A DNA stretch of 64,000 nucleotides from Armatimonadota bacterium. Its GTDB lineage: Bacteria > Armatimonadota > SYMT01. Each line of letters begins with the position of its first letter. The stretch's first letter is position 1. The position numbers and the translations under genes were made by a program. Under the pieces are notes generated by a model. That model was not told the origin of the DNA. It saw only the letters and a list, made by a program, of their open reading frames with translations, and did not search any database. This document shows, piece by piece, positions 1 through 64,000 of this stretch. Location: NCBI GenBank assembly GCA_041690135.1, contig JAWLHY010000001.1:768001-832000 (forward strand), written 5' to 3'.

Positions 1-912
1 GCGCCGGAAGCCGCTTTCCGCGAACACGGCCGCGCGAGGACCCGCAGGCGCCGTGAGCATGGTGTAGACCGGCGCGTCCGGGAACTCCAGGGAGGCCAGG
101 AGCGCCGGGAGCTGTGTGTGGAACGCGGGATGAGTCCGCACGTCGGCGAGCCATGCGTCCCGGAACCAGCGAGGGTCCGGCGCGAGGAACGCCCACCCGA
201 CCACGATTCCGTCCTGCGTGACGAGCGCCCGCGCCTGGATGGCCGGCTCCCGCCGCCTCCGCAATTGGAGCTCGAGGAACGGCCCTTCCGCGCTGCTCTG
301 GGTCTTGATGCCGAAAGTGGGGCTGCGGGGCAACTCTTCACCGGGATGGAGGGGTTGCAGGATCAGGAGGTCGATCTGGCCCCAGTCTTCCCAGCGGAGC
401 GGACGGATCGACGCGGGGCGTTCCCGGTACAGCCGCGCTTCCGTGTCCGTCTCCCGGAGCCAGGTCATACAACCGTTGCCCGGCCCCACCCCCCGGAACC
501 CGAAGGAGTGATAGATCCAGTACGGCGGCGTGTCGTAACCGGTTCCAAGACACAGCGCCTCGTAACCAACCTGGCGCGAGTGCTCCATCTGGTGGCGCAT
601 CAGCAATGCGCAGGCGCCCTTCCGGCGCTCCTCCGGCAGGGTGAACACATGGCCCAGGATAGCGACCCGACCGTCCCCTACCGTCATCATCTCCGTGATG
701 ACCTTGCCTTCCACCAGGCCCAGGTAGAACCGGGTCTGCAGCGCGTCGAGCGGCCCTTCCAGGGCCTCCCGGATGTGCCGGCAGTACTCCGGCGGCTTAT
801 GGCCCAGGAATGGCACCACGCGCGGCAGCCACTCCGCGTCGGGAGTCTCCACCACCCCAATTTCCATCTCTTCGCCGGACTTCAATCGTTCCTGTCCCAA
901 AACGGTAACCAT
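1..912 (-). CDS. GNAT family N-acetyltransferase (3' end runs off the window)
   Basis: Absent from the ORF track. Manual translation from ATG at 912 gives MVTVLGQERLKSGEEMEIGVV...ILGHVFTLPEERRKGACALLM...IYHSFGF, with the acetyl-CoA motif V-x-T-x-P-x-x-R-R-K-G and a Y-x-x-x-G-F motif. Confidence 0.85.
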   Translation of the reverse strand, partial: MVTVLGQERLKSGEEMEIGVVETPDAEWLPRVVPFLGHKPPEYCRHIREALEGPLDALQTRFYLGLVEGKVITEMMTVGDGRVAILGHVFTLPEERRKGACALLMRHQMEHSRQVGYEALCLGTGYDTPPYWIYHSFGFRGVGPGNGCMTWLRETDTEARLYRERPASIRPLRWEDWGQIDLLILQPLHPGEELPRSPTFGIKTQSSAEGPFLELQLRRRREPAIQARALVTQDGIVVGWAFLAPDPRWFRDAWLADVRTHPAFHTQLPALLASLEFPDAPVYTMLTAPAGPRAAVFAESGFRR

Positions 913-1135
913 GCGTCTCACCCCAACGGCATCGCAGCTTGCCTCATCCTGGACCGAGATCCCCCAGCCTCGCATCGTATGTAGAAGATCCTCACGGCCG
1001 CGTCCTGCCATAATTGAAGGAAGGTGCCTGTCCGAGGCCATCCCCAATCGAGGATGAGAGGCGAATAGGCTATAATGGAACCTCAAACGGGGGAGCGATT
1101 GAACCGGTTGAAGAAAGAGAATTCCTGAGCGCCCG

Positions 1136-2413
1136 ATGCCCGAATGCTCCGACGGCTCCGCCGATAGTATCTTCCAGATCGCCGATGCCCGGAGACACGG
1201 GGCGCATCTCTGCTACTTCGACACGGCGGCGGGCCGGGGAGTCTCGCAAGTCTTTGCGGACCCGGAGGCGGTGTTCGCGAGCAAGGACGCACGGGGGACG
1301 CTAAGGTGGCGCTCGAGGCGCACCCTTCCGGCGGACGGCGACCCCTTCCGGGTGCTGGACGAGATTCTGGCGCAATACCCGGACCTGATCGCGGCCGGCT
1401 ACTGGTCTTACGACCTCCGCTATTCCATTGAGAAGCTTCCCCGGTCCGCGGTGGACGACCTGCTGCTCCCGGACTGCTGGGTGGGGCTTTATCCGCGGGA
1501 GACGGTGGCCGCGCGGGACGCTCGGACCTCGCCGGGCGCACCTCCCACAGCGGTCGTCACCGAGGGCGGACCTTCCCCCGCGCTCGGCGGCAACCTCGCC
1601 GATTCGATGACTCGCGAGGAGTACCTGGCCGCCGTCCGGCGCGTGCTGGAGTACATCGCCGCCGGCGATTGCTACCAGGTCAACCTCTCGCACCGGTTTG
1701 GCGCGCCCTTCACGGGAGAGGCATGGGACCTCTACCGCCGGCTACGCGCGGTGAGCCCGGCGCCGTACGCTGCCTACCTCGACTGCGGCGACCACCAGGT
1801 GCTCTCCTCATCGCCCGAGTTGTTCCTGCGCATCCGGGAGGGCCAGGTGGAGACCCGGCCCATCAAGGGCACCCGCCGCCGGGGAAGCACCCCGGAGGAA
1901 GATGCCCGCCTGGCTGCCGAACTGCTTTCCAGCGACAAAGATCGCGCCGAGTTGCTGATGATCGTGGACCTGGAGCGAAACGACCTCGGACGGGTCTGCG
2001 AGTACGGAAGCGTCCATGTGCCGGACCTGTTCCGCCTGGAGAGCTATGCCAACGTCCATCACCTGGTGGCTACCGTCCGCGGTCGGCTGCGATCGGAGGT
2101 GACGCCGCTCCAGTGCCTGCGGGCCGCCTTCCCCGGAGGCTCCATTACGGGCGCGCCGAAGATCCGCGCGTTGGAGATCATCGAGGAACTGGAGCCGGTG
2201 CGGCGTGGCGTCTACACGGGCGCCATCGGCTGGGTGGACGGTCGTGGGAACGCGGAGTGGAACATCGCGATCCGTACGATGGTTGTCAAGGCCGGCCGCG
2301 TCTATTTCCACGCCGGCGGCGGGATCGTTGCCGACTCGGACCCTCCCGCCGAATACGAAGAGACCCTCACGAAAGCCCGCGGCATGCTCCGGGCCCTCTG
2401 CACGCCTTCATGA
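1136..2413 (+). CDS. pabB: Aminodeoxychorismate synthase component I (chorismate-binding)
   Basis: Motifs GDCYQVNLS, SSSPELFL, TRPIKGT, KDRAELLMIVDLERNDLGRV, FPGGSITGAPK, RGVYTGAIG, GGGIVADS. PIKGT plus a downstream class IV PLP enzyme favour PabB over TrpE. Confidence 0.85.
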   Translation: MPECSDGSADSIFQIADARRHGAHLCYFDTAAGRGVSQVFADPEAVFASKDARGTLRWRSRRTLPADGDPFRVLDEILAQYPDLIAAGYWSYDLRYSIEKLPRSAVDDLLLPDCWVGLYPRETVAARDARTSPGAPPTAVVTEGGPSPALGGNLADSMTREEYLAAVRRVLEYIAAGDCYQVNLSHRFGAPFTGEAWDLYRRLRAVSPAPYAAYLDCGDHQVLSSSPELFLRIREGQVETRPIKGTRRRGSTPEEDARLAAELLSSDKDRAELLMIVDLERNDLGRVCEYGSVHVPDLFRLESYANVHHLVATVRGRLRSEVTPLQCLRAAFPGGSITGAPKIRALEIIEELEPVRRGVYTGAIGWVDGRGNAEWNIAIRTMVVKAGRVYFHAGGGIVADSDPPAEYEETLTKARGMLRALCTPS

Positions 2414-3333
2414 GCCAGCCTTCCATCGTCATCCACCACCAGGACTGCATCCCCGGAATGCGGGAGCACCTGGAACCCGGCGCCATCGACGTCGTGGTCA
2501 CGTCACCCCCTTACAACCTGGGCATCGACTACAGCACGCACGACGATACCGCTCCCCGCGAGGAGTACCTGGAGTGGTGCGATACGTGGGCCCAGGAGGT
2601 CAAGCGGGCCCTTAGCCCGCAGGGATCGTTCTTCCTGAACGTCGGCGGCAAACCCACGGACCCCTACGTGCCGTTCGACGTGCTGGGAGTGATGCGGCGA
2701 CACTTCCGGCTCCAGAACGTGATCCACTGGGTCAAGTCGATCGCCATCATGCAGGAAGAAGTGGGTAACTATCCCGGCCTTTCGGCGGATCTCGTGGTGG
2801 GACATTACAAGCCGATCAACAGCCCGCGCTTCATCAACGACTGTCACGAGTACATCTTCCACCTGACGCACGACGGCAAGACGCCGCTCGACCGCCTCAG
2901 CGTGGGGGTACCTTACCGTGACAAGTCCAACGTCACCCGTTGGAAGGGGGCGGGAAAGGACGTACACTGCCGGGGGAACACCTGGTTCCTCCCCTATCCC
3001 ACCATTCTCCGTCGAGACCGCGACCGGCCCCACCCGGCAACCTTCCCGCCTTCCCTACCCGAGCGCTGCCTCCGCCTCCACGGAACCGAGCGGGTGCGTC
3101 GGGTCCTCGACCCCTTCATGGGTCTCGGCAGCACGGCCGTGGCCTGTGCGAACCTGGGGATCGATTGTGTCGGCTTCGAGATCGATCCCTACTACCGGGA
3201 GGAAGCCCTGAACCGGATCCGCGGCGTGCTCGACCCACCCCTCGCCGGGAAGAACGGAAAGCACCCCGCGGCTCCCCATGGTTCAGCCCAGCAAACGGAC
3301 GGTTCCGATGAGTATCCGCTTCCTCAACCTTAA
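2410..3333 (+). CDS. Site-specific DNA methyltransferase, N4-C/N6-A family, beta motif order
   Basis: The real start is the ATG overlapping the pabB stop (ATGA). Catalytic motif VTSPPYN precedes HPATFP and the SAM-binding motif VLDPFMGLGST...GFEID. Confidence 0.9.
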   Translation: MSQPSIVIHHQDCIPGMREHLEPGAIDVVVTSPPYNLGIDYSTHDDTAPREEYLEWCDTWAQEVKRALSPQGSFFLNVGGKPTDPYVPFDVLGVMRRHFRLQNVIHWVKSIAIMQEEVGNYPGLSADLVVGHYKPINSPRFINDCHEYIFHLTHDGKTPLDRLSVGVPYRDKSNVTRWKGAGKDVHCRGNTWFLPYPTILRRDRDRPHPATFPPSLPERCLRLHGTERVRRVLDPFMGLGSTAVACANLGIDCVGFEIDPYYREEALNRIRGVLDPPLAGKNGKHPAAPHGSAQQTDGSDEYPLPQP

Positions 3334-4162
3334 CGGGTCGCTGGTAGAACCGGCGCGGGCGACGGTATCCGTACTCGACCACGGCGTGCTCTACGGCGAT
3401 GGGGTTTTCGAAACGCTGCGGGTCCGCAACGGCCGGATCTTCCGGGTCGAGGCACACCTGGAGCGGCTGGAGGACGGGTGCCGGAGATTGAGCCTCGCGC
3501 TCCCCTGGCCCCGCGAAGACCTGCGAACGGCACTACAGGAGACCGTGGCGGCGAACGCCATGCAGGACGGCGCGCTGCGGCTAACGGTGACACGGGGGGA
3601 AGGTCCTCCGCTCCCCGACCCGACCCTTTGCCCGCAGCCCACCTTCTTCGTCACCGCACGTCCGGCTCCATCCGTCTCCGGCACGCCGCCGAACTGGAAG
3701 CTGCGGGTCACCGGCACCCACCCCTGCACGTTCGTTCCCGGAATCAAGTCCCTGAGCTACCTCCCCTTCCAGCAGGCACGCGCCGACGCACGCGCCGCCG
3801 GTGACGATGAGGCGCTGCTCACGCGCGAGGGACGGGTCATCGAAGCCGGCACGAGTAACCTGTTCCTCGTGCTGAATGATCGCCTGATAACACCCGACCT
3901 CACCAGTGGGTGCCTCGCGGGCACCACTCGAGCGCTCGTGCTGGAGCTGGCCGCCTCGCTGGCCATCGAGACCGAGGAGCGCCCGGTCCATCGGGATGAA
4001 CTGGGGGCGGCGGGCGAGGTGTTCTGCACCAACAGCCTGATGGGAATCGTTCCCGTAGAAGCGGTAGACGGTCAGCGTCCGTCCCAGGGAACGCCCGGAC
4101 CGCTCACCCAGGCCCTCCGCGCGGCCTATGCGACGGTGCTTCGCCGCGAAACCGGAGCTTGA
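3308..4162 (+). CDS. Class IV PLP aminotransferase family; probable 4-amino-4-deoxychorismate lyase (PabC-like) or branched-chain aminotransferase
   Basis: Motifs DHGVLYGDGVFETLR, HLERL, IKSLSY, EAGTSNLF, GCLAGTTR, EVFCTNS; same operon as pabB. Confidence 0.85.
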   Translation: MSIRFLNLNGSLVEPARATVSVLDHGVLYGDGVFETLRVRNGRIFRVEAHLERLEDGCRRLSLALPWPREDLRTALQETVAANAMQDGALRLTVTRGEGPPLPDPTLCPQPTFFVTARPAPSVSGTPPNWKLRVTGTHPCTFVPGIKSLSYLPFQQARADARAAGDDEALLTREGRVIEAGTSNLFLVLNDRLITPDLTSGCLAGTTRALVLELAASLAIETEERPVHRDELGAAGEVFCTNSLMGIVPVEAVDGQRPSQGTPGPLTQALRAAYATVLRRETGA

Positions 4163-4177
4163 GAAAAGGGCCCTTCC

Positions 4178-5791
4178 GTGAACGATACCCCCACGAATTT
4201 AGACCAGGCTATCCAGGCGCTGAAAGATCAGCGACCCAGGGAAGCGGCCGATCTCTTGAAGGACTACATCTGGCGCGATCCGTCCGACGGCACGGCCTAT
4301 GCCTTCCTGGGGGTGGCGCTTTCAGAACTGGGGGATAGTTCATCGGCGCTGGAGGCCCTGGAACGAGCTCACTACCTGGCCCCGGCGGACGCGGGTATCC
4401 TTTACAATTACGGGCTCGTCCTGGAGGCCGCAGGGCGCCCGAAAGAGGCGCGGATCCGCTTCAGTGCCGCGCTACAGCTCGACCCCGGCTATCACCGGGC
4501 GCAGCAGCGTCTGCTCCAGCTCGGCGGACCCTTCCCCCCGATGCCTCCCGGTGCGGTCCAGGCCGGACGGACGGAAACGGCCTCTTCCCCGCCTTCCCTT
4601 CTAGCCGGTGCGCCGAACGGAAGTGATGCAGCACCGGACCGCCGGGGAGCCGAAGGTAAACCGTCGCGCGAGGTCTCCGTTCAGGCCTCCAGGTCAGAGA
4701 GCATCTCGCCGGCTACCCCGGCACCCTCCCCGACGGAAGGTGCGGTCACGCCTTCGAGTGAGGCCGCACACCCGGCACGGAAATGGGTCCGAGAGCGGCC
4801 GGCGGAGAAGGCTGCAGAAAATGGCACGGTAACCGAAGCCGAGCCGGCGGGAACCGTCGGTCCTTCCCCCATGCATGTGCCTCCCCCCATCATCCATTCC
4901 CCGACGCCGACGCCACCTTCCGCCACCGAGACGATGGACGCCTCGTCAACTCCGGGTGGGCCACAGCCCGCCACCTGGCCGCCGGTATTCCCCTCGGCAC
5001 CCTCGGGGGCACCCTCGCCACTCCTGGCCCGGGGCGCGGAGCTGCTGCAGAACCGTACGGTGCTGGCGGGATTGTGCGTCCTCTTTACCGCCGGTGGGCT
5101 GGTCATCGGTATCGCCATCCGAGGAGCCATGCCCGGCCCGGTTCCCCGGATGGCGGACCCGCTGCAGGCGGCGGGTCTCCGCCGGGGGAGCCTTGCCGGC
5201 CAGTCTCTGGCCGGACTCGATCTTACCAATGCTGTGCTGGAAGGAGAGAAGATGCCTTCCGTACGGGCGGAGAAGGTCATCCTCGCGGGGGCAAGACTCC
5301 AGGGGGCCGATCTTCACGAGTCCAAGTTTTCTGGGGCAAACTTGGGCAGGGCTGACCTGGTAAAGGCCGATTTGCGTCGTGCCGACCTGGGGGGAGCGCA
5401 CCTGGATGAGGCACAGCTTACGGGCGTGTTCATGCGTGGCGCCTACCTCAAGGCCGCGTCACTCCGCGGCGCCAACCTCCAGCAGGCCTACCTTTCTTCC
5501 GCGAACCTGGTGCGCGCCGATCTGACAGGCGCGACTCTCACCGATGCGGACCTCCGCGGCGCCAACCTCACCGAGGCGGTCCTGGTAGACGCCATCCTCA
5601 GCAACGCTCAACTTCAGGGGGCCAACCTGACCCGGGCGCGGCTCGGCCGAGCCGTTCTGAAGGACGCCCGCTACGACGCCAAAACTCGCTGGCCCGCGGG
5701 GTTCAATCCCAAACTGCGCGGGGCGGTCTCCGTATCACCGCTACCCCCGGCGGCGGCATCCACCGCGGTTCGGGCCGAAGGTGCTCCGTAA
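4178..5791 (+). CDS. TPR + Pro-rich linker + transmembrane helix + pentapeptide repeat protein
   Basis: N-terminal TPRs (AYAFLGVAL, ILYNYGLVLEAAG), TM segment VLAGLCVLFTAGGLVIGIAI, long run of A(D/N)LxGA pentapeptide repeats ending ARYDAKTRWPAGF. Confidence 0.85.
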   Translation: MNDTPTNLDQAIQALKDQRPREAADLLKDYIWRDPSDGTAYAFLGVALSELGDSSSALEALERAHYLAPADAGILYNYGLVLEAAGRPKEARIRFSAALQLDPGYHRAQQRLLQLGGPFPPMPPGAVQAGRTETASSPPSLLAGAPNGSDAAPDRRGAEGKPSREVSVQASRSESISPATPAPSPTEGAVTPSSEAAHPARKWVRERPAEKAAENGTVTEAEPAGTVGPSPMHVPPPIIHSPTPTPPSATETMDASSTPGGPQPATWPPVFPSAPSGAPSPLLARGAELLQNRTVLAGLCVLFTAGGLVIGIAIRGAMPGPVPRMADPLQAAGLRRGSLAGQSLAGLDLTNAVLEGEKMPSVRAEKVILAGARLQGADLHESKFSGANLGRADLVKADLRRADLGGAHLDEAQLTGVFMRGAYLKAASLRGANLQQAYLSSANLVRADLTGATLTDADLRGANLTEAVLVDAILSNAQLQGANLTRARLGRAVLKDARYDAKTRWPAGFNPKLRGAVSVSPLPPAAASTAVRAEGAP

Positions 5792-6121
5792 TGGCTCACT
5801 TGCCACACAAGTTCTGCTGGTCCGCACCCACTCTGTGCCGCCGCGGGACTGACTCGTGGTGAATGCACACAGGTGCAAAGGCCCTCGGCCGGTACGGTCA
5901 CCAGGGGACCGCAGTGCAACTGCGGACGAAGTGATCACGCCTCGGCTATACCCTCTCCGCCCCTCCGGGGCTGCGAACCGGTAGGACCTGGGCGCGTTCC
6001 CGGCGTAAGGTGCGAAATCCGTTTAGCGAATGGGTAGCGCCGCACGTCATGATTTTGGAGCCTTCTGTTCCGGGCACGCACCGCTGCGTGCCGGCGACTC
6101 CAAACGTGCGGAGGAACACCC

Positions 6122-7102
6122 GTGAGCACACAGATCCGTCCCTTCACTCCGGACGACTATCCCGCCATGGCGGCCGTCAATAACGGTGTCTATCCGGACT
6201 ATCCCACGACCACCGAGGAGTTGATTGCGGAGGACCAACACCGCGACCCCAAGTGCCGATTCGAACGCTTCATCGCCGAACGGCGGGAGGCGTCCGGCGA
6301 TACCGCCGTTGCCGGGATAGCGACGCTACGCCAGAGTTCAACTTCGTACCACCCGCGGAAGTTCTGGTTCGACGTGTCCGTCACGCCGGAATGCCAGGGT
6401 CAGGGGATCGGACGAGCCCTCTACGACCACCTCTTCAGCCGGGTCGCGGCGGATGACCCACTCTCGATCGGAGGCTGTGTCCGTGAGGATATGGAACGTG
6501 CACTCCGATTCCTGGCCGACCGTGGTTTCACCGAAACGATGCGGGAGTGGGAATCCCGTCTTCCGGTAGCAGACTTCGATCCTTCTCGCTTCGCGGGCGC
6601 GGAAGACCGGGTGCGAGCCCAGGGAATTGAGATCCGATCGCTGGCAGAACTCCTGGAGACGGACCCCCACTGCTACCGCAAGCTCTATGATGTCGTGTTC
6701 GCGGCGGAAGAAGACGTCCCGCGAGCGGACCCGGAGTTCTCGCCCCCGGAGTTCGACCGCTGGCTGAAGCGCCACCAGAGCAACCCGAACCTGCTGCCCG
6801 AAGGCTGCATGATCGCCGTGCACCAGGAGCTTTACGTCGGAATGTCGCAGGTCTGGAAGATGCAGGGGTGCCCGGATCTCGATACGGGCCTGACGGGCGT
6901 ACGGCGCGAGTTCCGGCGCAAAGGGATCGCCCTGGCCCTGAAGCTGCGCATCATCGAGTTCGCGCGGCGGGAAGGTTATCCGGTCATTCGCACCTGGAAC
7001 GCCAGCACCAACGAGGGTATGCTTTCGATCAACATCGCGTTGGGTTTCATCCGTCAGCCGGCCTGGATCGAGCTGCACAAGCGGTTCGGCGCGGATGAGT
7101 GA
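6122..7102 (+). CDS. Tandem-domain GNAT N-acetyltransferase
   Basis: Two acetyl-CoA motifs, VTPECQGQGIG and TGVRREFRRKGIA, plus TWNASTNEGMLSIN..LGF; GGAGG RBS before the GTG. Confidence 0.85.
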   Translation: MSTQIRPFTPDDYPAMAAVNNGVYPDYPTTTEELIAEDQHRDPKCRFERFIAERREASGDTAVAGIATLRQSSTSYHPRKFWFDVSVTPECQGQGIGRALYDHLFSRVAADDPLSIGGCVREDMERALRFLADRGFTETMREWESRLPVADFDPSRFAGAEDRVRAQGIEIRSLAELLETDPHCYRKLYDVVFAAEEDVPRADPEFSPPEFDRWLKRHQSNPNLLPEGCMIAVHQELYVGMSQVWKMQGCPDLDTGLTGVRREFRRKGIALALKLRIIEFARREGYPVIRTWNASTNEGMLSINIALGFIRQPAWIELHKRFGADE

Positions 7103-7202
7103 TGAACTTGAACCGGGGTCCCCGAGATAGCGGAGACCCCGGTTCAGGGGATGGGTTCCGCTCTCAAGAAGCCGAGTGTTGCCTCCGGCTGGCCCTACCG
7201 GA

Positions 7203-7883
7203 TCAAAGAGACGACTTCTCGGTCTCTTCTTTGGGCTCGGCGAAGCTGTGCTTGCCGCTGAGGTTCTCGATGACCACCTGGCTTTCGCCGGCCACGACCT
7301 CGATGGGGCGGCGGGAGCGTCCACCCATCTCGGGGGCCCAGAACACCAGTGTGTGTTTGCCGGCCGGGACAGCAGCGTTCCGGAGAGGCGTTTCCCCCAA
7401 CAAGCTGCCGCCGTTCAGATAGACAAAAGTTTTGACCGCCGGTTGGGTGAGCACGGTGACGCTCCCGGTGCCGACCCCGGGCCGGGGGACCAGCGGTTGG
7501 ATCGGTTTCGATTTGGCGGCCTGCGACGGCAGCACTCCGGTGGGGAGAAGAGGCAGAGCCGGCTTCGCGGGGGCGCCCGTGTTGCTGCCCGATGGCTCCA
7601 CGGCAGCTTGCCCCCCGGTAGGCTCGCTGGTGCCCGCACCGGAATCCCGCGGCGTGACCGTCACGGGAGGCGTGCCCACGGAGTTGGAAGCAGGCTGCCG
7701 CGATTGGCACCCGGGGCTGAGCATCAGCAGGGTTGCCGCCAGGGTGGCCGCGAGAAGGCCGACAAACGTGCCCGCCCTCACGGCCCCACTCCGGGTCCGC
7801 CGGGTAAGGGGCAACGAACGCTTGCAGTTCGGGCAGAACCATTCGTTCCGCTCGACACGCGTAGAACAGTGGCCGCACTTCAT
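7203..7883 (-). CDS. Zinc-ribbon / TM / PEGA-like domain protein
   Basis: Starts MKCGHC...FCPNC (two CxxC), then a TM helix, a low-complexity linker and a PEGA-like GSVTVLTQP...VYLNGG..LGETP...VPAGKHTL. Confidence 0.7.
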   Translation of the reverse strand: MKCGHCSTRVERNEWFCPNCKRSLPLTRRTRSGAVRAGTFVGLLAATLAATLLMLSPGCQSRQPASNSVGTPPVTVTPRDSGAGTSEPTGGQAAVEPSGSNTGAPAKPALPLLPTGVLPSQAAKSKPIQPLVPRPGVGTGSVTVLTQPAVKTFVYLNGGSLLGETPLRNAAVPAGKHTLVFWAPEMGGRSRRPIEVVAGESQVVIENLSGKHSFAEPKEETEKSSL

Positions 7884-7982
7884 GCCGCTCCTCCCGACGT
7901 CATCCCTTCCCCGCACTTCCTTACTCTCTATATCGGCAGCGGTCGGTGATACCCGGAATCGTCTCTCGCAATACGCAGGACG

Positions 7983-9149
7983 CTACCACAAAAGAGTGGC
8001 CGCGGTCTCCGCGTAGATCTGCGCGGCTTTCTCGACTTCGTCCGTTTCCACATATTCGTCCGGTTGGTGCGCCATCTGGGGTGCCCCTGGGCCGCAGATC
8101 ACGGCCGGAATTCCCAGGATAGGACACCAGACGGAGGCTTCCGTGCAGTAGGGTACTCCGCATGGCTGTGGGTCCACGCCCGCGATCTCCTCTGCCGCCC
8201 GGGCGAGCGCCTGGGCGAGGTCGCTGTCTTCGGGGCAAGAGACCGGCTGGCGGTCGGAGAGCACGTTCAACTCGAATCGCACGCCGGGGCGGAGGGCCGC
8301 CACTTCCTCACAGGCCTCCCGCAGGTGCAGCAGCAATTCCGCATGGTCTACGCCCGGCACGGTCCGCATGTCGAGCTGCGCGCTGCACTGGTCGGGCACC
8401 ACATTACACTTTACCCCGCCCTGGATCAGTCCCACGTTCAGCGTGGGGGTCCCAAGCAGCGGGTGGACCGGCCGGTCCGTGCGGTAGCGGCGCTCCCACC
8501 GCATCAGCAGGTCGGCCATGGCGGTCACTGCGTTGGCGCCCGCCGACGGCATCGAACCGTGGGCCGTCTTGCCGTAAAAGGTGATCTCCACCCAGAACGC
8601 GCCCTTCTCCGCGATGAAGAGGGAGAGCGAAGTCGGTTCCGCGACAATCGTTGCACCCAGGCCGGCGAACAACGGCTCCTGGACGAGGGCATCCGCCCCC
8701 AGGCAGTTGCGCTCCTCGTCGGCGGTCAGGGCCACCACAAGATCTCCCTTCAGGGGCTGGCCCGCCCGAGCGATCGCCTCGGCGGCCACGACCAGGGCCG
8801 CTACCCCGCTTTTCATGTCGCATGACCCGCGTCCGTAGAGCCGGCCGTCCCGCGTCTCCCCACCGAATGGGTCCACCGACCAAGCCACGTTTCCGGTCGG
8901 CACCACGTCCACGTGCCCGCTGAAGAGCAAGCCCGAACGCTCGCCGGTGCCGCGCAACCGGGCGACGACGTGGCTGCGGTTCGGGCCGTCCGGATACGGA
9001 ACGGTTATCGTCTCGAACCCTGCATCCTTCAAGCGGGCCTCGAGCAGCCGGATGGCCGGCGTCTCGTTCCCCGGAGGGTTGGTCGTATCTATCCGGACCA
9101 ACTCCCGTGTAAGTTCAACTGCCTCTCCTGCACGCACCGGAACAGCCAT
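7983..9149 (-). CDS. M20 family metallopeptidase/deacylase (ArgE/DapE-like)
   Basis: Motifs GHVDVVP, LYGRGSCDMKSG, DEE, AEP, GKTAHGS and AHQPDEY. Confidence 0.9.
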   Translation of the reverse strand: MAVPVRAGEAVELTRELVRIDTTNPPGNETPAIRLLEARLKDAGFETITVPYPDGPNRSHVVARLRGTGERSGLLFSGHVDVVPTGNVAWSVDPFGGETRDGRLYGRGSCDMKSGVAALVVAAEAIARAGQPLKGDLVVALTADEERNCLGADALVQEPLFAGLGATIVAEPTSLSLFIAEKGAFWVEITFYGKTAHGSMPSAGANAVTAMADLLMRWERRYRTDRPVHPLLGTPTLNVGLIQGGVKCNVVPDQCSAQLDMRTVPGVDHAELLLHLREACEEVAALRPGVRFELNVLSDRQPVSCPEDSDLAQALARAAEEIAGVDPQPCGVPYCTEASVWCPILGIPAVICGPGAPQMAHQPDEYVETDEVEKAAQIYAETAATLLW

Positions 9150-9266
9150 AGCATACCTTCCGTTGGCAACGTCCACCAGAACCTTGTGATTAGATTACCC
9201 CCTTCGTCCCACTGGAGGCAGAGATTGGAACGATTACCTACGGCTCAAGCTGCGCCAGAGAAGGAG

Positions 9267-10496
9267 ATGCCGATCGTCACCGTCATCGTACCGGTCTACA
9301 ACTCCGCCGCGCTCCTGCGGCGCTGCTTGACCGCCCTGCGAGCCTCGACCTACTCCGCCCTAGAAATCCTCGTCGTCGACGATGCCTCAACCGATGAGAG
9401 CCCCGAAGTCGCACGCGAGTTCGGAGCGCGGGTCGTAACGCTCAACGGCAACCGGGGACCGGCCTATGCCCGCAACCGCGGGGCGGAGGCGGCGGGAGGC
9501 GAACTCCTCTTCTTTATCGACGCGGACGTCTGCGTCCATCCCGACACCGTGGAACGCGCGGTGCGGGTGTTTCAGGAGAAGCCCGACGTCTCCGCGTTGA
9601 TGGGCTCGTACGATAACCAGCCCGGCGATCCGTTCTTCCTTTCCCAATACAAGAACCTGTTCCACCACTACGTCCACCAGCGGGGCCGGCACGAGGCTTC
9701 CACCTTCTGGAGCGGCTGTGGCGCGATCCGCCGGGAAGTGTTCCTGGACATGGGCGGCTTCAACGAGGGTTACGGTCGCCCCTGCATCGAGGACATCGAG
9801 CTGGGATTCCGGCTGCGCGCGACCGGGCACCGGATCCTGCTGGAGCGCTCGGTGCAGGCGACCCATCTGAAGCGCTGGGGGTTTGTGAACCTCATCCAGA
9901 CGGAGATTTTCGGACGCGGCGTGCCGTGGGTGGCGCTGATGCTGCGCGACCGCAGCACCGTGCACGATCTGAACCTGAGCTGGCATTCACGGGTTGGCAC
10001 CGTGCTCGCTTACTTGCTACTGCTGTGGGTCGGCTGGATGGTGGTGTCCGGGCAGGCCCTGGCGGCTCTTCCCGTGCTGGCGGTGATCGGGCTGGGGACG
10101 GCGAGTGTGCTGCTCCATGACCGGACGGACCGCCGGACCTGGCGGGAGTTGACCGTGATGGGAATTGCCGTGACACCCCTGATCGTGTGGGCCGTGAACG
10201 CGCTCACCCCCGCGGCGGCTCCAGGATTGGCGCTGCTGGTGGCGATCCTCGCCATCCACGAGGACTTCTACCGCTTCTACTGCCGCACCCGCGGGATCTG
10301 TTTCGCGGCGGGGGTGGTGCCGCTGCACCTGCTGTTCTTCCTGTACAGCGGCCTCTGCATTCCGCTGGGGATTGCGACGCATTACCAGGATCAGCGGCGC
10401 GCCCGCAAGTGGGCGACCGGTCCCGGAGCGATCCCCACGGCCCCGCTTCGCCCTATCAGCGCGGAGACGCTGAAGCGCAGGTCCCTCGCAGGGTAG
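9267..10496 (+). CDS. Family 2 glycosyltransferase with C-terminal TM helices
   Basis: Motifs VIVPVYN, VVDDASTD, GPAYARNRG, FIDAD, EDIELGFRL. An alternative TTG start at 9225 has a GGAGG RBS. Confidence 0.9.
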   Translation: MPIVTVIVPVYNSAALLRRCLTALRASTYSALEILVVDDASTDESPEVAREFGARVVTLNGNRGPAYARNRGAEAAGGELLFFIDADVCVHPDTVERAVRVFQEKPDVSALMGSYDNQPGDPFFLSQYKNLFHHYVHQRGRHEASTFWSGCGAIRREVFLDMGGFNEGYGRPCIEDIELGFRLRATGHRILLERSVQATHLKRWGFVNLIQTEIFGRGVPWVALMLRDRSTVHDLNLSWHSRVGTVLAYLLLLWVGWMVVSGQALAALPVLAVIGLGTASVLLHDRTDRRTWRELTVMGIAVTPLIVWAVNALTPAAAPGLALLVAILAIHEDFYRFYCRTRGICFAAGVVPLHLLFFLYSGLCIPLGIATHYQDQRRARKWATGPGAIPTAPLRPISAETLKRRSLAG

Positions 10497-10538
10497 CCCC
10501 GAGCAGCAAGCGAGAAACGGTTTGAGGAGAGAAACTAC

Positions 10539-11999
10539 GTGAACCAGGATATCGTGATCATCGGCGGCGGGCCGGCCGGGCTGACCGCAGCGTACCAATT
10601 GTCCAAGGAAGGCTGCCGTACAACCGTCCTCGAGAAGGACGACGTCGTCGGGGGCATTTCGCGGACCGTGAATTATCGCGGCTTCCGCTTCGACATCGGC
10701 GGCCACCGCTTCTTTACCAAGATTCCGGAAGTGCAGGCCGTATGGAACGAGCTGCTCAAGGACGAGTTCATCACCCGTCCGCGGCTCTCGCGGATTTACT
10801 ACCGGAACAAGTTCTACCAGTACCCGCTGAAAGGGTTCGAGGTAGTCCGCAATCTCGGCCCGATCGATACGGTGGCGGTGTTGGCCAGCTACGCCTGGAC
10901 GCGCGCCTTCCCGTACAAGGAAGAAGTGAATTTCGAGCAGTGGGTTTCCAACCGGTTCGGTAAGAAGCTCTACTCGATGTTCTTCAAAACGTACACCGAG
11001 AAGGTGTGGGGCATCCCCTGCACGGAGATCGGGGCCGAATGGGCGGCGCAGCGGATCCAGGGTCTTTCGCTGGCCACCGCGGTCAAGAACGCACTGCTGC
11101 CGGCTCGGGCAAACGGGCAAGTTATCAAGACGCTCATCGACAAGTTCGAGTACCCGCGCCTGGGGCCGGGGCAGATGTGGGAGCGCGCCCGGGATATCGT
11201 CCGGGAGCGCGGCCACCGGGTGTTGATGAACCGGGAAGTGGTGCGCATCAACCACGCTCAGGGCTGGATCCATTCCGTGACCGTGGCGGACCCGGACGGG
11301 CGCCAGGAGGAGCTGCCCGCCTCGCAGGTGATCAGCAGCATGGCGCTGGCGGACGTTATCCGCTTCCTCAGCCCGGCTCCGCCGGCGGAGGTGTTGGAAG
11401 CGGCCCACCGGCTGCGCTACCGCGACTTTCTCACGGTGGGCCTGGTGGTCAACCAGCCCAAGCTGTTCCCGGACAACTGGATCTACGTCCACTCCCCCGA
11501 GGTACGCCTGGGACGCATCCAGAACTTCAAGAACTGGAGCCCCGAGATGGTTCCGGACTCCAGCAAGAGTTGTCTGGGGCTGGAGTACTTCGTGTGGGAA
11601 GGCAACGACCTCTGGACGATGCCGGATGAGCAGCTCATCGAACTGGGAGCCCACGAGCTCGAAAAGTTAGGCCTCGTCTCCCGAAAAGATGTCTGCGATG
11701 GAGCGGTAGTCCGGATGCGGCGTGCCTACCCGGTCTACGACGGCCAGTACAAGTCGGCACTCGCCACGATCCGCGGCTACCTGCAAACCCTGCCGAACCT
11801 GCAGCAGGTCGGGCGTAACGGACAGCACCGCTACAACAACCAGGACCATTCGATGATGACCTCGATCCTGGCCGTGGAGAACCTGTTCGGCGCCCAGCAC
11901 GACGTCTGGAACGTGAACGCGGACCAGGAGTACCACGAGACGGTCGAACGCGCGCAGCCGCGGCGGCTGGTGCAAGAGGAACTTCGGAAAGCGGCTTAG
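10539..11999 (+). CDS. NAD(P)/FAD-dependent oxidoreductase (protoporphyrinogen oxidase/UDP-galactopyranose mutase-like family)
   Basis: Motifs IIGGGPAGLTAA, FDIGGHRFF, YTEKVWG, WAAQRI and GRNGQHRYNNQDHSM. Confidence 0.85.
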   Translation: MNQDIVIIGGGPAGLTAAYQLSKEGCRTTVLEKDDVVGGISRTVNYRGFRFDIGGHRFFTKIPEVQAVWNELLKDEFITRPRLSRIYYRNKFYQYPLKGFEVVRNLGPIDTVAVLASYAWTRAFPYKEEVNFEQWVSNRFGKKLYSMFFKTYTEKVWGIPCTEIGAEWAAQRIQGLSLATAVKNALLPARANGQVIKTLIDKFEYPRLGPGQMWERARDIVRERGHRVLMNREVVRINHAQGWIHSVTVADPDGRQEELPASQVISSMALADVIRFLSPAPPAEVLEAAHRLRYRDFLTVGLVVNQPKLFPDNWIYVHSPEVRLGRIQNFKNWSPEMVPDSSKSCLGLEYFVWEGNDLWTMPDEQLIELGAHELEKLGLVSRKDVCDGAVVRMRRAYPVYDGQYKSALATIRGYLQTLPNLQQVGRNGQHRYNNQDHSMMTSILAVENLFGAQHDVWNVNADQEYHETVERAQPRRLVQEELRKAA

Positions 12000-12107
12000 C
12001 GACGGGGGAGCCGGGGGGCCGGTTCCGCGGGCGTCCGGAAGCGACGGGTCTTTCCGGTGTCCGGGGCGCCACGTCGACGCCTGCCCCACCCGCTCCCGGA
12101 GGTGAAA

Positions 12108-13685
12108 ATGCAACCCCTACAGGATACGAGCGCGCGCCGCCAGCTGCTGATCGGGTTAGACGCGGCGGAATGGGAACTGGTGAGCCGGTGGGCCGCGGAA
12201 GGCAAGTTGCCCGCCTTCCGCCGGCTCATCGCGGAGGGCAGTCGCAGCGTGCTCTCCACCACGGCAGAGCAGCTACCCGACACGGTGTGGTACTGCATTT
12301 ACACGGGGACCAACCCGGCGAAACTGGAGAAGTTCTTTTACGTCCAGTACGACCCGACCACACATGGTCTCCGGTACATGACCGATGATGAGATTCGCCG
12401 GCCGCCCTTCTGGGATTTCCTGGGAGCCGCGGGCCGGCGCGTCGGGATCCTCGACGTGCCGAAGTTCCCGGCGAGCCAGAGCGTCAACGGATTCCAGGTC
12501 ACCAATTGGGGCGCTCACGCTACGAAGACGGCGCGGATGTCGAACCCACCGGAGATCCTGAAACAGATCGACGAGCGGTTCGGTCCGCACCCCGTGGGAG
12601 ACTGCGATAAGGTCGACGGCAACCCGGAAGACCTGCGGGGCCTGCGGGAGCGGATCCTGGCGGGGGTGAAGCTCCGTGGGGAGGTCACCCGTGCCCTGAT
12701 GGCGGAGCAGTCATGGGATGTCCTCTTCACGGCCTTCTCCGAGCCGCACTGCGTCGGCCACCACTTCTGGGGGCTCCAGGACCCGACCCGACCCGAGTAC
12801 GATCCGGAGGATCGCCACGGGCTCCGGGATACGATCGAGCAGGTCTACCGGGCTATCGACCGGGAGATCGGCCTGATGCTGGACCTGGTCGGGGACGACA
12901 CCCTGTGCATGGTGTTTTCCGGGCATGGCATGGGGCCGATCTACCACGCTTCCTGGAACCTGCCGGAGATGCTGGACCTGCTCGGCTACGGCCAGAGTCC
13001 GGCCACCTCCGTGGCGGTCACCGCGGAGACGCGGAAAGCCCGTGTCAACCCCTGGCGTATCCTGAAGATGGTCGTGCCCGGATGGCTCCAGTACCGGATC
13101 AAGGAGATGCTTCCGCAGGCGCTGCAGGAGAAGCTGCTCTTCCAGTGGTACACGGGCGGGCAAGACTGGAAAGCCTGCCGCGCTTTTGCCATCCCGAACA
13201 ATGACTCCGTGGGCGCCATCCGCGTGAGCGTGCGGGGCCGGGACAAGCACGGACTGGTGGAGCCTGGGGAGGAGTACCGGGCCGTCTGCCGCGACATCGC
13301 CAATGCGCTCTACGAATTGCGCGATCCGGCTACCGGTCGCCCGGTCGTCCGGCGCGTAACGCTGACCCATGAGGTGTTCCACGGCCCGTTCCTGGAGCAA
13401 CTGCCGGATCTGACGGTACTGTGGGATCAGACCTTTGCCTGGCATTCCGTGCAGTCTCCGCGCATCGGCACGCTGGAACTGCGCCCACAGGATGGTCGCA
13501 GCGGCAGCCACACGCCGCGAGGCTTTCTGCTGGCGCGCGGTCCGGGCGTGAGCCCGGGTGTCGAGCTCAAAGGCGGGAGTATCTTCGATATCGCTCCCAC
13601 CGTGCTCCATAACGCCGGTGTTCCCACGCCGGAAGATATGGACGGCCAACCACTGCCGATCCGCACCCCGGCGGTGGCCGCATGA
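12108..13685 (+). CDS. Alkaline phosphatase superfamily protein (nucleotide pyrophosphatase/phosphodiesterase-like)
   Basis: Motifs LIGLDAA, W..IYTGTNP, EPHCVGHHFW, FSGHGM, SGSH...GFL and IFDIAPTVL...DMDG. Confidence 0.8.
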   Translation: MQPLQDTSARRQLLIGLDAAEWELVSRWAAEGKLPAFRRLIAEGSRSVLSTTAEQLPDTVWYCIYTGTNPAKLEKFFYVQYDPTTHGLRYMTDDEIRRPPFWDFLGAAGRRVGILDVPKFPASQSVNGFQVTNWGAHATKTARMSNPPEILKQIDERFGPHPVGDCDKVDGNPEDLRGLRERILAGVKLRGEVTRALMAEQSWDVLFTAFSEPHCVGHHFWGLQDPTRPEYDPEDRHGLRDTIEQVYRAIDREIGLMLDLVGDDTLCMVFSGHGMGPIYHASWNLPEMLDLLGYGQSPATSVAVTAETRKARVNPWRILKMVVPGWLQYRIKEMLPQALQEKLLFQWYTGGQDWKACRAFAIPNNDSVGAIRVSVRGRDKHGLVEPGEEYRAVCRDIANALYELRDPATGRPVVRRVTLTHEVFHGPFLEQLPDLTVLWDQTFAWHSVQSPRIGTLELRPQDGRSGSHTPRGFLLARGPGVSPGVELKGGSIFDIAPTVLHNAGVPTPEDMDGQPLPIRTPAVAA

Positions 13686-15040
13686 CGGTGCTTCAGGACT
13701 CGCCTCGCAGGGTGGGACCGGCGGAAGTGGAGGACGGAATAGCTCCCCCACTTCCGCCGGCGCCGGCGCCGCGAAAACCCGTGACCGACCTCTCGTGGGT
13801 GATGGGCGGAAAGTTGGTGCTGATGGGCAGCAACGCGGTGTTGATGCTGCTGCTGGCCCATTACATGAACCTGGTGGCGTACGGCGTATTCGTGACGGCG
13901 ATCGGCTGCCAACTGCTCGTCAGTCGCGCGCTCCTGGTCGGCGTGGACTATGGGATCATCCGGCTGCGCACCATGCCGGAGTTGCGAGATTTGCACACGG
14001 AAGTCACCCACGCGGGCCTGGTGATCGTGGGCGGCACTTCGCTGCTGCTGCTCGCGGGTGGGGCACTCGGGATTCCGGTGCTCGAGTGGATTCGACCCAA
14101 CGGTTGGTTTACCTGGGCCGCGCTCTCGGTGGTGCTGGGCGCCATCGGCACGGCGATGGTCGATTACGGCCACTACTACCGGCTCTCGCGCCTCCAGTAC
14201 CGCACCGCCGTAAGCTTGCAGGCAGGCACCGCCTTGCTGCGCCTGCTGCTTACGGGGTCAGTCGCCATGATCCTGTCCAGCCCTGCCCAGGCCGTATTCC
14301 TGGTATATCCCGCGGCCGCGCTACTCGTGGGCCTCGGGCACGCCGGCTTTCTTCTTCGGGGAGAGCGCCTGCGGGTGAGCCGGGAAATGGTGAAACGAGT
14401 TGTGCGCTACTCCGCCTGGCAGGGGGCCACCAATCTCGCCATCGTACTTAGCCAGCACCAGGGGACGTTCTTACTGATGCTGCTGGGCATGCGCAAACCC
14501 ACGGGGGTGTATGGCGCGGCCCTGACCCTGGGCCTGGGCTTTTTCGCCATCTACAACGCCTATAGTGAGTTCCTCTTTCCACGGATGATGCGGGTCAAGG
14601 TCCTCACGGACCTGCCGCGCTTTCTCCTGCGTTCGCTCGGCGCGGCCGCGGGGCTCTGCCTCGCGCTTATTCCGCTGGTGATCGGCGTCGGATACTTCGG
14701 CTCCTTCTTCTTCCGTCCGGAGATGAAACAGGCCGTGCCCGCCTTTTACTGGCTGGCGGCCGCCATGCTTTTGCTGGTGCTGCAGGCTCCCCTGGAAGCC
14801 GCCTGCCACTACCTGATGCGACCCCAATTGCAGACGGCCAGCCTGCTCCTTCGTGTCGTGAGCATTGCTATTCTGGGCAGTGCCCTGGTGCCGGAGCGGC
14901 GGAGCCTGGGGGCGGCAATGGCGCAGTTCGGGGGGACCGCCATCGCCATGGTGGTGCTGGCTGTCGCGCTCTTCTGGAGTTATCACGAGGCGCTCCGGAT
15001 GGTGGAGAAGGGGCTTCCCACCGGCGAGAGCCCATCCTGA
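13682..15040 (+). CDS. Wzx-like oligosaccharide flippase (MOP superfamily)
   Basis: About 12 hydrophobic segments with YG and GVYGAA motifs; ATGA-coupled inside a glycosylation locus. Confidence 0.7.
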   Translation: MTVLQDSPRRVGPAEVEDGIAPPLPPAPAPRKPVTDLSWVMGGKLVLMGSNAVLMLLLAHYMNLVAYGVFVTAIGCQLLVSRALLVGVDYGIIRLRTMPELRDLHTEVTHAGLVIVGGTSLLLLAGGALGIPVLEWIRPNGWFTWAALSVVLGAIGTAMVDYGHYYRLSRLQYRTAVSLQAGTALLRLLLTGSVAMILSSPAQAVFLVYPAAALLVGLGHAGFLLRGERLRVSREMVKRVVRYSAWQGATNLAIVLSQHQGTFLLMLLGMRKPTGVYGAALTLGLGFFAIYNAYSEFLFPRMMRVKVLTDLPRFLLRSLGAAAGLCLALIPLVIGVGYFGSFFFRPEMKQAVPAFYWLAAAMLLLVLQAPLEAACHYLMRPQLQTASLLLRVVSIAILGSALVPERRSLGAAMAQFGGTAIAMVVLAVALFWSYHEALRMVEKGLPTGESPS

Positions 15041-15068
15041 CCAGGCGCGGGGAGATCTCGGAGACAGT

Positions 15069-16910
15069 ATGTGCGGAATTGCGGGAACGGTACGGATGGG
15101 AGACCTGGCGCTCGTACGCCAGATGACGGACATGATGGCCTACCGGGGCCCGGACGACTCGGGGCTCTATGAGGATGGGGAGGTCCGGCTGGGGCACCGG
15201 CGGCTGAGCATTATCGACCTCTCCCCCGCCGGCCATCAGCCGATGGAGTCGGAAGACGGCTCCCTGGTGGTGGTATTTAACGGAGAGATCTACAACTTCC
15301 TGGAACTGCGGGCGGACCTGGAGAAGAAGGGCTACCCGTTCCGCACCGGAACGGACACGGAAGTCATTCTCTACGCCTATGCAGAGTATGGGGTCGACTG
15401 CGTGGCGCACCTGGAGGGGATGTTCGGCTTAGCTCTCTGGGATCGGAAGCGAAAGCAACTTCTCCTGGCGCGCGACCGAACCGGGATGAAGCCCCTGTTC
15501 TACACCCAGGACGGAGACGGTCTGGCATTTGCCTCGGAGTTGAAGCCACTCCTCTGCCTTCCCAATCTGGACCGGCGGGTCAACCGTGCCGCCTTGCGCT
15601 CGGTGGTCCGTTATGCCAGTAACCTGGAGCAAGAGTCGCTCCTGGCCTCCGTCTACAAATTGCCGCCGGGCCACCGGCTGGTGTGGCGGAACGGAACCTG
15701 CGACCTCTCCCCCTACTGGATGCACCCCCTGCCGAGCCCGGAGCCCTGGTCCGAGGAAGTGCTGGTCCGAGAGCTCCACGATCGGTTGGCGGAGGTGGTG
15801 AAGTTGCACCTGATCAGCGATGCGCCGCTGGGGGCGGCCTTGAGCGGGGGGCTCGACTCCAGCGGGATCGTCGCCATGATGGCGCGGGAAGCGCCGGGGC
15901 AGATCGATACCTACACGGTGGGTTTCGGCGCCGACGACCCGGACCTCGTCGGAGCGCGGCGGGTCGCCGAGCACTGTAAGACCCGCCACCACGAGATCCT
16001 GGTGCAGGCGCAAAACATCAGCGAGATGCTCCCGCGCGTCGTCTGGCACCTGGAGGAGCCGCTGGGCCAGATGGAGACGATTCAAATGTACGCCAACTAC
16101 CGGGAAGCATCCCGGCAGGTTCGCGTACTCCTGGTAGGCGAGGGCGCGGATGAGTGCTTTGCGGGTTACCAGCGTTATAAGATGCTCCACCCCCGGTTGC
16201 CGCTGCCCATGTCCGTGCGGAAGGACCTTTACGAACAGGTCTACCAGCATAATGACTCCCCTACGCGGACACTCGCGGGGCGGTTCGTTTCCCGCTGTGT
16301 CTGGCGTGACACGCCGCTCTCCCCCCTGCCGGATCCCACGCCGCGGTTTACCGGGCCGCTGGGCGACGTGAAACACAGTGGGCACGCCATCGAGCGCGCG
16401 CTCGCCTTCGACCAGCGGACTATCCTGCCCCACCTTTACCTCAAGCGCGCCGATGCCCTGGGGATGGCCCATTCCCTGGAACTGCGGGTGCCGTTTATGG
16501 ACCGCAAGATCGTTGAGCTGGCGGCACGGATTCCCGGAGAAATGCTCTTGCGCCGCGGCGTGGAGAAGTACATTCTCCGCCGGGCGTTCGCCCCATTGCT
16601 TCCGGAGGAGATCACCTGGCGGAAGAAATACCCACTGCAGATGCGGGTGAATCGAGGCCTGGTGGCCACCCTGGATGACATGTGCGACCTTTTGCTGCGC
16701 CCGGAAGACGTGCGGGCCCGCGGGTTCTTCGACCCGGACCGGGTAGAGCAACTCCGCCGGCGGCGACCCTCCCCCACTGCTCCCCCACCCGCCCACAAGT
16801 TCTGGACGTGGCGCATCTGGTCGATGCTGTTGTGTGAGACCTGGGCACGGATGTTCCTCGATCGCCCGATTACCCCCACGCCTCCGGCCTCGCTGCGCGA
16901 GTTGGCCTGA
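15069..16910 (+). CDS. asnB: Asparagine synthase-like glutamine-dependent amidotransferase
   Basis: Ntn start MCGIAG, then RGPD, LGHRRLSIIDLS..GHQPM, FNGEIYN, LSGGLDSS, GEGADE and HSLELRVPF. Confidence 0.92.
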   Translation: MCGIAGTVRMGDLALVRQMTDMMAYRGPDDSGLYEDGEVRLGHRRLSIIDLSPAGHQPMESEDGSLVVVFNGEIYNFLELRADLEKKGYPFRTGTDTEVILYAYAEYGVDCVAHLEGMFGLALWDRKRKQLLLARDRTGMKPLFYTQDGDGLAFASELKPLLCLPNLDRRVNRAALRSVVRYASNLEQESLLASVYKLPPGHRLVWRNGTCDLSPYWMHPLPSPEPWSEEVLVRELHDRLAEVVKLHLISDAPLGAALSGGLDSSGIVAMMAREAPGQIDTYTVGFGADDPDLVGARRVAEHCKTRHHEILVQAQNISEMLPRVVWHLEEPLGQMETIQMYANYREASRQVRVLLVGEGADECFAGYQRYKMLHPRLPLPMSVRKDLYEQVYQHNDSPTRTLAGRFVSRCVWRDTPLSPLPDPTPRFTGPLGDVKHSGHAIERALAFDQRTILPHLYLKRADALGMAHSLELRVPFMDRKIVELAARIPGEMLLRRGVEKYILRRAFAPLLPEEITWRKKYPLQMRVNRGLVATLDDMCDLLLRPEDVRARGFFDPDRVEQLRRRRPSPTAPPPAHKFWTWRIWSMLLCETWARMFLDRPITPTPPASLRELA

Positions 16911-17004
16911 TCGGCTGGGTCCGGCAATCTTCACCGCCGATTCCCTGCTGGTGTGGGAGAAGCGGTGCTCAAAAACCTACCCTTGCTGCATAGTGAAAGG
17001 CGTT

Positions 17005-18432
17005 ATGCGCAAACTTAAACCGAGCCCTGGCCTGCTTGTCCTTTTGATGGTTGCAATCCTTACGGGATACTGCCTGATCTGGCGTGAGTGCCAGGTGACG
17101 ACGGACTCCCGCGAGTACCTGGCCATCGCACGCGATTTGATGGAAGGGCGGCCGGTCGACAGCACCCTGCGCACTCCGGGATACCCGGCGTTTCTCGCAC
17201 TTTGTTTCCGCGCGGCGGGGGGAGAGAACCTCACGGTAGTGCTGGTGGTTCAGGCGATTCTCCACGCCCTCACGATCCTTTGCGTATTCCGATTGGCCTG
17301 TCGCCTTACGGGAAGTTTCGCGCTGAGTGCGGTGGTCGGCGGAGCCTTATTGCTGCCCAACTTTACACTGGGGATCCCATCGCTTCTGACAGAGGAACTC
17401 GCGGTTTTTCTGCTGGCGGCCACCCTACTTGTGCTGTTAGAGGCGATTCTGCGCAACTCACCGGGTCTGGCAGGTCTGGCCGGATTGCTGGGCATCGGTC
17501 TGGCCCTTACCCGGCCTGCCTACCAGATGCTGGGTCCCCTACTTCTCTTCGCCTGCGCCTTCGTGCTGATTCGGCAGGAAGGATGGCGCACGGGATTGTG
17601 CCGCCTGGCTCTCGGGGTGCTGCCCTTCGTCATCGTGCTGGGCGTCGGCGCGGGAATCTGGTCGGAGCGGAACTATCGGGTTCATGGGTTCCGGGGTCTC
17701 ACCTGCGCGGCGGGGTACCACCTGACCACCCGCACGGTCTCCTACCTGGAACGCGCGCCGGACCGGTGGGCGGTGGAGCGCGAGATCCTGATCCGGGTGC
17801 GAGACCGCCACCTGGTTCGCCGCGGCGGGACGCACACGGGGCTGCTGACCGCCTGGAGCGCCACCAAAGATCTGCGGGCAGCCACGGGGCTGGATCAGGC
17901 CGGGATCTCCAAGCGGCTCCTCGCCATGAACAAGGAACTCATCCTGGCCGCACCGCTCAACTACGTCGGCGAAGTGGCCTTCTCCGCGGTGCGCTACTGG
18001 ATGCCGCCGGTCGTGCGTGGAATCATGCCCCGCGACCGCACGCAGCAGTTGCCCTACATGTTGATTCACCTGATGTATACGGTGGCCGTGATCTACTTGA
18101 TGGCTGTTACCCTCACGGCGGCCACCCTCACCCCGGCAGCCCTACGTTTCCTCAATCCGGCGCAGCACCTGGCGACGGTAATGCTCTGGACCACGGCCCT
18201 TTACGCCTGGGCTATCACCTGCCTGGTGGAGACCGGCGGTCCACGGCACCGCTCGCCGACGGACTTCTGCTGGCTCCTACTCGTTGTGGGTCTGGTACCT
18301 CTGGTGCGCGCGATCCGCCATCGGGAATCCGAACCTGAGAGCGTACCACTGCCGGCTCCGGACCCGGAACCGGTAGCCGCCCGACCCGCAGCCATTCCGG
18401 TGCGAGAAGGACGCGTTCCCACCCGAGCTTGA
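17005..18432 (+). CDS. GT-C fold membrane glycosyltransferase (ArnT/PMT-like)
   Basis: TM1 followed by DSREY...RTPGYP, then LTEEL and LTRP motifs; multiple TM helices. Confidence 0.7.
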   Translation: MRKLKPSPGLLVLLMVAILTGYCLIWRECQVTTDSREYLAIARDLMEGRPVDSTLRTPGYPAFLALCFRAAGGENLTVVLVVQAILHALTILCVFRLACRLTGSFALSAVVGGALLLPNFTLGIPSLLTEELAVFLLAATLLVLLEAILRNSPGLAGLAGLLGIGLALTRPAYQMLGPLLLFACAFVLIRQEGWRTGLCRLALGVLPFVIVLGVGAGIWSERNYRVHGFRGLTCAAGYHLTTRTVSYLERAPDRWAVEREILIRVRDRHLVRRGGTHTGLLTAWSATKDLRAATGLDQAGISKRLLAMNKELILAAPLNYVGEVAFSAVRYWMPPVVRGIMPRDRTQQLPYMLIHLMYTVAVIYLMAVTLTAATLTPAALRFLNPAQHLATVMLWTTALYAWAITCLVETGGPRHRSPTDFCWLLLVVGLVPLVRAIRHRESEPESVPLPAPDPEPVAARPAAIPVREGRVPTRA

Positions 18433-18473
18433 GGATCGATCCTGTCGGAAACGCGTTCCAGATTGGGAAGACC

Positions 18474-18510
18474 GGGGTCGGAGGAGCACACGCTCCTCCG
18501 ACCCCTTTTT
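18474..18510 (+). terminator. Rho-independent terminator of the glycosylation locus
   Basis: 14-bp perfect stem GGGGTCGGAGGAGC/GCTCCTCCGACCCC with a 4-nt loop, followed by TTTTT. Confidence 0.85.
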
Positions 18511-18815
18511 CTTGCCTGGAATGTCTCACAGCCGCTAGGCACGGGGGTGCCTGATCGCTAACACATTGGCTGGACGGGCATTCGGCGAGCCGTAATATCG
18601 GGAAGGAATCGTTCGCGGGCCGTGCGCAAATCAGGCGACCGGCGGCATAGTGCTGCCATGAGACCGCTATGCGGTCGTCCTTCGAGCCGGCGTGTCCTAG
18701 GGTGCCTGGGGAGTGAACACCTCTCGCGGACCACAGGATGTTCCGGATGTATTCAACCCGCGGCGCTCGTGTCACCCTCCGGACTGCTTGCCGCGCCGCC
18801 GGGTGGAGTTTAGAA

Positions 18816-21053
18816 ATGAACAATCTCCGTTCTGCACGGCGCATAGGGACAGCGATAGGCCTGCTCGCGGTCGGGTTGATGCTCCCTGCGCTCGCCGACC
18901 GCCCTCTGGGAGAAGCCGACCGCTTCGTGATTCTGGCTGCCGATCAGGCCTTTGCCTACGGCCCCACAGTCGTCAATGGCAATGTAGGGGGGCGCAACCA
19001 GATCTTCGGTCCGTTTACGATCAACGGCAGCCAGGAGTCCGGCGCCTCGCTCGATCCGGTCATCGCCCAGGTGATTGAAGCGCGAGCCGAGGCCGCGGCG
19101 CTCCCAGGCGAGCGACTGCGCAGCAACTTCCTCAGCAACGTGAACGTAGGCGCCGGGCAGGGGGTATTCCCGCCGGGGGTCTATACGTTCCACGGCAAGG
19201 GCGTCATCCGGCCTTCCGGGATCACGCTCCAGGGGACCGGAAACCCGAACGACACCTGGGTGTTCAACTTCACGGATAATCCGAACACAGCGCCCCCCCG
19301 CATCGAGGGATCTCTGGTCATTCAAGACGGTGCCGAAGTCCGGCTGGCCGGTGGCCTCAACACGGTGGCCAACGTCTATTGGAACGTGTCGGGCCCCGTT
19401 GCCGCCGGCAGAAACGTGCGTTTCCGCGGCACGGTGATGGCCGGCCAGAGCCCGGTCATCGGCAACGTGACGTTCGGTCCGAACTGCGAGGTGGTGGGCA
19501 AGCTCATCTCCGTGAATGGGGACGTGAGCACCGAAGCGGGCACGGTCGTTCATGACAGCATCATCGGAAATCCTCCCAGCGTAACGCTCCAACCGGCACA
19601 GACCGCTTACACCGTAAACCCGGGCCAAGCTATCCAGTTCAGCATCTCCGCGACGGATCCGGACCAGGGGGATCTCGTTACGCTTTCGGTCGAGAATGCC
19701 CCTCCGGGCGCTTTGCTGTCCCCGTCCCTGCCGCGGACCGGCAACCCGGCCAATACCACCTTCACCTGGACACCGACCGCCGGCGATACCGGCGCGCGGA
19801 CCGTTACCTTTACGGCGGTGGACAGCAATGGGCTGATCTCGAGCCGGAGCGTCAGCTTCAACACCACGCTGGACCTGCCCAACCCGCCCACGGGTCTGGC
19901 GGCGCAGGTGATCTCCCGGACCGAGATCCGCCTGGCCTGGAATAGCGGCAACCCCGAGGCACTGCCGCATCGAGTGGAGCGGTCCGTGAACGGCGGACCG
20001 TTTGCGGCGGTGGGCGGCGCCGTGCCCGCGGGGACGTACAGCTACAGCGATCTCTCCGTGGGGGCGAACGGGCACTACACGTATCGAGTGCGCGCCGAGA
20101 ACGCTTCCGGGGTATCGGAGCCCAGCAATACCGCCACGGGCATCACGCTGCCGATGGCGCCGATCAACTTCACGCTGGATCCGGTCGCTTCGACGCAGAT
20201 CAATCTCTACTGGCAAGATCCGAACGCCTTCCCCGCGCAAGTGCTGGTGGAACGGTCGCTGGATGCCGGCGGCACCTGGAGTCAGTTGAAACAGGTACCT
20301 GCGGGGCTGAACACTACCTCCGACACGGGTCTCACCCCGAACCGGACCTATTTCTATCGCCTCAAGGCGACGAACGATGTGGGCAACTCCGAGTCAACGG
20401 CGCCCCAGGGGGTGTCCACGACGGGTGGTGGATGTATCGAGCTGACTTCGCCCAACCTCGGAGCGGTGTGGCGGATTGGAACCACGGCGGAGATCACCTG
20501 GAACAGCCAGGAGCCGCACAGCTTCGTCAAGATCGAGATCTCCACGGATGGCGGGCGACGCTGGCGGCCGCTGGCGGCCCGCGTGAAAGACACGGGTTCC
20601 TACCGCCGCAAGATCAACGGTCCTCCCACCTCCACGGCGCGGATCCGCATCACGTCGCTGACGGATAAGACGTGCCAGGATGAGAGCACCGGTAATTTCT
20701 CGATCGCCTATGGCGGCCGGCTTGAGGCGCCCTCCGAACTGGACTTCGGCACCGCCGTAACTCCGAAGGCCGTCAGTAAGTCGATCACGCTGAGGAACAC
20801 GAGTTCGACAGAGTCCCTACAGGTCTCGATCTCGAAAGCCGCCGCTCCGTTCCGGACACCCAGACTGAAGACGATTGTGCTCCAACCGGGCCGGTCGCGA
20901 GTCATCCGGGTGACGTTCCAGCCGCGCAGCGCGGGGAGCTATTCGACGCAGTTGAACCTGGCGAGCAGCGATCCCACGCGACCGAGCCACAGCATCACGC
21001 TGAAGGGGACTGGGGAAGCACGAACGCCGAAGCCGCGAGGCCGGCGCCGCTAA
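18816..21053 (+). CDS. Secreted protein: DUF3494 (ice-binding-like) + Ig-like + two FN3 + Ig-like + ASH/Ig C-terminal domain
   Basis: Signal peptide; DUF3494-like motifs FVILA..GPTVVNGNVG, PPGVYTF, ITLQGTGNPNDTWVFNF, ANVYWNV; ATDPD Ig module; FN3 motifs YTYRVRAEN and GLTPNRTYFYRLKA; LDFG..ITLRN..VTFQP..SSDP..LKGTG. Confidence 0.75.
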   Translation: MNNLRSARRIGTAIGLLAVGLMLPALADRPLGEADRFVILAADQAFAYGPTVVNGNVGGRNQIFGPFTINGSQESGASLDPVIAQVIEARAEAAALPGERLRSNFLSNVNVGAGQGVFPPGVYTFHGKGVIRPSGITLQGTGNPNDTWVFNFTDNPNTAPPRIEGSLVIQDGAEVRLAGGLNTVANVYWNVSGPVAAGRNVRFRGTVMAGQSPVIGNVTFGPNCEVVGKLISVNGDVSTEAGTVVHDSIIGNPPSVTLQPAQTAYTVNPGQAIQFSISATDPDQGDLVTLSVENAPPGALLSPSLPRTGNPANTTFTWTPTAGDTGARTVTFTAVDSNGLISSRSVSFNTTLDLPNPPTGLAAQVISRTEIRLAWNSGNPEALPHRVERSVNGGPFAAVGGAVPAGTYSYSDLSVGANGHYTYRVRAENASGVSEPSNTATGITLPMAPINFTLDPVASTQINLYWQDPNAFPAQVLVERSLDAGGTWSQLKQVPAGLNTTSDTGLTPNRTYFYRLKATNDVGNSESTAPQGVSTTGGGCIELTSPNLGAVWRIGTTAEITWNSQEPHSFVKIEISTDGGRRWRPLAARVKDTGSYRRKINGPPTSTARIRITSLTDKTCQDESTGNFSIAYGGRLEAPSELDFGTAVTPKAVSKSITLRNTSSTESLQVSISKAAAPFRTPRLKTIVLQPGRSRVIRVTFQPRSAGSYSTQLNLASSDPTRPSHSITLKGTGEARTPKPRGRRR

Positions 21054-21286
21054 CCGGCCCCACCTTCCGACGGCCATGCGTCGAAGACCCGGCTCGATCT
21101 TGGTCGTGCCGGGTCTTCGCTGTGACGGGTCCGGAAAATCCGTCGAGGCTTTCCTGGAACAGGATCGCCTTGGGCGGGTGGATGCGAATGCCGATAGAGG
21201 CACAGGAGGAATGTCCGAGAGCCATTTCCGAATAGAGGTCCGTGCACCCTGGGGCACAAGACGGCCCCCTTCGATCGAGAGCAGGC

Positions 21287-21922
21287 ATGAACGTCCTTAT
21301 CGCGGAAGATGATCCGGTGTCCCGGCGTCTCCTGGAAGCTACCCTCACCCGGTGGGGTTACCAGGTGGTGGTAACGGTGGATGGTCGGGATGCCTGGGAC
21401 AAGCTTCAACAGCCGGGTGCCCCCCAACTGGCCATCCTCGACTGGATGATGCCCGGGATGGACGGAGTGCAGGTGTGCCGCAACCTGCGCGGGTTGAAGG
21501 AAACCGAAGGAGTCTACATCATCCTGCTCACCGCCAAGGGGGAGAAGTCGGATATCGTGGCCGGACTGGATGCCGGCGCCAACGACTACGTCACGAAGCC
21601 GTTCGACCGGGAGGAACTGCGCGCCCGCCTGCGAGTGGGGGTGCGAGTGCTGGAACTCCAGGAGAGCCTGGCGCAGCGGGTGCGCGAACTGCAGGCGGCC
21701 CTCCAGCACGTGCGGCAATTGCAGGGCATCCTGCCGATCTGCTGCTACTGTAAGAAGATACGCAACGATCAGAACTACTGGCAGCAAGTAGAAGCTTATA
21801 TCTCCACCCATTCCGATGCGCGGTTCAGCCACGGCATCTGCCCGGACTGCTGGGAAAGCCGCGTAATGCCGGAATTACAGCAGGCCGGCGCGCAGGTAGA
21901 GAAACCGGAGAAGGAGGGTTAA
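21287..21922 (+). CDS. Response regulator receiver with C-terminal Cys-rich domain
   Basis: REC motifs IAEDD, ILDWMMPGMDG, LLTA, GANDYVTKPF; tail LPICCYCKKIR...FSHGICPDC. Confidence 0.9.
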   Translation: MNVLIAEDDPVSRRLLEATLTRWGYQVVVTVDGRDAWDKLQQPGAPQLAILDWMMPGMDGVQVCRNLRGLKETEGVYIILLTAKGEKSDIVAGLDAGANDYVTKPFDREELRARLRVGVRVLELQESLAQRVRELQAALQHVRQLQGILPICCYCKKIRNDQNYWQQVEAYISTHSDARFSHGICPDCWESRVMPELQQAGAQVEKPEKEG

Positions 21923-22020
21923 CTTTACGGCGGCCCCCTTTCGCTGAATGGAGACGGCGAATGGGAGAATGGGAGCAATCTGCCCTGCTTTCACGGGTGC
22001 GTGATCGCCGGGCACTCTTA

Positions 22021-22184
22021 GAGCCTGTCTAAGAAATGGATGAGCGGCCTGCGACTGGCTGCGAACAGGGCATGCGTCGTCGGGCCACCAGGCACGGTCA
22101 TGCTTCGAGAACGAGCCTGGCGTCCCTCCTAGCCTGCCCTGCCCTCGCTCAGTCTCGGCTTCGCTCCCATTCTTAGACAGGCTC
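22021..22184. mobile_element. 164-bp MITE, probably derived from the IS5 family
   Basis: Perfect 15-bp terminal inverted repeats GAGCCTGTCTAAGAA (22021-22035) and TTCTTAGACAGGCTC (22170-22184), flanked by TTA direct repeats (22018-22020, 22185-22187). Confidence 0.8.
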
Positions 22185-22231
22185 TTAGTGCCTTTCCCCA
22201 TCCGGATTGCCGCTCTGTGGCGGCAGAAAGC

Positions 22232-22290
22232 CGGGTAGGTACGGAGCGGCTCTTACATCCAGGGGATGGGAGCTGCTCCGTACCTACCCG
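22232..22290. repeat. 21-bp inverted repeat with GTAG motif (REP-like or bidirectional terminator)
   Basis: CGGGTAGGTACGGAGCGGCTC pairs with GAGCTGCTCCGTACCTACCCG (one G-T pair); lies between convergent genes. Confidence 0.65.
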
Positions 22291-22296
22291 TAACCT

Positions 22297-23262
22297 TTAT
22301 CGGGCGAACTGATCGAACAGCTTGCGGAGGTCCACGGCGCTCGCGTCACCGTCGTGGGCCACCAACCGGTACCGGAGCACCAGGGGCTTTCCGGGCTCGA
22401 TGACGACCGGGGACTGGGCCACGATGCACGGGTTGAGCATATGGATCCCCCGCACCACGTGCCAGGTGGTCGCCGGATTGCCGGGGTGGTTGATGAGGGC
22501 CACACCGTTGGTCCGTCCCTCCGGGGTGCGGTAGGTCATGTCGTACCAGGGTGAGGCGGGCCAGTTGGTCTCGGACCGGGTGTGGACCGAGTTCAGGTAT
22601 TTGGCCTCTCCCTCCGGACCGGAGATGACTTGCGTACCCCGCGGCCGCGCCCGGTAGCAGAAGCCGCCGAATGGGCTTTGCGCAATCGTCACCGGCTTTT
22701 CGGTGGGGGCAGAGAAGCGGTACTCAAAGTCGAGCACGTGAGCTTCCGATACGGTGCCCGCCGAGAGGAGCAAGCGTTCCTCGACGACGGGGCTCTCCCC
22801 GGCCAGCCAGGTGTTGTGCAGATCCAGTCCGGCCCGGCGTCCCTTACGCGAAATCCGGGCTTCCCGGTTGCGAATGACGCAGCCTTCTTTGGGTGCTTTG
22901 GCGCCCCAGCCCCACCAGTCCCCGCGGCGTGCCCCGTCCACCTCGACCCAGGCACAGAACACCCCCCGGTGGTGCCGGTGATCAGCCGGCGCCAGGTCGG
23001 TGACGACTTCCCCCGCCGGGGTGTGGATGGGATGCGTGAAGCAGGTTCCTTCCACCGCGGGCACGGGTTCTCCCGCGGGCAGCTTTCCGCGGACGTAGCG
23101 CAGGACAGGAGCTCCGGACCCGGTCTTAACGGTGAGGAAGTCCTCCCCCATCGCGCTTGTGACCTTCGCATCCGGCTCCTGAGCGTGGAGGCCGGATGCG
23201 GCGAAACCGGAGATTCCCAGCGCAGACGCCTCCAGGAAGTGGCGGCGAGACCAGCGCGTCAT
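22297..23262 (-). CDS. Tat-exported DUF6807/PmoA-like family protein
   Basis: Twin-arginine signal SRRHFL; family-like motifs HPIHTPAGEVVT..P.DHRHHRGVF, GGFCYR, NHPGNP and LVLRYRLVAHDG. Confidence 0.7.
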   Translation of the reverse strand: MTRWSRRHFLEASALGISGFAASGLHAQEPDAKVTSAMGEDFLTVKTGSGAPVLRYVRGKLPAGEPVPAVEGTCFTHPIHTPAGEVVTDLAPADHRHHRGVFCAWVEVDGARRGDWWGWGAKAPKEGCVIRNREARISRKGRRAGLDLHNTWLAGESPVVEERLLLSAGTVSEAHVLDFEYRFSAPTEKPVTIAQSPFGGFCYRARPRGTQVISGPEGEAKYLNSVHTRSETNWPASPWYDMTYRTPEGRTNGVALINHPGNPATTWHVVRGIHMLNPCIVAQSPVVIEPGKPLVLRYRLVAHDGDASAVDLRKLFDQFAR

Positions 23263-23747
23263 GACGATGAATTCCCCTGCTGCTTCCATTCGTCCGGAAT
23301 GTTCGGGTCGGTGTCTCCGTAGGAGAGCTGGATCAGGTTGAGCTGTCCCTGCGCGTAGCCGCAGACCAGCGGCAGCCACCAGATCATCTCGCCAATGGTG
23401 ACGGGGGCACCCCACGGGGCGGTGTAGGTTCGGTCGAAGTCTTCCTCCGAGACCCCGCCCAGCGCCGAGGCAAGGGTCCGGAGAGCACTGTCGACCAACT
23501 CCTTGGCGGCCTCGCGGGTTTCCGGCGCCGGCGGCATCTGGCGTCCGGCTGGTGGCTCGCCCCGCAAAAGGCCGGCAAAGAAGCCGGCGTAGGTCGCGAT
23601 CTTCCCGGCCACTTGGAGCGGGGTTGGCGCTTCTCCGCCCGGGCTCCAGTTAAGGCGGTCGTCGGGGGTGCGGTCGAGCCCGAAGAGGAAGCGGGTCCGG
23701 GCCATCTCCACGTTCTTAATGAGGTCGTTAATACGGGCGCTGGCCAT
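23259..23747 (-). CDS. DinB-like four-helix protein
   Basis: TPDDRLNWSP motif, PWG..T and C-terminal GQL..I pattern; the usual His ligands are not evident. Confidence 0.6.
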   Translation of the reverse strand: MASARINDLIKNVEMARTRFLFGLDRTPDDRLNWSPGGEAPTPLQVAGKIATYAGFFAGLLRGEPPAGRQMPPAPETREAAKELVDSALRTLASALGGVSEEDFDRTYTAPWGAPVTIGEMIWWLPLVCGYAQGQLNLIQLSYGDTDPNIPDEWKQQGNSSS

Positions 23748-23751
23748 GGGG

Positions 23752-24525
23752 TTAAGCTCCGAAGGCGTTACTGATGATCTTGAGGTTATGGTCGTGCTTC
23801 CAGGCTTCCATTTTCCACCAGTCCTTCATATCGTCCGGGACCGGCACTTCCTGCTTGATCTCCTCCAGGCTCTTGCCGGCCTGCGCCAGCGCCGGGACGC
23901 GGGCCAGCAGGTCGTCCAGGTAGGCGAGCCAGCGGCGGATGTGTTCGGGCCGGGCCACGGGGCCGTGCCCGACGATCAGCGTGTCGGCGTCGTACTCCAG
24001 GACCCGTGCCAGGCGCTGCTTCAGGAGGTCGATCTTGCCCTGATCATACTTCACCAGCGGAATCATTCCCCATCCGAAGAGGTCGGAGATGTGGAGCACG
24101 CGCGCCCACGGGAAGTAGATCACCGTGTCCCACGGGGTATGCGTGCCGCCCAGCCATTCCATTTTGACCTGGCGTTCCGATCCGGAGACCGTGTGCGTGT
24201 CCTGGAAGGTGACGTCGGGCTGGACCACGTCCTTCCCGGACTCATGAACTACCACTGTGGCGCCCAGTTTCCTCCAGGCCTCGTTGAAGCCGATGTGATC
24301 CGGGTGGCAGTGCGTGTACAGCAGCCACTTCAGCGGCTTTCCGGTGGTGGCCTGGATGTCTTGGGGGATCTGCTGCTCCATCGGACCGTCGTCGGCCGGA
24401 TCGAGCGAGTCGATCACGGCGACGCTGTCGCCCAGGTCCGCCCAGGCGGCGTTATCGACCATGTTGCGGATCCAGACGCCCGGACCCACCTCGAATACTT
24501 CGTTCTCACGGAATTCGATAGCCAT
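23752..24525 (-). CDS. MBL-fold metallo-hydrolase
   Basis: THCHPDHIG, HT..D, SDL and VGHG motifs; start chosen at MAIEFRENEV. Confidence 0.85.
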   Translation of the reverse strand: MAIEFRENEVFEVGPGVWIRNMVDNAAWADLGDSVAVIDSLDPADDGPMEQQIPQDIQATTGKPLKWLLYTHCHPDHIGFNEAWRKLGATVVVHESGKDVVQPDVTFQDTHTVSGSERQVKMEWLGGTHTPWDTVIYFPWARVLHISDLFGWGMIPLVKYDQGKIDLLKQRLARVLEYDADTLIVGHGPVARPEHIRRWLAYLDDLLARVPALAQAGKSLEEIKQEVPVPDDMKDWWKMEAWKHDHNLKIISNAFGA

Positions 24526-24613
24526 TGAATTCTCCCGTAGCGATTGCCTCGCAAGGGCGTGCGCCCCGCTCTGATTCACTTCCGCGGTCCGGCATCCCTT
24601 CCCCGGACGCAAC

Positions 24614-24644
24614 AGAAAAGGGGCGGCCCCGAAGGACCGCCCCT
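24614..24644 (-). terminator. Terminator after the Gfo/Idh/MocA gene pair
   Basis: Minus strand reads AGGGGCGGTCC-TTCG-GGGCCGCCCCT followed by TTTCT. Confidence 0.75.
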
Positions 24645-24668
24645 CCCGATTCGATGCGGCGCGGACGT

Positions 24669-25973
24669 TTAGCCGGCCTTCAGCTTCATCGACTTCGGAT
24701 CGAACGTGAGGCACTTGTTCTCGCGGTAGGCGCGCTCCGCCATCGCGATCGTCAACTGCACGCGAGCTCCCAGTTCCGCATCGCAGTTCGTGGCCTTGCG
24801 CGACCGGATGCAGTCGAAGAAGTTCTGGTGGTGCGGCTCGATCCGCTCCCCGCCGATGTTGATGGTCTCGGCGTCGATCTCGTCGGCGAACGGGCGCTCC
24901 GGCCGCAGCTCGAGGCGGTTGCCGCCCAGGAGGATGGAGCCCTTCTGGCCGCGGATCACGTCCTCGAGACCGTACTGGTTCTCCGTGCTACCGGCGAGGA
25001 TGACGGAGAACGGTCCCTTCGGCCCCATGAAGTCGACGTTCACGAACACCACGTCGGCCACGTCTCGGTCCTTGTGGGAGCGCGGGTTGTACTGGCCGCC
25101 GTTGGAGGTGACGCGGACCGGCCAGGCCAGGCCCAGCGACTTCATCAGCGGGTGGAAGCGGTGCGGGAACAGGTCGGAAACGATGCCCGTGCTGTAGTCC
25201 CAGTACTTGCGCCAGCGGAAGAAGCGCTCCGGATCGAAGGCCCGCTTCGGGGCGGGGCCAAGGAACGCCTGCCAGTCCAGGTTGGACGGGTTCGCTTCCT
25301 TCTCGACGCCGTAGTTCCACTCGCCGCCGGGGTTGTTGCGGCAGTAGCTGCCCTGGGCCCAGAGGATGGTACCGATCTTGCCCTGGTCGATGAGTTCACC
25401 GGCTTTAGCCCACTTCGGATCGGAGCAGCCCTGGGAGCCGACCTGGACGATCCGCTTGGTCTTCTTGGCCACTTCGAGGAACTTGAGGGCCTCGTCGGCG
25501 TAGCGGGTCATCGGCTTCTCGACGTAGATGTCCTTACCGGCTTCCATCGCCTCGATGCCCTGGATGGCGTGCCAGTGCTCGGGGGTGCTGATGAAGACCG
25601 CGTCGACATCCTTGTCTTCCAGCAACTTGCGGTAGTCCTTGTAGACCTTGTTGTCCGCGAACTGGTGCTTGGAGCGGCAGTTGTCGATGTAGCCCTGATA
25701 GATGTCGCAGAGGGCGACGTTCTCGATGTTGTACTCGACCTTCTTGCCGGCGAGCTGGGTCAGGTGGTAAAGACCGCGGCCCGTGGCGTGGCGACCTACC
25801 CCGATATAGCCGACGTTGATCCGGTCGTTGGCGCCGATCACGCGCCCAGGAGCCACGGCGAACGCCGCGCTCGGCTTCCATCCGGCAGCCGCGGCCGCGG
25901 CCGCGCTGGCGATGCTGGCCTGCTTCACAAACGTGCGGCGAGACACGCTCTGGCCGTTGTTGTTCTCTTCCAT
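24669..25973 (-). CDS. Tat-exported Gfo/Idh/MocA oxidoreductase
   Basis: SRRTFVK signal, GANDRINVGYIGVG, ISTPEHWH, YVEKP, VQVGSQ and WRKYWDYSTG. Confidence 0.92.
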   Translation of the reverse strand: MEENNNGQSVSRRTFVKQASIASAAAAAAAGWKPSAAFAVAPGRVIGANDRINVGYIGVGRHATGRGLYHLTQLAGKKVEYNIENVALCDIYQGYIDNCRSKHQFADNKVYKDYRKLLEDKDVDAVFISTPEHWHAIQGIEAMEAGKDIYVEKPMTRYADEALKFLEVAKKTKRIVQVGSQGCSDPKWAKAGELIDQGKIGTILWAQGSYCRNNPGGEWNYGVEKEANPSNLDWQAFLGPAPKRAFDPERFFRWRKYWDYSTGIVSDLFPHRFHPLMKSLGLAWPVRVTSNGGQYNPRSHKDRDVADVVFVNVDFMGPKGPFSVILAGSTENQYGLEDVIRGQKGSILLGGNRLELRPERPFADEIDAETINIGGERIEPHHQNFFDCIRSRKATNCDAELGARVQLTIAMAERAYRENKCLTFDPKSMKLKAG

Positions 25974-26004
25974 GGGACGTGCTTTCTCCTATTCGCGGGC
26001 TCGA

Positions 26005-27339
26005 TCAACCGAGACCGAACCACTCTTTCTGGAACGTGATCTTGGTGCCCTGCAGAACGGCTTCGTTCGCTTTGACGGCCGTCACCACTGCCTGGTACCC
26101 CTGCAGCGCGCCGCATTCGGGCTTCTTCTCGGGATCGCGGATGCTGTTCAGGAAGGCTTCGCACGAGAAGTAGAGGGCATTCTTTCCCGGGTCGGAGTTT
26201 TGTTTCTCCTTGCCGGGGATCTTCCCCTCCGCCAACTGCTTGGAGGCGTCGGCCACCAGGCAGATACCGGTCTCGGCGCCGTACTCTTCCTTCCGGGCGT
26301 ACACTTCCCACCCGAGGAGCGGCGCGTCGGCTTCTTTGAAAAGCCAGGCGCGCTCGTCACGGAGGACGACCGCGGAATCGGTCCCTCCGAAGACTTCATA
26401 CTGACCTTCGTAAGAGTTCGTCAGCGTCGCGGAATAATGGAAGCGCACGCCGCCGGGATACTCCAGGATGCACTGGACGGTGTCGGGGATGTTCCGGTTG
26501 TCCTTGTAGAGGAGCTGCGATCCGAAGCCCATCACGGAGACCGGTCGCGCCTTGAGGAACCAGTTGGCCACGTCGAGCGTGTGGATGCCCACTTCCCCGA
26601 GGAGACCGGCAGCCTTTTCGCGATCCAACCGCCAGTTGATCTCGCGCTCGCGCTCGTTGTTCGGCGCGGTGCGGTACCAACTGTCCTTCTTGTGCCACTG
26701 GCCGCGACCGTAAGTCATATTGCCCAGCACGGCCGACGCAATGAAGGCCTGCACGTGGTGGTGCTGGGGATTGGCCCGTGACTGCTGCCCTACCTGGAAC
26801 ACCTGTGCGGAGCCCTTGCCGGCGAGCGCGATGGCCTTGGCTTCTTCGATGGTGTGGGCCAGGGGCGCCTCGACATAGACGTGCTTTCCGGCCTGGATGG
26901 CGGCGAGCGTCACGTCCTTGTGCTGATGCGTGGGCGTGGCGATGAAGACCGCCTGCACGTCCTTGCGGTCCAGGAGGGCGCGGTAGTCCGTGAGGGGTTC
27001 CGCCTTCGGCGCGGCGGATTTGCTCCGGTTGAGGAACGGCTGGTAGGTATCGCAAATTGCCACCAGGTTCGCACCCGGCAGGCGCCCCAGTGCGGCCATG
27101 ATCGCACGGCCCTGCAGCCCCAGGCCGATCACGGCACAGTTGACCGTGGGAGGCGGCGGGTCTTTCGGCTTCGCCTCCGCGGTCGCTTTCGGCTTGGCCG
27201 GCGCAGCGGGCTTGGCGGGCGCCTTCGGCTTATTGGCCTGGGCGAGCGCTTCCGTCGCGCCGACCGTCAGCAGCGCACCGGCGCTGCCGGACAGAAAGCC
27301 TCTGCGGCTTACGACTTCTGCGTCTTTGGTCTTATCCAT
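26005..27339 (-). CDS. Tat-exported Gfo/Idh/MocA oxidoreductase with EAP in place of EKP
   Basis: SRRGFL signal, IGLGLQG, IATPTHQH, HVYVEAP, FQVGQQ and GEVGIHTLD. Confidence 0.9.
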   Translation of the reverse strand: MDKTKDAEVVSRRGFLSGSAGALLTVGATEALAQANKPKAPAKPAAPAKPKATAEAKPKDPPPPTVNCAVIGLGLQGRAIMAALGRLPGANLVAICDTYQPFLNRSKSAAPKAEPLTDYRALLDRKDVQAVFIATPTHQHKDVTLAAIQAGKHVYVEAPLAHTIEEAKAIALAGKGSAQVFQVGQQSRANPQHHHVQAFIASAVLGNMTYGRGQWHKKDSWYRTAPNNEREREINWRLDREKAAGLLGEVGIHTLDVANWFLKARPVSVMGFGSQLLYKDNRNIPDTVQCILEYPGGVRFHYSATLTNSYEGQYEVFGGTDSAVVLRDERAWLFKEADAPLLGWEVYARKEEYGAETGICLVADASKQLAEGKIPGKEKQNSDPGKNALYFSCEAFLNSIRDPEKKPECGALQGYQAVVTAVKANEAVLQGTKITFQKEWFGLG

Positions 27340-27643
27340 CCGGTGGAGAACTCCTAAACAAACCACGCGTCGGGAGAAAATACGCCGGGGGTTCCAACCA
27401 ATATACTTTCGGCGCGAGCGGACGCGGTTCCTGCTGGAAAGGGAGACAGCAAACTTGCAGTACCCGCCTGAATGGCGAGTTACAGGTTGCCTTCAATTAT
27501 AGCGCGCGGAGCACCGCCCTGCATGCGGAGCATTTGCTGAGGATCACATGCGTGCCTGTGGGAGCAGGGGTTGTCGCCGTGAACTGCGAACCGTAATTCG
27601 GCAGGGGCCGCAGGCGGCTACCAGAAAGCGGAAGGGGCAGGCG

Positions 27644-28717
27644 ATGGAGCGAGGCAACCGGATCAATCGGCGGGAGTTACTGGCCGGAGGCGTGCTGGTC
27701 ACCACCGGTATCGTAGTGCAGAACGCAAAGGCGGATGCGTCCGCAAGCGGGCCGCGGCGGCCGACCTCCGGTATTCTGGTCTGGCTTGGAGGTGGGCCTT
27801 CCGCCCTGGACATGTGGGACCCGAAGCCGCTCGCCCCCTCGGAGGTTCGAGGCCCTTTCCAGGCCATTGACACCAAGGTCCCCGGGATACAGATCTCCGA
27901 GCACCTGCCTCGCTGCGCGTCGATTGCGGACAAGTTTTGTCTGGTGCGGTCTCTAACGCATGCGCGTGAGGACCATGAAGGGGCGTCTCACATAAACAGC
28001 ACCGGTTGGGATACCTGGCCCGCCCAATCCCGCGACTCGATCGGGAAAACCCTGGGGTATCTGCGGCAGGCTCCGGGCGCCCTTCCCTTCTACGTCCGCC
28101 TGCCGGCCGTTCCGGCGCAAACGCGTTTTGATGGCGAGCAACTCCCGATGCCGCACGCCCTGGGGAGGACCGGCACATTTTCCGTTGACGAGGGCAGGGG
28201 CGGAAGTGCGCGCTGTGATCAACTGGAGTCCCTACTGGTCTCCGCCCGCAAGCTGGTGGCAGGCGGAGTTCGTTTCGTTACCGTGGCCACTGAAGGTTGG
28301 GATAACCACACCGACCACTTCTCCCGATTGAAGCAGGATCTGCTCCCGAGCCTGGACCGGGCTCTCTACCGCCTGTTGACCGACCTGGATGATCGCGGAA
28401 TGCTGGAGACGACCCTGGTGGTAGTCACCGGCGAGTTCAGTCGCTCACCGCAAATCAATCGGGACGGGGGAAGGGATCACTGGAGCCCCGTCCAATCGGT
28501 CTTGCTTGCCGGTGGCGGCATCCCCGGCGGTACCGTCCTCGGCGCCTCGGATGAACACGGAGCCTTCCCGGCCGAGCGACCCATCGACCCGCAGGACCTT
28601 GCCGCGACGCTCTACCACCGGTTCGGAGTGTCTCCGGATGCGGAGTTCGTTTCGCCCGAGGGACTTCGCCTGCAGGTCCTTCCCGAGGGCGCCCAGCCGA
28701 TTCGCGAGCTTATTTGA
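27644..28717 (+). CDS. DUF1501 domain protein (Tat signal)
   Basis: NRRELL signal, WLGGGPS..DMWDPKP, ISEHLP, GWDNH, LDDRGML, GEF.R.P.IN..GGRDHW. Confidence 0.88.
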   Translation: MERGNRINRRELLAGGVLVTTGIVVQNAKADASASGPRRPTSGILVWLGGGPSALDMWDPKPLAPSEVRGPFQAIDTKVPGIQISEHLPRCASIADKFCLVRSLTHAREDHEGASHINSTGWDTWPAQSRDSIGKTLGYLRQAPGALPFYVRLPAVPAQTRFDGEQLPMPHALGRTGTFSVDEGRGGSARCDQLESLLVSARKLVAGGVRFVTVATEGWDNHTDHFSRLKQDLLPSLDRALYRLLTDLDDRGMLETTLVVVTGEFSRSPQINRDGGRDHWSPVQSVLLAGGGIPGGTVLGASDEHGAFPAERPIDPQDLAATLYHRFGVSPDAEFVSPEGLRLQVLPEGAQPIRELI

Positions 28718-28726
28718 TGGGGGTGA

Positions 28727-29215
28727 ATGATGGACACGCAGCAACTGATGCCGATCGAAGCCACGCTGGCGGGCCTTTTCGCCGATGGTGACACCCTGGT
28801 GGACACGCGGGAGCATGAGCGCCCCCACGTGAGCTGCCTCACCCGCGCCTTTGCTGCTCTGGTGGCGGGAGACTTCGAGGGATTCTCCCAGGAGTTGACC
28901 GATGACGTGGACGTCCAGCTCTTTCAGCCTCCGGATCTGCCCTCCCGGCGCACGGCCTCCGGAAGAGAAGAAGCGCGGGAGTTGGTGAAGCACAACTTCG
29001 GAGCGTTGACCGATCAGCAACCGGAGCTTCTGAGCCTTACAGCTCAGGGGGATAGCGTGATGCTGGTCGGCCGCGAGGCCGGTAAGGTGCGAGAAAGCGG
29101 CCAGCCGTACAACGTGCACTTCGTATACCACTTCCGTTTCCAGGAAGGCAAGATCCGGCAGATTCTTCAGTATACGACCCTTACGGATTGGGCCGCTCCC
29201 CAGCCGTCACCGTAG
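28727..29215 (+). CDS. SnoaL/NTF2-like protein
   Basis: Pattern AF..GD....L.DDV, GRE, GD.V, and F..GKI. Confidence 0.75.
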   Translation: MMDTQQLMPIEATLAGLFADGDTLVDTREHERPHVSCLTRAFAALVAGDFEGFSQELTDDVDVQLFQPPDLPSRRTASGREEARELVKHNFGALTDQQPELLSLTAQGDSVMLVGREAGKVRESGQPYNVHFVYHFRFQEGKIRQILQYTTLTDWAAPQPSP

Positions 29216-30139
29216 CGCGTCCAGTTGTTGCTGGGCCGCGTGCAGGACCCGCATCGCGGGCAGCACAGCCTCCGGGCTGACGGCAGGTTCCCGGCCTTCG
29301 CGGATGGCGGCCAGCCATTCCAGGTCCTGGTTGAGGATGCTCCGATCTGTCTCTTCCGGCTCGAATTCGATGCCGCCGGGGCCCCAGAGCTTGCCGTCGC
29401 GGAACTCAAGGCTCGTCTCTTCGCCGATCAGCAGGTAGTCGTGGCGGGGCCAGGGGTCGTTGTAGGACATCGCGATGTTGACCAGCACCTTCCCCACCTG
29501 GAACTGGAGGTCCAGGTCGAGGGGAATGCCCAACTCGGGATGTGGGGGGCCAAACTGGGCACGGACGGATTCCGCCGGTCCCCCGAGTAGCCACAGAGCA
29601 GCGTCCACCACGTGACAACCGTGGTGCCAGAGCAGGTTATCGGTCCAGGAGCGCCGGCGTCCCATCCAGTTGACGTTGGACCGCCGGAGGAAAAACCACC
29701 GGCAAACGAGATGGTGCGGATGCAGCGCCCGGGACCGTAGCAGCCGATGCAATTCCTGCAGCGCCGGGTGGTAGCGCTGCGTGTGCGCGACCTGCACCTT
29801 GAGACCCGTTTCGCGCGCCAATGCCGCCACGCGTTCGGTGTCCGGGAGGTTGGTGGAAAGGGGAATCTCCGCCAGCACGTGCTTGCCGGCCCGCAGCGCC
29901 GCTTCCGTCTGCGCGGCGTGCAAGTCACTGGGGGAAGTGATAATCACCCCGTCTACCGGTGACCGGAGTGCCTCGTCGAGATCGAGGGTGACGTGCTCGA
30001 ACCCCCATTCTTCCGCGAACTCGCGGGTGGAAGCGGGATCGCGCCCGACCACCCAGGAGAACTCGACCCCCTCGACTTGCTGAAGTGCCCGCGCGTGCGC
30101 CTGGGCGATGCTGCCGTACCCGACGAAACAGAGCTTCAT
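29207..30139 (-). CDS. Cytoplasmic Gfo/Idh/MocA oxidoreductase (LigC-like)
   Basis: VGYGSIA, ITSPSDLH, HVLAEIP, AHTQRY, RRSWTDNLLWHHGCHVVD; resembles 4-carboxy-2-hydroxymuconate semialdehyde dehydrogenases. Confidence 0.8.
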   Translation of the reverse strand: MKLCFVGYGSIAQAHARALQQVEGVEFSWVVGRDPASTREFAEEWGFEHVTLDLDEALRSPVDGVIITSPSDLHAAQTEAALRAGKHVLAEIPLSTNLPDTERVAALARETGLKVQVAHTQRYHPALQELHRLLRSRALHPHHLVCRWFFLRRSNVNWMGRRRSWTDNLLWHHGCHVVDAALWLLGGPAESVRAQFGPPHPELGIPLDLDLQFQVGKVLVNIAMSYNDPWPRHDYLLIGEETSLEFRDGKLWGPGGIEFEPEETDRSILNQDLEWLAAIREGREPAVSPEAVLPAMRVLHAAQQQLDALR

Positions 30140-30534
30140 ACCCGATGATTACCTCGCAGGGATGTTGGTCCAGGGTGGACGGAACTCCTCTACGGAGCCT
30201 CCTCTCCATAGGACCAGGGGGAGAGGTGCTCGCCGGAAGACTTGGTGCGGAACGTGAGCTTACCCATGACTCCGATCTCCTCGTGGCCCGGAGTGGGAGT
30301 CCGGACGCCAGTCCGGGGTTCGGAATCGGTAGTCGCGATAAGATCCGGACTTCGTCCGGACTCCCATCCCGCACCCGGGGCGGACGGGTTCCAGAACGAC
30401 CGCCACGGAACGTGGCGCCATCCAGGCACCTCCGAACCCATTCTGGCCCGAGGTGGGCTGCGCTTATCCCGAGCCTTTACGCACGCACCCTTCTTCCGAT
30501 GCGGGCGAGGGGCGGGCGAGCCGCCCGCCCCACT

Positions 30535-30838
30535 TACCCCTGACCCCTCACCTCTCACCACCCTAGTGCGTGGCGCCGAGCGAGGCGGGGAAGACACACG
30601 GCCCCGCAGTTAGCCGGCTCCAGTTTCTTGGGTGGCTACGGTCTTGCACGCACTCATCTCCTGCAGGACAGGGCAACCAGAGCCGATGCCCCTACGGATC
30701 CATTCACCCTGACACGTACGGATCGGTTCTCCCAAACGGGTGCTGATTGTAGAGTCTACGCCCACGCCCCCTACTCACTCCTCAAATCTCGCCCTTTACA
30801 CCTCACACCTCTCACCTCAATCCTTCGTCCCTCGCCAG
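30535..30838. repeat. Two tracts of degenerate heptamer repeats (CCCTCAC/CTCTCAC-like)
   Basis: About 30538-30563 CCCTGAC-CCCTCAC-CTCTCAC; about 30770-30838 has 7-nt periodic C/T-rich units. Confidence 0.5.
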
Positions 30839-30842
30839 GCCA

Positions 30843-31982
30843 TCACTTGCTGCTGCGGGTGGGGCGCAGGCCGCCGGGTTCGGAAGCCATGGCGGTATTG
30901 AGCTGGATGTCTCCCAGGGTCAACTCCAGCGTGCGCTCTTGCCCATCGCGAATGACGCGGGCCTTCACCACTTCTCCGGGCCGGTGCTCGCTGATGAAGG
31001 TAAAGAGGTCGTCCGCGGTACGGATCGGTAGGTTGCCCAGTTGCCGGACGATGTCCGCCGGGAGCAGCCCGGCTTCCGCGGCCGGGCTGTTGGGGAACAC
31101 GTCCTGGACCAGCACCCCAGCCGTCCCCCGGAGGCGGTGCGTAAAGGGGGCGGTGACCGGTGTGTGGTACTTGATGCCCAGCCAGGGTCGCGGCACCCTT
31201 CCGGTGTGCATCAGGCTGTCCACCACGGGCTGCATGCGGTGCGCGGGGATGGCGAAGCCGATGCCGATGCTGCCGCTGGAGCCGCGTGCGGCCATGATCG
31301 CGGCGTTGATGCCGATGAGGCGTCCGTCTGAGGAGAAGAGACCCCCACCGGAGTTCCCCTGGTTGATGGCCGCATCCGTCTGGATCATGTCGCCCAGGGT
31401 TTGGCCGCCGACACGGATGGGGCCGCGGCGATTGGCGCTGATCACGCCTACGCTGACGCTGTTCTCAAACCCGAGCGGATTGCCGATGGCGATCACCGGC
31501 ATTCCGGGTCGCAAGTTCTGGGAGTCGCCGATCTGGGCCGGGGTATAACCCTTACCCTTCAGGTCCAGCAAGGCCAGGTCCGAATGGGGGTCCGAACCGA
31601 CCAGCTTGGCCTCCACCTCGCGTCCGTCCGCCAGCCGGGCCACGAGGCGCCCCGCCCCTTCCACCACGTGATGATTGGTCACCACGTGGCCGTCTTCCGT
31701 GAGGATCACTCCGGAAGCCACCGCCAGCGGCTCTTCCGGCTCGGCATGCGGCCGCGACCAGGAGAAGAGCTGGCGCCAGTCGGCCTCCCGGGTCGGCTTT
31801 GTATAGGCCTCCAGGTTGACGACGGACTCGCCCACGGAGGCGACGACCGAGGATGGATCCAGCATCCGCAAAGATGCCGGTGAAGTGGCCGCGACCGGCT
31901 CCGGATACAGCAGGCGAACGGTTAACCCGCAGCATCCGAAGCCCACGGCAAATGCCAGGACGGTGCTCTGAAACGCGCGCAT
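30843..31982 (-). CDS. HtrA/DegP-like serine protease with one PDZ domain
   Basis: Catalytic triad contexts TNHHVV, DLA and DAAINQGNSGG; RPWLGI PDZ entry; N-terminal anchor. Confidence 0.93.
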   Translation of the reverse strand: MRAFQSTVLAFAVGFGCCGLTVRLLYPEPVAATSPASLRMLDPSSVVASVGESVVNLEAYTKPTREADWRQLFSWSRPHAEPEEPLAVASGVILTEDGHVVTNHHVVEGAGRLVARLADGREVEAKLVGSDPHSDLALLDLKGKGYTPAQIGDSQNLRPGMPVIAIGNPLGFENSVSVGVISANRRGPIRVGGQTLGDMIQTDAAINQGNSGGGLFSSDGRLIGINAAIMAARGSSGSIGIGFAIPAHRMQPVVDSLMHTGRVPRPWLGIKYHTPVTAPFTHRLRGTAGVLVQDVFPNSPAAEAGLLPADIVRQLGNLPIRTADDLFTFISEHRPGEVVKARVIRDGQERTLELTLGDIQLNTAMASEPGGLRPTRSSK

Positions 31983-32075
31983 CGCTTTTTTTGCTCCCTA
32001 ACCCCTACTCCACCTGTTTCGGCAGGTCTCGTACCGGTTGGGAAGCGCGTGCCGCGTTTCGGCTTAAGCAAACGG

Positions 32076-32552
32076 CTACCGCTCCGCGTTCAACTGCCGC
32101 AGAACGGAGACCATTTCGATCGCCGTTACTGCCGCGTCGTATCCCTTGTTCCCCGCCTTGGTGCCGGCCCTTTCGAAGGCCTGTTCCACGTTCTCCGTGG
32201 TCAGCACGCCGTTGATCACCGGCAGGCCGGTCTGGACCGCGATGTTCTGCAGCGCGGACGTCACCGACGATGCCAGGTGATCGTAATGCGAGGTCGCACC
32301 GCGGATCAGAGCACCCAGGCATACGACTGCGTCGTATCGCCCGGAGCGGGCCATCTGCTGCGCCACCACCGGTATTTCAAAAGACCCCGGCACCCAGGCG
32401 ACCGAAATTTCCGCCGCGTCCGCGCCGTGGCGGACAAACGCATCCTCCGCTCCCTTCAAGAGCTGCTGCGTCACCAATTCATTGAAGCGCGCGACCACAA
32501 TTCCCACGCGCATCCCGGCGGCACTCATCTGCCCCTGGTATACCGTTGCCAT
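32076..32552 (-). CDS. ribH: 6,7-dimethyl-8-ribityllumazine synthase
   Basis: [33 protein letters not shown] and [10 protein letters not shown]. Confidence 0.97.
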
Positions 32553-32579
32553 TGGCGTGTTCCCCAGATTCCCGTGCGA

Positions 32580-33809
32580 CTATTCCTCGGCTTTGGCGGA
32601 CCGGAGATCGTCGGGCAGCAGGTGCCCCATCTTGTCCCGCTTCGTCTCGAGGTAGCGTTGATTGACTTCGTTGACCCCGCCCCGCAGGGGCACGGTCTCC
32701 ACAATGGAGAGGCTGAAACCCTCCAGGCCGCCCCGCTTGCGCGGGTTGTTGGTCATCAGGCGCATCTTGCGGACCCCCAGGTCGTGGAGGATCTGCGCGC
32801 CGATACCGTAGTCCCGCATATCCGGCGGGAAACCGAGCTGGCGGTTCGCCTCGACCGTATCATAGCCTTCGTCTTGCAGAGCATAAGCCCGGATCTTGTT
32901 CGTGAGACCGATCCCCCGGCCCTCCTGCCCCTGCAGGTAAAGCAGGACGCCGCGGCCTTCCCGCTGAATGCGCTGCATCGCCAGGGATAGTTGCGTGCCG
33001 CAATCGCACCGGAGGGAATGGAGGATGTCGCCGGTAACGCAGCCGCTGTGCACTCGCACCAGGATCGGCTCCTCGGGGTCGATCTCTCCCAGCACCAGCG
33101 CGAGGTAGGGCGCCTTGTCGATGGTGGTCTCGTAAGCGTGGGCGGTGAACTCCCCGTGCTCGGTGGGGAGACGGCAGGTGGCCTCCCGGCGTACGTGCTT
33201 CTCCGACTTGAGGCGATGGGCAATCAGGTCCGCAATGGTCAGAATCCGCATGCCGTGAGTCGCGGCGAACCGGATCAGGGCTTCACCGCGCGCCATCTCG
33301 CCGTCTTCGGCCTTGATCTCGCAAATGACGCCCGCAGGCTCGAACCCGGCCAATCGGGCGAGGTCGACCGCCGCTTCGGTGTGACCGGCTCGCACGAGTA
33401 CGCCTCCCTCGCGAGCGCGCAGCGGACGTACGTGTCCGGGGCGCAGCAGGTCCTGGCTGCGCGTGCGCGGGTCGAGAAGGACGCGGATGGTATGCGCCTG
33501 TTCCTTGGCGGAGATGCCGGTGGTGGTGCCCTGGCGCGCATCTACGGTCACGGTGAACGCGGTCTGCAGGCGCGCCGTGCTCTCATTGACCATCAGCGGC
33601 AGGTCGAGTTGATCGAGACGGTGCCCTTCCAGGGGCACGCAGATCCACCCGCGCGCGTGCGTCTCCATGAAATTGACGGCCTCGGGAGTGATGCACTCCG
33701 CCGCCATGATCACGTCGCCTTCGTTTTCGCGGTCTTCACTGTCGACCACGATGACCATCTTGCCGGCGCGGATATCGGCAATGGCATCTTCCACACTGCA
33801 GAAAGACAT
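32580..33809 (-). CDS. ribBA: Bifunctional DHBP synthase / GTP cyclohydrolase II
   Basis: EDRENEGD, TGISA, RPGH, RAGHTEA, VRVHSGCVTGD...RCDC, EGRGIGL and TNNP. Confidence 0.97.
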   Translation of the reverse strand: MSFCSVEDAIADIRAGKMVIVVDSEDRENEGDVIMAAECITPEAVNFMETHARGWICVPLEGHRLDQLDLPLMVNESTARLQTAFTVTVDARQGTTTGISAKEQAHTIRVLLDPRTRSQDLLRPGHVRPLRAREGGVLVRAGHTEAAVDLARLAGFEPAGVICEIKAEDGEMARGEALIRFAATHGMRILTIADLIAHRLKSEKHVRREATCRLPTEHGEFTAHAYETTIDKAPYLALVLGEIDPEEPILVRVHSGCVTGDILHSLRCDCGTQLSLAMQRIQREGRGVLLYLQGQEGRGIGLTNKIRAYALQDEGYDTVEANRQLGFPPDMRDYGIGAQILHDLGVRKMRLMTNNPRKRGGLEGFSLSIVETVPLRGGVNEVNQRYLETKRDKMGHLLPDDLRSAKAEE

Positions 33810-33968
33810 GGCTCAACCTTCCCCGGAGTGGCCCGCACCGGCATGCATGCCAACGTAAGTGCAATGGTGAACGGGCTCCTGTCCCCTTCTTTCTACGCAG
33901 GAAGGGACAGCGACGGTCTCCAAACGGTCCCGGAATGCCTTAGTGTATGCGCTGGACCCGGATTCTGG

Positions 33969-35636
33969 CTACCACCACCACGCCTGAAGAGTTTCTCGCG
34001 CGATTTGCTGTGCCGGAAGTGCCGTGTCCACGACTGTGAAGTCCGCATTCGGCGAAGGCGGTTCGTCGGGAAGCGGGTGCTCGCGGAGTTGGGTGTCGTA
34101 AACCGCGATCCCGGCATCGGAAGTAGCGTGCCCTGTCTGCGCCCGAGTGACGAGCCGCTCGCGGATCACCGCATCCGGACACTGGCAAACGATCATGCGA
34201 AGCCGTGCCCCACCTTTGGCAGCCAACTCGGCTGTGACCTCACGTTCCTTCGGGTCCAGGAACGTGGCGTCCAGGATCACCGAGTGCCCCAGCTTCAGGA
34301 GATGCGCCGCTCGGCTTCGCATCTCGCAGTAGACCGCCGCACGTTGGGCGGTGGTGTAGTGGCCGGGCTCCAGACGCCCGGTCGCCGGCACCTCCGCCAG
34401 CTCCTTTCGGAGCGTGTCGGACGAAAGCAGCACGGCGGGCATGCGACGGCACAACTCGCGGGCGAGGGCCGATTTGCCAGAGCCGGAATAGCCGACGACG
34501 ATCCACAACTCGGGAACCTTCCGGACAACCGTGTACGACCGGGCCAGGTCGAGGGCTGCACGGGCCAGATCGGCATGCAAGGTTCTCTCGTCAGGGTCGA
34601 TCTCCCCCTCCTGGGAAGCCAGGTAAGCGATCTTCCCCCGCACACAGGCGCGGTAGCAGAGGTAGAAAGGAAGGACCGCTTCCAGTTCGACGTCTTCGCT
34701 GACGTGCTGATATTCACGGACCAGGGTCGCGCGCAGATCGGTCCGGCCCGCGAGATCGAAGTCCATCGCCAGGTAGGCCAGATCGGCGGCAACGTCCTCG
34801 TAGCGAAAGCGATCGTTGAACTCGATGCAGTCGAAGATCTGGATGCCGTCCTGTATGCCTGGGGCCACGCAGATGTTCTGGAGACGCAGGTCGCCATGGC
34901 CATCGCGAATGCGTCCGGTCGCCATGCGTTTCCGAAACAGGGGGTCGCATTCGATCAGGAAGGCCTCGCTCCCGTGGCGGATAGCAGCGAGTTGTGTCTC
35001 CGGGAGCAGAGCGGGAACCGCCTTCTGGAGTACCTCGAAGTTCTCCCGCACGTTCCGGCGCAGCACCTCGGGCGCCCCGAATCCGCGAATGGTATCGTCC
35101 GTTTCCGCCTCCACATGGAAACGGGCAATCACGCGGGCGAGGCGTTCCACCTCCGGGTCCCGGAGATACGGAAGGCGGACCGGCAGCATCCACTCCTCGG
35201 GAAGGCGGCGCATGCGGACCGCCCATTCCACGACCGGACGGGGGTCTCCAGCCTCCCCGAACACCCAGCGCTCCCCCCGCTCCCCCTCCCGAACTACCGG
35301 GATCACTCCCACGTAGACTTCCGGACAGAGCCGGGCATTGAGCTCCACCTCACGGCGACAGTAGAGTTCCCGCTGTTCCAGGGTGCTGTAGTCCAGGAAG
35401 CCGAAGTTGACCGGCTTTTTGATCTTGTAGGCCCACCCCCCCGCCAGGAAGACCACCGAGCCATGCGTCTGGCGCACTTCCACCCGTTCCGTGCCCGGCG
35501 GGTAGCTTGAAGGACGGGAGAGTTCTGCAAGCAGGCGGGCGATTCGGTCACCCGAAATGTGGGATGCAATCCTGGAGCGTGGTGGACGTGACTCGGGCAT
35601 TTCACCGTCAGGGTTCCCGCTTGAACGTTCAGCCAC
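33969..35636 (-). CDS. APH/kinase-like domain fused to an AAA_33-type P-loop domain
   Basis: QTHGS, YKIKKPV, DGHGDLR, FDCIEFN, D...DLAYL.MD, then GYSGSGKS, SSD..RK and ILDATF. The start may be 35600. Confidence 0.85.
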   Translation of the reverse strand: MAERSSGNPDGEMPESRPPRSRIASHISGDRIARLLAELSRPSSYPPGTERVEVRQTHGSVVFLAGGWAYKIKKPVNFGFLDYSTLEQRELYCRREVELNARLCPEVYVGVIPVVREGERGERWVFGEAGDPRPVVEWAVRMRRLPEEWMLPVRLPYLRDPEVERLARVIARFHVEAETDDTIRGFGAPEVLRRNVRENFEVLQKAVPALLPETQLAAIRHGSEAFLIECDPLFRKRMATGRIRDGHGDLRLQNICVAPGIQDGIQIFDCIEFNDRFRYEDVAADLAYLAMDFDLAGRTDLRATLVREYQHVSEDVELEAVLPFYLCYRACVRGKIAYLASQEGEIDPDERTLHADLARAALDLARSYTVVRKVPELWIVVGYSGSGKSALARELCRRMPAVLLSSDTLRKELAEVPATGRLEPGHYTTAQRAAVYCEMRSRAAHLLKLGHSVILDATFLDPKEREVTAELAAKGGARLRMIVCQCPDAVIRERLVTRAQTGHATSDAGIAVYDTQLREHPLPDEPPSPNADFTVVDTALPAQQIARETLQAWWW

Positions 35637-35687
35637 ACACGTGGAATTCGCCGTACAAGACTTGCGGATGGGGCTTTGGACGGGAAG

Positions 35688-35730
35688 AAACGCAGAGGGG
35701 GCAGCCCAGTGGGCCGCCCCCTCTGCGTTT
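35688..35730 (-). terminator. Terminator closing the FHA-ParA-Hsp70 cluster
   Basis: 20-bp stem AAACGCAGAGGGGGCAGCCC/GGGCCGCCCCCTCTGCGTTT (one imperfect pair); ends in TTTCTTC on the minus strand. Confidence 0.75.
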
Positions 35731-35790
35731 GGCTGGTCGGTGATTCATGGAGCTGCGCACCCGCTAAGCAGCACTTGCCGGATGCACTCC

Positions 35791-36651
35791 CTAGCCAGCG
35801 GGATTTGCCTCTCCCTGTGCCCCGCTCGATAGGTCCGCATCGGAACCGGTCGCCGGGATAACGGAAAGCGCCGCGAACACCTCCTGGTCGGCCATGGTCA
35901 GGGCCGGTTTGGCATGCTCCGGCGGGGTCTCGCTCACCATTCCCGTTTCGGCGGTTGGCAGGTCATCCGTGGACCCCACTCCCGACTTCGCGGCGGAAGC
36001 TTCCGGCACTGCCGCGGCGACGGCTGTCTCAGCTTTTGGTCCCGCAACTTCAACCGAGCCCGGTGAAGTCAGAGAACTGATAGGCGCCGAGGTCGCCATC
36101 CGTTCCCGCGGCGCCTCCAGGGGTAGGTCCAATTGCTCGACCGACTCGACCAACTCCGCCTCGCCGCGAATCACCACCTTCTCATACATCCGCCAGCAAG
36201 GAACGCGAATCCGGAGCAGGTCTCCCGGTTGGCAGCGGCCGATGATCGAATACGCCTCGTCCATTTCCGGGTCGTAGCGCTGCACTGCACCGCAGTAGGT
36301 GTCCGGGGTCAGGTGGATGCGATGCTCCAACTCATAGCGCCACACGTTCAGGATTTGCCGGCAATGGTCCGCCGTGGGAGGTTCTTTCCCGGGCGTCGTG
36401 GCATAGAGGAGCAGCCGGAGGGATGCTTCCAGCCGGTTCACGATGGACAGCACCGCTTCCTCACGGATCTGGGCTTTTACCTGCTCGGGAACATCCGCTA
36501 CGGCGCTTGCCCCCTGGTTCCAGGTATCCGCGAAGAGCGAATCTGGCGGTAGCTGGTAGTTCATGGCATCCTCCGGCCGTGGCAGCAGGGAGTGAAACAG
36601 ACGCTCCCACCATCCACGGGGTTCTTCAGCAACGGTTTGGACCTGGCTCAT
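35791..36651 (-). CDS. Hypothetical protein with a GrpE-like beta domain
   Basis: Segment CGAVQRYDPEMDEAY....CQPGDLLRIRVPCWRMYEKVVIRGEAELV resembles the GrpE C-terminal signature; lies directly downstream of an Hsp70 gene. Confidence 0.6.
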   Translation of the reverse strand: MSQVQTVAEEPRGWWERLFHSLLPRPEDAMNYQLPPDSLFADTWNQGASAVADVPEQVKAQIREEAVLSIVNRLEASLRLLLYATTPGKEPPTADHCRQILNVWRYELEHRIHLTPDTYCGAVQRYDPEMDEAYSIIGRCQPGDLLRIRVPCWRMYEKVVIRGEAELVESVEQLDLPLEAPRERMATSAPISSLTSPGSVEVAGPKAETAVAAAVPEASAAKSGVGSTDDLPTAETGMVSETPPEHAKPALTMADQEVFAALSVIPATGSDADLSSGAQGEANPAG

Positions 36652-36747
36652 CCTCGGTCTCCCTAGGGTCAGCCTCTAAATTCTTCCTTAGCACCGGCCA
36701 CGCTTGTAGATCGGATTGCACATCGGGCATCCAATCCCGTTCCGCGT

Positions 36748-38400
36748 CTAGGCTGCGGCCGTGTTCAACTTCATTTTCTGGCGCTGGACCTCCATGGCCT
36801 TGCCACGGAGGTAGCGCGTCACCAGGAGTTCGGCGGTAATCAGTTCGTGTTCATCCACCTGGCATGCCACCAGCACTTCGAACTGGTCGGGCGCCACGTT
36901 TCGAGCCCACGGGAGGGCCAGGGAGATCCGTTTCGTCAGCTTTTCCCACATCCCGCGCTCAAAGGAGGCAACCCGTTCCACCAGAGGCGAACGGCGCTGC
37001 CCGCTGAAGAACCGGATATGCACGTTGGCCGCGTTGGCATCCAGCCCCAACTGTTCCACTCGGATACGCAGCGGCGTGCGGGTTTGAAACGGGAGCTGCT
37101 GGCCGCGCGGCACCAGGAGCACCGGTTCCTCCCAGGCGCCGTTGTTGGCGGTGACGCCTCCCAGCATCCCGTTGGGGACGGCCACCCACACGGCGTGAGC
37201 GGCCCGGCGCACCGGAGCCAGTACGCCGCCGGCATTCGAGCGCACGAGCGGGACGTACGAGAGGCCGCGGGCCACACTCTGCTCCGGCTGCCGGTGGCGC
37301 CGAACCGTTCCGTTCTCCAGGGAGAGGTGCGGAAATACTTCCTTCAGCGCCCGGTCGACGAAGTACCAGCGAGAGTGACCACCGGTAAGGATCAGGTGCG
37401 TAATCTGGCGGGGGGCGAGGTTCCCCTCTTCCAGAGCGCCCCGCATCAACACGACAAACTGGTTGATGTACTCCGCGGCAAACATCTCGAACTCACCGCG
37501 GGTCAGGCGCACCCGGCGGGTTTCGTCATCCACCAACCAGAGCGACTCGTGCTCGTCCGCGCCCTCGCGGAGGCGGTTGGAGAACTCCTCTTTGAAACGG
37601 CGCACGTCCCGCAGCAGGGGTTGGCGATTGCGCTTTACGAACTGGGGATCCCAGTCGCGGGTCACGTAATCCAGCATCAACTGGTCGAGATCCCGCCCCC
37701 CGTAGGAGCGCCGGCCGTTGCCCCATGCCGGCACGGAGCCGGCGGGGTCCACGGGAATTGAGACCGGCCGCTGGTCCGGCGACATGGCGAGCTGGAGGAA
37801 TGCGAAGTCGGTAGTGCCCCCGCCCATGTCGATCATCAGGATCCGGCTGCCCGGCTTGGGGTGGAAGCCATCCCGGTCGTCGCACAGGTGGCTGTAGAGC
37901 GCCGCCATCGACTCTTCCTCGAGCCGCACGTTGGGGAAACCCGCTTCCATCGCCGCGCGCCGAGTTTCCTCACGCTGGTCGGCACTCCACTGGACGGGGT
38001 GCCCGACGATGGTTTCGAAGGCGACGTTCCCGTCTTTCTTGTCGAGCGGCACAACTTCCGCGGTGCGCTGCCGAAGGTGGGCCAGGAACTGCCGGGCCAG
38101 GAGGAAGGCTTCGCGACCATTCTCCGCGTGACCCAGTCGCAGCTTGAAGCCGCTGCGGGTGTACTCCGGATAAAAGGGCGCCTTCTCCTCGGCCAGTTCG
38201 CCGAACTGCGGCAACTGCTCGCCGCCGTCCCCGAGAAACACCACGGTGGGAAGCGTGGAGCGGTGGCTGAACGTGATGGCTTCGGGGCGCTGGATTGGGT
38301 CGGGGTCTACGTCACCGTTGCCACGGTCGTAGTAAGTGGCATAGGTGACGCAGCTATTGCTCGTCCCAAAATCGATTCCGATAACGTAAACCGTCTTCAT
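36748..38400 (-). CDS. Atypical Hsp70 family protein
   Basis: GIDFGTSNS, P..W...QR...AA..AG, EESMAA, IDMGGGTTD, GGRDLD, LTGGHSR and PEQSVARG; divergent C-terminus. A longer in-frame start exists at 38463. Confidence 0.88.
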   Translation of the reverse strand: MKTVYVIGIDFGTSNSCVTYATYYDRGNGDVDPDPIQRPEAITFSHRSTLPTVVFLGDGGEQLPQFGELAEEKAPFYPEYTRSGFKLRLGHAENGREAFLLARQFLAHLRQRTAEVVPLDKKDGNVAFETIVGHPVQWSADQREETRRAAMEAGFPNVRLEEESMAALYSHLCDDRDGFHPKPGSRILMIDMGGGTTDFAFLQLAMSPDQRPVSIPVDPAGSVPAWGNGRRSYGGRDLDQLMLDYVTRDWDPQFVKRNRQPLLRDVRRFKEEFSNRLREGADEHESLWLVDDETRRVRLTRGEFEMFAAEYINQFVVLMRGALEEGNLAPRQITHLILTGGHSRWYFVDRALKEVFPHLSLENGTVRRHRQPEQSVARGLSYVPLVRSNAGGVLAPVRRAAHAVWVAVPNGMLGGVTANNGAWEEPVLLVPRGQQLPFQTRTPLRIRVEQLGLDANAANVHIRFFSGQRRSPLVERVASFERGMWEKLTKRISLALPWARNVAPDQFEVLVACQVDEHELITAELLVTRYLRGKAMEVQRQKMKLNTAAA

Positions 38401-38518
38401 GGATGACACATCTAACTGCAAGCTCTCGCCCGGTCTGCCCGGCGAGCTGATGTGGCGTGGCACGTTCGATAGGCCCGTGACACGTTATCGGCAGGGGTTC
38501 ATCGATTCTGGATACCAA

Positions 38519-39376
38519 TCATGCGGTCTGGGCCGCATTGATCAGGACCTGGGTCAATTGCCGGTAGGCCCAGGCGACCGGGGAGTCCGGGCGATAGAGG
38601 ACAATGGGGCGGTCCAACAGCAACCCTTCCCCCACCGTGGCGTCGCGAGGAATCGAAACCGGGAACAACGCCTGGCCCAGGCTGCGGCGGATGTGGGCTT
38701 CCAACTGTGCCTGGCGGGGATCCTGCTCCTCCACCATCGTCAGCAGCAGTCCCAGAAGACGCGCGGTGGCGCCGTCGGCCCGGGCATCCCGGAGTTGGCC
38801 CAGAATGCCGCCCAACGTGCGATAGGCCAGGGGGTGGCACTGGAAGACGACGACCACCTCATCGACCACCTGGCACAGCCGGCGCGTCATGTCCGCCACC
38901 GAGGGCCGCGTGTCCACGATGATGTACTCATAGTGGCCCGGTACTCGCTTGCCTAGCTCCGACAGCGCCCGGTGCAAGGCGTTGAGATCCACGGGCCGCC
39001 GGTCCTCCGCATACGGTAGGAGATCGAGGTTCGTCGCCACCTCGGGAATCACGAGATCGGACAGGTCCCACTGTTCGATGCCGAAAAGGCCCGGGTGTCC
39101 GGGGGCCACGGACGTGCCGAAACAGGCGGCCACGCTGCCGATCGGGTCCGTGTCCACGATCAACACGCGGTTTCCGGACTGGCCGAGACAGGCCGCCACG
39201 TTCACCGCCGACGCCGTTTTCCCGACGCCACCCTTCTGGCTCGCGAACATGATCCGCCGGACCGCGGCGCGCCGCGCCTCGTCGTGCAGTTCCGCAACAC
39301 CGGATTCCGCGCTTGCCCCGCCCCCTGGGCTGGCAGCGGTAGACCGGGCGCCACCAAACGGGTTGCTTTCCATCAT
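38519..39376 (-). CDS. ParA/Soj family ATPase
   Basis: Deviant Walker A SQKGGVGKT, VDTDP, YIIVDTRP and a Soj-like end PIVLYRPDS..AYRQL. Confidence 0.9.
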   Translation of the reverse strand: MMESNPFGGARSTAASPGGGASAESGVAELHDEARRAAVRRIMFASQKGGVGKTASAVNVAACLGQSGNRVLIVDTDPIGSVAACFGTSVAPGHPGLFGIEQWDLSDLVIPEVATNLDLLPYAEDRRPVDLNALHRALSELGKRVPGHYEYIIVDTRPSVADMTRRLCQVVDEVVVVFQCHPLAYRTLGGILGQLRDARADGATARLLGLLLTMVEEQDPRQAQLEAHIRRSLGQALFPVSIPRDATVGEGLLLDRPIVLYRPDSPVAWAYRQLTQVLINAAQTA

Positions 39377-39444
39377 TTCTTGCTTTGACCTGTTGCGGGG
39401 AACGGCCAGGAGCCGTCCCGGGACTTAGATTTCCTGGGGCTCAT

Positions 39445-40422
39445 CTATCGGTGCGCCGCGCTTCCGGATTTGGCGGCGATCACGCGGCTCTTACCATTCT
39501 TGGCCGGGCCGTCCGAAGCTCGGCCCCCGCGCCCTGCCGTCATCCAGTAGCCGATGCCGGCGGCCAACAACACCAGAACGGCAATGGCGGCTACCGCCCA
39601 GTTGAGTTTGAAACCACCGGACTGGGGCATCGGCATCTGCTGCGAGCCGGCCTGGACCGGCGCTGCCGGCACGGAAGCCCCCATCGGCTGCGCCCGGCGA
39701 GCGGGCGGCGCCCACGCGGACGCCCCCGCGGAATTGCCGCCGTACATTCCATCGAGCTGGAGCCCACGGACCACGGCATCGCCCGCCGCCTGGTAGGCGG
39801 CTCGGCTCTGCTCGGAGGGTTCGGTGCGGCGCTCGACTTTCTGTTCCGCGCGGTGGGCCAGCCCCGAGTCTGTGGGGATCGGCGGGTTGAGTAGTCCATC
39901 CGGCCGGCGCGAGCGGAGTTCCAGCATCAACGTCCGCTGGGTGGGGTCCTGCTCGTCGAACATGGTGGGAAGCACGCCGATCAAGTGGATCTGCGGGCTG
40001 AGATCCCGCACGTTATCCAGCGCTGCTTCCGCTCCGTCCAGTGTCTTCAGGCTGACCGGCTCCACCGGAATCACCATCAACACCGCCGTCGAAAGCTGAA
40101 TCCATCCCCGGGCGAGCGGGTCATCCAGAGAGGGGGTGTCGACCACAGCCACGTCGAACAACCCTTCCAGTTCCTTGACCTTGGAAGGAAGTTCCCGCAG
40201 CGGGAGGACGCTGCTGCAGAGGTATCGCAAGCGCGGGTTCCGGGTCTGCTGGACGGAGCCGGTAGTCTCCTCGAGGCCGAGAATGAGACTCGCGCCCCGC
40301 TGGCGGTCCGCATCCACCAGGACCACGCGGACACCGCGCCGGGCCAGGTCTTCCGCGAGCATGACCGCGGAAGTCGTCTTTCCGGCCCCGCCTTTGTGAC
40401 TGATAATGGCAAGCGTTTTCAT
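39445..40422 (-). CDS. ParA family ATPase with C-terminal TM helix
   Basis: SHKGGAGKT, VDADRQ, VVDTP, GVLPTMFD; then a Pro/Ala linker, TM WAVAAIAVLVLLAAGIGYWM and a basic tail. Confidence 0.88.
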   Translation of the reverse strand: MKTLAIISHKGGAGKTTSAVMLAEDLARRGVRVVLVDADRQRGASLILGLEETTGSVQQTRNPRLRYLCSSVLPLRELPSKVKELEGLFDVAVVDTPSLDDPLARGWIQLSTAVLMVIPVEPVSLKTLDGAEAALDNVRDLSPQIHLIGVLPTMFDEQDPTQRTLMLELRSRRPDGLLNPPIPTDSGLAHRAEQKVERRTEPSEQSRAAYQAAGDAVVRGLQLDGMYGGNSAGASAWAPPARRAQPMGASVPAAPVQAGSQQMPMPQSGGFKLNWAVAAIAVLVLLAAGIGYWMTAGRGGRASDGPAKNGKSRVIAAKSGSAAHR

Positions 40423-40437
40423 GTGCAGCTCAAGTCT

Positions 40438-41196
40438 CTACCGGGGTGCCGTGCAGAGGGGATCGGCCGGCTCGTCCGGCTCCTCGGGATTTGGTTGTCC
40501 CAGCGCGTCCTGGAGCATTTCACCCAGTACAACATCCTCGGCTGTCAGGTGGTGGCTCCCCGGCGCTTCCAGGACCCGAATAATACTCGTCTGACCCATC
40601 TGGATCCGGTCGCCGTTCCGCAGCACGACCTCTTCTCCTGGCGTCAGGACGCGGCCGTTGAAGCGGGTGCCGGTTTCGCTCTGGAGATCCCGCAGTACGA
40701 ACCTCCCGCCCACTTTACCGATCCAGGCGTGGGCGGCGGCAACACCGGGGTCCATGAACAGGTCGATCTCGGGATGGATTCCCCGAGAAAAATCACGGCG
40801 CCCCACCAGGGCCTCATCCCGCACCAGCCAGGGGAACTTCCGGCGGGCCGAGCTGACCTCGATCTTCAGGTTGTGAATGCGGTGCGTAGCCTGAGCGTCG
40901 GCCTCATCGACCTCAATGGGTCGATCGGCATGCTGCTCGATGACGTTCAACACCTCTTGTTCAGATGGTGCCGTCCAGGCGCTAGATTCCTCCCTCGCCA
41001 GGGGGCGATCGGCAAGATTCGTAGTTTTCGGCTCCTGGGCGGTTTCCTCGCTGGCGTGGACGTTCGCCATCTCGTCTACGTCGAAATCGGGCCGGGCCCG
41101 CAGGTAGGCCCATTCATCCTCGGCGGCCGGGGAAGTGGGCGCCTGCGCGCCTTGCTTCTCCGCGTCATCACTTTTGCCGAACAGCCAGCGAAGCAT
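40438..41196 (-). CDS. FHA domain protein with degenerate pThr motif
   Basis: LVGRRD..PEIDL..DPGVAAAHA..LRDLQSETGTRFNG..LRNGDRIQMG. Confidence 0.85.
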   Translation of the reverse strand: MLRWLFGKSDDAEKQGAQAPTSPAAEDEWAYLRARPDFDVDEMANVHASEETAQEPKTTNLADRPLAREESSAWTAPSEQEVLNVIEQHADRPIEVDEADAQATHRIHNLKIEVSSARRKFPWLVRDEALVGRRDFSRGIHPEIDLFMDPGVAAAHAWIGKVGGRFVLRDLQSETGTRFNGRVLTPGEEVVLRNGDRIQMGQTSIIRVLEAPGSHHLTAEDVVLGEMLQDALGQPNPEEPDEPADPLCTAPR

Positions 41197-41318
41197 TCAG
41201 GGATCCATCTCCCAGGCGACCGCTCCGACCCATGGACGATCACCAATCGATAGTAGTTATTCTGGCGCCCTGGCCTCCAGGCTGTAGGTGCCCGATAGAG
41301 AATGGCACCCTCAGGCAC

Positions 41319-42176
41319 CTAGAGGATGCCGTCCTCGCGCCCCAGGTCCAACGCCAGGTCCAGCACGTCTTTTCCGCTTCCGTCGGCCAGGAGAGGCGGA
41401 GCCGGCGCACGGGGATCCATCCGCGTGGTGACGAACGAGCCGCCGAACAGTTCATCCAGGCTTTCCGCGATGACCCGTTCTTCCTTCTCATTCTGGGAAG
41501 GCTGACGGACTACCCCCACCGGCACCACGTGGATGACCGACACATCTCCCAGTTGAATCACGTCTCCAGCACGCAGCTCCACCGTCTCACCGGAGGCGAG
41601 CCACCGCCCATTGTGGAGCGTCCCGTTCGTACTGCCGAGGTCCTGCAGGTGATACACCCCCGCCTTCAACCAGATCCGCGCATGGCGCCGCGATACGGCA
41701 TCATCCTGGCTGAGGTCCACTTCCGGATGACAGCCGCTCTCCAGATCCAGGCGACCAATGAGAAGCGCCTCGTCCACGGTACGCAGCATGCGCCGGACCC
41801 CCGAACGAACGTCGAGCGCGAGGGGCTGACGAACCGGTGCCGGAGGACCCAGGTTGGCCTCGCCCGGCTGCCCCGATGCATCCTCATGAGGCGCGTCCAA
41901 CAGTTCGTTGAGGAATTGCGGCTGGAGTTCTTCAAGGTCGCGCGAGAGGCGGGCCTCCAGTTCGGGGTCCGGTAAGAGCGCTCCGTCGCCTAGGGAGGCC
42001 TCTCCGGCACGATTCCCTACGGTACTCCGGGAATGAACGGCGGCCATCTCTTCCGAATCGAAGTCCGGGCGGGCCCGCAGGTAGGCCCAATCGTCGTCGC
42101 CTTCCGGACGCGGCGCGGCAGGGGGTGCCGAGCTTTCTTCCGGATCTGCTTTTTTCAGAAATCCCCAACGGAGCAT
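41319..42176 (-). CDS. FHA domain protein with canonical motif
   Basis: LIGR..PEVDL..DDAVSRRHA..LQDLGSTNGTLHNG..LRAGDVIQLG. Confidence 0.9.
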   Translation of the reverse strand: MLRWGFLKKADPEESSAPPAAPRPEGDDDWAYLRARPDFDSEEMAAVHSRSTVGNRAGEASLGDGALLPDPELEARLSRDLEELQPQFLNELLDAPHEDASGQPGEANLGPPAPVRQPLALDVRSGVRRMLRTVDEALLIGRLDLESGCHPEVDLSQDDAVSRRHARIWLKAGVYHLQDLGSTNGTLHNGRWLASGETVELRAGDVIQLGDVSVIHVVPVGVVRQPSQNEKEERVIAESLDELFGGSFVTTRMDPRAPAPPLLADGSGKDVLDLALDLGREDGIL

Positions 42177-42530
42177 GACAGTCCATTCCGTCGCGGTCGG
42201 CGCGATGAGGGAGGATCGGGGCGGACAGAAGGAATACAGCTACAATTGTGGCACGTCGGGCATCGCTCTGGAGAGGCCTCGCGCGTCTCCGGCCGTTCCC
42301 GTCCCCGCCAGCCTGGACGATCCCCGTATGATCGGCATTCCAGGTACTACCGCAGGTAAGCGACAAAGCCTATCCTCGGACGCTAGCCCAGCTTCTCCTC
42401 CGGCAAGGACCCTAGCCGATACTCCGGCTAATACTCCGGAAGGATGATAGCAGACTAACTGGGAGAACGGAAGTGAGTCGATCCGCAGGCTCCTCGCTCC
42501 CCTGTCAAGTAACAGAGATCTAACACAACG

Positions 42531-43727
42531 ATGCATCCCTTGAAACGTCTTCTTTCGGTCGCGCTGCCGGCGGCCGTCCTCGCCGTTACTCTTGCCGCGC
42601 CTCCCGCGGGCGCTGAACCGAATACCTTGCAGCCCAAGCAGGTGGGTGACGGATGGATCCTCCTGTTCGACGGCAAGACACAGTTCGGCTGGGCGCCGCG
42701 GGGCGACGCCCGCTGGACTGTCGCCAACGGCAACCTGGTCCCCCTCCCCGGCACGGGGGCCGGCGTCCTCAGCACGACCACCGAGTTCGCCGACTACGAT
42801 CTGAAGGCGGACGTGTGGGTGGACAGCACCGCCAATAGCGGCATCTTCCTGCGCAGCCCCGGCACCGGCCCCATCAACCAGAACAACGCCTACGAAGTCA
42901 ACGTCTTCGATCCGCACCCGCAGTGGCCGTCCGGCAGCATCAACGACGTAGCCCGCGCGGCCGAACGGGTCAAAACGGTGGGCCGTTGGAACACCTACGA
43001 GATCACCGCGGACGGGCCGCGCCTGTTGGTCCGCGTGAACGGCCATACCGTGGTGAACACGACCGACGGCCGCTACGCCCGGGGTACGATCGGACTGCAG
43101 ACCAACGGGCAGGGCGACATTCGGTTCCGGAACGTGATGCTGAAGCCGCGCCGCACCAAGAGCCTGTTCAATGGTAAGGACCTGACCGGTTGGAAGGTGC
43201 TGCCGGACCGCAAATCGGTCTACTCGGTCACCCCCGAGGGTTATCTGAACGTGAAGAACGGGAACGGCGATATCCAGACCACGGGGGAGTTCGGGGACTT
43301 CGTCTTCCAACTCGATATCATCTCCAACGGCACCCACCTGAACAGCGGCGTGTTCTTCCGCGCCGAACCCGGCCAGTTCTGGAGCGGCTACGAAAGCCAG
43401 ATCCGGAACCAGTGGCTGGGGGATGACCGCACCAAGCCGGTCGATTACGGTACCGGCGGGGTTTACAACCGCCAGCCGGCACGCTTCGTCGTGCCCAGCG
43501 ATCGGCAGTGGTTCACCAAGACCATCGTCGCGCACGGGCCGCATATCGCGGTGTGGGTCAACGGCATCCAGGTGAGCGACTTTACCGACACCCGCCCGCC
43601 GCATGCCAGTGCCCGGCAGGGTTACCGCAGCAAGCCCGGCGTCATCAGCCTGCAGGGCCACGACCCGACGACGGACCTTTCGTTCCGCAACCTGCGCATT
43701 TCGGAGATGCCCGCACCGCGGAAGTAG
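42531..43727 (+). CDS. Secreted tandem DUF1080 (3-keto-disaccharide hydrolase-like) protein
   Basis: Signal peptide and two copies of the pattern LF(D/N)GK...GW, NSG(I/V)F.R, YE, G.I.LQ, .FRN. Confidence 0.9.
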   Translation: MHPLKRLLSVALPAAVLAVTLAAPPAGAEPNTLQPKQVGDGWILLFDGKTQFGWAPRGDARWTVANGNLVPLPGTGAGVLSTTTEFADYDLKADVWVDSTANSGIFLRSPGTGPINQNNAYEVNVFDPHPQWPSGSINDVARAAERVKTVGRWNTYEITADGPRLLVRVNGHTVVNTTDGRYARGTIGLQTNGQGDIRFRNVMLKPRRTKSLFNGKDLTGWKVLPDRKSVYSVTPEGYLNVKNGNGDIQTTGEFGDFVFQLDIISNGTHLNSGVFFRAEPGQFWSGYESQIRNQWLGDDRTKPVDYGTGGVYNRQPARFVVPSDRQWFTKTIVAHGPHIAVWVNGIQVSDFTDTRPPHASARQGYRSKPGVISLQGHDPTTDLSFRNLRISEMPAPRK

Positions 43728-43739
43728 TTCGAATTGCAA

Positions 43740-43800
43740 ACCCGCAAGAGCCGAGGCCCCGCCGGAAATCCAATCCGGCGGGGCCTCGGCTCTTGCGGGT
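43740..43800. terminator. 27-bp perfect hairpin between convergent genes
   Basis: ACCCGCAAGAGCCGAGGCCCCGCCGGA, loop AATCCAA, then the exact reverse complement. Confidence 0.75.
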
Positions 43801-43819
43801 CATTCAAGGACGAAGAGAG

Positions 43820-45547
43820 TTACTTCTTCTTGGGCGCCGGCTTCTTGACTGCCGGCTTCTTGACTGCCGGCTTGCGGGCGACGGGCTTCTTGGCCGGCGC
43901 CTTGGTGGCCGTGGGCTTCTTTACCGGCGCCTTGGGGTTGGTGGAGGGGGTCTTGGGCTGGGTGGAATCGCCACCGGCCGCGGCCGGCTCGGGATCGCGG
44001 TTCCAGGTGAGCGGCGGGAGTTGCGTCTCCTCCCCGGCTTCGACGATCACTTCCACCTCGTTGTTTTGCCAGTGCCCGATTCCGGTCAGCCGAAGATCCT
44101 GGCGCGGCTGGAAGTTCCGGAGCACCCGGTAAGTCCCCGGGCGCACGTTCGGCAGCACCACCTTGCCGGTCGGATCGACCGGAAGATCGATCCAACGCAT
44201 TCCGGCGGTTTCGGCTCCGGATTTGGGAACGAGACCCAAAGCGAGGGCGCCTTCGGGCGGAGCTTCACCATTGATCTTGATGGCCGAGATGAGCGTCCCC
44301 CCTCCCGGCGCGTAGAAGGCCCGGGGGGCGTTAGCGCTGTTCCGGCCGGGAAGCAGCACGTTCCGGCGCGGGATGAAGGCGCCTTCCGGCGGAAGCGGCA
44401 CGTCCTTCATCCGGAACGAGAAGGCGCGGCTGGCCTCTCCGTACTCCGAAACGTTGAGCCGGACCGAGCGGATGGGTTCCTTTACGGGGGCATACTGGGC
44501 CGTGATGTCGTAGGCCAGACCTCCCCCCACCTGACGAGTGCTCTTCTGATGGGTCGTGGGCGTGTGGAAGCCGCCCGCGGCGTCCACCAGCAGCGGCATG
44601 GGGAAGGCCTCCATCCCCTGTACCCGGATCGCTGAGTGCAGGGGAACTTGCACCCGGAAGGTCACGCTGGGCTGTGCGGCGTTATCGGCGGCGGGAACCG
44701 TGACCTTCTGCACTTCCACCACCATTCCGCCCGCCTCCTTCTTCGCGTTCTCCGGCGTCACCGGGAGCGCCACTTCAAAAGGATGGGTGCGCGCGGATTT
44801 ATAGGTGAGCAGATCTCCCTCGATCCAGACGAGCCGGGTCGCCTTCGGATGAACGCCGGACAGGCTTAGCGAGCAGGCCCATTCATCCGGCAGTAGCGTG
44901 CCGGCGAGCGTGGTGCTCGAGGAACTCACCAGGGCGCGCTCGCCGGTGAGGAGGTTGCCCTGGTCGTCCATGGCCACCACATTCTCGATCCCGGCAATCC
45001 GGTCGCTGTCCAGCTCACCCAGGTCGGCCTGGAGTTCCAGGGTCAGCGTCTGGTCGTCCTGGGAGATAGGTCCCCCCGCGAAATCAAGCGCTCGGGTGTT
45101 GCGCACGGAAACACGGCGAACAAAAAGCGAGATCCCCGCGTTCTCCACCAGGCCCACTTTCCTGGCAGGGGAAGCGGAAAGGGCCGACCCGGAGGGGAAG
45201 AGGAGGAACCGCCCCCACTGGCGCGACACCTGGAGCCGGTAGCGGGACTTCAAATCGCGGAGCGCTGTTGCGAGCGTAACGCCGCTCCATTTGAAACTGG
45301 ACTTTTCTTCCAGTATCCGGAGACTGGAGGGGAGCGCGACACCGGCAGGGCGGCGGGGCATCTGGATCTCCACCGGTACCCCCGAAGCTTTCGACAGCTG
45401 GGCGATCGCCTCCTCGGCCGTGGCATTCTGTACGTTCAGCGTTAGCTTGGGGTTGTCGGCCGGCGCAGGCGCCTGGATAACCACCCCCGCCACCAACATC
45501 CATCCCAGCGTCGACCGCTTCAGGTAATTTCGCACACACACCTCCAT
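43820..45547 (-). CDS. Secreted protein with STN-like N-terminus, carboxypeptidase-regulatory-like domain and KKPA-repeat tail
   Basis: Signal peptide then ADNPKLTLNVQNA..EAI..LSKASG; VRPGTYRV; tail KAPVKKPTATKAPAKKPVARKPAVKKPAVKKPAPKKK. Confidence 0.7.
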   Translation of the reverse strand: MEVCVRNYLKRSTLGWMLVAGVVIQAPAPADNPKLTLNVQNATAEEAIAQLSKASGVPVEIQMPRRPAGVALPSSLRILEEKSSFKWSGVTLATALRDLKSRYRLQVSRQWGRFLLFPSGSALSASPARKVGLVENAGISLFVRRVSVRNTRALDFAGGPISQDDQTLTLELQADLGELDSDRIAGIENVVAMDDQGNLLTGERALVSSSSTTLAGTLLPDEWACSLSLSGVHPKATRLVWIEGDLLTYKSARTHPFEVALPVTPENAKKEAGGMVVEVQKVTVPAADNAAQPSVTFRVQVPLHSAIRVQGMEAFPMPLLVDAAGGFHTPTTHQKSTRQVGGGLAYDITAQYAPVKEPIRSVRLNVSEYGEASRAFSFRMKDVPLPPEGAFIPRRNVLLPGRNSANAPRAFYAPGGGTLISAIKINGEAPPEGALALGLVPKSGAETAGMRWIDLPVDPTGKVVLPNVRPGTYRVLRNFQPRQDLRLTGIGHWQNNEVEVIVEAGEETQLPPLTWNRDPEPAAAGGDSTQPKTPSTNPKAPVKKPTATKAPAKKPVARKPAVKKPAVKKPAPKKK

Positions 45548-45583
45548 CTTTCACTTCGACCGGTTCGGCCGTTAGGTACCGCC

Positions 45584-47209
45584 TTACTTCTTTCGAGCGG
45601 GAGCCGGCTTCGACCCGGTCCCGCCCGCCGCCGGGGCGGGGCCGGCGCTCCAGCGGAGCACCGGCAGTGCCTGTTCCTTGCCGGCGACCACCTGCACTCG
45701 CACTTCGTAGCCCTGCCAGTGCCCCCCCGGACGGACAGGCGTGTCGCCCCGGTACTTGCGCAACACCCGGTAAGTACCGGGACGAATCTCCTCAAGACGC
45801 ACCTTTCCGTCCGGCCCGATCATCGCTTCGGTCCAGCGCACGGGCCCCCATCCCGTGGCGGTGCGGGCGGCGAGGCCGAGCTGGACGACACCCTGGGGGA
45901 TCGGCTTGTCCGCCACGGCCACGCTCCCCACCAGGGTGCCGCCGCCCTTCTGGTAGAAGGGATGCTCCGCCTCCGGCGGGGCCGCGGGACGCGGTGCGGG
46001 GGCGGGACCTCCCGCGCGCGGGACCACGAGGCTCGCCTCCGGCAGAGGGATATCGGACATCCGGAAGGAGAACAACTTCACCGGCTCCGACTTCTCCACG
46101 ATCTCCCACACCAGCTTCACCGGCTTCTCCGCCATGCCGGGAAAGATCCAGGTGGTATCGCTCACTTGCCATTGCCCATCGCTGGATGAACCGCCGCCGC
46201 GGAAAGTGGAGCCCGGGTAGGACTTGCCGGACTCTCCCACCGCAATAGGTGGCAGCCCCCAACCGCCGGCACGGGAACTGAAGCGGGCGCCCACCGGGCT
46301 GAACACGCGGATGCGGACACTGGGACCGAAGTCCTGAGCCTGGTGAGCGAAGCGCGGTCCGGGTAGATCCGCCTCGTCCCCTTCTTCCTCTGCTTTAGGA
46401 ATCACCTGGAAGCGAGAGGCCACGATCAACATGGGGCCTACTTCCCGGCGAAAGCTCTTGCCCGGCAGGGGAAGGGGGATTTCGGCCCGGTGCTGCTTCA
46501 CGTGCTTGTAGACCATCAGGTCGCCTTCCACCGATACCAGCTTCCTGGCTTTCGAGTGCGGGGAACCGAGATGCAACCCGCCGACCCACTCATCCGGAAA
46601 CTGGTTGGAGTATCCCCCGTAATAGCCGCCGTTTTGATTGGGAGCCTGCAGCACATTTCCCTGGTCGTCGCGCGCCAGCACGTTGTCGAGCCCGGCCACG
46701 GTGTCTCCGTCGCCGTTGGGAATCTCCGCCGCCACCTGGAGATTCAGGCTGCTGTTGCTGTAGCTGGCCCCCGGACCCGCGAAGTTGACGTGACGGTTCT
46801 CGTTGACGCTGACTGAGCGCACGCTGAGCTGCACGCCGCTCTTCTGGACGACCCCCACCGGCTTGCCCGCCGGCGCCCCGCCGGTGAGATAGAGCATGTA
46901 CCGGCCACCGTTGCGGTTGGGCTGGAGATTGAAGCGCGCACAGAGATCCCGCAGGGCGCGGCCGAGGGTGGCATTCGACCAATCGAAGGTCACACGCTCG
47001 GAGGCGAGGTGACCGGCCGAGAGATCGAGGGGAATGCCCGAGGCCTCGCCCAGTTTCTTCAAAGCCTCGCTCAGGGGGGCGTCCTGGATCTTCAGGGCGA
47101 TCTTCGGGTTATCCGCGCGAGCCGGGCCGGAACCGGCTGCAAAAAGGGCCGCGGAAAGTATCGCCCCGGAGGCCAGCGGATAAGGAATACGGGAAGCGGA
47201 GCGGGTCAT
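45584..47209 (-). CDS. Secreted protein paralogous to 43820-45547
   Basis: Shares ADNPK, DDQGN.L, PDEW, EGDL..YK, FSFRM.D.PLP, FY..GGGTL, RPGTYRVLR and GHWQ motifs. Confidence 0.75.
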   Translation of the reverse strand: MTRSASRIPYPLASGAILSAALFAAGSGPARADNPKIALKIQDAPLSEALKKLGEASGIPLDLSAGHLASERVTFDWSNATLGRALRDLCARFNLQPNRNGGRYMLYLTGGAPAGKPVGVVQKSGVQLSVRSVSVNENRHVNFAGPGASYSNSSLNLQVAAEIPNGDGDTVAGLDNVLARDDQGNVLQAPNQNGGYYGGYSNQFPDEWVGGLHLGSPHSKARKLVSVEGDLMVYKHVKQHRAEIPLPLPGKSFRREVGPMLIVASRFQVIPKAEEEGDEADLPGPRFAHQAQDFGPSVRIRVFSPVGARFSSRAGGWGLPPIAVGESGKSYPGSTFRGGGSSSDGQWQVSDTTWIFPGMAEKPVKLVWEIVEKSEPVKLFSFRMSDIPLPEASLVVPRAGGPAPAPRPAAPPEAEHPFYQKGGGTLVGSVAVADKPIPQGVVQLGLAARTATGWGPVRWTEAMIGPDGKVRLEEIRPGTYRVLRKYRGDTPVRPGGHWQGYEVRVQVVAGKEQALPVLRWSAGPAPAAGGTGSKPAPARKK

Positions 47210-47484
47210 TACGGATCTCCCAAGCCCGCCGGAGCGAGGCATCGCCTCGGCACATGGGGACGTGCGGCCCGGAGAGACGGAACTCCGGGGGGCTCGACGA
47301 CGGTTCGTGCGGAGGACACCACTGGTTGGACGCAGGTGGCTTAAGCTATGTTACCGGGAAGCAGCGGCCAACGCAGTAAGCGGCCGGCCTCGTTCACACC
47401 TGCAGGATACACTGTACCGGGTCCATTGGGCAACGAAGCCGCCCCGGCGCGACCGGCTCACCCTGGAGATTCTCGGGAGAAAAG

Positions 47485-49071
47485 ATGATGTCTTCTAACG
47501 GTTCTCATCCTCCATCTTCACCCACTGGCACCGGTAGGCACGAGCCGTCCCATCCCCGGATCGGCGTACCAGAGCTGGCCGGCGTTTGCACCTACACCGA
47601 GGCCGCCGGCACCGGGCTGGGCGTGGAGGAGAACGTCCGCCGCCTGAAACGGTATGCCTGGGTGGAAGCGGGCATGACCGACCTGATGCTCGCCCGTCTG
47701 ACCGCTACCCCGGAGTGGGAGGTGAAAGGTGGACTTTCCCTTCACGTGTGGCTCGATGCGGAGCACGCACGCTGGCTGCAGGCGCGGATCGCCGAGCTCC
47801 GTTCCCCTCCCCACAACTTCCACCTGGCCCCCGACGCCCCCCTGGACTCCTGGCTGCAGGAGGCACTCCGCTCGGCAACGACGGTCGAGTTGCTCACGGC
47901 GCTTTACCGGGTGATGAAGCCAGCGCTGCTCGACGCTTACCGGGCCCACCTGGAAGAGACGCATCCCCTGATCGACTACCCTACTCGCCGCATCCTTCGC
48001 TTCATGATCCTGGAGGAAGAAGAGATGCTGGACTGGGGTGAGGCGGCCCTGGAGGCGCTCCTGACGGATGACGCGAAGCGCGAGGAAGCGCGGGCGTGGG
48101 AAGCACACCTCCGCGCCTACCTGGAGGCCGCCGGCGGGATTGTGGGGGGAGACGCCGTGATCCCCGGCGCGACCGGAGCAGAGCAGGCCGCCCCCGCCGA
48201 AGAGAGCCCGGTATCTCGTGTTGCCAGCCAGCCGACCTCCTTCCGCGTAGCGGCGCCGGAACTCCGGCCGTTCCCGGCTCCTCGCGCGACGGCTCCGCTG
48301 GAGCCGGACTTTTTCCCGCACCGGGACGCACGGTTCGAAAGCTTCAACTACCACTTCCCCCCGCACTGGATCTACGCCCAGCGCGATCGTCCGGCGGATG
48401 AGCGGATGCTGGCGCTCGTCTGCAAGCGCCTCCTCGAAATGGACGTGCCCGAAATGATGACCTCCATCCTCTGGCGTGCCCGGCAGGAGGCGCTCGCGGC
48501 CGGAAAGCCGAAGCCGTGGGACTACACGGCCGACATGTGCCGGCAGATCTGGGATGAAGCGCGGCACAGCATGATGGGCGAGGTGTGGCTGGCGAACCGC
48601 GGCATCGACTTCACCCGCGTTCCCCTCAATATCGGATTCTCACTGGGCCTGAACCAGCTGGCGACCGCCCGTGAGGCCCACGCCACTCTCTACTGGATCG
48701 AGCAGGGTCTGATGCCGCGCACGACCGGCAAGGCTTACGAGTGGCGCACCGCCGTGGAATCCGGGGATGCCCTGGCGAAACTGTTCATGGATTACGACTG
48801 GGCCGACGAAGTGCTGCACGTTCACATCGGCCGGCGGTGGCTGGTGAAGGAGATCGGCAGTCGCGAGGAGGCGGAGCAGCTTGGGGCCGAGGCGTTCGGC
48901 CGGGTCATGGCGATGCGCCGGACCCGCGCGATCGATGGCGCGGCCGAGACGGAGCAGCGGGAATGGTGGCCCGATTTCTGCGAAGCCGTCCTGGGTTATC
49001 GCCCCGCTCCCCTGGCCGCGGAGGTCTACGAAACGCCGGATGCGGACGCTCCCTGGCTGAAGAACGCGTGA
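47485..49071 (+). CDS. Tandem ferritin-like (DUF455-like) di-iron protein
   Basis: Carboxylate/His motifs DAEH, LEMD, DEARH, IEQG and DEVLH. Confidence 0.7.
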   Translation: MMSSNGSHPPSSPTGTGRHEPSHPRIGVPELAGVCTYTEAAGTGLGVEENVRRLKRYAWVEAGMTDLMLARLTATPEWEVKGGLSLHVWLDAEHARWLQARIAELRSPPHNFHLAPDAPLDSWLQEALRSATTVELLTALYRVMKPALLDAYRAHLEETHPLIDYPTRRILRFMILEEEEMLDWGEAALEALLTDDAKREEARAWEAHLRAYLEAAGGIVGGDAVIPGATGAEQAAPAEESPVSRVASQPTSFRVAAPELRPFPAPRATAPLEPDFFPHRDARFESFNYHFPPHWIYAQRDRPADERMLALVCKRLLEMDVPEMMTSILWRARQEALAAGKPKPWDYTADMCRQIWDEARHSMMGEVWLANRGIDFTRVPLNIGFSLGLNQLATAREAHATLYWIEQGLMPRTTGKAYEWRTAVESGDALAKLFMDYDWADEVLHVHIGRRWLVKEIGSREEAEQLGAEAFGRVMAMRRTRAIDGAAETEQREWWPDFCEAVLGYRPAPLAAEVYETPDADAPWLKNA

Positions 49072-49346
49072 TCGCCCGTTGCAGAATACTCTCAATGCCC
49101 CAATGGGAGGGTACGGGCGTACCCGGCGCGAAGATAGGGGTATCCTGTAGCAGGTGACGCAAGCGCCTGCTCCGCGTCTGGATAGTTAGGGCGCGCGCGT
49201 GGTCTTCACGCGACGAGTAGATTCTTTTCCCGGCTCACCGGTCGATCCTCGCTTGCACCCGTAGGATGGGCCGGGCGTATCGTTCCTGACGGGAGCCGGG
49301 TCGGTAGGCGTGCAGCTTCTACCAACTCTCACCGGAGACAACACTG

Positions 49347-49865
49347 ATGCGATTCAAAACGTTTGCTGCGATGGGCGCCGCTGTCGTCGTTGCGGGCGCC
49401 GTTTGGGCGGCCCAGGGCAAGTTGAATGCCGACTGGTCCAGCCCCACCAAGGGTACCTTCGCCGCACCCGCCGCCGAGGTGGGCACCATGCCAAGCAAGG
49501 AGTCCCCGTGGACCGTCACCACGATCACCTCTTCGGTGAAGGGCAAGCCGGTTCCGGGCAAGGCGGTCAGCCTCACGGGCGAGATCGTGGACCTCTCCTG
49601 CTACCTGCAGGTGGGCAAGCATGGCGACAAACATCGCGACTGCGGCCAGAAGTGCGTCCGCAACGGCCAGCCGGTGGGCCTGGTCACGCAGGACGGCAGC
49701 GTCTACATGCTCATCGATGAAGAGCACGATCCGCGCCGCGACGGTCTTACCAACTTCCGCCAGTTTGCCGTCGACAACATGGCTTACGTGGTCAAAGTCA
49801 ACGGTACGCTGACGAAGGTGGACGACCAGAAGGCCCTTTACGTCCAGGGCTACTTGAAGAAGTAG
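49347..49865 (+). CDS. Secreted Cys/His-motif protein of unknown function
   Basis: Signal peptide; GEIVDLSCY....HGDKHRDCGQKC..GQPVG motif; GGAGA RBS. Confidence 0.75.
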   Translation: MRFKTFAAMGAAVVVAGAVWAAQGKLNADWSSPTKGTFAAPAAEVGTMPSKESPWTVTTITSSVKGKPVPGKAVSLTGEIVDLSCYLQVGKHGDKHRDCGQKCVRNGQPVGLVTQDGSVYMLIDEEHDPRRDGLTNFRQFAVDNMAYVVKVNGTLTKVDDQKALYVQGYLKK

Positions 49866-49887
49866 CTCCCATCGGAACCAGGTACGC

Positions 49888-50949
49888 ATGAAGTACAGCA
49901 AACGACACTGGCTGCCCGGCATCCTCGGCGGTAGCCTGGTGGCTCTCGTGGGGATTACGGTGGCGGCTTCGGTGGCCGACGCCCAGAGGTCCCAGGGCCC
50001 CAAGCCGCCGCTCGGCCTGCCGCCGATTCCGTGGCCTGCCGACAACCCTTACTCGCCGGAGAAAGAGGAGCTGGGACGGCTCCTCTACTACGACAAGCGC
50101 CTGTCTTCGGATAACACGGTCGCGTGCGCCAGTTGCCACGCGCCGGAGTCCGCCTTCACTGACGGGAAGGCGTTCTCGTCGGGGATCAAGGGACAGTTGG
50201 GCGGACGCAGCGCGCCCACGGTTATCAACCGCGCATACAGCACCCTCCAGTTCTGGGACGGGCGGGCGGCAACGCTGGAAGAGCAGGCCAAGGGTCCGAT
50301 CGCCAATCCGGTCGAAATGACCATGGAGAAGGACCAGGCGGCCGCGCACAAAGCGTGCATCGTGCGCCTGAAGGGCATCCCCGGCTACGTGCAGCGGTTC
50401 AAGAAGGCCTTCGGAACCGAGGACTTCAACATCGATCACGTGGCCCAGGCGATCGCCACCTACGAGCGGACGGTCCTTTCCGGCAACTCGCCGTACGACC
50501 GTTACGAAAACGGGGATAAGAACGCCCTTACCCCGGCCCAGAAGCGCGGGTACGACGTCTTCTTCAAGAAGGCGGCGTGCGATAGCTGCCACCTTGGCTT
50601 CAACTTCACCGATGGCTCCTATGAGAACATCGGGATCGGCATGGACAAGGCCAGCCCGGACCTGGGCCGGTACATGGTCACCAAGCGCGAGGACGAAAAG
50701 GGTGCCTTCAAGACCCCGACCTTGCGCGATATTGCCCGGACCGCCCCTTACATGCACGACGGCAGCCTCAAGACGCTGGAAGAGGTGGTCGAGCACTACA
50801 ACAAGGGCGGGATCAAGAACCCCTGGCTGGACGAGCGGATGAAACCGCTCAACCTCTCGCCGCAGGAGAAGAAGGACCTCGTGGAGTTCATGAAGGCCCT
50901 CAGCGGCGAAGGCTGGCAGCATCACCAGGCCCCCAAGAAGTTCCCCTAG
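49888..50949 (+). CDS. Di-heme cytochrome c peroxidase (CcP/MauG family)
   Basis: Heme motifs CASCH and CDSCH, with QFWDGRA..LEEQA.GPI.NPVEM and FKTPTLR...TAPYMHDG. Confidence 0.93.
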   Translation: MKYSKRHWLPGILGGSLVALVGITVAASVADAQRSQGPKPPLGLPPIPWPADNPYSPEKEELGRLLYYDKRLSSDNTVACASCHAPESAFTDGKAFSSGIKGQLGGRSAPTVINRAYSTLQFWDGRAATLEEQAKGPIANPVEMTMEKDQAAAHKACIVRLKGIPGYVQRFKKAFGTEDFNIDHVAQAIATYERTVLSGNSPYDRYENGDKNALTPAQKRGYDVFFKKAACDSCHLGFNFTDGSYENIGIGMDKASPDLGRYMVTKREDEKGAFKTPTLRDIARTAPYMHDGSLKTLEEVVEHYNKGGIKNPWLDERMKPLNLSPQEKKDLVEFMKALSGEGWQHHQAPKKFP

Positions 50950-50994
50950 CGGACCGTTCGCGTAAGCCCGATCCGTAAGGAGCTTAAACAAGCC

Positions 50995-51034
50995 AAGACC
51001 CGTGGGACAGGACCCTGTCTCACGGGTCTTCTTT
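50995..51034 (+). terminator. Rho-independent terminator
   Basis: 16-bp stem AAGACCCGTGGGACAG/CTGTCTCACGGGTCTT followed by CTTT. Confidence 0.75.
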
Positions 51035-51153
51035 ATGGTCTATGAGCCGGTAAGAAATAGGCCCACGGATCCGTGGAACGGCGGGTATAACACTCGGGTG
51101 GGAAGCGCCGCATTTCCAGCCAGGCAATAGCGTGCCAGGCTGGTGGGAGCTCT

Positions 51154-52206
51154 ATGGGTAGTACGGATCAGGAAAGAGCAGCCACACAAGTGCGCCGCCG
51201 GCGCCTTGTTTCTCTGATTTCCGGCGCCTGTTGGCTCGGCATCCTCGCGGTATGGGGGGTGACGCGCGGAGTGGCGGAGAGCGCCTGGTGGGGTTCCTTA
51301 CTCCTGTACCTCCCCCAGGCAGGATACGCGCTTCCGGTGCTGCCGCTGCTCCTACTCTCGGCCCGGCAGCGGAATCGCACTGCACTGGCCATAAACACGG
51401 CGAGCCTGCTAGTGGTCGCCGGTCCCATGATGGGCTTTAACCTCCCCCGCCCTCGGTACCCCGCCCCGCCCTCCGCGCCGCGGGTCCGGGTGCTCGCTTA
51501 CAACATTCTGGGCCCGCGCGGAAGTCTGGAGGAAGTAAGAGAGCACGTGCGGAGCTATCGGCCCGACGTGGTGGTGTTCTCGGAGGCACGTCACTACCGG
51601 CAAGACGCCCGATTCTTTCGCGAACTGACCGCCCTCTTTCCGGGATGGCACTCCACTTGCGCCGCGGATGTTTTCGTGGCCAGCCGGTGGGCCTTTCGCG
51701 AGACGCACCACACCCCGCTCATTCCCGCGGACGTCACCGATCCTTCCACCGAACGGGAAATCGTCCACGCGGCCGTCCGCGCCCCGTTCGGCGAGTTTCA
51801 GGTCGTTGGGGTTCACTTCCGGGCCCCCATGTACCCGATCACCCTTCGTAAGGAGCGCCACCGGCTCGACCGCTACTTGAATCACACCGGCGCGGAACGT
51901 ACTCGACAATTGCGGGCCCTGGAGCAATATCTTTTGAAGGTGCGCGGTCCCGTGTTGCTCTGCGGCGACTTCAATACCCCTCCGGCCGGCCGGATCTATT
52001 CCCGCCTGACGCAAGGATATCGGGACGCGTTTAGCGAAGTTGGCCTCGGCTGGGGATATACGTATCCTTCGAGTTTTCCATTGCTCCGGATCGATTACGT
52101 TTTTTGCAGCGCCCACTGGAACACATTGCGGGCCGTCGTGGGGCCCAAACCGGGCTCGGACCACCGCCCGTTGTTCGTAGAGCTGGCTCTCCACGATGCT
52201 CGATAA
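51154..52206 (+). CDS. Membrane-anchored endonuclease/exonuclease/phosphatase family protein
   Basis: Three N-terminal TM segments; AYNI, FSE, GDFN, RIDYVF and SDHRP. Confidence 0.88.
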   Translation: MGSTDQERAATQVRRRRLVSLISGACWLGILAVWGVTRGVAESAWWGSLLLYLPQAGYALPVLPLLLLSARQRNRTALAINTASLLVVAGPMMGFNLPRPRYPAPPSAPRVRVLAYNILGPRGSLEEVREHVRSYRPDVVVFSEARHYRQDARFFRELTALFPGWHSTCAADVFVASRWAFRETHHTPLIPADVTDPSTEREIVHAAVRAPFGEFQVVGVHFRAPMYPITLRKERHRLDRYLNHTGAERTRQLRALEQYLLKVRGPVLLCGDFNTPPAGRIYSRLTQGYRDAFSEVGLGWGYTYPSSFPLLRIDYVFCSAHWNTLRAVVGPKPGSDHRPLFVELALHDAR

Positions 52207-52537
52207 GAAGAACCTCTCGCATCCGGTGCCCCGGTCCTCACTCCTGCTGGCCGGGTTGGGTTTTCTGCTGGCGGCCCTGATGCTGGCGCTCTTCCTTTCC
52301 AGTCAACTGGCGGTATTGGAAGCTCAGAACTACCTCCGGAAGCACTACCAGATCGACGCCGATCTTCCGGTAAAGGGAATTCGTCCCACGCTGGTCCAGG
52401 AGCCTCTGGCCTCCAACCGACCGATGCCTCCACTCGGTTTCTGCTGGGCCATCGAAGTGGATGCGGACTTCATCCAGGCAGAATTGAGCGTCAACCCCTG
52501 GACCCGGGAGGTCATCGACTGGGAGATCGAGATCTGA
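52196..52537 (+). CDS. Small membrane-anchored hypothetical protein
   Basis: Overlaps the EEP stop codon; single TM helix and a VNPWTREV end. Confidence 0.6.
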   Translation: MLDKKNLSHPVPRSSLLLAGLGFLLAALMLALFLSSQLAVLEAQNYLRKHYQIDADLPVKGIRPTLVQEPLASNRPMPPLGFCWAIEVDADFIQAELSVNPWTREVIDWEIEI

Positions 52538-52782
52538 TCGTCCGCTCGATAGTCACAGTTGCCGCAGGCACGCCCGGATGTCTCCCACGCTGTAGTCCAG
52601 GGACGTCACTGTTGGGGAGCGTCCAACAGTGACGCCCCTGTTTCTCGCGACGGCTCCAGGGGAACTTGCGAAGCAGGGGGCGCAGCGGTCACCGTCGTGC
52701 ACACGGCGCTGGAATGCGTCGTGCAATTCACTCCGCGCGTAGGAACCCTCGCTCGGTCGGTAACTTCGCTGGAAAGGGAACC

Positions 52783-54822
52783 ATGTTCACCTCGGGTAGG
52801 ACCGACGGAACCGGCCTCGTGGAAATCGATCCATGGTTGGCCTCCTATGTGGAGCCGCTCCGGGAGCGGTACGCGCGCTACCAGGAAGCGTTAAGACGGA
52901 TCGAGGCGCAAGGGGGACTGTTGGGCCCGGTCAGCCAGGGGCACCGGTTCTTTGGGCTAAATCGGGGCCACCGGAATGGGAAGCCGGGAGTGTGGTACCG
53001 CGAGTGGGCGCCGGCGGCCCGGTCGCTCGCCCTGATCGGCGACTTCAACGCCTGGGATCGCGGCGCTCACCCCCTCGAGCGAGACACCCACGGGACTTGG
53101 CATCTTTTCCTGCCGGATGAGGATTACGCCCACCGGCTGGTTCACGGCAGCCGGGTGAAGGTCCATGTGGACTCGGAGATCGGCCCGCAGGACCGCATTC
53201 CGGCCTACATCCGGCGCGTCGTGCAGGATGAGGAGACGCACGCCTTTTCCGGTCAGTTCTGGGACCCGCCGCAGCCCTACGTGTTCCGGAGTGCGGTTCC
53301 CTCCCTACATTACGGGCTCAAGATCTACGAGGCCCACGTGGGCATGGCGGTAGAAGAGGAACGGGTGGGGACCTTTGCGGAGTTCACCCGGTTCGTGCTC
53401 CCGCGTGCCGCCCGCCTGGGGTATAACGCCATCCAGCTCATGGCGGTGATGGAGCACCCCTACTACGGCTCTTTCGGCTATCACGTGAGCAACTTTTTCG
53501 CGGTTGCCTCGCGGTTCGGAACCCCGGAAGAGCTCAAGGAATTGATCGACACGGCGCACGGAATGGGGTTGCGGGTCCTGCTGGACCTCGTCCACAGCCA
53601 CAGCGTCAAGAACCTGAACGAAGGGCTTAACCGCTTCGACGGCACGGACCACCACTATTTCCACTCCGGCCCGCGCGGAGAGCACCCGGCGTGGGACTCG
53701 TTGCTCTTCGACTACAGCAAGTTCGAGGTGCAGCGGTTCCTCCTCAGCAACGTCCGTTTCTGGCTGGAAGAGTTCCGTTTCGACGGCTTCCGCTTCGACG
53801 GCGTGACCAGCATGCTGTACCTCGATCACGGCCTCGGAAAGGCTTTCACCAGCTACGACGACTACTTCGGTCCGAACGTGGACCTGGACGCCGTCGCGTA
53901 CCTGATGCTGGCCAACCAGCTTACCCATGCCCTCAATCCGGGTGCCGTTTCCGTGGGCGAGGATGTCTCCGGGATGGTAGGGCTGGCGCGTCCGGTGGAC
54001 GAAGGGGGGCTGGGGTTCGACTACCGGCTGGCCATGGGCGTGCCGGACTTCTGGATCCGGCTCTTGAAAGAGCACCCCGACGAAGAGTGGTCGATGCAGG
54101 AGATCTACCACACCCTTCTGAATCGTCGTCCCGGCGAGAAACACGTGGGCTACGTGGAAAGCCACGACCAGGCGCTGGTGGGTGACAAGACGGTGGCCTT
54201 CAGGCTGATGGACCAGGAGATGTACACCAGCATGGACCGGGCGCGCCGCAACGCGGTGGTGGACCGGGGGCTGGCGCTCCATAAGATGATGCGATTGGCC
54301 ACCTTCACCCTGGCGGGCGAGGGTTACCTCACCTTCATGGGCAACGAGTTCGGCCACCCGGAGTGGATCGACTTCCCCCGCGAAGGTAACGACTACTCCT
54401 ACCGCTATGCCCGCCGGCAGTGGTCCCTGGCCGATAACCCTTTCCTCCGCTACCAGGGTCTCCAGGAGTTCGACCGCGCCATGCTCGCCCTGGACACACA
54501 GTTCGACGTCCTCACGGATCCGTTCATCGAGCTCCTGTATGCGGACGACGAAAAGAAGCTCCTCATTTACCGGCGGGGCCCGCTAGTCCTGGCCTTCAAC
54601 TTCCACCCCACCGAGTCGTACGCGGACCTGCGAATCCCTATCCCCGACCCCACCGACTATCGGATCGTGCTGAGCACCGACCAGCACGCCTTCGACGGCT
54701 TCGACCGCGTCGTGGAAGGCACGCATTTCCCCTGGCAGAACGTCCCCTACCTCGACCGCGAGCAGAGCTTGCAGATCTACCTCCCCAGCCGCACCGCCCA
54801 GGTCCTCCGTCCGGAAAAATAA
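52783..54822 (+). CDS. glgB: 1,4-alpha-glucan branching enzyme (GH13)
   Basis: YREWAP, IYEAHVGM, YYGSFGYHV, DLVHSH, GFRFDGVTSMLY, EDVSG, YVESHDQALVGDK and FMGNEFGHPEWIDFPR. Confidence 0.95.
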   Translation: MFTSGRTDGTGLVEIDPWLASYVEPLRERYARYQEALRRIEAQGGLLGPVSQGHRFFGLNRGHRNGKPGVWYREWAPAARSLALIGDFNAWDRGAHPLERDTHGTWHLFLPDEDYAHRLVHGSRVKVHVDSEIGPQDRIPAYIRRVVQDEETHAFSGQFWDPPQPYVFRSAVPSLHYGLKIYEAHVGMAVEEERVGTFAEFTRFVLPRAARLGYNAIQLMAVMEHPYYGSFGYHVSNFFAVASRFGTPEELKELIDTAHGMGLRVLLDLVHSHSVKNLNEGLNRFDGTDHHYFHSGPRGEHPAWDSLLFDYSKFEVQRFLLSNVRFWLEEFRFDGFRFDGVTSMLYLDHGLGKAFTSYDDYFGPNVDLDAVAYLMLANQLTHALNPGAVSVGEDVSGMVGLARPVDEGGLGFDYRLAMGVPDFWIRLLKEHPDEEWSMQEIYHTLLNRRPGEKHVGYVESHDQALVGDKTVAFRLMDQEMYTSMDRARRNAVVDRGLALHKMMRLATFTLAGEGYLTFMGNEFGHPEWIDFPREGNDYSYRYARRQWSLADNPFLRYQGLQEFDRAMLALDTQFDVLTDPFIELLYADDEKKLLIYRRGPLVLAFNFHPTESYADLRIPIPDPTDYRIVLSTDQHAFDGFDRVVEGTHFPWQNVPYLDREQSLQIYLPSRTAQVLRPEK

Positions 54823-54862
54823 GGGGAGGGGAGCGCGCCGCGTGCGGCGCGCTCCCCTCCCC
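54823..54862. terminator. GC-rich hairpin between convergent genes
   Basis: 18-bp perfect stem GGGGAGGGGAGCGCGCCG/CGGCGCGCTCCCCTCCCC directly after the glgB stop. Confidence 0.7.
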
Positions 54863-54914
54863 ACTTCAAATGCCTTTCGGACCCGGCTGCTCTACGCAGC
54901 CGGCCGTTCCGTTA

Positions 54915-55562
54915 CTACAGCGAGAACTGCCCGAAGTAGCTGTTGTTCTGGTCCGTCAGGCTCCACGACTTCTGGAAGCTGGGCTCCTTGACCTCCAGGC
55001 CCAGGCAGTAGCCCGCCTTCGCGGCCTTCACCGGCACGCCCGGCTTGCCCCAGAGCTCGTAGGGCTGCTTGCAGCAAAGCTCGCCCACCTGCTTGCGGAC
55101 CTTCACGAGGGCCACGCCGGTCGCCTGCACGCGGAACTGGTCGCCGCGCGAGTCGAAGCTGATGGGGGTCGTCTTCACCGCCGCGATCGCCCCCGTGGCG
55201 GTGGAGGCGCGCTCCTTCAACAGGCCGACGAACGCCTCCCGCTGGGCCGGGCTGGCCGCCGCGTCGACGTAAATCACCGAGCGCCGCTGGGCGCCTTCGA
55301 CGTCCAGATGGCGGTCGGCGGCGACCACGGCAATGGCCGTGACGCCCTTGAGGCTGACGCCGTTGAACTCGCCGTCGGTGACGTTCCACACCAGCACGGC
55401 ATCGCGCCCGGACGAGACGATTTCGCCCTCGTGGTGGCAGGCGCCCACATACACGTTAGCGGAGCGTGATTCCAGGTATTCTCCGGTCACGCTCGGAGCC
55501 GCCCCGGCCGACCCCGCCAGAAGTGCGGCGGCGAGCGCGGCGCCCAGATAAGACAGTTTCAT
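54915..55562 (-). CDS. Secreted DUF1326-like protein
   Basis: Signal peptide; GEYLESRS..VY.GAC, W.V..G.F.GV.L.G and YVD..AS..QR; GGAGG RBS. Confidence 0.7.
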   Translation of the reverse strand: MKLSYLGAALAAALLAGSAGAAPSVTGEYLESRSANVYVGACHHEGEIVSSGRDAVLVWNVTDGEFNGVSLKGVTAIAVVAADRHLDVEGAQRRSVIYVDAAASPAQREAFVGLLKERASTATGAIAAVKTTPISFDSRGDQFRVQATGVALVKVRKQVGELCCKQPYELWGKPGVPVKAAKAGYCLGLEVKEPSFQKSWSLTDQNNSYFGQFSL

Positions 55563-55744
55563 CCCGAACCTCCTCCTCTCGTGCGTGATCAGCGCACTTC
55601 CGTTCCACCCGTGGAGCTCCACGGGCCGGGAGCCGTCCGCGGGAGCCGTCATAACGACTTACGCTACAGACACCCGAACGGGCACCTCTGTTTCCGGTAT
55701 CCTGGCGGCATGGTGTACCCCTTGATGACGACTCGTTCGACCTC

Positions 55745-55773
55745 TTGACAGGCACGCACGGGGGTGGCATAAT
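55745..55773 (+). promoter_or_regulatory. Sigma70-type promoter of the tRNA gene
   Basis: TTGACA (55745-55750), 17-bp spacer, CATAAT (55768-55773), 12 nt upstream of the tRNA. Confidence 0.85.
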
Positions 55774-55785
55774 CCTGCAGTCCGA

Positions 55786-55858
55786 GGCAGGGTAGCTCAG
55801 TGGTTAGAGCAACGGATTCATAACCCGTAGGTCGTGGGTTCAAATCCCACCTCTGCTA
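55786..55858 (+). tRNA. tRNA-Met(CAT), probably elongator
   Basis: Acceptor stem GGCAGGG/CTCTGCT, D arm TAGCTCAGTGGTTAGAGC, anticodon loop TT-CAT-AA, T loop GTTCAAATC, discriminator A; CCA not encoded. Confidence 0.93.
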
Positions 55859-55893
55859 TTTGTCCAACTATCGTCCGTCCTTCCAAAAACCTT

Positions 55894-55925
55894 GGCCGCA
55901 CCCTTTCGGGTGCGGCCTTTTGTTT
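55894..55925 (+). terminator. Terminator after the tRNA
   Basis: GGCCGCACCC-TTTC-GGGTGCGGCC followed by TTTTGTTT. Confidence 0.88.
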
Positions 55926-56043
55926 GCCTCTCCAGCTACTGTGGCGGGACGCCCGCGCTCCGGCCCTTCGCCTCATTCGCTCGATTGGCGGATCACGCCG
56001 CCTCCTGATCCTCATCGTAATCCCCATCCTGATCGGCCGCAGG

Positions 56044-58854
56044 CTACGGCCTTTCCCGGTACTTCTCCCACAACCGGGTGTGCTTGGACTCGAGCGAAAT
56101 GGAACGGCCGTTGATGAACACGTGCCGCACCGGGGTCCGGATCTCCAGCAGGTCGCCGTCGGTGACGACCAGGTTGGCGACCTTTCCCGGCTCCAGGCTG
56201 CCGAGGCGGTCTCCCACCCCCAGGATCTGGGCGGGGTACAGGGTGATGGAGCGCAGCGCTTCCGCCTCGCTCAGGCCGCTGCCGGCGGCGGTGCCGGCCT
56301 CGAACGGCAGGTTGCGCGTCTTGGAAGTATCCCCCGCGGAGATGGCGAAGCGCACCCCGGCCCGTGCCAGGATCGCCGGGGTGGCGTAGGGCAGGTCGTA
56401 GGGGTCGTCCTCGTGGGTGGGTAGGCGTTGGAGGGGACCGTAGATCACCGGCACGTCCTTCTCCTTCAGCAGCGACGTGACCTTGGCCGCCTCCGCCCCA
56501 CCCAGGATCACCAGGCACAGCTTCTGCTGGTCCGCATACTCCACGGCCCGCCGGATCTCGCCCCGGGAGTTGGCGCGCCAGAGGAGCGGCACCGTCCCGC
56601 GCAGGAGCGGGATCAGCGCTTCCAGCTTCGCGTCGTGACGGACCGTGGCGCTGCTGGTCGCCTCCTTCGCCGTGAGGTAATGGCGGGCCTGGTCGAGTAG
56701 GTCGGTCAATGCCTTCAGGCGGGTATCCGTCTCGCGCCGCTCGTCTTCGCCGGGACCGCCGCGGTAGCTGAAGTCGCTCGCCTCGAACCGGCGTCCGGAC
56801 CGTCCGCTTGGCACCCGGCCGGTATGGCCGGCGGACTTGGTGACCACCATCTCCTCCACGGTCCAGCCGTCGAGGTTGATCAGCGTGGCCTGGCCGCCCA
56901 GGAGATCGCCGCTGGGGACCGATAGCACCGTAGTGACGCCGTTCACCCGGGTGACGGGGATGTGCTCGCTGGCGGGATGGATGGCGTCGTAGGCGCGCAG
57001 TTGCGGATTGAGGCTGCCGAGGTCGGAGACGTCGTTGCTTTCCCGGACCGCGCCGATCTCACCCAGGCCGAGCTGCGTAAGGCCATCGATCATGCCCGGG
57101 TAGACCCGCAGGCCGGTCGCATCGATCACCTTCGCCCCCGCCGGGACCTTCACATTCGTGCCGACGGCCGCGATCCGATTCCCCTGGATCAGCACCGTGC
57201 CCCGTTCCAGGACCGGGCCGCTCACCGGGTAGACCCGAGCGTTCACCAGGGCGGTGAACGCGCCCGTCAGTTTCGGCGCGGGGCTTCCGGTTGCGCCACC
57301 TTCAGCCGGAGGCTGGCTCGGGGCCGGAGCGCCAAGGGGTTGGGGCGAGTAACTGAGAAAATCCGGATTTCCAGAGGGAGGCCGCGCAAGCGCCGTCACT
57401 CCGGCAAGCCTCACTGCCCTGCCCTGAGAAACAGGTTCGTGCCACGTGGTCAAAGACTGTACAGTTACTTCCCTCAACCCCTTTGCTGCGGAATGCGTCG
57501 AGGGTGCGCTCGCCTTCGCGCTGCTGTCGCCGGTGCTCTTCTTGCCGGCTTCTTCCGCACGCAGCTGCTTCTTGAGCGCCTCGACTTCCTTCTGGCGGGC
57601 CAGTTCCTTATCCCGGTCGAAATAGAGCCGCCCGTCGATCCACACCTTCTGCGGGAGCGCGCGCGTGCTGAGCGGGTGGTGGTTGTAGAGGACGAGATCT
57701 GCGTCTTTACCCACGTCCAGCGAGCCGACCCAGGCGTCGATGCCGAGCTGCCGGGCCGGGTTGAGGGTGATCAGGCGGAGCGCCTCGATTTCGGTGAGAC
57801 CGCCGTACTTCACGCACTTGGCGGCTTCCTGGTTCAGATGGCGGGCTTCCTCCGCACTGTCGGAGTTGATCGAGACCCCCACCCCCTTGCGGGTCATGAT
57901 CGCCGCGTTGTAGGGGATGGCGTCGTAGGCCTCCAACTTGAAGGCCCACCAGTCCGAAAACGTGGAAGCCCCGGCCCCGTGGGTGGCGATCTCGCGGGCC
58001 ACCTTGTAGCCTTCCAGCACGTGCTGGAACGTGGCCACGCGGAAGCCGAACTCTTCCGCCAGCCGGATCATTGTCAGGATCTCGTCCGCGCGGTAGCAGT
58101 GGCAGTGGACGAGCCGCTTCCCCTGCAGGACCTCCACCAGCGGTTCCAGTTCCAGGTCGCGGCGCGGCGGAATGGCCTTCACCCCGGCGCGAGACTTCGC
58201 TGCGTAATCCTTCCACTCCTGCTCGTACCGGCGCGCGCGCAGAAAGGCATCGCGGATCACGTCCGCCACGCCCATCCGGGAAGCGGGATAGCGCCCCCCA
58301 CCCGTCGCCCCGGAGCGCTTGGGGTTCTCCCCCAGCGCAAACTTGATCCCCGGCGGCGCCTGCCGGAACTTCAACCCGGCCGCATCCTGCCCCCAGCGCA
58401 GCTTGATGACCTGGTTCTTGCCCCCGATCGGGTTTGCGCTGCCGTGCAGGATGTTCGAGGTCGTGACCCCGCCCGCCAGGTCCCGGTAGATGTCGATATC
58501 CTCGGGGTCGATCACGTCCTCGGTTCCGACCATGGAGGTGACCGAGCGGGTGCCTTCATTCACACTCCCGGCGATGGCGATGTGGGCGTGGCAGTCGATG
58601 ATGCCGGGCATCAGGTACTGGCCGGCGGCTTCCACGATCTCCGCATCCGGCGGCACTTCGAGGTTCTTTCCCACTGCCGCGATGCGGCCGTCCCGGACGA
58701 GCACGGCGCCGCCGGGGATGGGGGCGCCGCTCACCGTCAGCACGGTGGCGCCGCGGATCAGGAGGGCCCGTTTTGCCTGGGCGCCGGCCCGGGAAACGAG
58801 GGTCAGCACCACGAGGGCGGACCAGAGCAGCGCCCAGGTGCGCGGGGTCTTCAT
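56044..58854 (-). CDS. Secreted two-domain amidohydrolase family protein
   Basis: Domain 1 has PGIIDCHAH, KFALGENPK, HCYRADE, FQHVLEGY and SINSD; domain 2 has PGMIDGLTQLG and GSLEPGKVANL. Confidence 0.9.
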   Translation of the reverse strand: MKTPRTWALLWSALVVLTLVSRAGAQAKRALLIRGATVLTVSGAPIPGGAVLVRDGRIAAVGKNLEVPPDAEIVEAAGQYLMPGIIDCHAHIAIAGSVNEGTRSVTSMVGTEDVIDPEDIDIYRDLAGGVTTSNILHGSANPIGGKNQVIKLRWGQDAAGLKFRQAPPGIKFALGENPKRSGATGGGRYPASRMGVADVIRDAFLRARRYEQEWKDYAAKSRAGVKAIPPRRDLELEPLVEVLQGKRLVHCHCYRADEILTMIRLAEEFGFRVATFQHVLEGYKVAREIATHGAGASTFSDWWAFKLEAYDAIPYNAAIMTRKGVGVSINSDSAEEARHLNQEAAKCVKYGGLTEIEALRLITLNPARQLGIDAWVGSLDVGKDADLVLYNHHPLSTRALPQKVWIDGRLYFDRDKELARQKEVEALKKQLRAEEAGKKSTGDSSAKASAPSTHSAAKGLREVTVQSLTTWHEPVSQGRAVRLAGVTALARPPSGNPDFLSYSPQPLGAPAPSQPPAEGGATGSPAPKLTGAFTALVNARVYPVSGPVLERGTVLIQGNRIAAVGTNVKVPAGAKVIDATGLRVYPGMIDGLTQLGLGEIGAVRESNDVSDLGSLNPQLRAYDAIHPASEHIPVTRVNGVTTVLSVPSGDLLGGQATLINLDGWTVEEMVVTKSAGHTGRVPSGRSGRRFEASDFSYRGGPGEDERRETDTRLKALTDLLDQARHYLTAKEATSSATVRHDAKLEALIPLLRGTVPLLWRANSRGEIRRAVEYADQQKLCLVILGGAEAAKVTSLLKEKDVPVIYGPLQRLPTHEDDPYDLPYATPAILARAGVRFAISAGDTSKTRNLPFEAGTAAGSGLSEAEALRSITLYPAQILGVGDRLGSLEPGKVANLVVTDGDLLEIRTPVRHVFINGRSISLESKHTRLWEKYRERP

Positions 58855-60230
58855 CGGTGGTCCTCCTCGTGGTGGTCTTCCGCGGGGCGAGCAGCGGCCG
58901 GTGCGGCGGGCGCGGTCTTCCCGGGCTCGAAATGGCGGCCGTCGATGAACAGGAACCGCACCCGGGTCTTTTCCGCGAAGAGGTCTCCGTCGGTCACCGT
59001 CAGGTTCGCGATCTTGCCTCGCTCCAGCGAGCCCAACTGGCGCTCGGCGCCGAGGATCTCGGCCGCGGTGAGGGTCAGCGCGCGCAGGGCGGTGTCCGGA
59101 GGGAGACCGGCCTGGACCGATCGCCGGATGTTCCGGAGGAAGTCGCGGGAAGCCAGGCCTTCGGAGGCGAAGGCGAACCGGACGCCCGCCCGGTGCAGCT
59201 CGCCGGGGTTCTTCGGGGCCTCCACGCGCTGGCGCAGGCTCCGCAGGGACTCCTCTTCATCCGGGTCGGGGTTCTTCGGCTTCTCGGGGAAGTTGACGGT
59301 GAGCAGCACCGGAACCCGCTTCGCCGCCAGCGCCTTCGCCGTTTCTCCCGCGCGGTTGCCGCCCAGGAGGAAGGGGTTCACGTCCAGCGTCTCCGCCAAC
59401 TCCAGGGCGCGCACGATCTGGGGCGGGTCGCCTCCGGGGATCGCCACCGGCAGCTCCCGGCGCGCCGCGGGCCGCAGCGCTTCCCACGTCCGGTGGGTCT
59501 CCGGCCGCCGCAGGCCCAGCGGGTCCTGGGCATACAGGCTCCAGGCCTCCGCGTTCCGGCGGGCATCGAGGAACGTCTGGCGGATGTAGGCCAGCACCCC
59601 CATCAGCGATCCGGGATAGCCGCTCCGGGCGGAGCTCAGCCGCAGGTGCAGCGCCACGGGAGAGCGGACCACCGCCGTGTCCCGGTCGCCGTTCAGGTTC
59701 ACGAGGGCGCTCTGGCCCGCGAAGATCCCCCGGTTGGGGAGGGTGAGGACAGTCGTAAAACCGGACTGCCGTGCCGCCTCGATCTTGCTGTTCGCTACGG
59801 CCAGCATATCCGCCACGCGCACGTGGGCCTGCTGGTCCGGGTCTTCCGGCGGGGCATCCGGAGAGCGCGGCGGGGGCGAAGAAGAGCTGGGCGGCGGCGT
59901 GGGAAGCCCGATCTCCGTGCCGGCATCGATCAGGCCCGGGTAAACCGTCAGGTTCTTGCCTTCATAGATCCGCGCCTCGGGAGGGATAGCCACCCCCGCG
60001 CCGACCGCCTCGATGAGGCCTTCCCGGATAACGACAGTCCCCTTCTCCAACGGTGGACCGGACACCGGCACGATCCGGGCATCGCGGATGGCGAACACCT
60101 CCGGCGGGTCGCTCCAGGCCTGGGGCAGGCTTCCGGCCAGGAGCAGCCCGGCCAGCAGCCCAACGGCACTTTGGGTCCCCCACTGGGGAACGCGGCGGAG
60201 CGGCCACCCCGCATCTTCGCAGCCCGCCAT
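58851..60230 (-). CDS. Secreted amidohydrolase-fold protein lacking the HxH motif
   Basis: PGLIDAGTEIG, YPGSLMG and GSLERGKIANL; ATGA-coupled to the next gene. The exact start is uncertain. Confidence 0.85.
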   Translation of the reverse strand: MAGCEDAGWPLRRVPQWGTQSAVGLLAGLLLAGSLPQAWSDPPEVFAIRDARIVPVSGPPLEKGTVVIREGLIEAVGAGVAIPPEARIYEGKNLTVYPGLIDAGTEIGLPTPPPSSSSPPPRSPDAPPEDPDQQAHVRVADMLAVANSKIEAARQSGFTTVLTLPNRGIFAGQSALVNLNGDRDTAVVRSPVALHLRLSSARSGYPGSLMGVLAYIRQTFLDARRNAEAWSLYAQDPLGLRRPETHRTWEALRPAARRELPVAIPGGDPPQIVRALELAETLDVNPFLLGGNRAGETAKALAAKRVPVLLTVNFPEKPKNPDPDEEESLRSLRQRVEAPKNPGELHRAGVRFAFASEGLASRDFLRNIRRSVQAGLPPDTALRALTLTAAEILGAERQLGSLERGKIANLTVTDGDLFAEKTRVRFLFIDGRHFEPGKTAPAAPAAARPAEDHHEEDHR

Positions 60231-60392
60231 ACTTTATCTCCTCGCCACCCGGTGAAGAGCCGGGGTGCTTTGATCTTGAATTGTTCAGCCTGGACTTTTC
60301 CTACCGTCGAGGAGTCGCATCATCGGCGTGGCCGAGCCCCAAGAGCTTTCGAGAAGGCACGCGGGTCGTAGGCTCAAACGGTTCACCCTGGT

Positions 60393-60543
60393 TTGTAGTA
60401 GCGGGCTTTAGCCCGCGTGCTTGCGATCCCATTCACGGCACCTGTTCTGAACAGATGCCCCTCGCAGCGTCCACGGTGCCCCAGGGGACAGGCACCACAT
60501 CCCCTATCGCGAGTGCGGACAGCGCTAAAGCGCTTGACTACAA
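60393..60543. repeat. Inverted pair of GTAG-type REP-like elements
   Basis: Plus strand TTGTAGT-AGCGGGCTTTAGCCCGC; minus strand TTGTAGT-CAAGCGCTTTAGCGCT about 130 bp away. Confidence 0.6.
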
Positions 60544-60635
60544 GCCAGAGGTCCCTGTTCGCAGTTACGCGGTTTGAGGATCGACCCCGGCCGGAAGCCC
60601 ACGGGCGTTAGTCTGTGGGCTCCCGTTTTCCGGCG

Positions 60636-61832
60636 TCACCTGGATCTCTGTTCGATCACCGCGCGGATGCGCCGCAGCCCTTCCATCAGCAACTCGCGGG
60701 AGGTGGCGAAGGAGATGCGGATGTACTCCTGGTCCTCGCCCACGTTCCGCGTGCCGAAGTTGCTGCGGGCCAGCACCGCCACGTTGCCGTCGTAGAGCAT
60801 GGTGTGCTGGAACTCCTCGGCGTTCTTCAGGCCCAGCAGCCGGCAGGCTTCGGTGACGTTGGGGAAGGCATAGAACGCCCCCTGCGGCATCACGCAGGAG
60901 ATGCCCGGGATCGCATTGAGCTCCGCCACCGCCATGTCGCGGCGGGCCTTGAACTCGCCGATCATCGCGCGGACGGCATCCTGCGGACCATTCAGCGCCT
61001 CCACACCGGCGTCCTGGACAAAGGTAGAGGTGCAGGAGACGATGTTCGTGTTCATCTGCGCGACCTTCTCCGCCAGCGCCACCGGCATGGCCCCGTAGCC
61101 CAGGCGCCAGCCGGTCATCGCGTAGGTCTTGGAGAAGCCGTCGAGGACGATAGTCCGCTCCTTCATCCCGGGAATCTGGGTGATGCTGACGTGCTGCCCC
61201 TCGAAGAGGAACTCGCTGTAGATCTCGTCCGCCAGCACCCAGGCGTCGCACTCCAGCGCGATCTCCGCTATCGCCTCCATATCCTGCCGGCTCAGCACGC
61301 CGCCCGTGGGGTTGTTGGGCGAGTTGAGGACGATCAGCCGCGTCTTCGCGGAGGCCGCCTGGCGGAGTTGGTCCAGGTCGATCCGGAACTCGCGCGGCTC
61401 CACCAGCGCCATCGGCACGGGCGTCGCGCCGGCGAAGTTGATGACCGACTCATAGATCGGAAAGCCGGGGTTGGGGTAAATCACCTCATCGCCCGGCTCG
61501 GCAATCGCCATGATGGTGTGGAACAGGATCGGCTTGGCGCCGGGGGTCACCACGATCTCTTCCGGGCTGAACTCCACCCCGCGCGAGCGGGTGAGATACG
61601 CCGCCGCCGCCTCGCGGAGCGGAGGAATGCCGGCCGAGGGGCCGTAGTGGGTGCGGCCCGCGTCCAGCGACCGCTTCGCCGCCTCCCGGATATTCTCCGG
61701 GGTGTCGAAGTCCGGGTCGCCGATGCCCAGGCTCACGATGTCCCGGCCCTGCGCCGCAAGCTTCTGCACCTGCGCCAGCACCGTAAAGGCGTTTTCCGTC
61801 CCCAACCGGGACATGCGTTCAGCAAACTTCAT
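60636..61832 (-). CDS. Class I/II PLP-dependent aminotransferase (aspartate aminotransferase-like)
   Basis: LGIGDPDF, VTPGAK, NSPNNPTG, DEIY, GFSKTYAMTGWRLGY and GAFYAF. Confidence 0.93.
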   Translation of the reverse strand: MKFAERMSRLGTENAFTVLAQVQKLAAQGRDIVSLGIGDPDFDTPENIREAAKRSLDAGRTHYGPSAGIPPLREAAAAYLTRSRGVEFSPEEIVVTPGAKPILFHTIMAIAEPGDEVIYPNPGFPIYESVINFAGATPVPMALVEPREFRIDLDQLRQAASAKTRLIVLNSPNNPTGGVLSRQDMEAIAEIALECDAWVLADEIYSEFLFEGQHVSITQIPGMKERTIVLDGFSKTYAMTGWRLGYGAMPVALAEKVAQMNTNIVSCTSTFVQDAGVEALNGPQDAVRAMIGEFKARRDMAVAELNAIPGISCVMPQGAFYAFPNVTEACRLLGLKNAEEFQHTMLYDGNVAVLARSNFGTRNVGEDQEYIRISFATSRELLMEGLRRIRAVIEQRSR

Positions 61833-61926
61833 CCGTCACTCCTCTGGAACTGGAACGTGAAGACGCCGCCGTCTCCCCTCCTCAATCAGCCGTTCTCATT
61901 CTAACATCTCAAGTGGTGAAAGCCGG

Positions 61927-62400
61927 TCACGCTTCGTCCACGGCGGGCTGGAACAGGATCCGGCAGGCCTGGAGGATGTTCTTCACGCGGCGTCGCAGTT
62001 CCGCATCCGCGAGCTGTTCCGGGTTCTCCAGGGGCAGGCGAACGATGAACCGGAAGGCCGGGCGCTCGAAGAAATGCTCCATCGGCAGCGGCTCCTCCCC
62101 CAGGTCGCACAACTCGTCGCCCAGGAGGTCGTCGAGATCCCCGCCGTTGTCGAGGACCATCTCCTCGATCTCTTCGTTGATCATGCGCCCTTCGGTTCCG
62201 AACCCCACCTGGAGCTCGCCCTTCTCCAGGTCGACACGCGCCTCGTAGTAGCTCTTCTTGCCCACACAGAGCCGGACCGAACTGTCCCAGTCCCGCGCCT
62301 GGTCCCCCTCCAGCACCAGGATCGGATCGTAGGTTGCGTCGGATCGGTATTCGCCGACCATCCAGTCCCGGAACGCCGCCACCTGGGAATGTACTTGCAT
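61927..62400 (-). CDS. Acidic hypothetical protein
   Basis: AAGGAG RBS before MQVHSQVAAF; GC3-rich codons; no family recognised. Confidence 0.7.
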   Translation of the reverse strand: MQVHSQVAAFRDWMVGEYRSDATYDPILVLEGDQARDWDSSVRLCVGKKSYYEARVDLEKGELQVGFGTEGRMINEEIEEMVLDNGGDLDDLLGDELCDLGEEPLPMEHFFERPAFRFIVRLPLENPEQLADAELRRRVKNILQACRILFQPAVDEA

Positions 62401-62429
62401 CTGCGATCTCCTTGAAAAGTGCCCGCCGG

Positions 62430-62702
62430 CAGAGCGAATGGGAGTATAGGGGAAAGGGAGAATGGGTGACCCGGAACACCTGCGAAGGTTCATTTTGCTC
62501 CTGTAGCGTCCCAATCCCTCTACCGTCCGGTCGCCGTCTCGACCTACCACGAATTCTCCCCACACGCCGGCTTCCCCATTCCCTCCGCCCCCATGACGGC
62601 CATCGGGCACACGGGCTCCCATTCGCCCGTTCACTCTGGCACAGAGGCACCACTCTGGAACACTTGGGCTCCCGTTCCCCACTCTCCCCATCTCCCATTC
62701 GT
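62430..62702. repeat. Degenerate short (about 8-nt) ATGGGAGA / TCTCCCAT repeats in opposite orientations
   Basis: AATGGGAG...GGGAGAATGGG on the left; CTCCCATT, CTCCCCAT and CTCCCATTC on the right. The same unit occurs at 21960-21976. Confidence 0.45.
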
Positions 62703-62819
62703 TCGGGTACCCAGCCGGCAGCAGTGGATCAAGGAGGAGAACCCGGAACCGTAGTGCATTTACTATCTGGCAATGACTTTGAGCGCCGGAGTGCCGGACA
62801 CCGTCCGGGAGGAGAACCG

Positions 62820-63551
62820 ATGGGCAAGCTGGAGGGGAAGGTCGCTATCGTTACGGGTGGGAACCGCGGGATCGGCGCGGCGATCGCCCGGGCCTTCGTG
62901 CGCGAGGGATGCGCGGTGACCGTGGCCGCGCGGGATGCGGCGAAGCTGGAAGAGGCGGCAGCGGAGCTGGAGGGCATGGGCGGCCGCGTGCTGGCGGTGC
63001 CGACCGACATCACGAGCGAAAGCGACGTGGAGGCGCTGTTCGAGCGCAGCCAGGCGCACCACGGCCGGCTCGATATCCTGGTCAACAACGCGGGGGCGTT
63101 CGACGGCGGTCCGCTGGACGAGTTGACCCTGGAGACCTGGGAAAAGGTGATGGCGGTCAACCTGCGGGGACCGTTCCTCTGCACTCGCGCCGCCTTCCGG
63201 ATCATGAAGCCGCAGCGGGGTGGGCGAATCATCAACATCGCCAGCATTTCCGCCCAGCGGGTCCGGATGAACTCCGCGCCCTACAGCACCAGCAAGCACG
63301 GCCTCTGGGGCCTCACGCAGTGTACGGCGCTGGAAGGCCGCGAGTACGGGATTGCAGCGAGTTGTCTCCACCCCGGCAACGCCCTCAACGACAAGCGCGC
63401 CCTCGGCATGACCGAAGCGGACCGCGAGCCGATGATGACCTGCGACGAGCTGGCCGAGACGGCCCTGCTAATGGCCTCGCTCCCGCCGCACGTAAACATG
63501 CTGGAGGCCATCGTGCTCCCGGTCGAGCAGCTCTACATCGGCCGCGGCTAA
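62820..63551 (+). CDS. Short-chain dehydrogenase/reductase
   Basis: TGGNRGIG, LVNNAG, NIAS and YSTSK; GGAGGAG RBS. Confidence 0.93.
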   Translation: MGKLEGKVAIVTGGNRGIGAAIARAFVREGCAVTVAARDAAKLEEAAAELEGMGGRVLAVPTDITSESDVEALFERSQAHHGRLDILVNNAGAFDGGPLDELTLETWEKVMAVNLRGPFLCTRAAFRIMKPQRGGRIINIASISAQRVRMNSAPYSTSKHGLWGLTQCTALEGREYGIAASCLHPGNALNDKRALGMTEADREPMMTCDELAETALLMASLPPHVNMLEAIVLPVEQLYIGRG

Positions 63552-63628
63552 CGGACCCGGCCTGAAAGAGTCTCACGAAGAAAGCCGGCAAACGGCACAA
63601 CCCAACGAAGCAGATTGCGAGTAGATCC

Positions 63629-64000
63629 TTGGCAACCGCAACCACCGCCACCGATACCGCCGCGGCCGTTGAGGCTCCCGCGGCGCATCCGACCACGGGA
63701 CAACCGTGGGCCTACATCCCCATCCTCTACTTCCTGGAGGGGCTACCGAACATTCTGGTCACCGCCTTCGCCGGGCTGATGTTCAAGGACCTGGGGATCA
63801 CGAATGACCGGATCGGCCTCTGGACGAACCTCATCGCGCTGGCGTGGACGGCCAAGATGCTGTGGGGTCCCCTGGTCGATCTCACACTCACCAAGCGGCG
63901 CTGGACGCTGCTCACCCAGGGGTTGATGGTGCTGCTCATCGCGGCGCTGGCGTGGGCGGTCACCCTCCCCAGCTTCTTTACCGCGTGCCTGGTCATGCTC
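63629..64000 (+). CDS. AmpG-like MFS transporter (5' part, runs off the window)
   Basis: Absent from the ORF track. Manual translation gives PWAYIPILYFLEGLP...WTAKMLWGPLVD...KRRW; the TTG start is tentative. Confidence 0.8.
   Translation, partial: MATATTATDTAAAVEAPAAHPTTGQPWAYIPILYFLEGLPNILVTAFAGLMFKDLGITNDRIGLWTNLIALAWTAKMLWGPLVDLTLTKRRWTLLTQGLMVLLIAALAWAVTLPSFFTACLVML

Follow-up and report, generated by a model that had tools for sequence, protein, structure and literature searches.

The described systems closest to the locus reported here include ParABS, MinCDE, and PomXYZ, which it resembles in that both of its ParA proteins have the deviant Walker A motif K-G-G-x-x-K-[ST]. ParB, MinE, and PomX have in common a conserved, positively charged N-terminal peptide, and the N-terminal ParB motif activates Soj in Thermus Spo0J (PMC7993993). 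A second relative is the DnaK–GrpE chaperone pair. In DO-GTPase/GAP1-N2 systems, two paralogous and often membrane-linked NTPases occur with an HSP70 and a nucleotide-exchange factor; these NTPases belong to the TRAFAC class of GTPases, have GAP1, FNIII-repeat, and DnaJ-fused partners, and vary in their effectors, and HSP70 and GrpE are present in ~14% of GAP1-N2 neighbourhoods (Kaur, Burroughs, Iyer, and Aravind 2020, PMC7159879). The available text of a 2026 preprint by Li, Burroughs, and Aravind describes ParA proteins (PCTM) in which a cytoplasmic ParA domain precedes a C-terminal transmembrane segment, usually with a periplasmic domain, and which are linked to an upstream gene for a SLATT, caspase, or CPPC-4h effector. 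Finally, Myxococcus xanthus SglK and StkA are extra Hsp70 paralogues with roles in motility, exopolysaccharide, and development instead of general folding (PMC8265645, PMC4319316); the accessible part of the account mentions no link between them and ParA or FHA (PMC8265645).

The locus analysed here lies in a 64,000-nucleotide window, the whole stretch of DNA examined. It encodes, in gene order, two FHA-domain adaptors (FHA1 and FHA2), two ParA-type ATPases (ParA1-TM and ParA2), an Hsp70-like ATPase (Hsp70L), and a GrpE-fold protein (GrpEL). The initial annotation had described six closely spaced, co-oriented genes of the minus strand, closed by a terminator and bounded upstream by a divergent gene, and all three points agree with our results. 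The intergenic gaps are, in gene order, 122, 15, 68, 55, and 96 bp; the fourth becomes 118 bp if Hsp70L begins at its conserved Met 21 (coordinate 38403), the probable start, which would give a protein of 550 aa. A terminator-like hairpin (35688–35730, minus strand) lies 60 nt past the last stop codon. Its 20-bp stem has a fold energy of −43.3 kcal/mol (z = −6.9), and none of 200 shuffled sequences was equally stable; its T-tail is weak, and it was missed by a consensus terminator scanner. No strong hairpin was found between the cluster genes. The next downstream gene (33969–35636) encodes an APH kinase-fold domain and AAA_33. On the other side, a divergent intergenic region of 354 bp (42177–42530), presumed from ORF positions to contain the promoter, separates the cluster from a 3-keto-disaccharide hydrolase gene (42531–43727, plus strand; Pfam match of 243 bits). 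A scan of this region for σ70-like sites, uninformative for Armatimonadota, yielded 0 against 1.0 expected. The base composition of the cluster is unremarkable, and the host is a soil-type member of the Armatimonadota. As the initial annotation had stated, no ParB, DnaJ, or Ser/Thr kinase (Pkinase) gene is recognisable in the window (0 matches among the 43 ORFs scanned, 12 + 31). It also knew of no characterised system combining these components, and the literature search agrees: no account of the combination was found, including in the available parts of the Li/Burroughs/Aravind 2026 and Kaur 2020 papers, whose supplementary tables may list some.

The neighbourhood is conserved across genomes. 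The order ParA1-TM–ParA2–Hsp70L–GrpEL is kept in all five loci with enough upstream sequence, Hsp70L follows ParA2 after 55–120 bp in seven of seven loci that extend upstream, GrpEL adjoins Hsp70L in 10/10 orthologous loci, and the divergent neighbour is retained in four of five related loci. The downstream flank differs among genomes, whereas the internal gene order is constant and the adaptor alone varies. At a threshold of E ≤ 1e-50, 8 of the 301 Armatimonadota genomes searched have a member of the Hsp70L family: all seven of the window's family and the sole representative of another family (G016). Identities between the same genomes are 68–78% for Hsp70L, 67–79% for ParA2, and lower, 54–63%, for housekeeping ParB. 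The cluster is a chromosomal, vertically inherited putative operon that, within the range of the searches, is limited to one Armatimonadota family, with a core of five genes coding for an adaptor, a tail-anchored ParA1, a soluble ParA2, a lidless Hsp70, and a GrpE-fold protein. The reading we prefer, with a probability of roughly 40%, is that it encodes a ParA-type spatial organiser, passed on vertically, that has an FHA-bearing adaptor and a dedicated Hsp70 cycle; the gene content and order, the predicted folds, the narrow distribution, the strong conservation of the ATPases, and the missing Soj–ParB coupling and MinD are observed, and the protein–protein contacts, the cargo, and a role in chromosome segregation or division-site choice are what we infer. 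Somewhat unlikely, but the strongest of the alternatives, is that two independent modules, an adaptor–ParA–ParA unit and an older Hsp70L–GrpEL pair with unrelated clients, are adjacent only by shared descent. In G016, four Hsp70L genes are present, two of the loci have GrpEL directly upstream instead of downstream, and no ParA pair adjoins. A 55%-identical Hsp70L paralogue is solitary in 4/4 loci examined. In G004, the gene after a ParA1-TM-like/ParA2-like pair (60% identity) encodes an unrelated zinc alcohol dehydrogenase and not Hsp70L, although an orthologue and a second copy are indistinguishable here because the assembly consists of 1140 contigs. The separability of the modules in G016 and G004 counts against the preferred reading. 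The tight spacing of ParA2 and Hsp70L, the use of one strand throughout with a very strong hairpin only at the end, and the constant internal order next to a variable flank argue against two unconnected modules.

The adaptors FHA1 (41319–42176, minus strand, 285 aa) and FHA2 (40438–41196, minus strand, 252 aa) match the FHA domain (PF00498) with 58.0 and 42.1 bits, respectively (Pfam cut-off, 20.7 bits), and are 38.5% identical over 213–218 aa, so that they are indeed paralogous FHA proteins. FHA1 contains a basic/aromatic N-terminal peptide, an acidic D-W-A-Y-L-R..R-P-D-F-D block, the FHA domain, and a C-terminal L-D-L-A-L..G..G-L motif, the four conserved blocks seen in the alignment. Its orthologue in related loci (35–37% identity) is their single first gene. 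FHA2 retains the N-terminal blocks and lacks the C-terminal motif, and the alignment reveals Ser-to-Ala and Asn-to-Thr changes in its FHA domain, at what we take to be the phosphothreonine-contacting sites. Only one adaptor gene is present in three related loci (L014, L018, and L063), and FHA2 is a lineage-specific duplicate of the adaptor gene. The adaptor N-terminus (M-x-R/W-W-x-F-x-K/R-K) is kept in six of six sequences, including one without an FHA domain: the domain is absent from the orthologous first gene of G005, and in G002 it was undetected. This inconstancy, with the changes in FHA2, counts against the preferred reading. Phospho-regulation, proposed for the module, cannot be a core property, since the domain is missing in one genome and undetected in another. 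In a spatial organiser, the conserved peptide of the adaptor would stimulate ATP hydrolysis by ParA, as ParB, MinE, and PomX do, and FHA-bearing adaptors would hold a phosphothreonine-marked cargo or regulator; a fast-evolving partner with a conserved, positively charged N-terminal peptide is what the locus shares with ParB, MinE, and PomX (PMC7993993).

ParA1-TM (39445–40422, minus strand, 325 aa; CbiA, 62.8 bits; AAA_31, 57 bits) and ParA2 (38519–39376, minus strand, 285 aa; AAA_31, 82.2 bits; CbiA, 59.5 bits) are 28.8% identical over 219 aa. ParA1-TM has the Walker A sequence S-H-K-G-G-A-G-K-T and two internal deletions relative to Soj, and its C-terminal part comprises a low-complexity linker, one transmembrane helix, and a 31-residue basic tail. 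Its best 19-residue hydropathy window, 31 residues from the C-terminus, averages 2.25; the best windows of six ParA1-TM orthologues span 2.25–3.21, and those of six ParA2 sequences do not exceed 1.49. The Pfam matches and the hydropathy of 6/6 orthologues thus bear out the description of two ParA ATPases, one of them membrane-anchored. ParA2 is soluble and Soj-like, with the Walker A sequence S-Q-K-G-G-V-G-K-T and a non-conserved N-terminal extension of ~38 residues. On the tree, ParA1-TM forms a separate clade (stem length, 3.02), and ParA2 forms another, whose long branch lies apart from the Soj clade of the phylum (stems, 1.64 and 1.32; support, 100/98 and 98/95). Scored with the MinD model, the two proteins stay below its cut-off of 212.9 bits (37.9 and 31.6 bits). 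Unlike ParABS, MinCDE, and PomXYZ, the operon has two distinct tandem ParAs, neither of which falls in the Soj clade; it lacks a ParB, MinC/E, or PomX/Y homologue, its partner protein bears an FHA domain, and it also encodes an Hsp70 and a protein with the GrpE fold. The predicted membrane location of one ParA is reminiscent of MinD, but the anchor is a true transmembrane helix at the C-terminus instead of an amphipathic one. ATP-bound ParA1 would be held by this helix at the cytoplasmic membrane face, with ParA2 as its soluble partner.

By analogy, the ParA pair could also be the switch of an NTPase-centred conflict system (anti-phage or programmed-death), with the Hsp70 as a multimerising or thresholding part. 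The paired NTPases with HSP70 and GrpE of Kaur et al. 2020 (PMC7159879), the PCTM proteins of Li et al. 2026, and the expansion of Hsp70L to four copies in G016 would fit such a system, which we nevertheless consider improbable. No effector domain is found in or beside the operon, PADLOC returned only weak P-loop matches, the operon is present in the family genomes examined with the same divergent neighbour in 4/5 loci, and its ATPases are more conserved than ParB. The NTPases here are ParA-type, GAP1, FNIII, and DnaJ partners are unrecognisable, and variation is seen in the adaptor alone, although the supplementary lists of both papers might include such neighbourhoods. Moreover, both ParAs, ParA1 included, keep the second Walker A lysine, which is arginine in the ConB2 branch of PCTM according to the available text; only 9–48 residues follow the helix of ParA1-TM orthologues, and the upstream gene encodes an FHA protein.

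The two ParAs are the sole Soj/ParA-type ATPases of the genome, which is 97% complete: ParA2 is the top AAA_31 match, and the remaining matches are ArsA/Get3, Mrp/NUBPL, and ORFs of >800 aa. No MinD was found above the cut-off in this genome or in any of the seven family genomes. ParB itself is canonical, with N, HTH, and C domains, and adjoins a sulfotransferase gene and no parA; all four further family members likewise have no ParA within 1.5 kb of their ParB. In 20 of 24 genomes from other families, the gene immediately upstream of ParB is the best ParA2 match, and G016 keeps a normal parA-parB operon and MinD. The N-terminal ParB motif [KR]-G-L-x-x-L-[ILF] is present in 0/5 ParBs of the window's family versus 13/13 examined elsewhere (13 of 20 ParBs were looked at). 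What is new here is that the two ParAs stand alone in this genome, within a lineage whose ParB is an orphan lacking the ParA-activating motif; with no ParB-adjacent ParA of the usual kind, the operon may be the lineage's own cell-organising means. A positioning role is plausible, and this reading is strengthened by the missing Soj–ParB coupling. The argument that the operon replaces Soj/MinD is loose, because MinD is also rare in families without it (over the cut-off in 8/41 genomes), and G001 and G004 hold another Soj-like gene elsewhere, 36–39% identical to canonical Soj.

That ParA2 is a relocated Soj, serving canonical chromosome segregation with the orphan ParB while the other genes are bystanders or modulators, is quite improbable. 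ParA2 and the canonical Soj beside ParB in G033 are reciprocal best matches (33% identity, E = 5e-24), Thermus Soj is the closest relative of ParA2 with a solved structure (1wcv, E = 3.9e-31), and no other Soj-like gene was found in G000, G002, G005, or G006. Against this stand the loss of the ParB motif in the family, the long branch of ParA2, and the lower identity to the phylum's counterparts in the same genomes of ParA2 to Soj (27–33%) than of ParB (40–50%). ParA2 also deviates at residues at least 90% conserved in the Soj clade, including the P-R-x-x-x-L-x-E-A-P-S block, which presumably holds the DNA-binding arginine; nucleoid binding by ParA2 is doubtful because of these changes.

Hsp70L (36748–38463, minus strand, 571 aa as an ORF) matches PF00012 with 61.5 bits (Pfam cut-off, 20.6 bits), within residues 149–378 only. 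Its AF2 model (pLDDT, 88; pTM, 0.85) has a nucleotide-binding domain and a beta substrate-binding domain without the helical lid, and Foldseek matched it to full-length DnaK/BiP (E = 6.3e-28; TM, 0.65). The invariant catalytic-type residues are present in the alignment, but scores on DnaK/HscA models are 54–64 bits against cut-offs of 620–1019 bits. The label of atypical Hsp70 is apt. GrpEL (35791–36651, minus strand, 286 aa) matched no family in Pfam, NCBIfam, PADLOC, or PHROGs. Its conserved domain (ca. 30–170) is modelled as two long helices and a small beta domain, followed by a disordered tail, and GrpE accounts for 9 of the best 11 Foldseek rows (top E = 2.8e-3, a weak match). The term GrpE-like thus applies, modestly, to the predicted fold and not to sequence kinship, as similarity to GrpE was undetected by Pfam, hhalign, and a profile search of 1.84 billion proteins. 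Unlike DnaK–GrpE, the pair has no J-protein gene near it, and two canonical DnaK genes and one GrpE are encoded elsewhere in the genome.

If the operon encodes a spatial organiser, Hsp70L would bind conserved linear motifs of the adaptor or of ParA tails and dismantle or reset assemblies, and GrpEL would recharge it as exchange factor. Such a chaperone cycle is incomplete or unproven, with no J-domain gene in the operon and no sequence kinship of GrpEL to GrpE. A proteostasis or membrane-protein handling unit, in which the Hsp70/GrpE-fold pair would do the work and clients would be delivered to or positioned at the membrane by the ParA-type ATPases (SIMIBI class), would suit the domains retained by Hsp70L, the membrane anchor of one ParA, and the weak Get3/ArsA-type matches of ParA1 (E = 1.4e-4 to 3e-3), but it is very improbable given that those scores are far below cut-offs, that canonical DnaK and GrpE are already available, that no tie to stress genes and no J-protein were found, and that the aggregate handling suggested initially lacks specific support.

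A complex prediction of Hsp70L(1–400) with GrpEL(30–175), of the kind the initial annotation had called for, scored 0.43, while the best of three controls scored 0.00; at least 85% of contacts agreed between runs, and the partner pLDDT was at least 77. The mark passed by this pair was reached by 58/80 solved complexes and 2/110 mismatched pairs, counts that are only approximate here because our own alignments were used; just 7 of the 80 solved complexes, plus both passing mismatches, reached it with scores ≤0.60. The pass may reflect likeness and not binding, since DnaK–GrpE complexes are solved, and the model lends weak support to a Hsp70L–GrpEL contact. In Myxococcus xanthus, sglK presumably adjoins a GrpE-like gene, grpS. 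Hsp70L is likewise a candidate specialised extra Hsp70 paralogue, far more divergent than SglK; the latter is close to a canonical DnaK and complements E. coli dnaK (PMC8265645).

The six co-oriented minus-strand genes reported in the initial annotation were found at 35791-42176, with inter-gene gaps of 15-122 bp. In order of transcription they encode two FHA proteins (FHA1 and FHA2), a tail-anchored ParA (ParA1, or ParA1TM), a soluble ParA (ParA2), an Hsp70-like ATPase (Hsp70L) and a 286-aa protein (GrpEL). The gene upstream is indeed divergent; it codes for a 3-keto-disaccharide hydrolase and starts 354 bp upstream of the operon. A terminator-like hairpin with a 20-bp stem (-43.3 kcal/mol, z -6.9) lies at 35688-35730, 60 nt past the last stop codon and exactly where a terminator had been proposed. 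A promoter/terminator scan overlooked this hairpin because of its tail rule; at the operon it returned no promoter-like sites (1.0 expected) and eight terminator-like sites (4.6 ± 2.0 expected), all of them weak. A look-up of sequencing runs listed none for the 6.5-kb stretch, and no RNA data set containing it. The parts all belong to known superfamilies, and the combination appears to be the new element. With a probability of about 40%, we read the operon as a ParA-type spatial organizer that would work with an adaptor and an Hsp70 cycle of its own.

Close homologues carry source names from the phylum Armatimonadota. Among 301 genomes of this phylum, eight yielded a member of the Hsp70L family, namely all seven genomes of the window's family and the sole genome of another family. 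When neighborhoods were compared, as the initial annotation had proposed, the ParA1TM-ParA2-Hsp70L-GrpEL order was retained in all five loci reaching far enough upstream, and Hsp70L adjoined GrpEL in 10 of 10 orthologous loci. The divergent hydrolase gene was retained in four of five loci, and the flank downstream of the operon was different in every genome. Identity to the window proteins was 67-79% for ParA2, 68-78% for Hsp70L, 54-69% for ParA1TM, 52-70% for the GrpE-fold domain of GrpEL and 35-37% for the adaptor, the product of the first gene; ParBs from the same genomes were 54-63% identical to that of the window genome. Public genome contigs scanned with the Hsp70L alignment yielded 38 loci with only six close relatives, all from genomes already in the set, and metagenomes scanned with the GrpEL alignment yielded nine loci, mostly of 1-4 kb; since these scans added few or short loci, the neighborhood statistics rest on a few long ones. 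The operon resembles a housekeeping unit passed on by vertical descent and not an island, because it occupies the same place with the same order in the family genomes, its ATPases show strong purifying conservation, its composition is ordinary (the G+C of the window is 65%), and it contains no effector.

Other arrangements of these genes were also seen. The genome from the other family (G016) has four Hsp70L genes, none of them next to a ParA gene. At two of three loci a GrpE-fold gene precedes Hsp70L, and at L020:8565-12474 it stands ahead of a tandem of two Hsp70-like genes. In the fragmented assembly of family member G004, the gene after a sequence-divergent pair of ParA1TM-like and ParA2-like genes (30% and 60% identity) codes for a zinc alcohol dehydrogenase (L100, contig C510), and this pair is compatible with either the orthologue or a second copy. 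A 55%-identical paralogue of Hsp70L stands alone at four of four loci, without ParA or GrpE-fold neighbors (L013:9052-10671, which is C3:936039-937649 of the window genome, and L017 in G005, among others). The G016 arrangement, the lone paralogue and the G004 pair with its dehydrogenase gene speak against a rigid unit. Two unrelated modules, a ParA unit and an Hsp70L-GrpEL pair, kept together by descent, are thinkable given these loci and doubtful given the five with an unbroken core; we retain the spatial organizer as the preferred reading.

In the window genome, genes for an FHA protein and a Pkinase-WD40 protein lie within 6 kb of the lone paralogue; in G005, an FHA-kinase-vWA trio lies within 8 kb of it, as does a gene for a metallophosphatase, with mutL in between. 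A link between the paralogue and FHA or Ser/Thr kinase genes was rejected for insufficient conservation, as it was seen at two of four loci (L013 and L017) and was absent at L015 and L019 (in G001 and G002). Just beyond the terminator of the operon, the gene at 33969-35636 (minus strand) encodes an APH kinase-fold domain fused to an AAA_33 P-loop kinase domain, with a Zeta-toxin-like match; its homologue in G005 (50% identity) is divergent and adjoins the FHA-kinase-vWA trio.

Searches of PADLOC and PHROGs gave just generic P-loop, ParA and Hsp70 matches among the operon proteins, and no system for the set. Four of the six proteins had no match among the anti-phage models of PADLOC-DB 2.0; both ParAs matched PDC-M28B (29.5 and 24.4 bits) and ParA1 additionally matched PprDinG (16.6 bits) and mad8 (16.2 bits), in each case through the P-loop only. 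In the literature accessible to us, the architectures that come closest are those of the PCTM system and of the DO-GTPase systems that include HSP70 and GrpE; when the features that define each of them were checked, the operon did not show them. The PCTM system resembles ParA1 in having a C-terminal transmembrane segment on its ParA. According to the available text of Li et al. (2026), the PCTM ParA belongs to the ConB2 branch, with an arginine for the second Walker A lysine, and its upstream gene codes for an effector, whereas ParA1 keeps the lysine and has an FHA gene upstream, which places it outside PCTM. The operon combination was found neither in full-text literature searches nor in the 2026 ParA-immunity preprint and Kaur et al. 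2020 (PMC7159879) as far as consulted, and within that coverage the view that no characterized system combines these parts still stands. The operon could in principle be a conflict system similar to those in the Aravind group's catalogue, but it has no effector and its conservation is housekeeping-like, and we regard this as distinctly unlikely.

Both ParAs exceeded the AAA_31 and CbiA cut-offs and contain K-G-G-x-x-K-[ST] with both lysines, together with the Walker A' and Walker B aspartates, which assigns them to the ParA/MinD deviant-Walker-A class. They are distant paralogues (28.8% identity). A hydrophobic C-terminal helix with a short basic tail behind it is present in all six ParA1 orthologues and in none of the ParA2s, in agreement with the proposal of two ParA ATPases, one of them membrane-anchored. 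A tree built by maximum likelihood from 37 ParA sequences (one row with X at an internal stop, no rows dropped) resolved three well-supported groups, i.e., the Soj clade of the phylum (24 rows), ParA2 (stem 1.64) and ParA1TM (stem 3.02). Ahead of the Walker A lysine, both operon ParAs have a serine at the position of an asparagine in the Soj clade, and the N-Q-K-G-G, D-P-Q-G-N, P-P-S and E-A-P-S blocks, whose conservation among Soj sequences is at least 90%, are altered in both.

Genome-wide, ParA2 was the best ParA-type match in the 97%-complete window genome and ParA1TM the only other Soj-like gene; the remaining AAA_31 matches were ArsA/Get3, Mrp/NUBPL and ORFs of more than 800 aa. Two family genomes (G001 and G004) have another Soj-like gene elsewhere. 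A canonical ParB, complete with N, HTH and C domains, is encoded on another contig than the operon, next to a sulfotransferase gene. In 20 of 24 genomes from other families, the gene immediately upstream of ParB is the one that best matches ParA2, and in four of four further members of the window's family no ParA was found within 1.5 kb of ParB. The N-terminal motif [KR]-G-L-x-x-L-[ILF] was present in 13 of 13 ParBs from other families (13 of 20 inspected) versus none of five from the window's family, whose ParB begins directly at the ParB_N domain (L125:6076-6873, which is C12:39078-39899 of the window genome; also L128-L131). With parB on another contig, separate long-stemmed clades and changed Soj-invariant motifs, neither protein conforms to the chromosomal Soj/ParA of a ParABS system. 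Tree and motifs likewise set ParA2 back as a canonical Soj orthologue, and they leave it hardly probable that this best match in the genome is an ordinary Soj that has been relocated. Additional ParB_N proteins were noticed: one of ~400 aa with a Cys-rich C-terminal part (C2:837623-838834 of the window genome; orthologues L132-L135), which at 74-76% identity across four family genomes is better conserved than the canonical ParB, and another encoded on contig C16.

Assignment to MinD was not supported either, the two ParAs scoring 37.9 and 31.6 bits against TIGR01968 (cut-off 212.9), and the predicted membrane attachment of ParA1 is a hydrophobic transmembrane helix instead of the C-terminal amphipathic helix of MinD. 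No MinD above this cut-off was found in the window genome or in any of the seven family genomes; only 8 of 41 genomes of other families have one, so that it is missing from most. FtsZ is encoded in the window genome. Identities as TadZ/CpaE/Ssd, BcsQ, VirC1, plasmid RepA/SopA or tyrosine autokinase were rejected for the ParAs, with scores far under the curated cut-offs.

Variation within the operon centers on its first gene, which is single in three loci and duplicated in the window. As proposed, the window copies are paralogous FHA proteins, with 38.5% mutual identity and PF00498 scores of 58.0 and 42.1 bits, both over the cut-off. FHA1 and three FHA-bearing orthologues retain G-R, S-R-R-H and T-N-G, and FHA2 has A-A-A-H and E-T-G at the corresponding positions; the G-R, S-x-x-H and N-G positions of the domain are presumably those that contact phosphothreonine and the phosphopeptide. 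The first gene of G005 is a version without any FHA domain, and nothing was detectable at this position in G002. The adaptors share four short blocks, namely a basic/aromatic N-terminus, an acidic D-W-A-Y-L-R..R-P-D-F-D, a post-FHA block and a C-terminal L-D-L-A-L..G..G-L; two of them survive even in the FHA-less copy. A T6SS TagH/FHA context was rejected for these genes, the scores being far under the curated cut-offs.

The fifth protein gave a weak but significant match to PF00012 (61.5 bits, cut-off 20.6, residues 149-378), and its conservation among homologues places its probable start at Met 21. In the AlphaFold2 model (alignment of 30 homologues, pLDDT 88, pTM 0.85), a nucleotide-binding domain is followed by a β-rich substrate-binding domain at ~395-545; one short helix (484-495) stands in the place of an α-helical lid. 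Foldseek aligned the model at full length with ATP-state DnaK/BiP (best E 6.3e-28, ~590 columns, TM 0.63-0.66). The D-F-G-T, F-K, E and D-M-G-G-G-T-T-D positions, which we take to correspond to DnaK D8/K70/E171/D194/T199, are invariant in the 30-sequence alignment. Orthology to DnaK, HscA or HscC was rejected, since NCBIfam equivalog scores were 54-64 bits against cut-offs of 620-1019 (HscA, 64.2 against 708; DnaK, 59.2 against 648). Two canonical DnaK genes and a canonical GrpE gene are present elsewhere in the genome. The description of this protein as an atypical Hsp70 was upheld.

The name "GrpE-like" given to the sixth protein finds modest support in its predicted fold and none in the sequence searches. 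Its 78 homologues are unnamed and lack Pfam domains, and only residues ~30-170 are conserved. NCBIfam, PADLOC and PHROGs assign the protein to no family. The model contains two long helices and a small β domain (pLDDT 87-96 over residues 70-170); the best Foldseek match was Thermus GrpE (3a6m_A, E 2.8e-3, probability 1.00, target TM 0.43), and GrpE structures made up 9 of the 11 best rows, none at E ≤ 0.001. GrpE was also the nearest named cluster in the Atlas, at 0.88, under the 0.9 line. Kinship to GrpE (PF01025) at the sequence level was rejected: there was no Pfam or NCBIfam match at E ≤ 0.01, no hit of its profile among PDB sequences, and no known GrpE among the 34 sequences returned from 1.84 billion representative proteins, and hhalign against 20 canonical GrpEs of the phylum gave a probability of 0.3% (E 0.2).

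A complex of the Hsp70L nucleotide-binding domain and GrpEL, predicted with our own alignments, scored 0.43, and the best of its three controls 0.00; runs shared at least 85% of their contacts, and the pLDDT of the partners was at least 77. In calibration, 58 of 80 solved complexes attained the mark, as did 2 of 110 mismatched pairs; those that passed at ≤0.60 comprised only 7 of the 80 solved complexes plus both passing mismatches. The prediction thus hints that GrpEL may bind this domain, although the score may show likeness only, because DnaK-GrpE complexes have already been solved; we therefore use the term GrpE-fold protein and not GrpE family member. A proteostasis or membrane-targeting unit, which would suit the chaperone pair and the anchored ParA, seems to us very improbable.

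ParA/MinD ATPases are the general bacterial means of placing chromosomes, septa and large complexes. For the spatial organizer that we prefer, we infer all protein contacts, the cargo and any cell-biological role. ParA1 would sit on the membrane and ParA2 would be soluble; the adaptor may act as the ATPase-activating and cargo-linking partner, the FHA domain as an optional phospho-input, and the Hsp70-like ATPase with its putative exchange factor as a reset or disassembly step. A bolder proposal, rather unlikely in our estimation, is that the Soj-ParB handshake was abandoned in this family, and that the ParA pair, the FHA-bearing adaptor and Hsp70/GrpE-fold disassembly took over nucleoid and/or division-site organization. 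ParB would then have lost its ParA-activating peptide along with the neighboring parA, the two ParAs would work as a pair, the adaptor would stand in for ParB or MinE as activator and link to the cargo, and the disassembly step would be driven by ATP.

To our knowledge, a single small activator closes the ParA/MinD cycle in all cases studied, and we know of no chaperone built into a ParA cycle and of no cultured model for this lineage. The operon ties two distinct ParAs to an adaptor that evolves fast and to a predicted complete, private Hsp70 cycle, in a narrow lineage, to which the finding is limited, whose ParB is devoid of the ParA-activating peptide. If the parts cooperate, this would be a chaperone recruited into a positioning cycle and a natural example of a ParABS partnership being replaced. 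The adaptor and the GrpE-fold partner (34 representatives among 1.84 billion) are two small protein families new to Pfam and NCBIfam.

Two adjacent large minus-strand ORFs of the window, at 43820-45547 (575 aa) and 45584-47242 (552 aa), have no significant Pfam family, with a sub-threshold STN trace only, and in related loci they are not syntenic with the operon. On the plus strand, real genes are overlapped in antisense by long ORFs (up to 839 aa) at 32991-35510, 39985-41253, 41232-41975 and 36847-37761; these gave no Pfam match where tested. The first three, for which G+C by codon position was computed, show the pattern of shadow frames, and we read all four as high-G+C artefacts.
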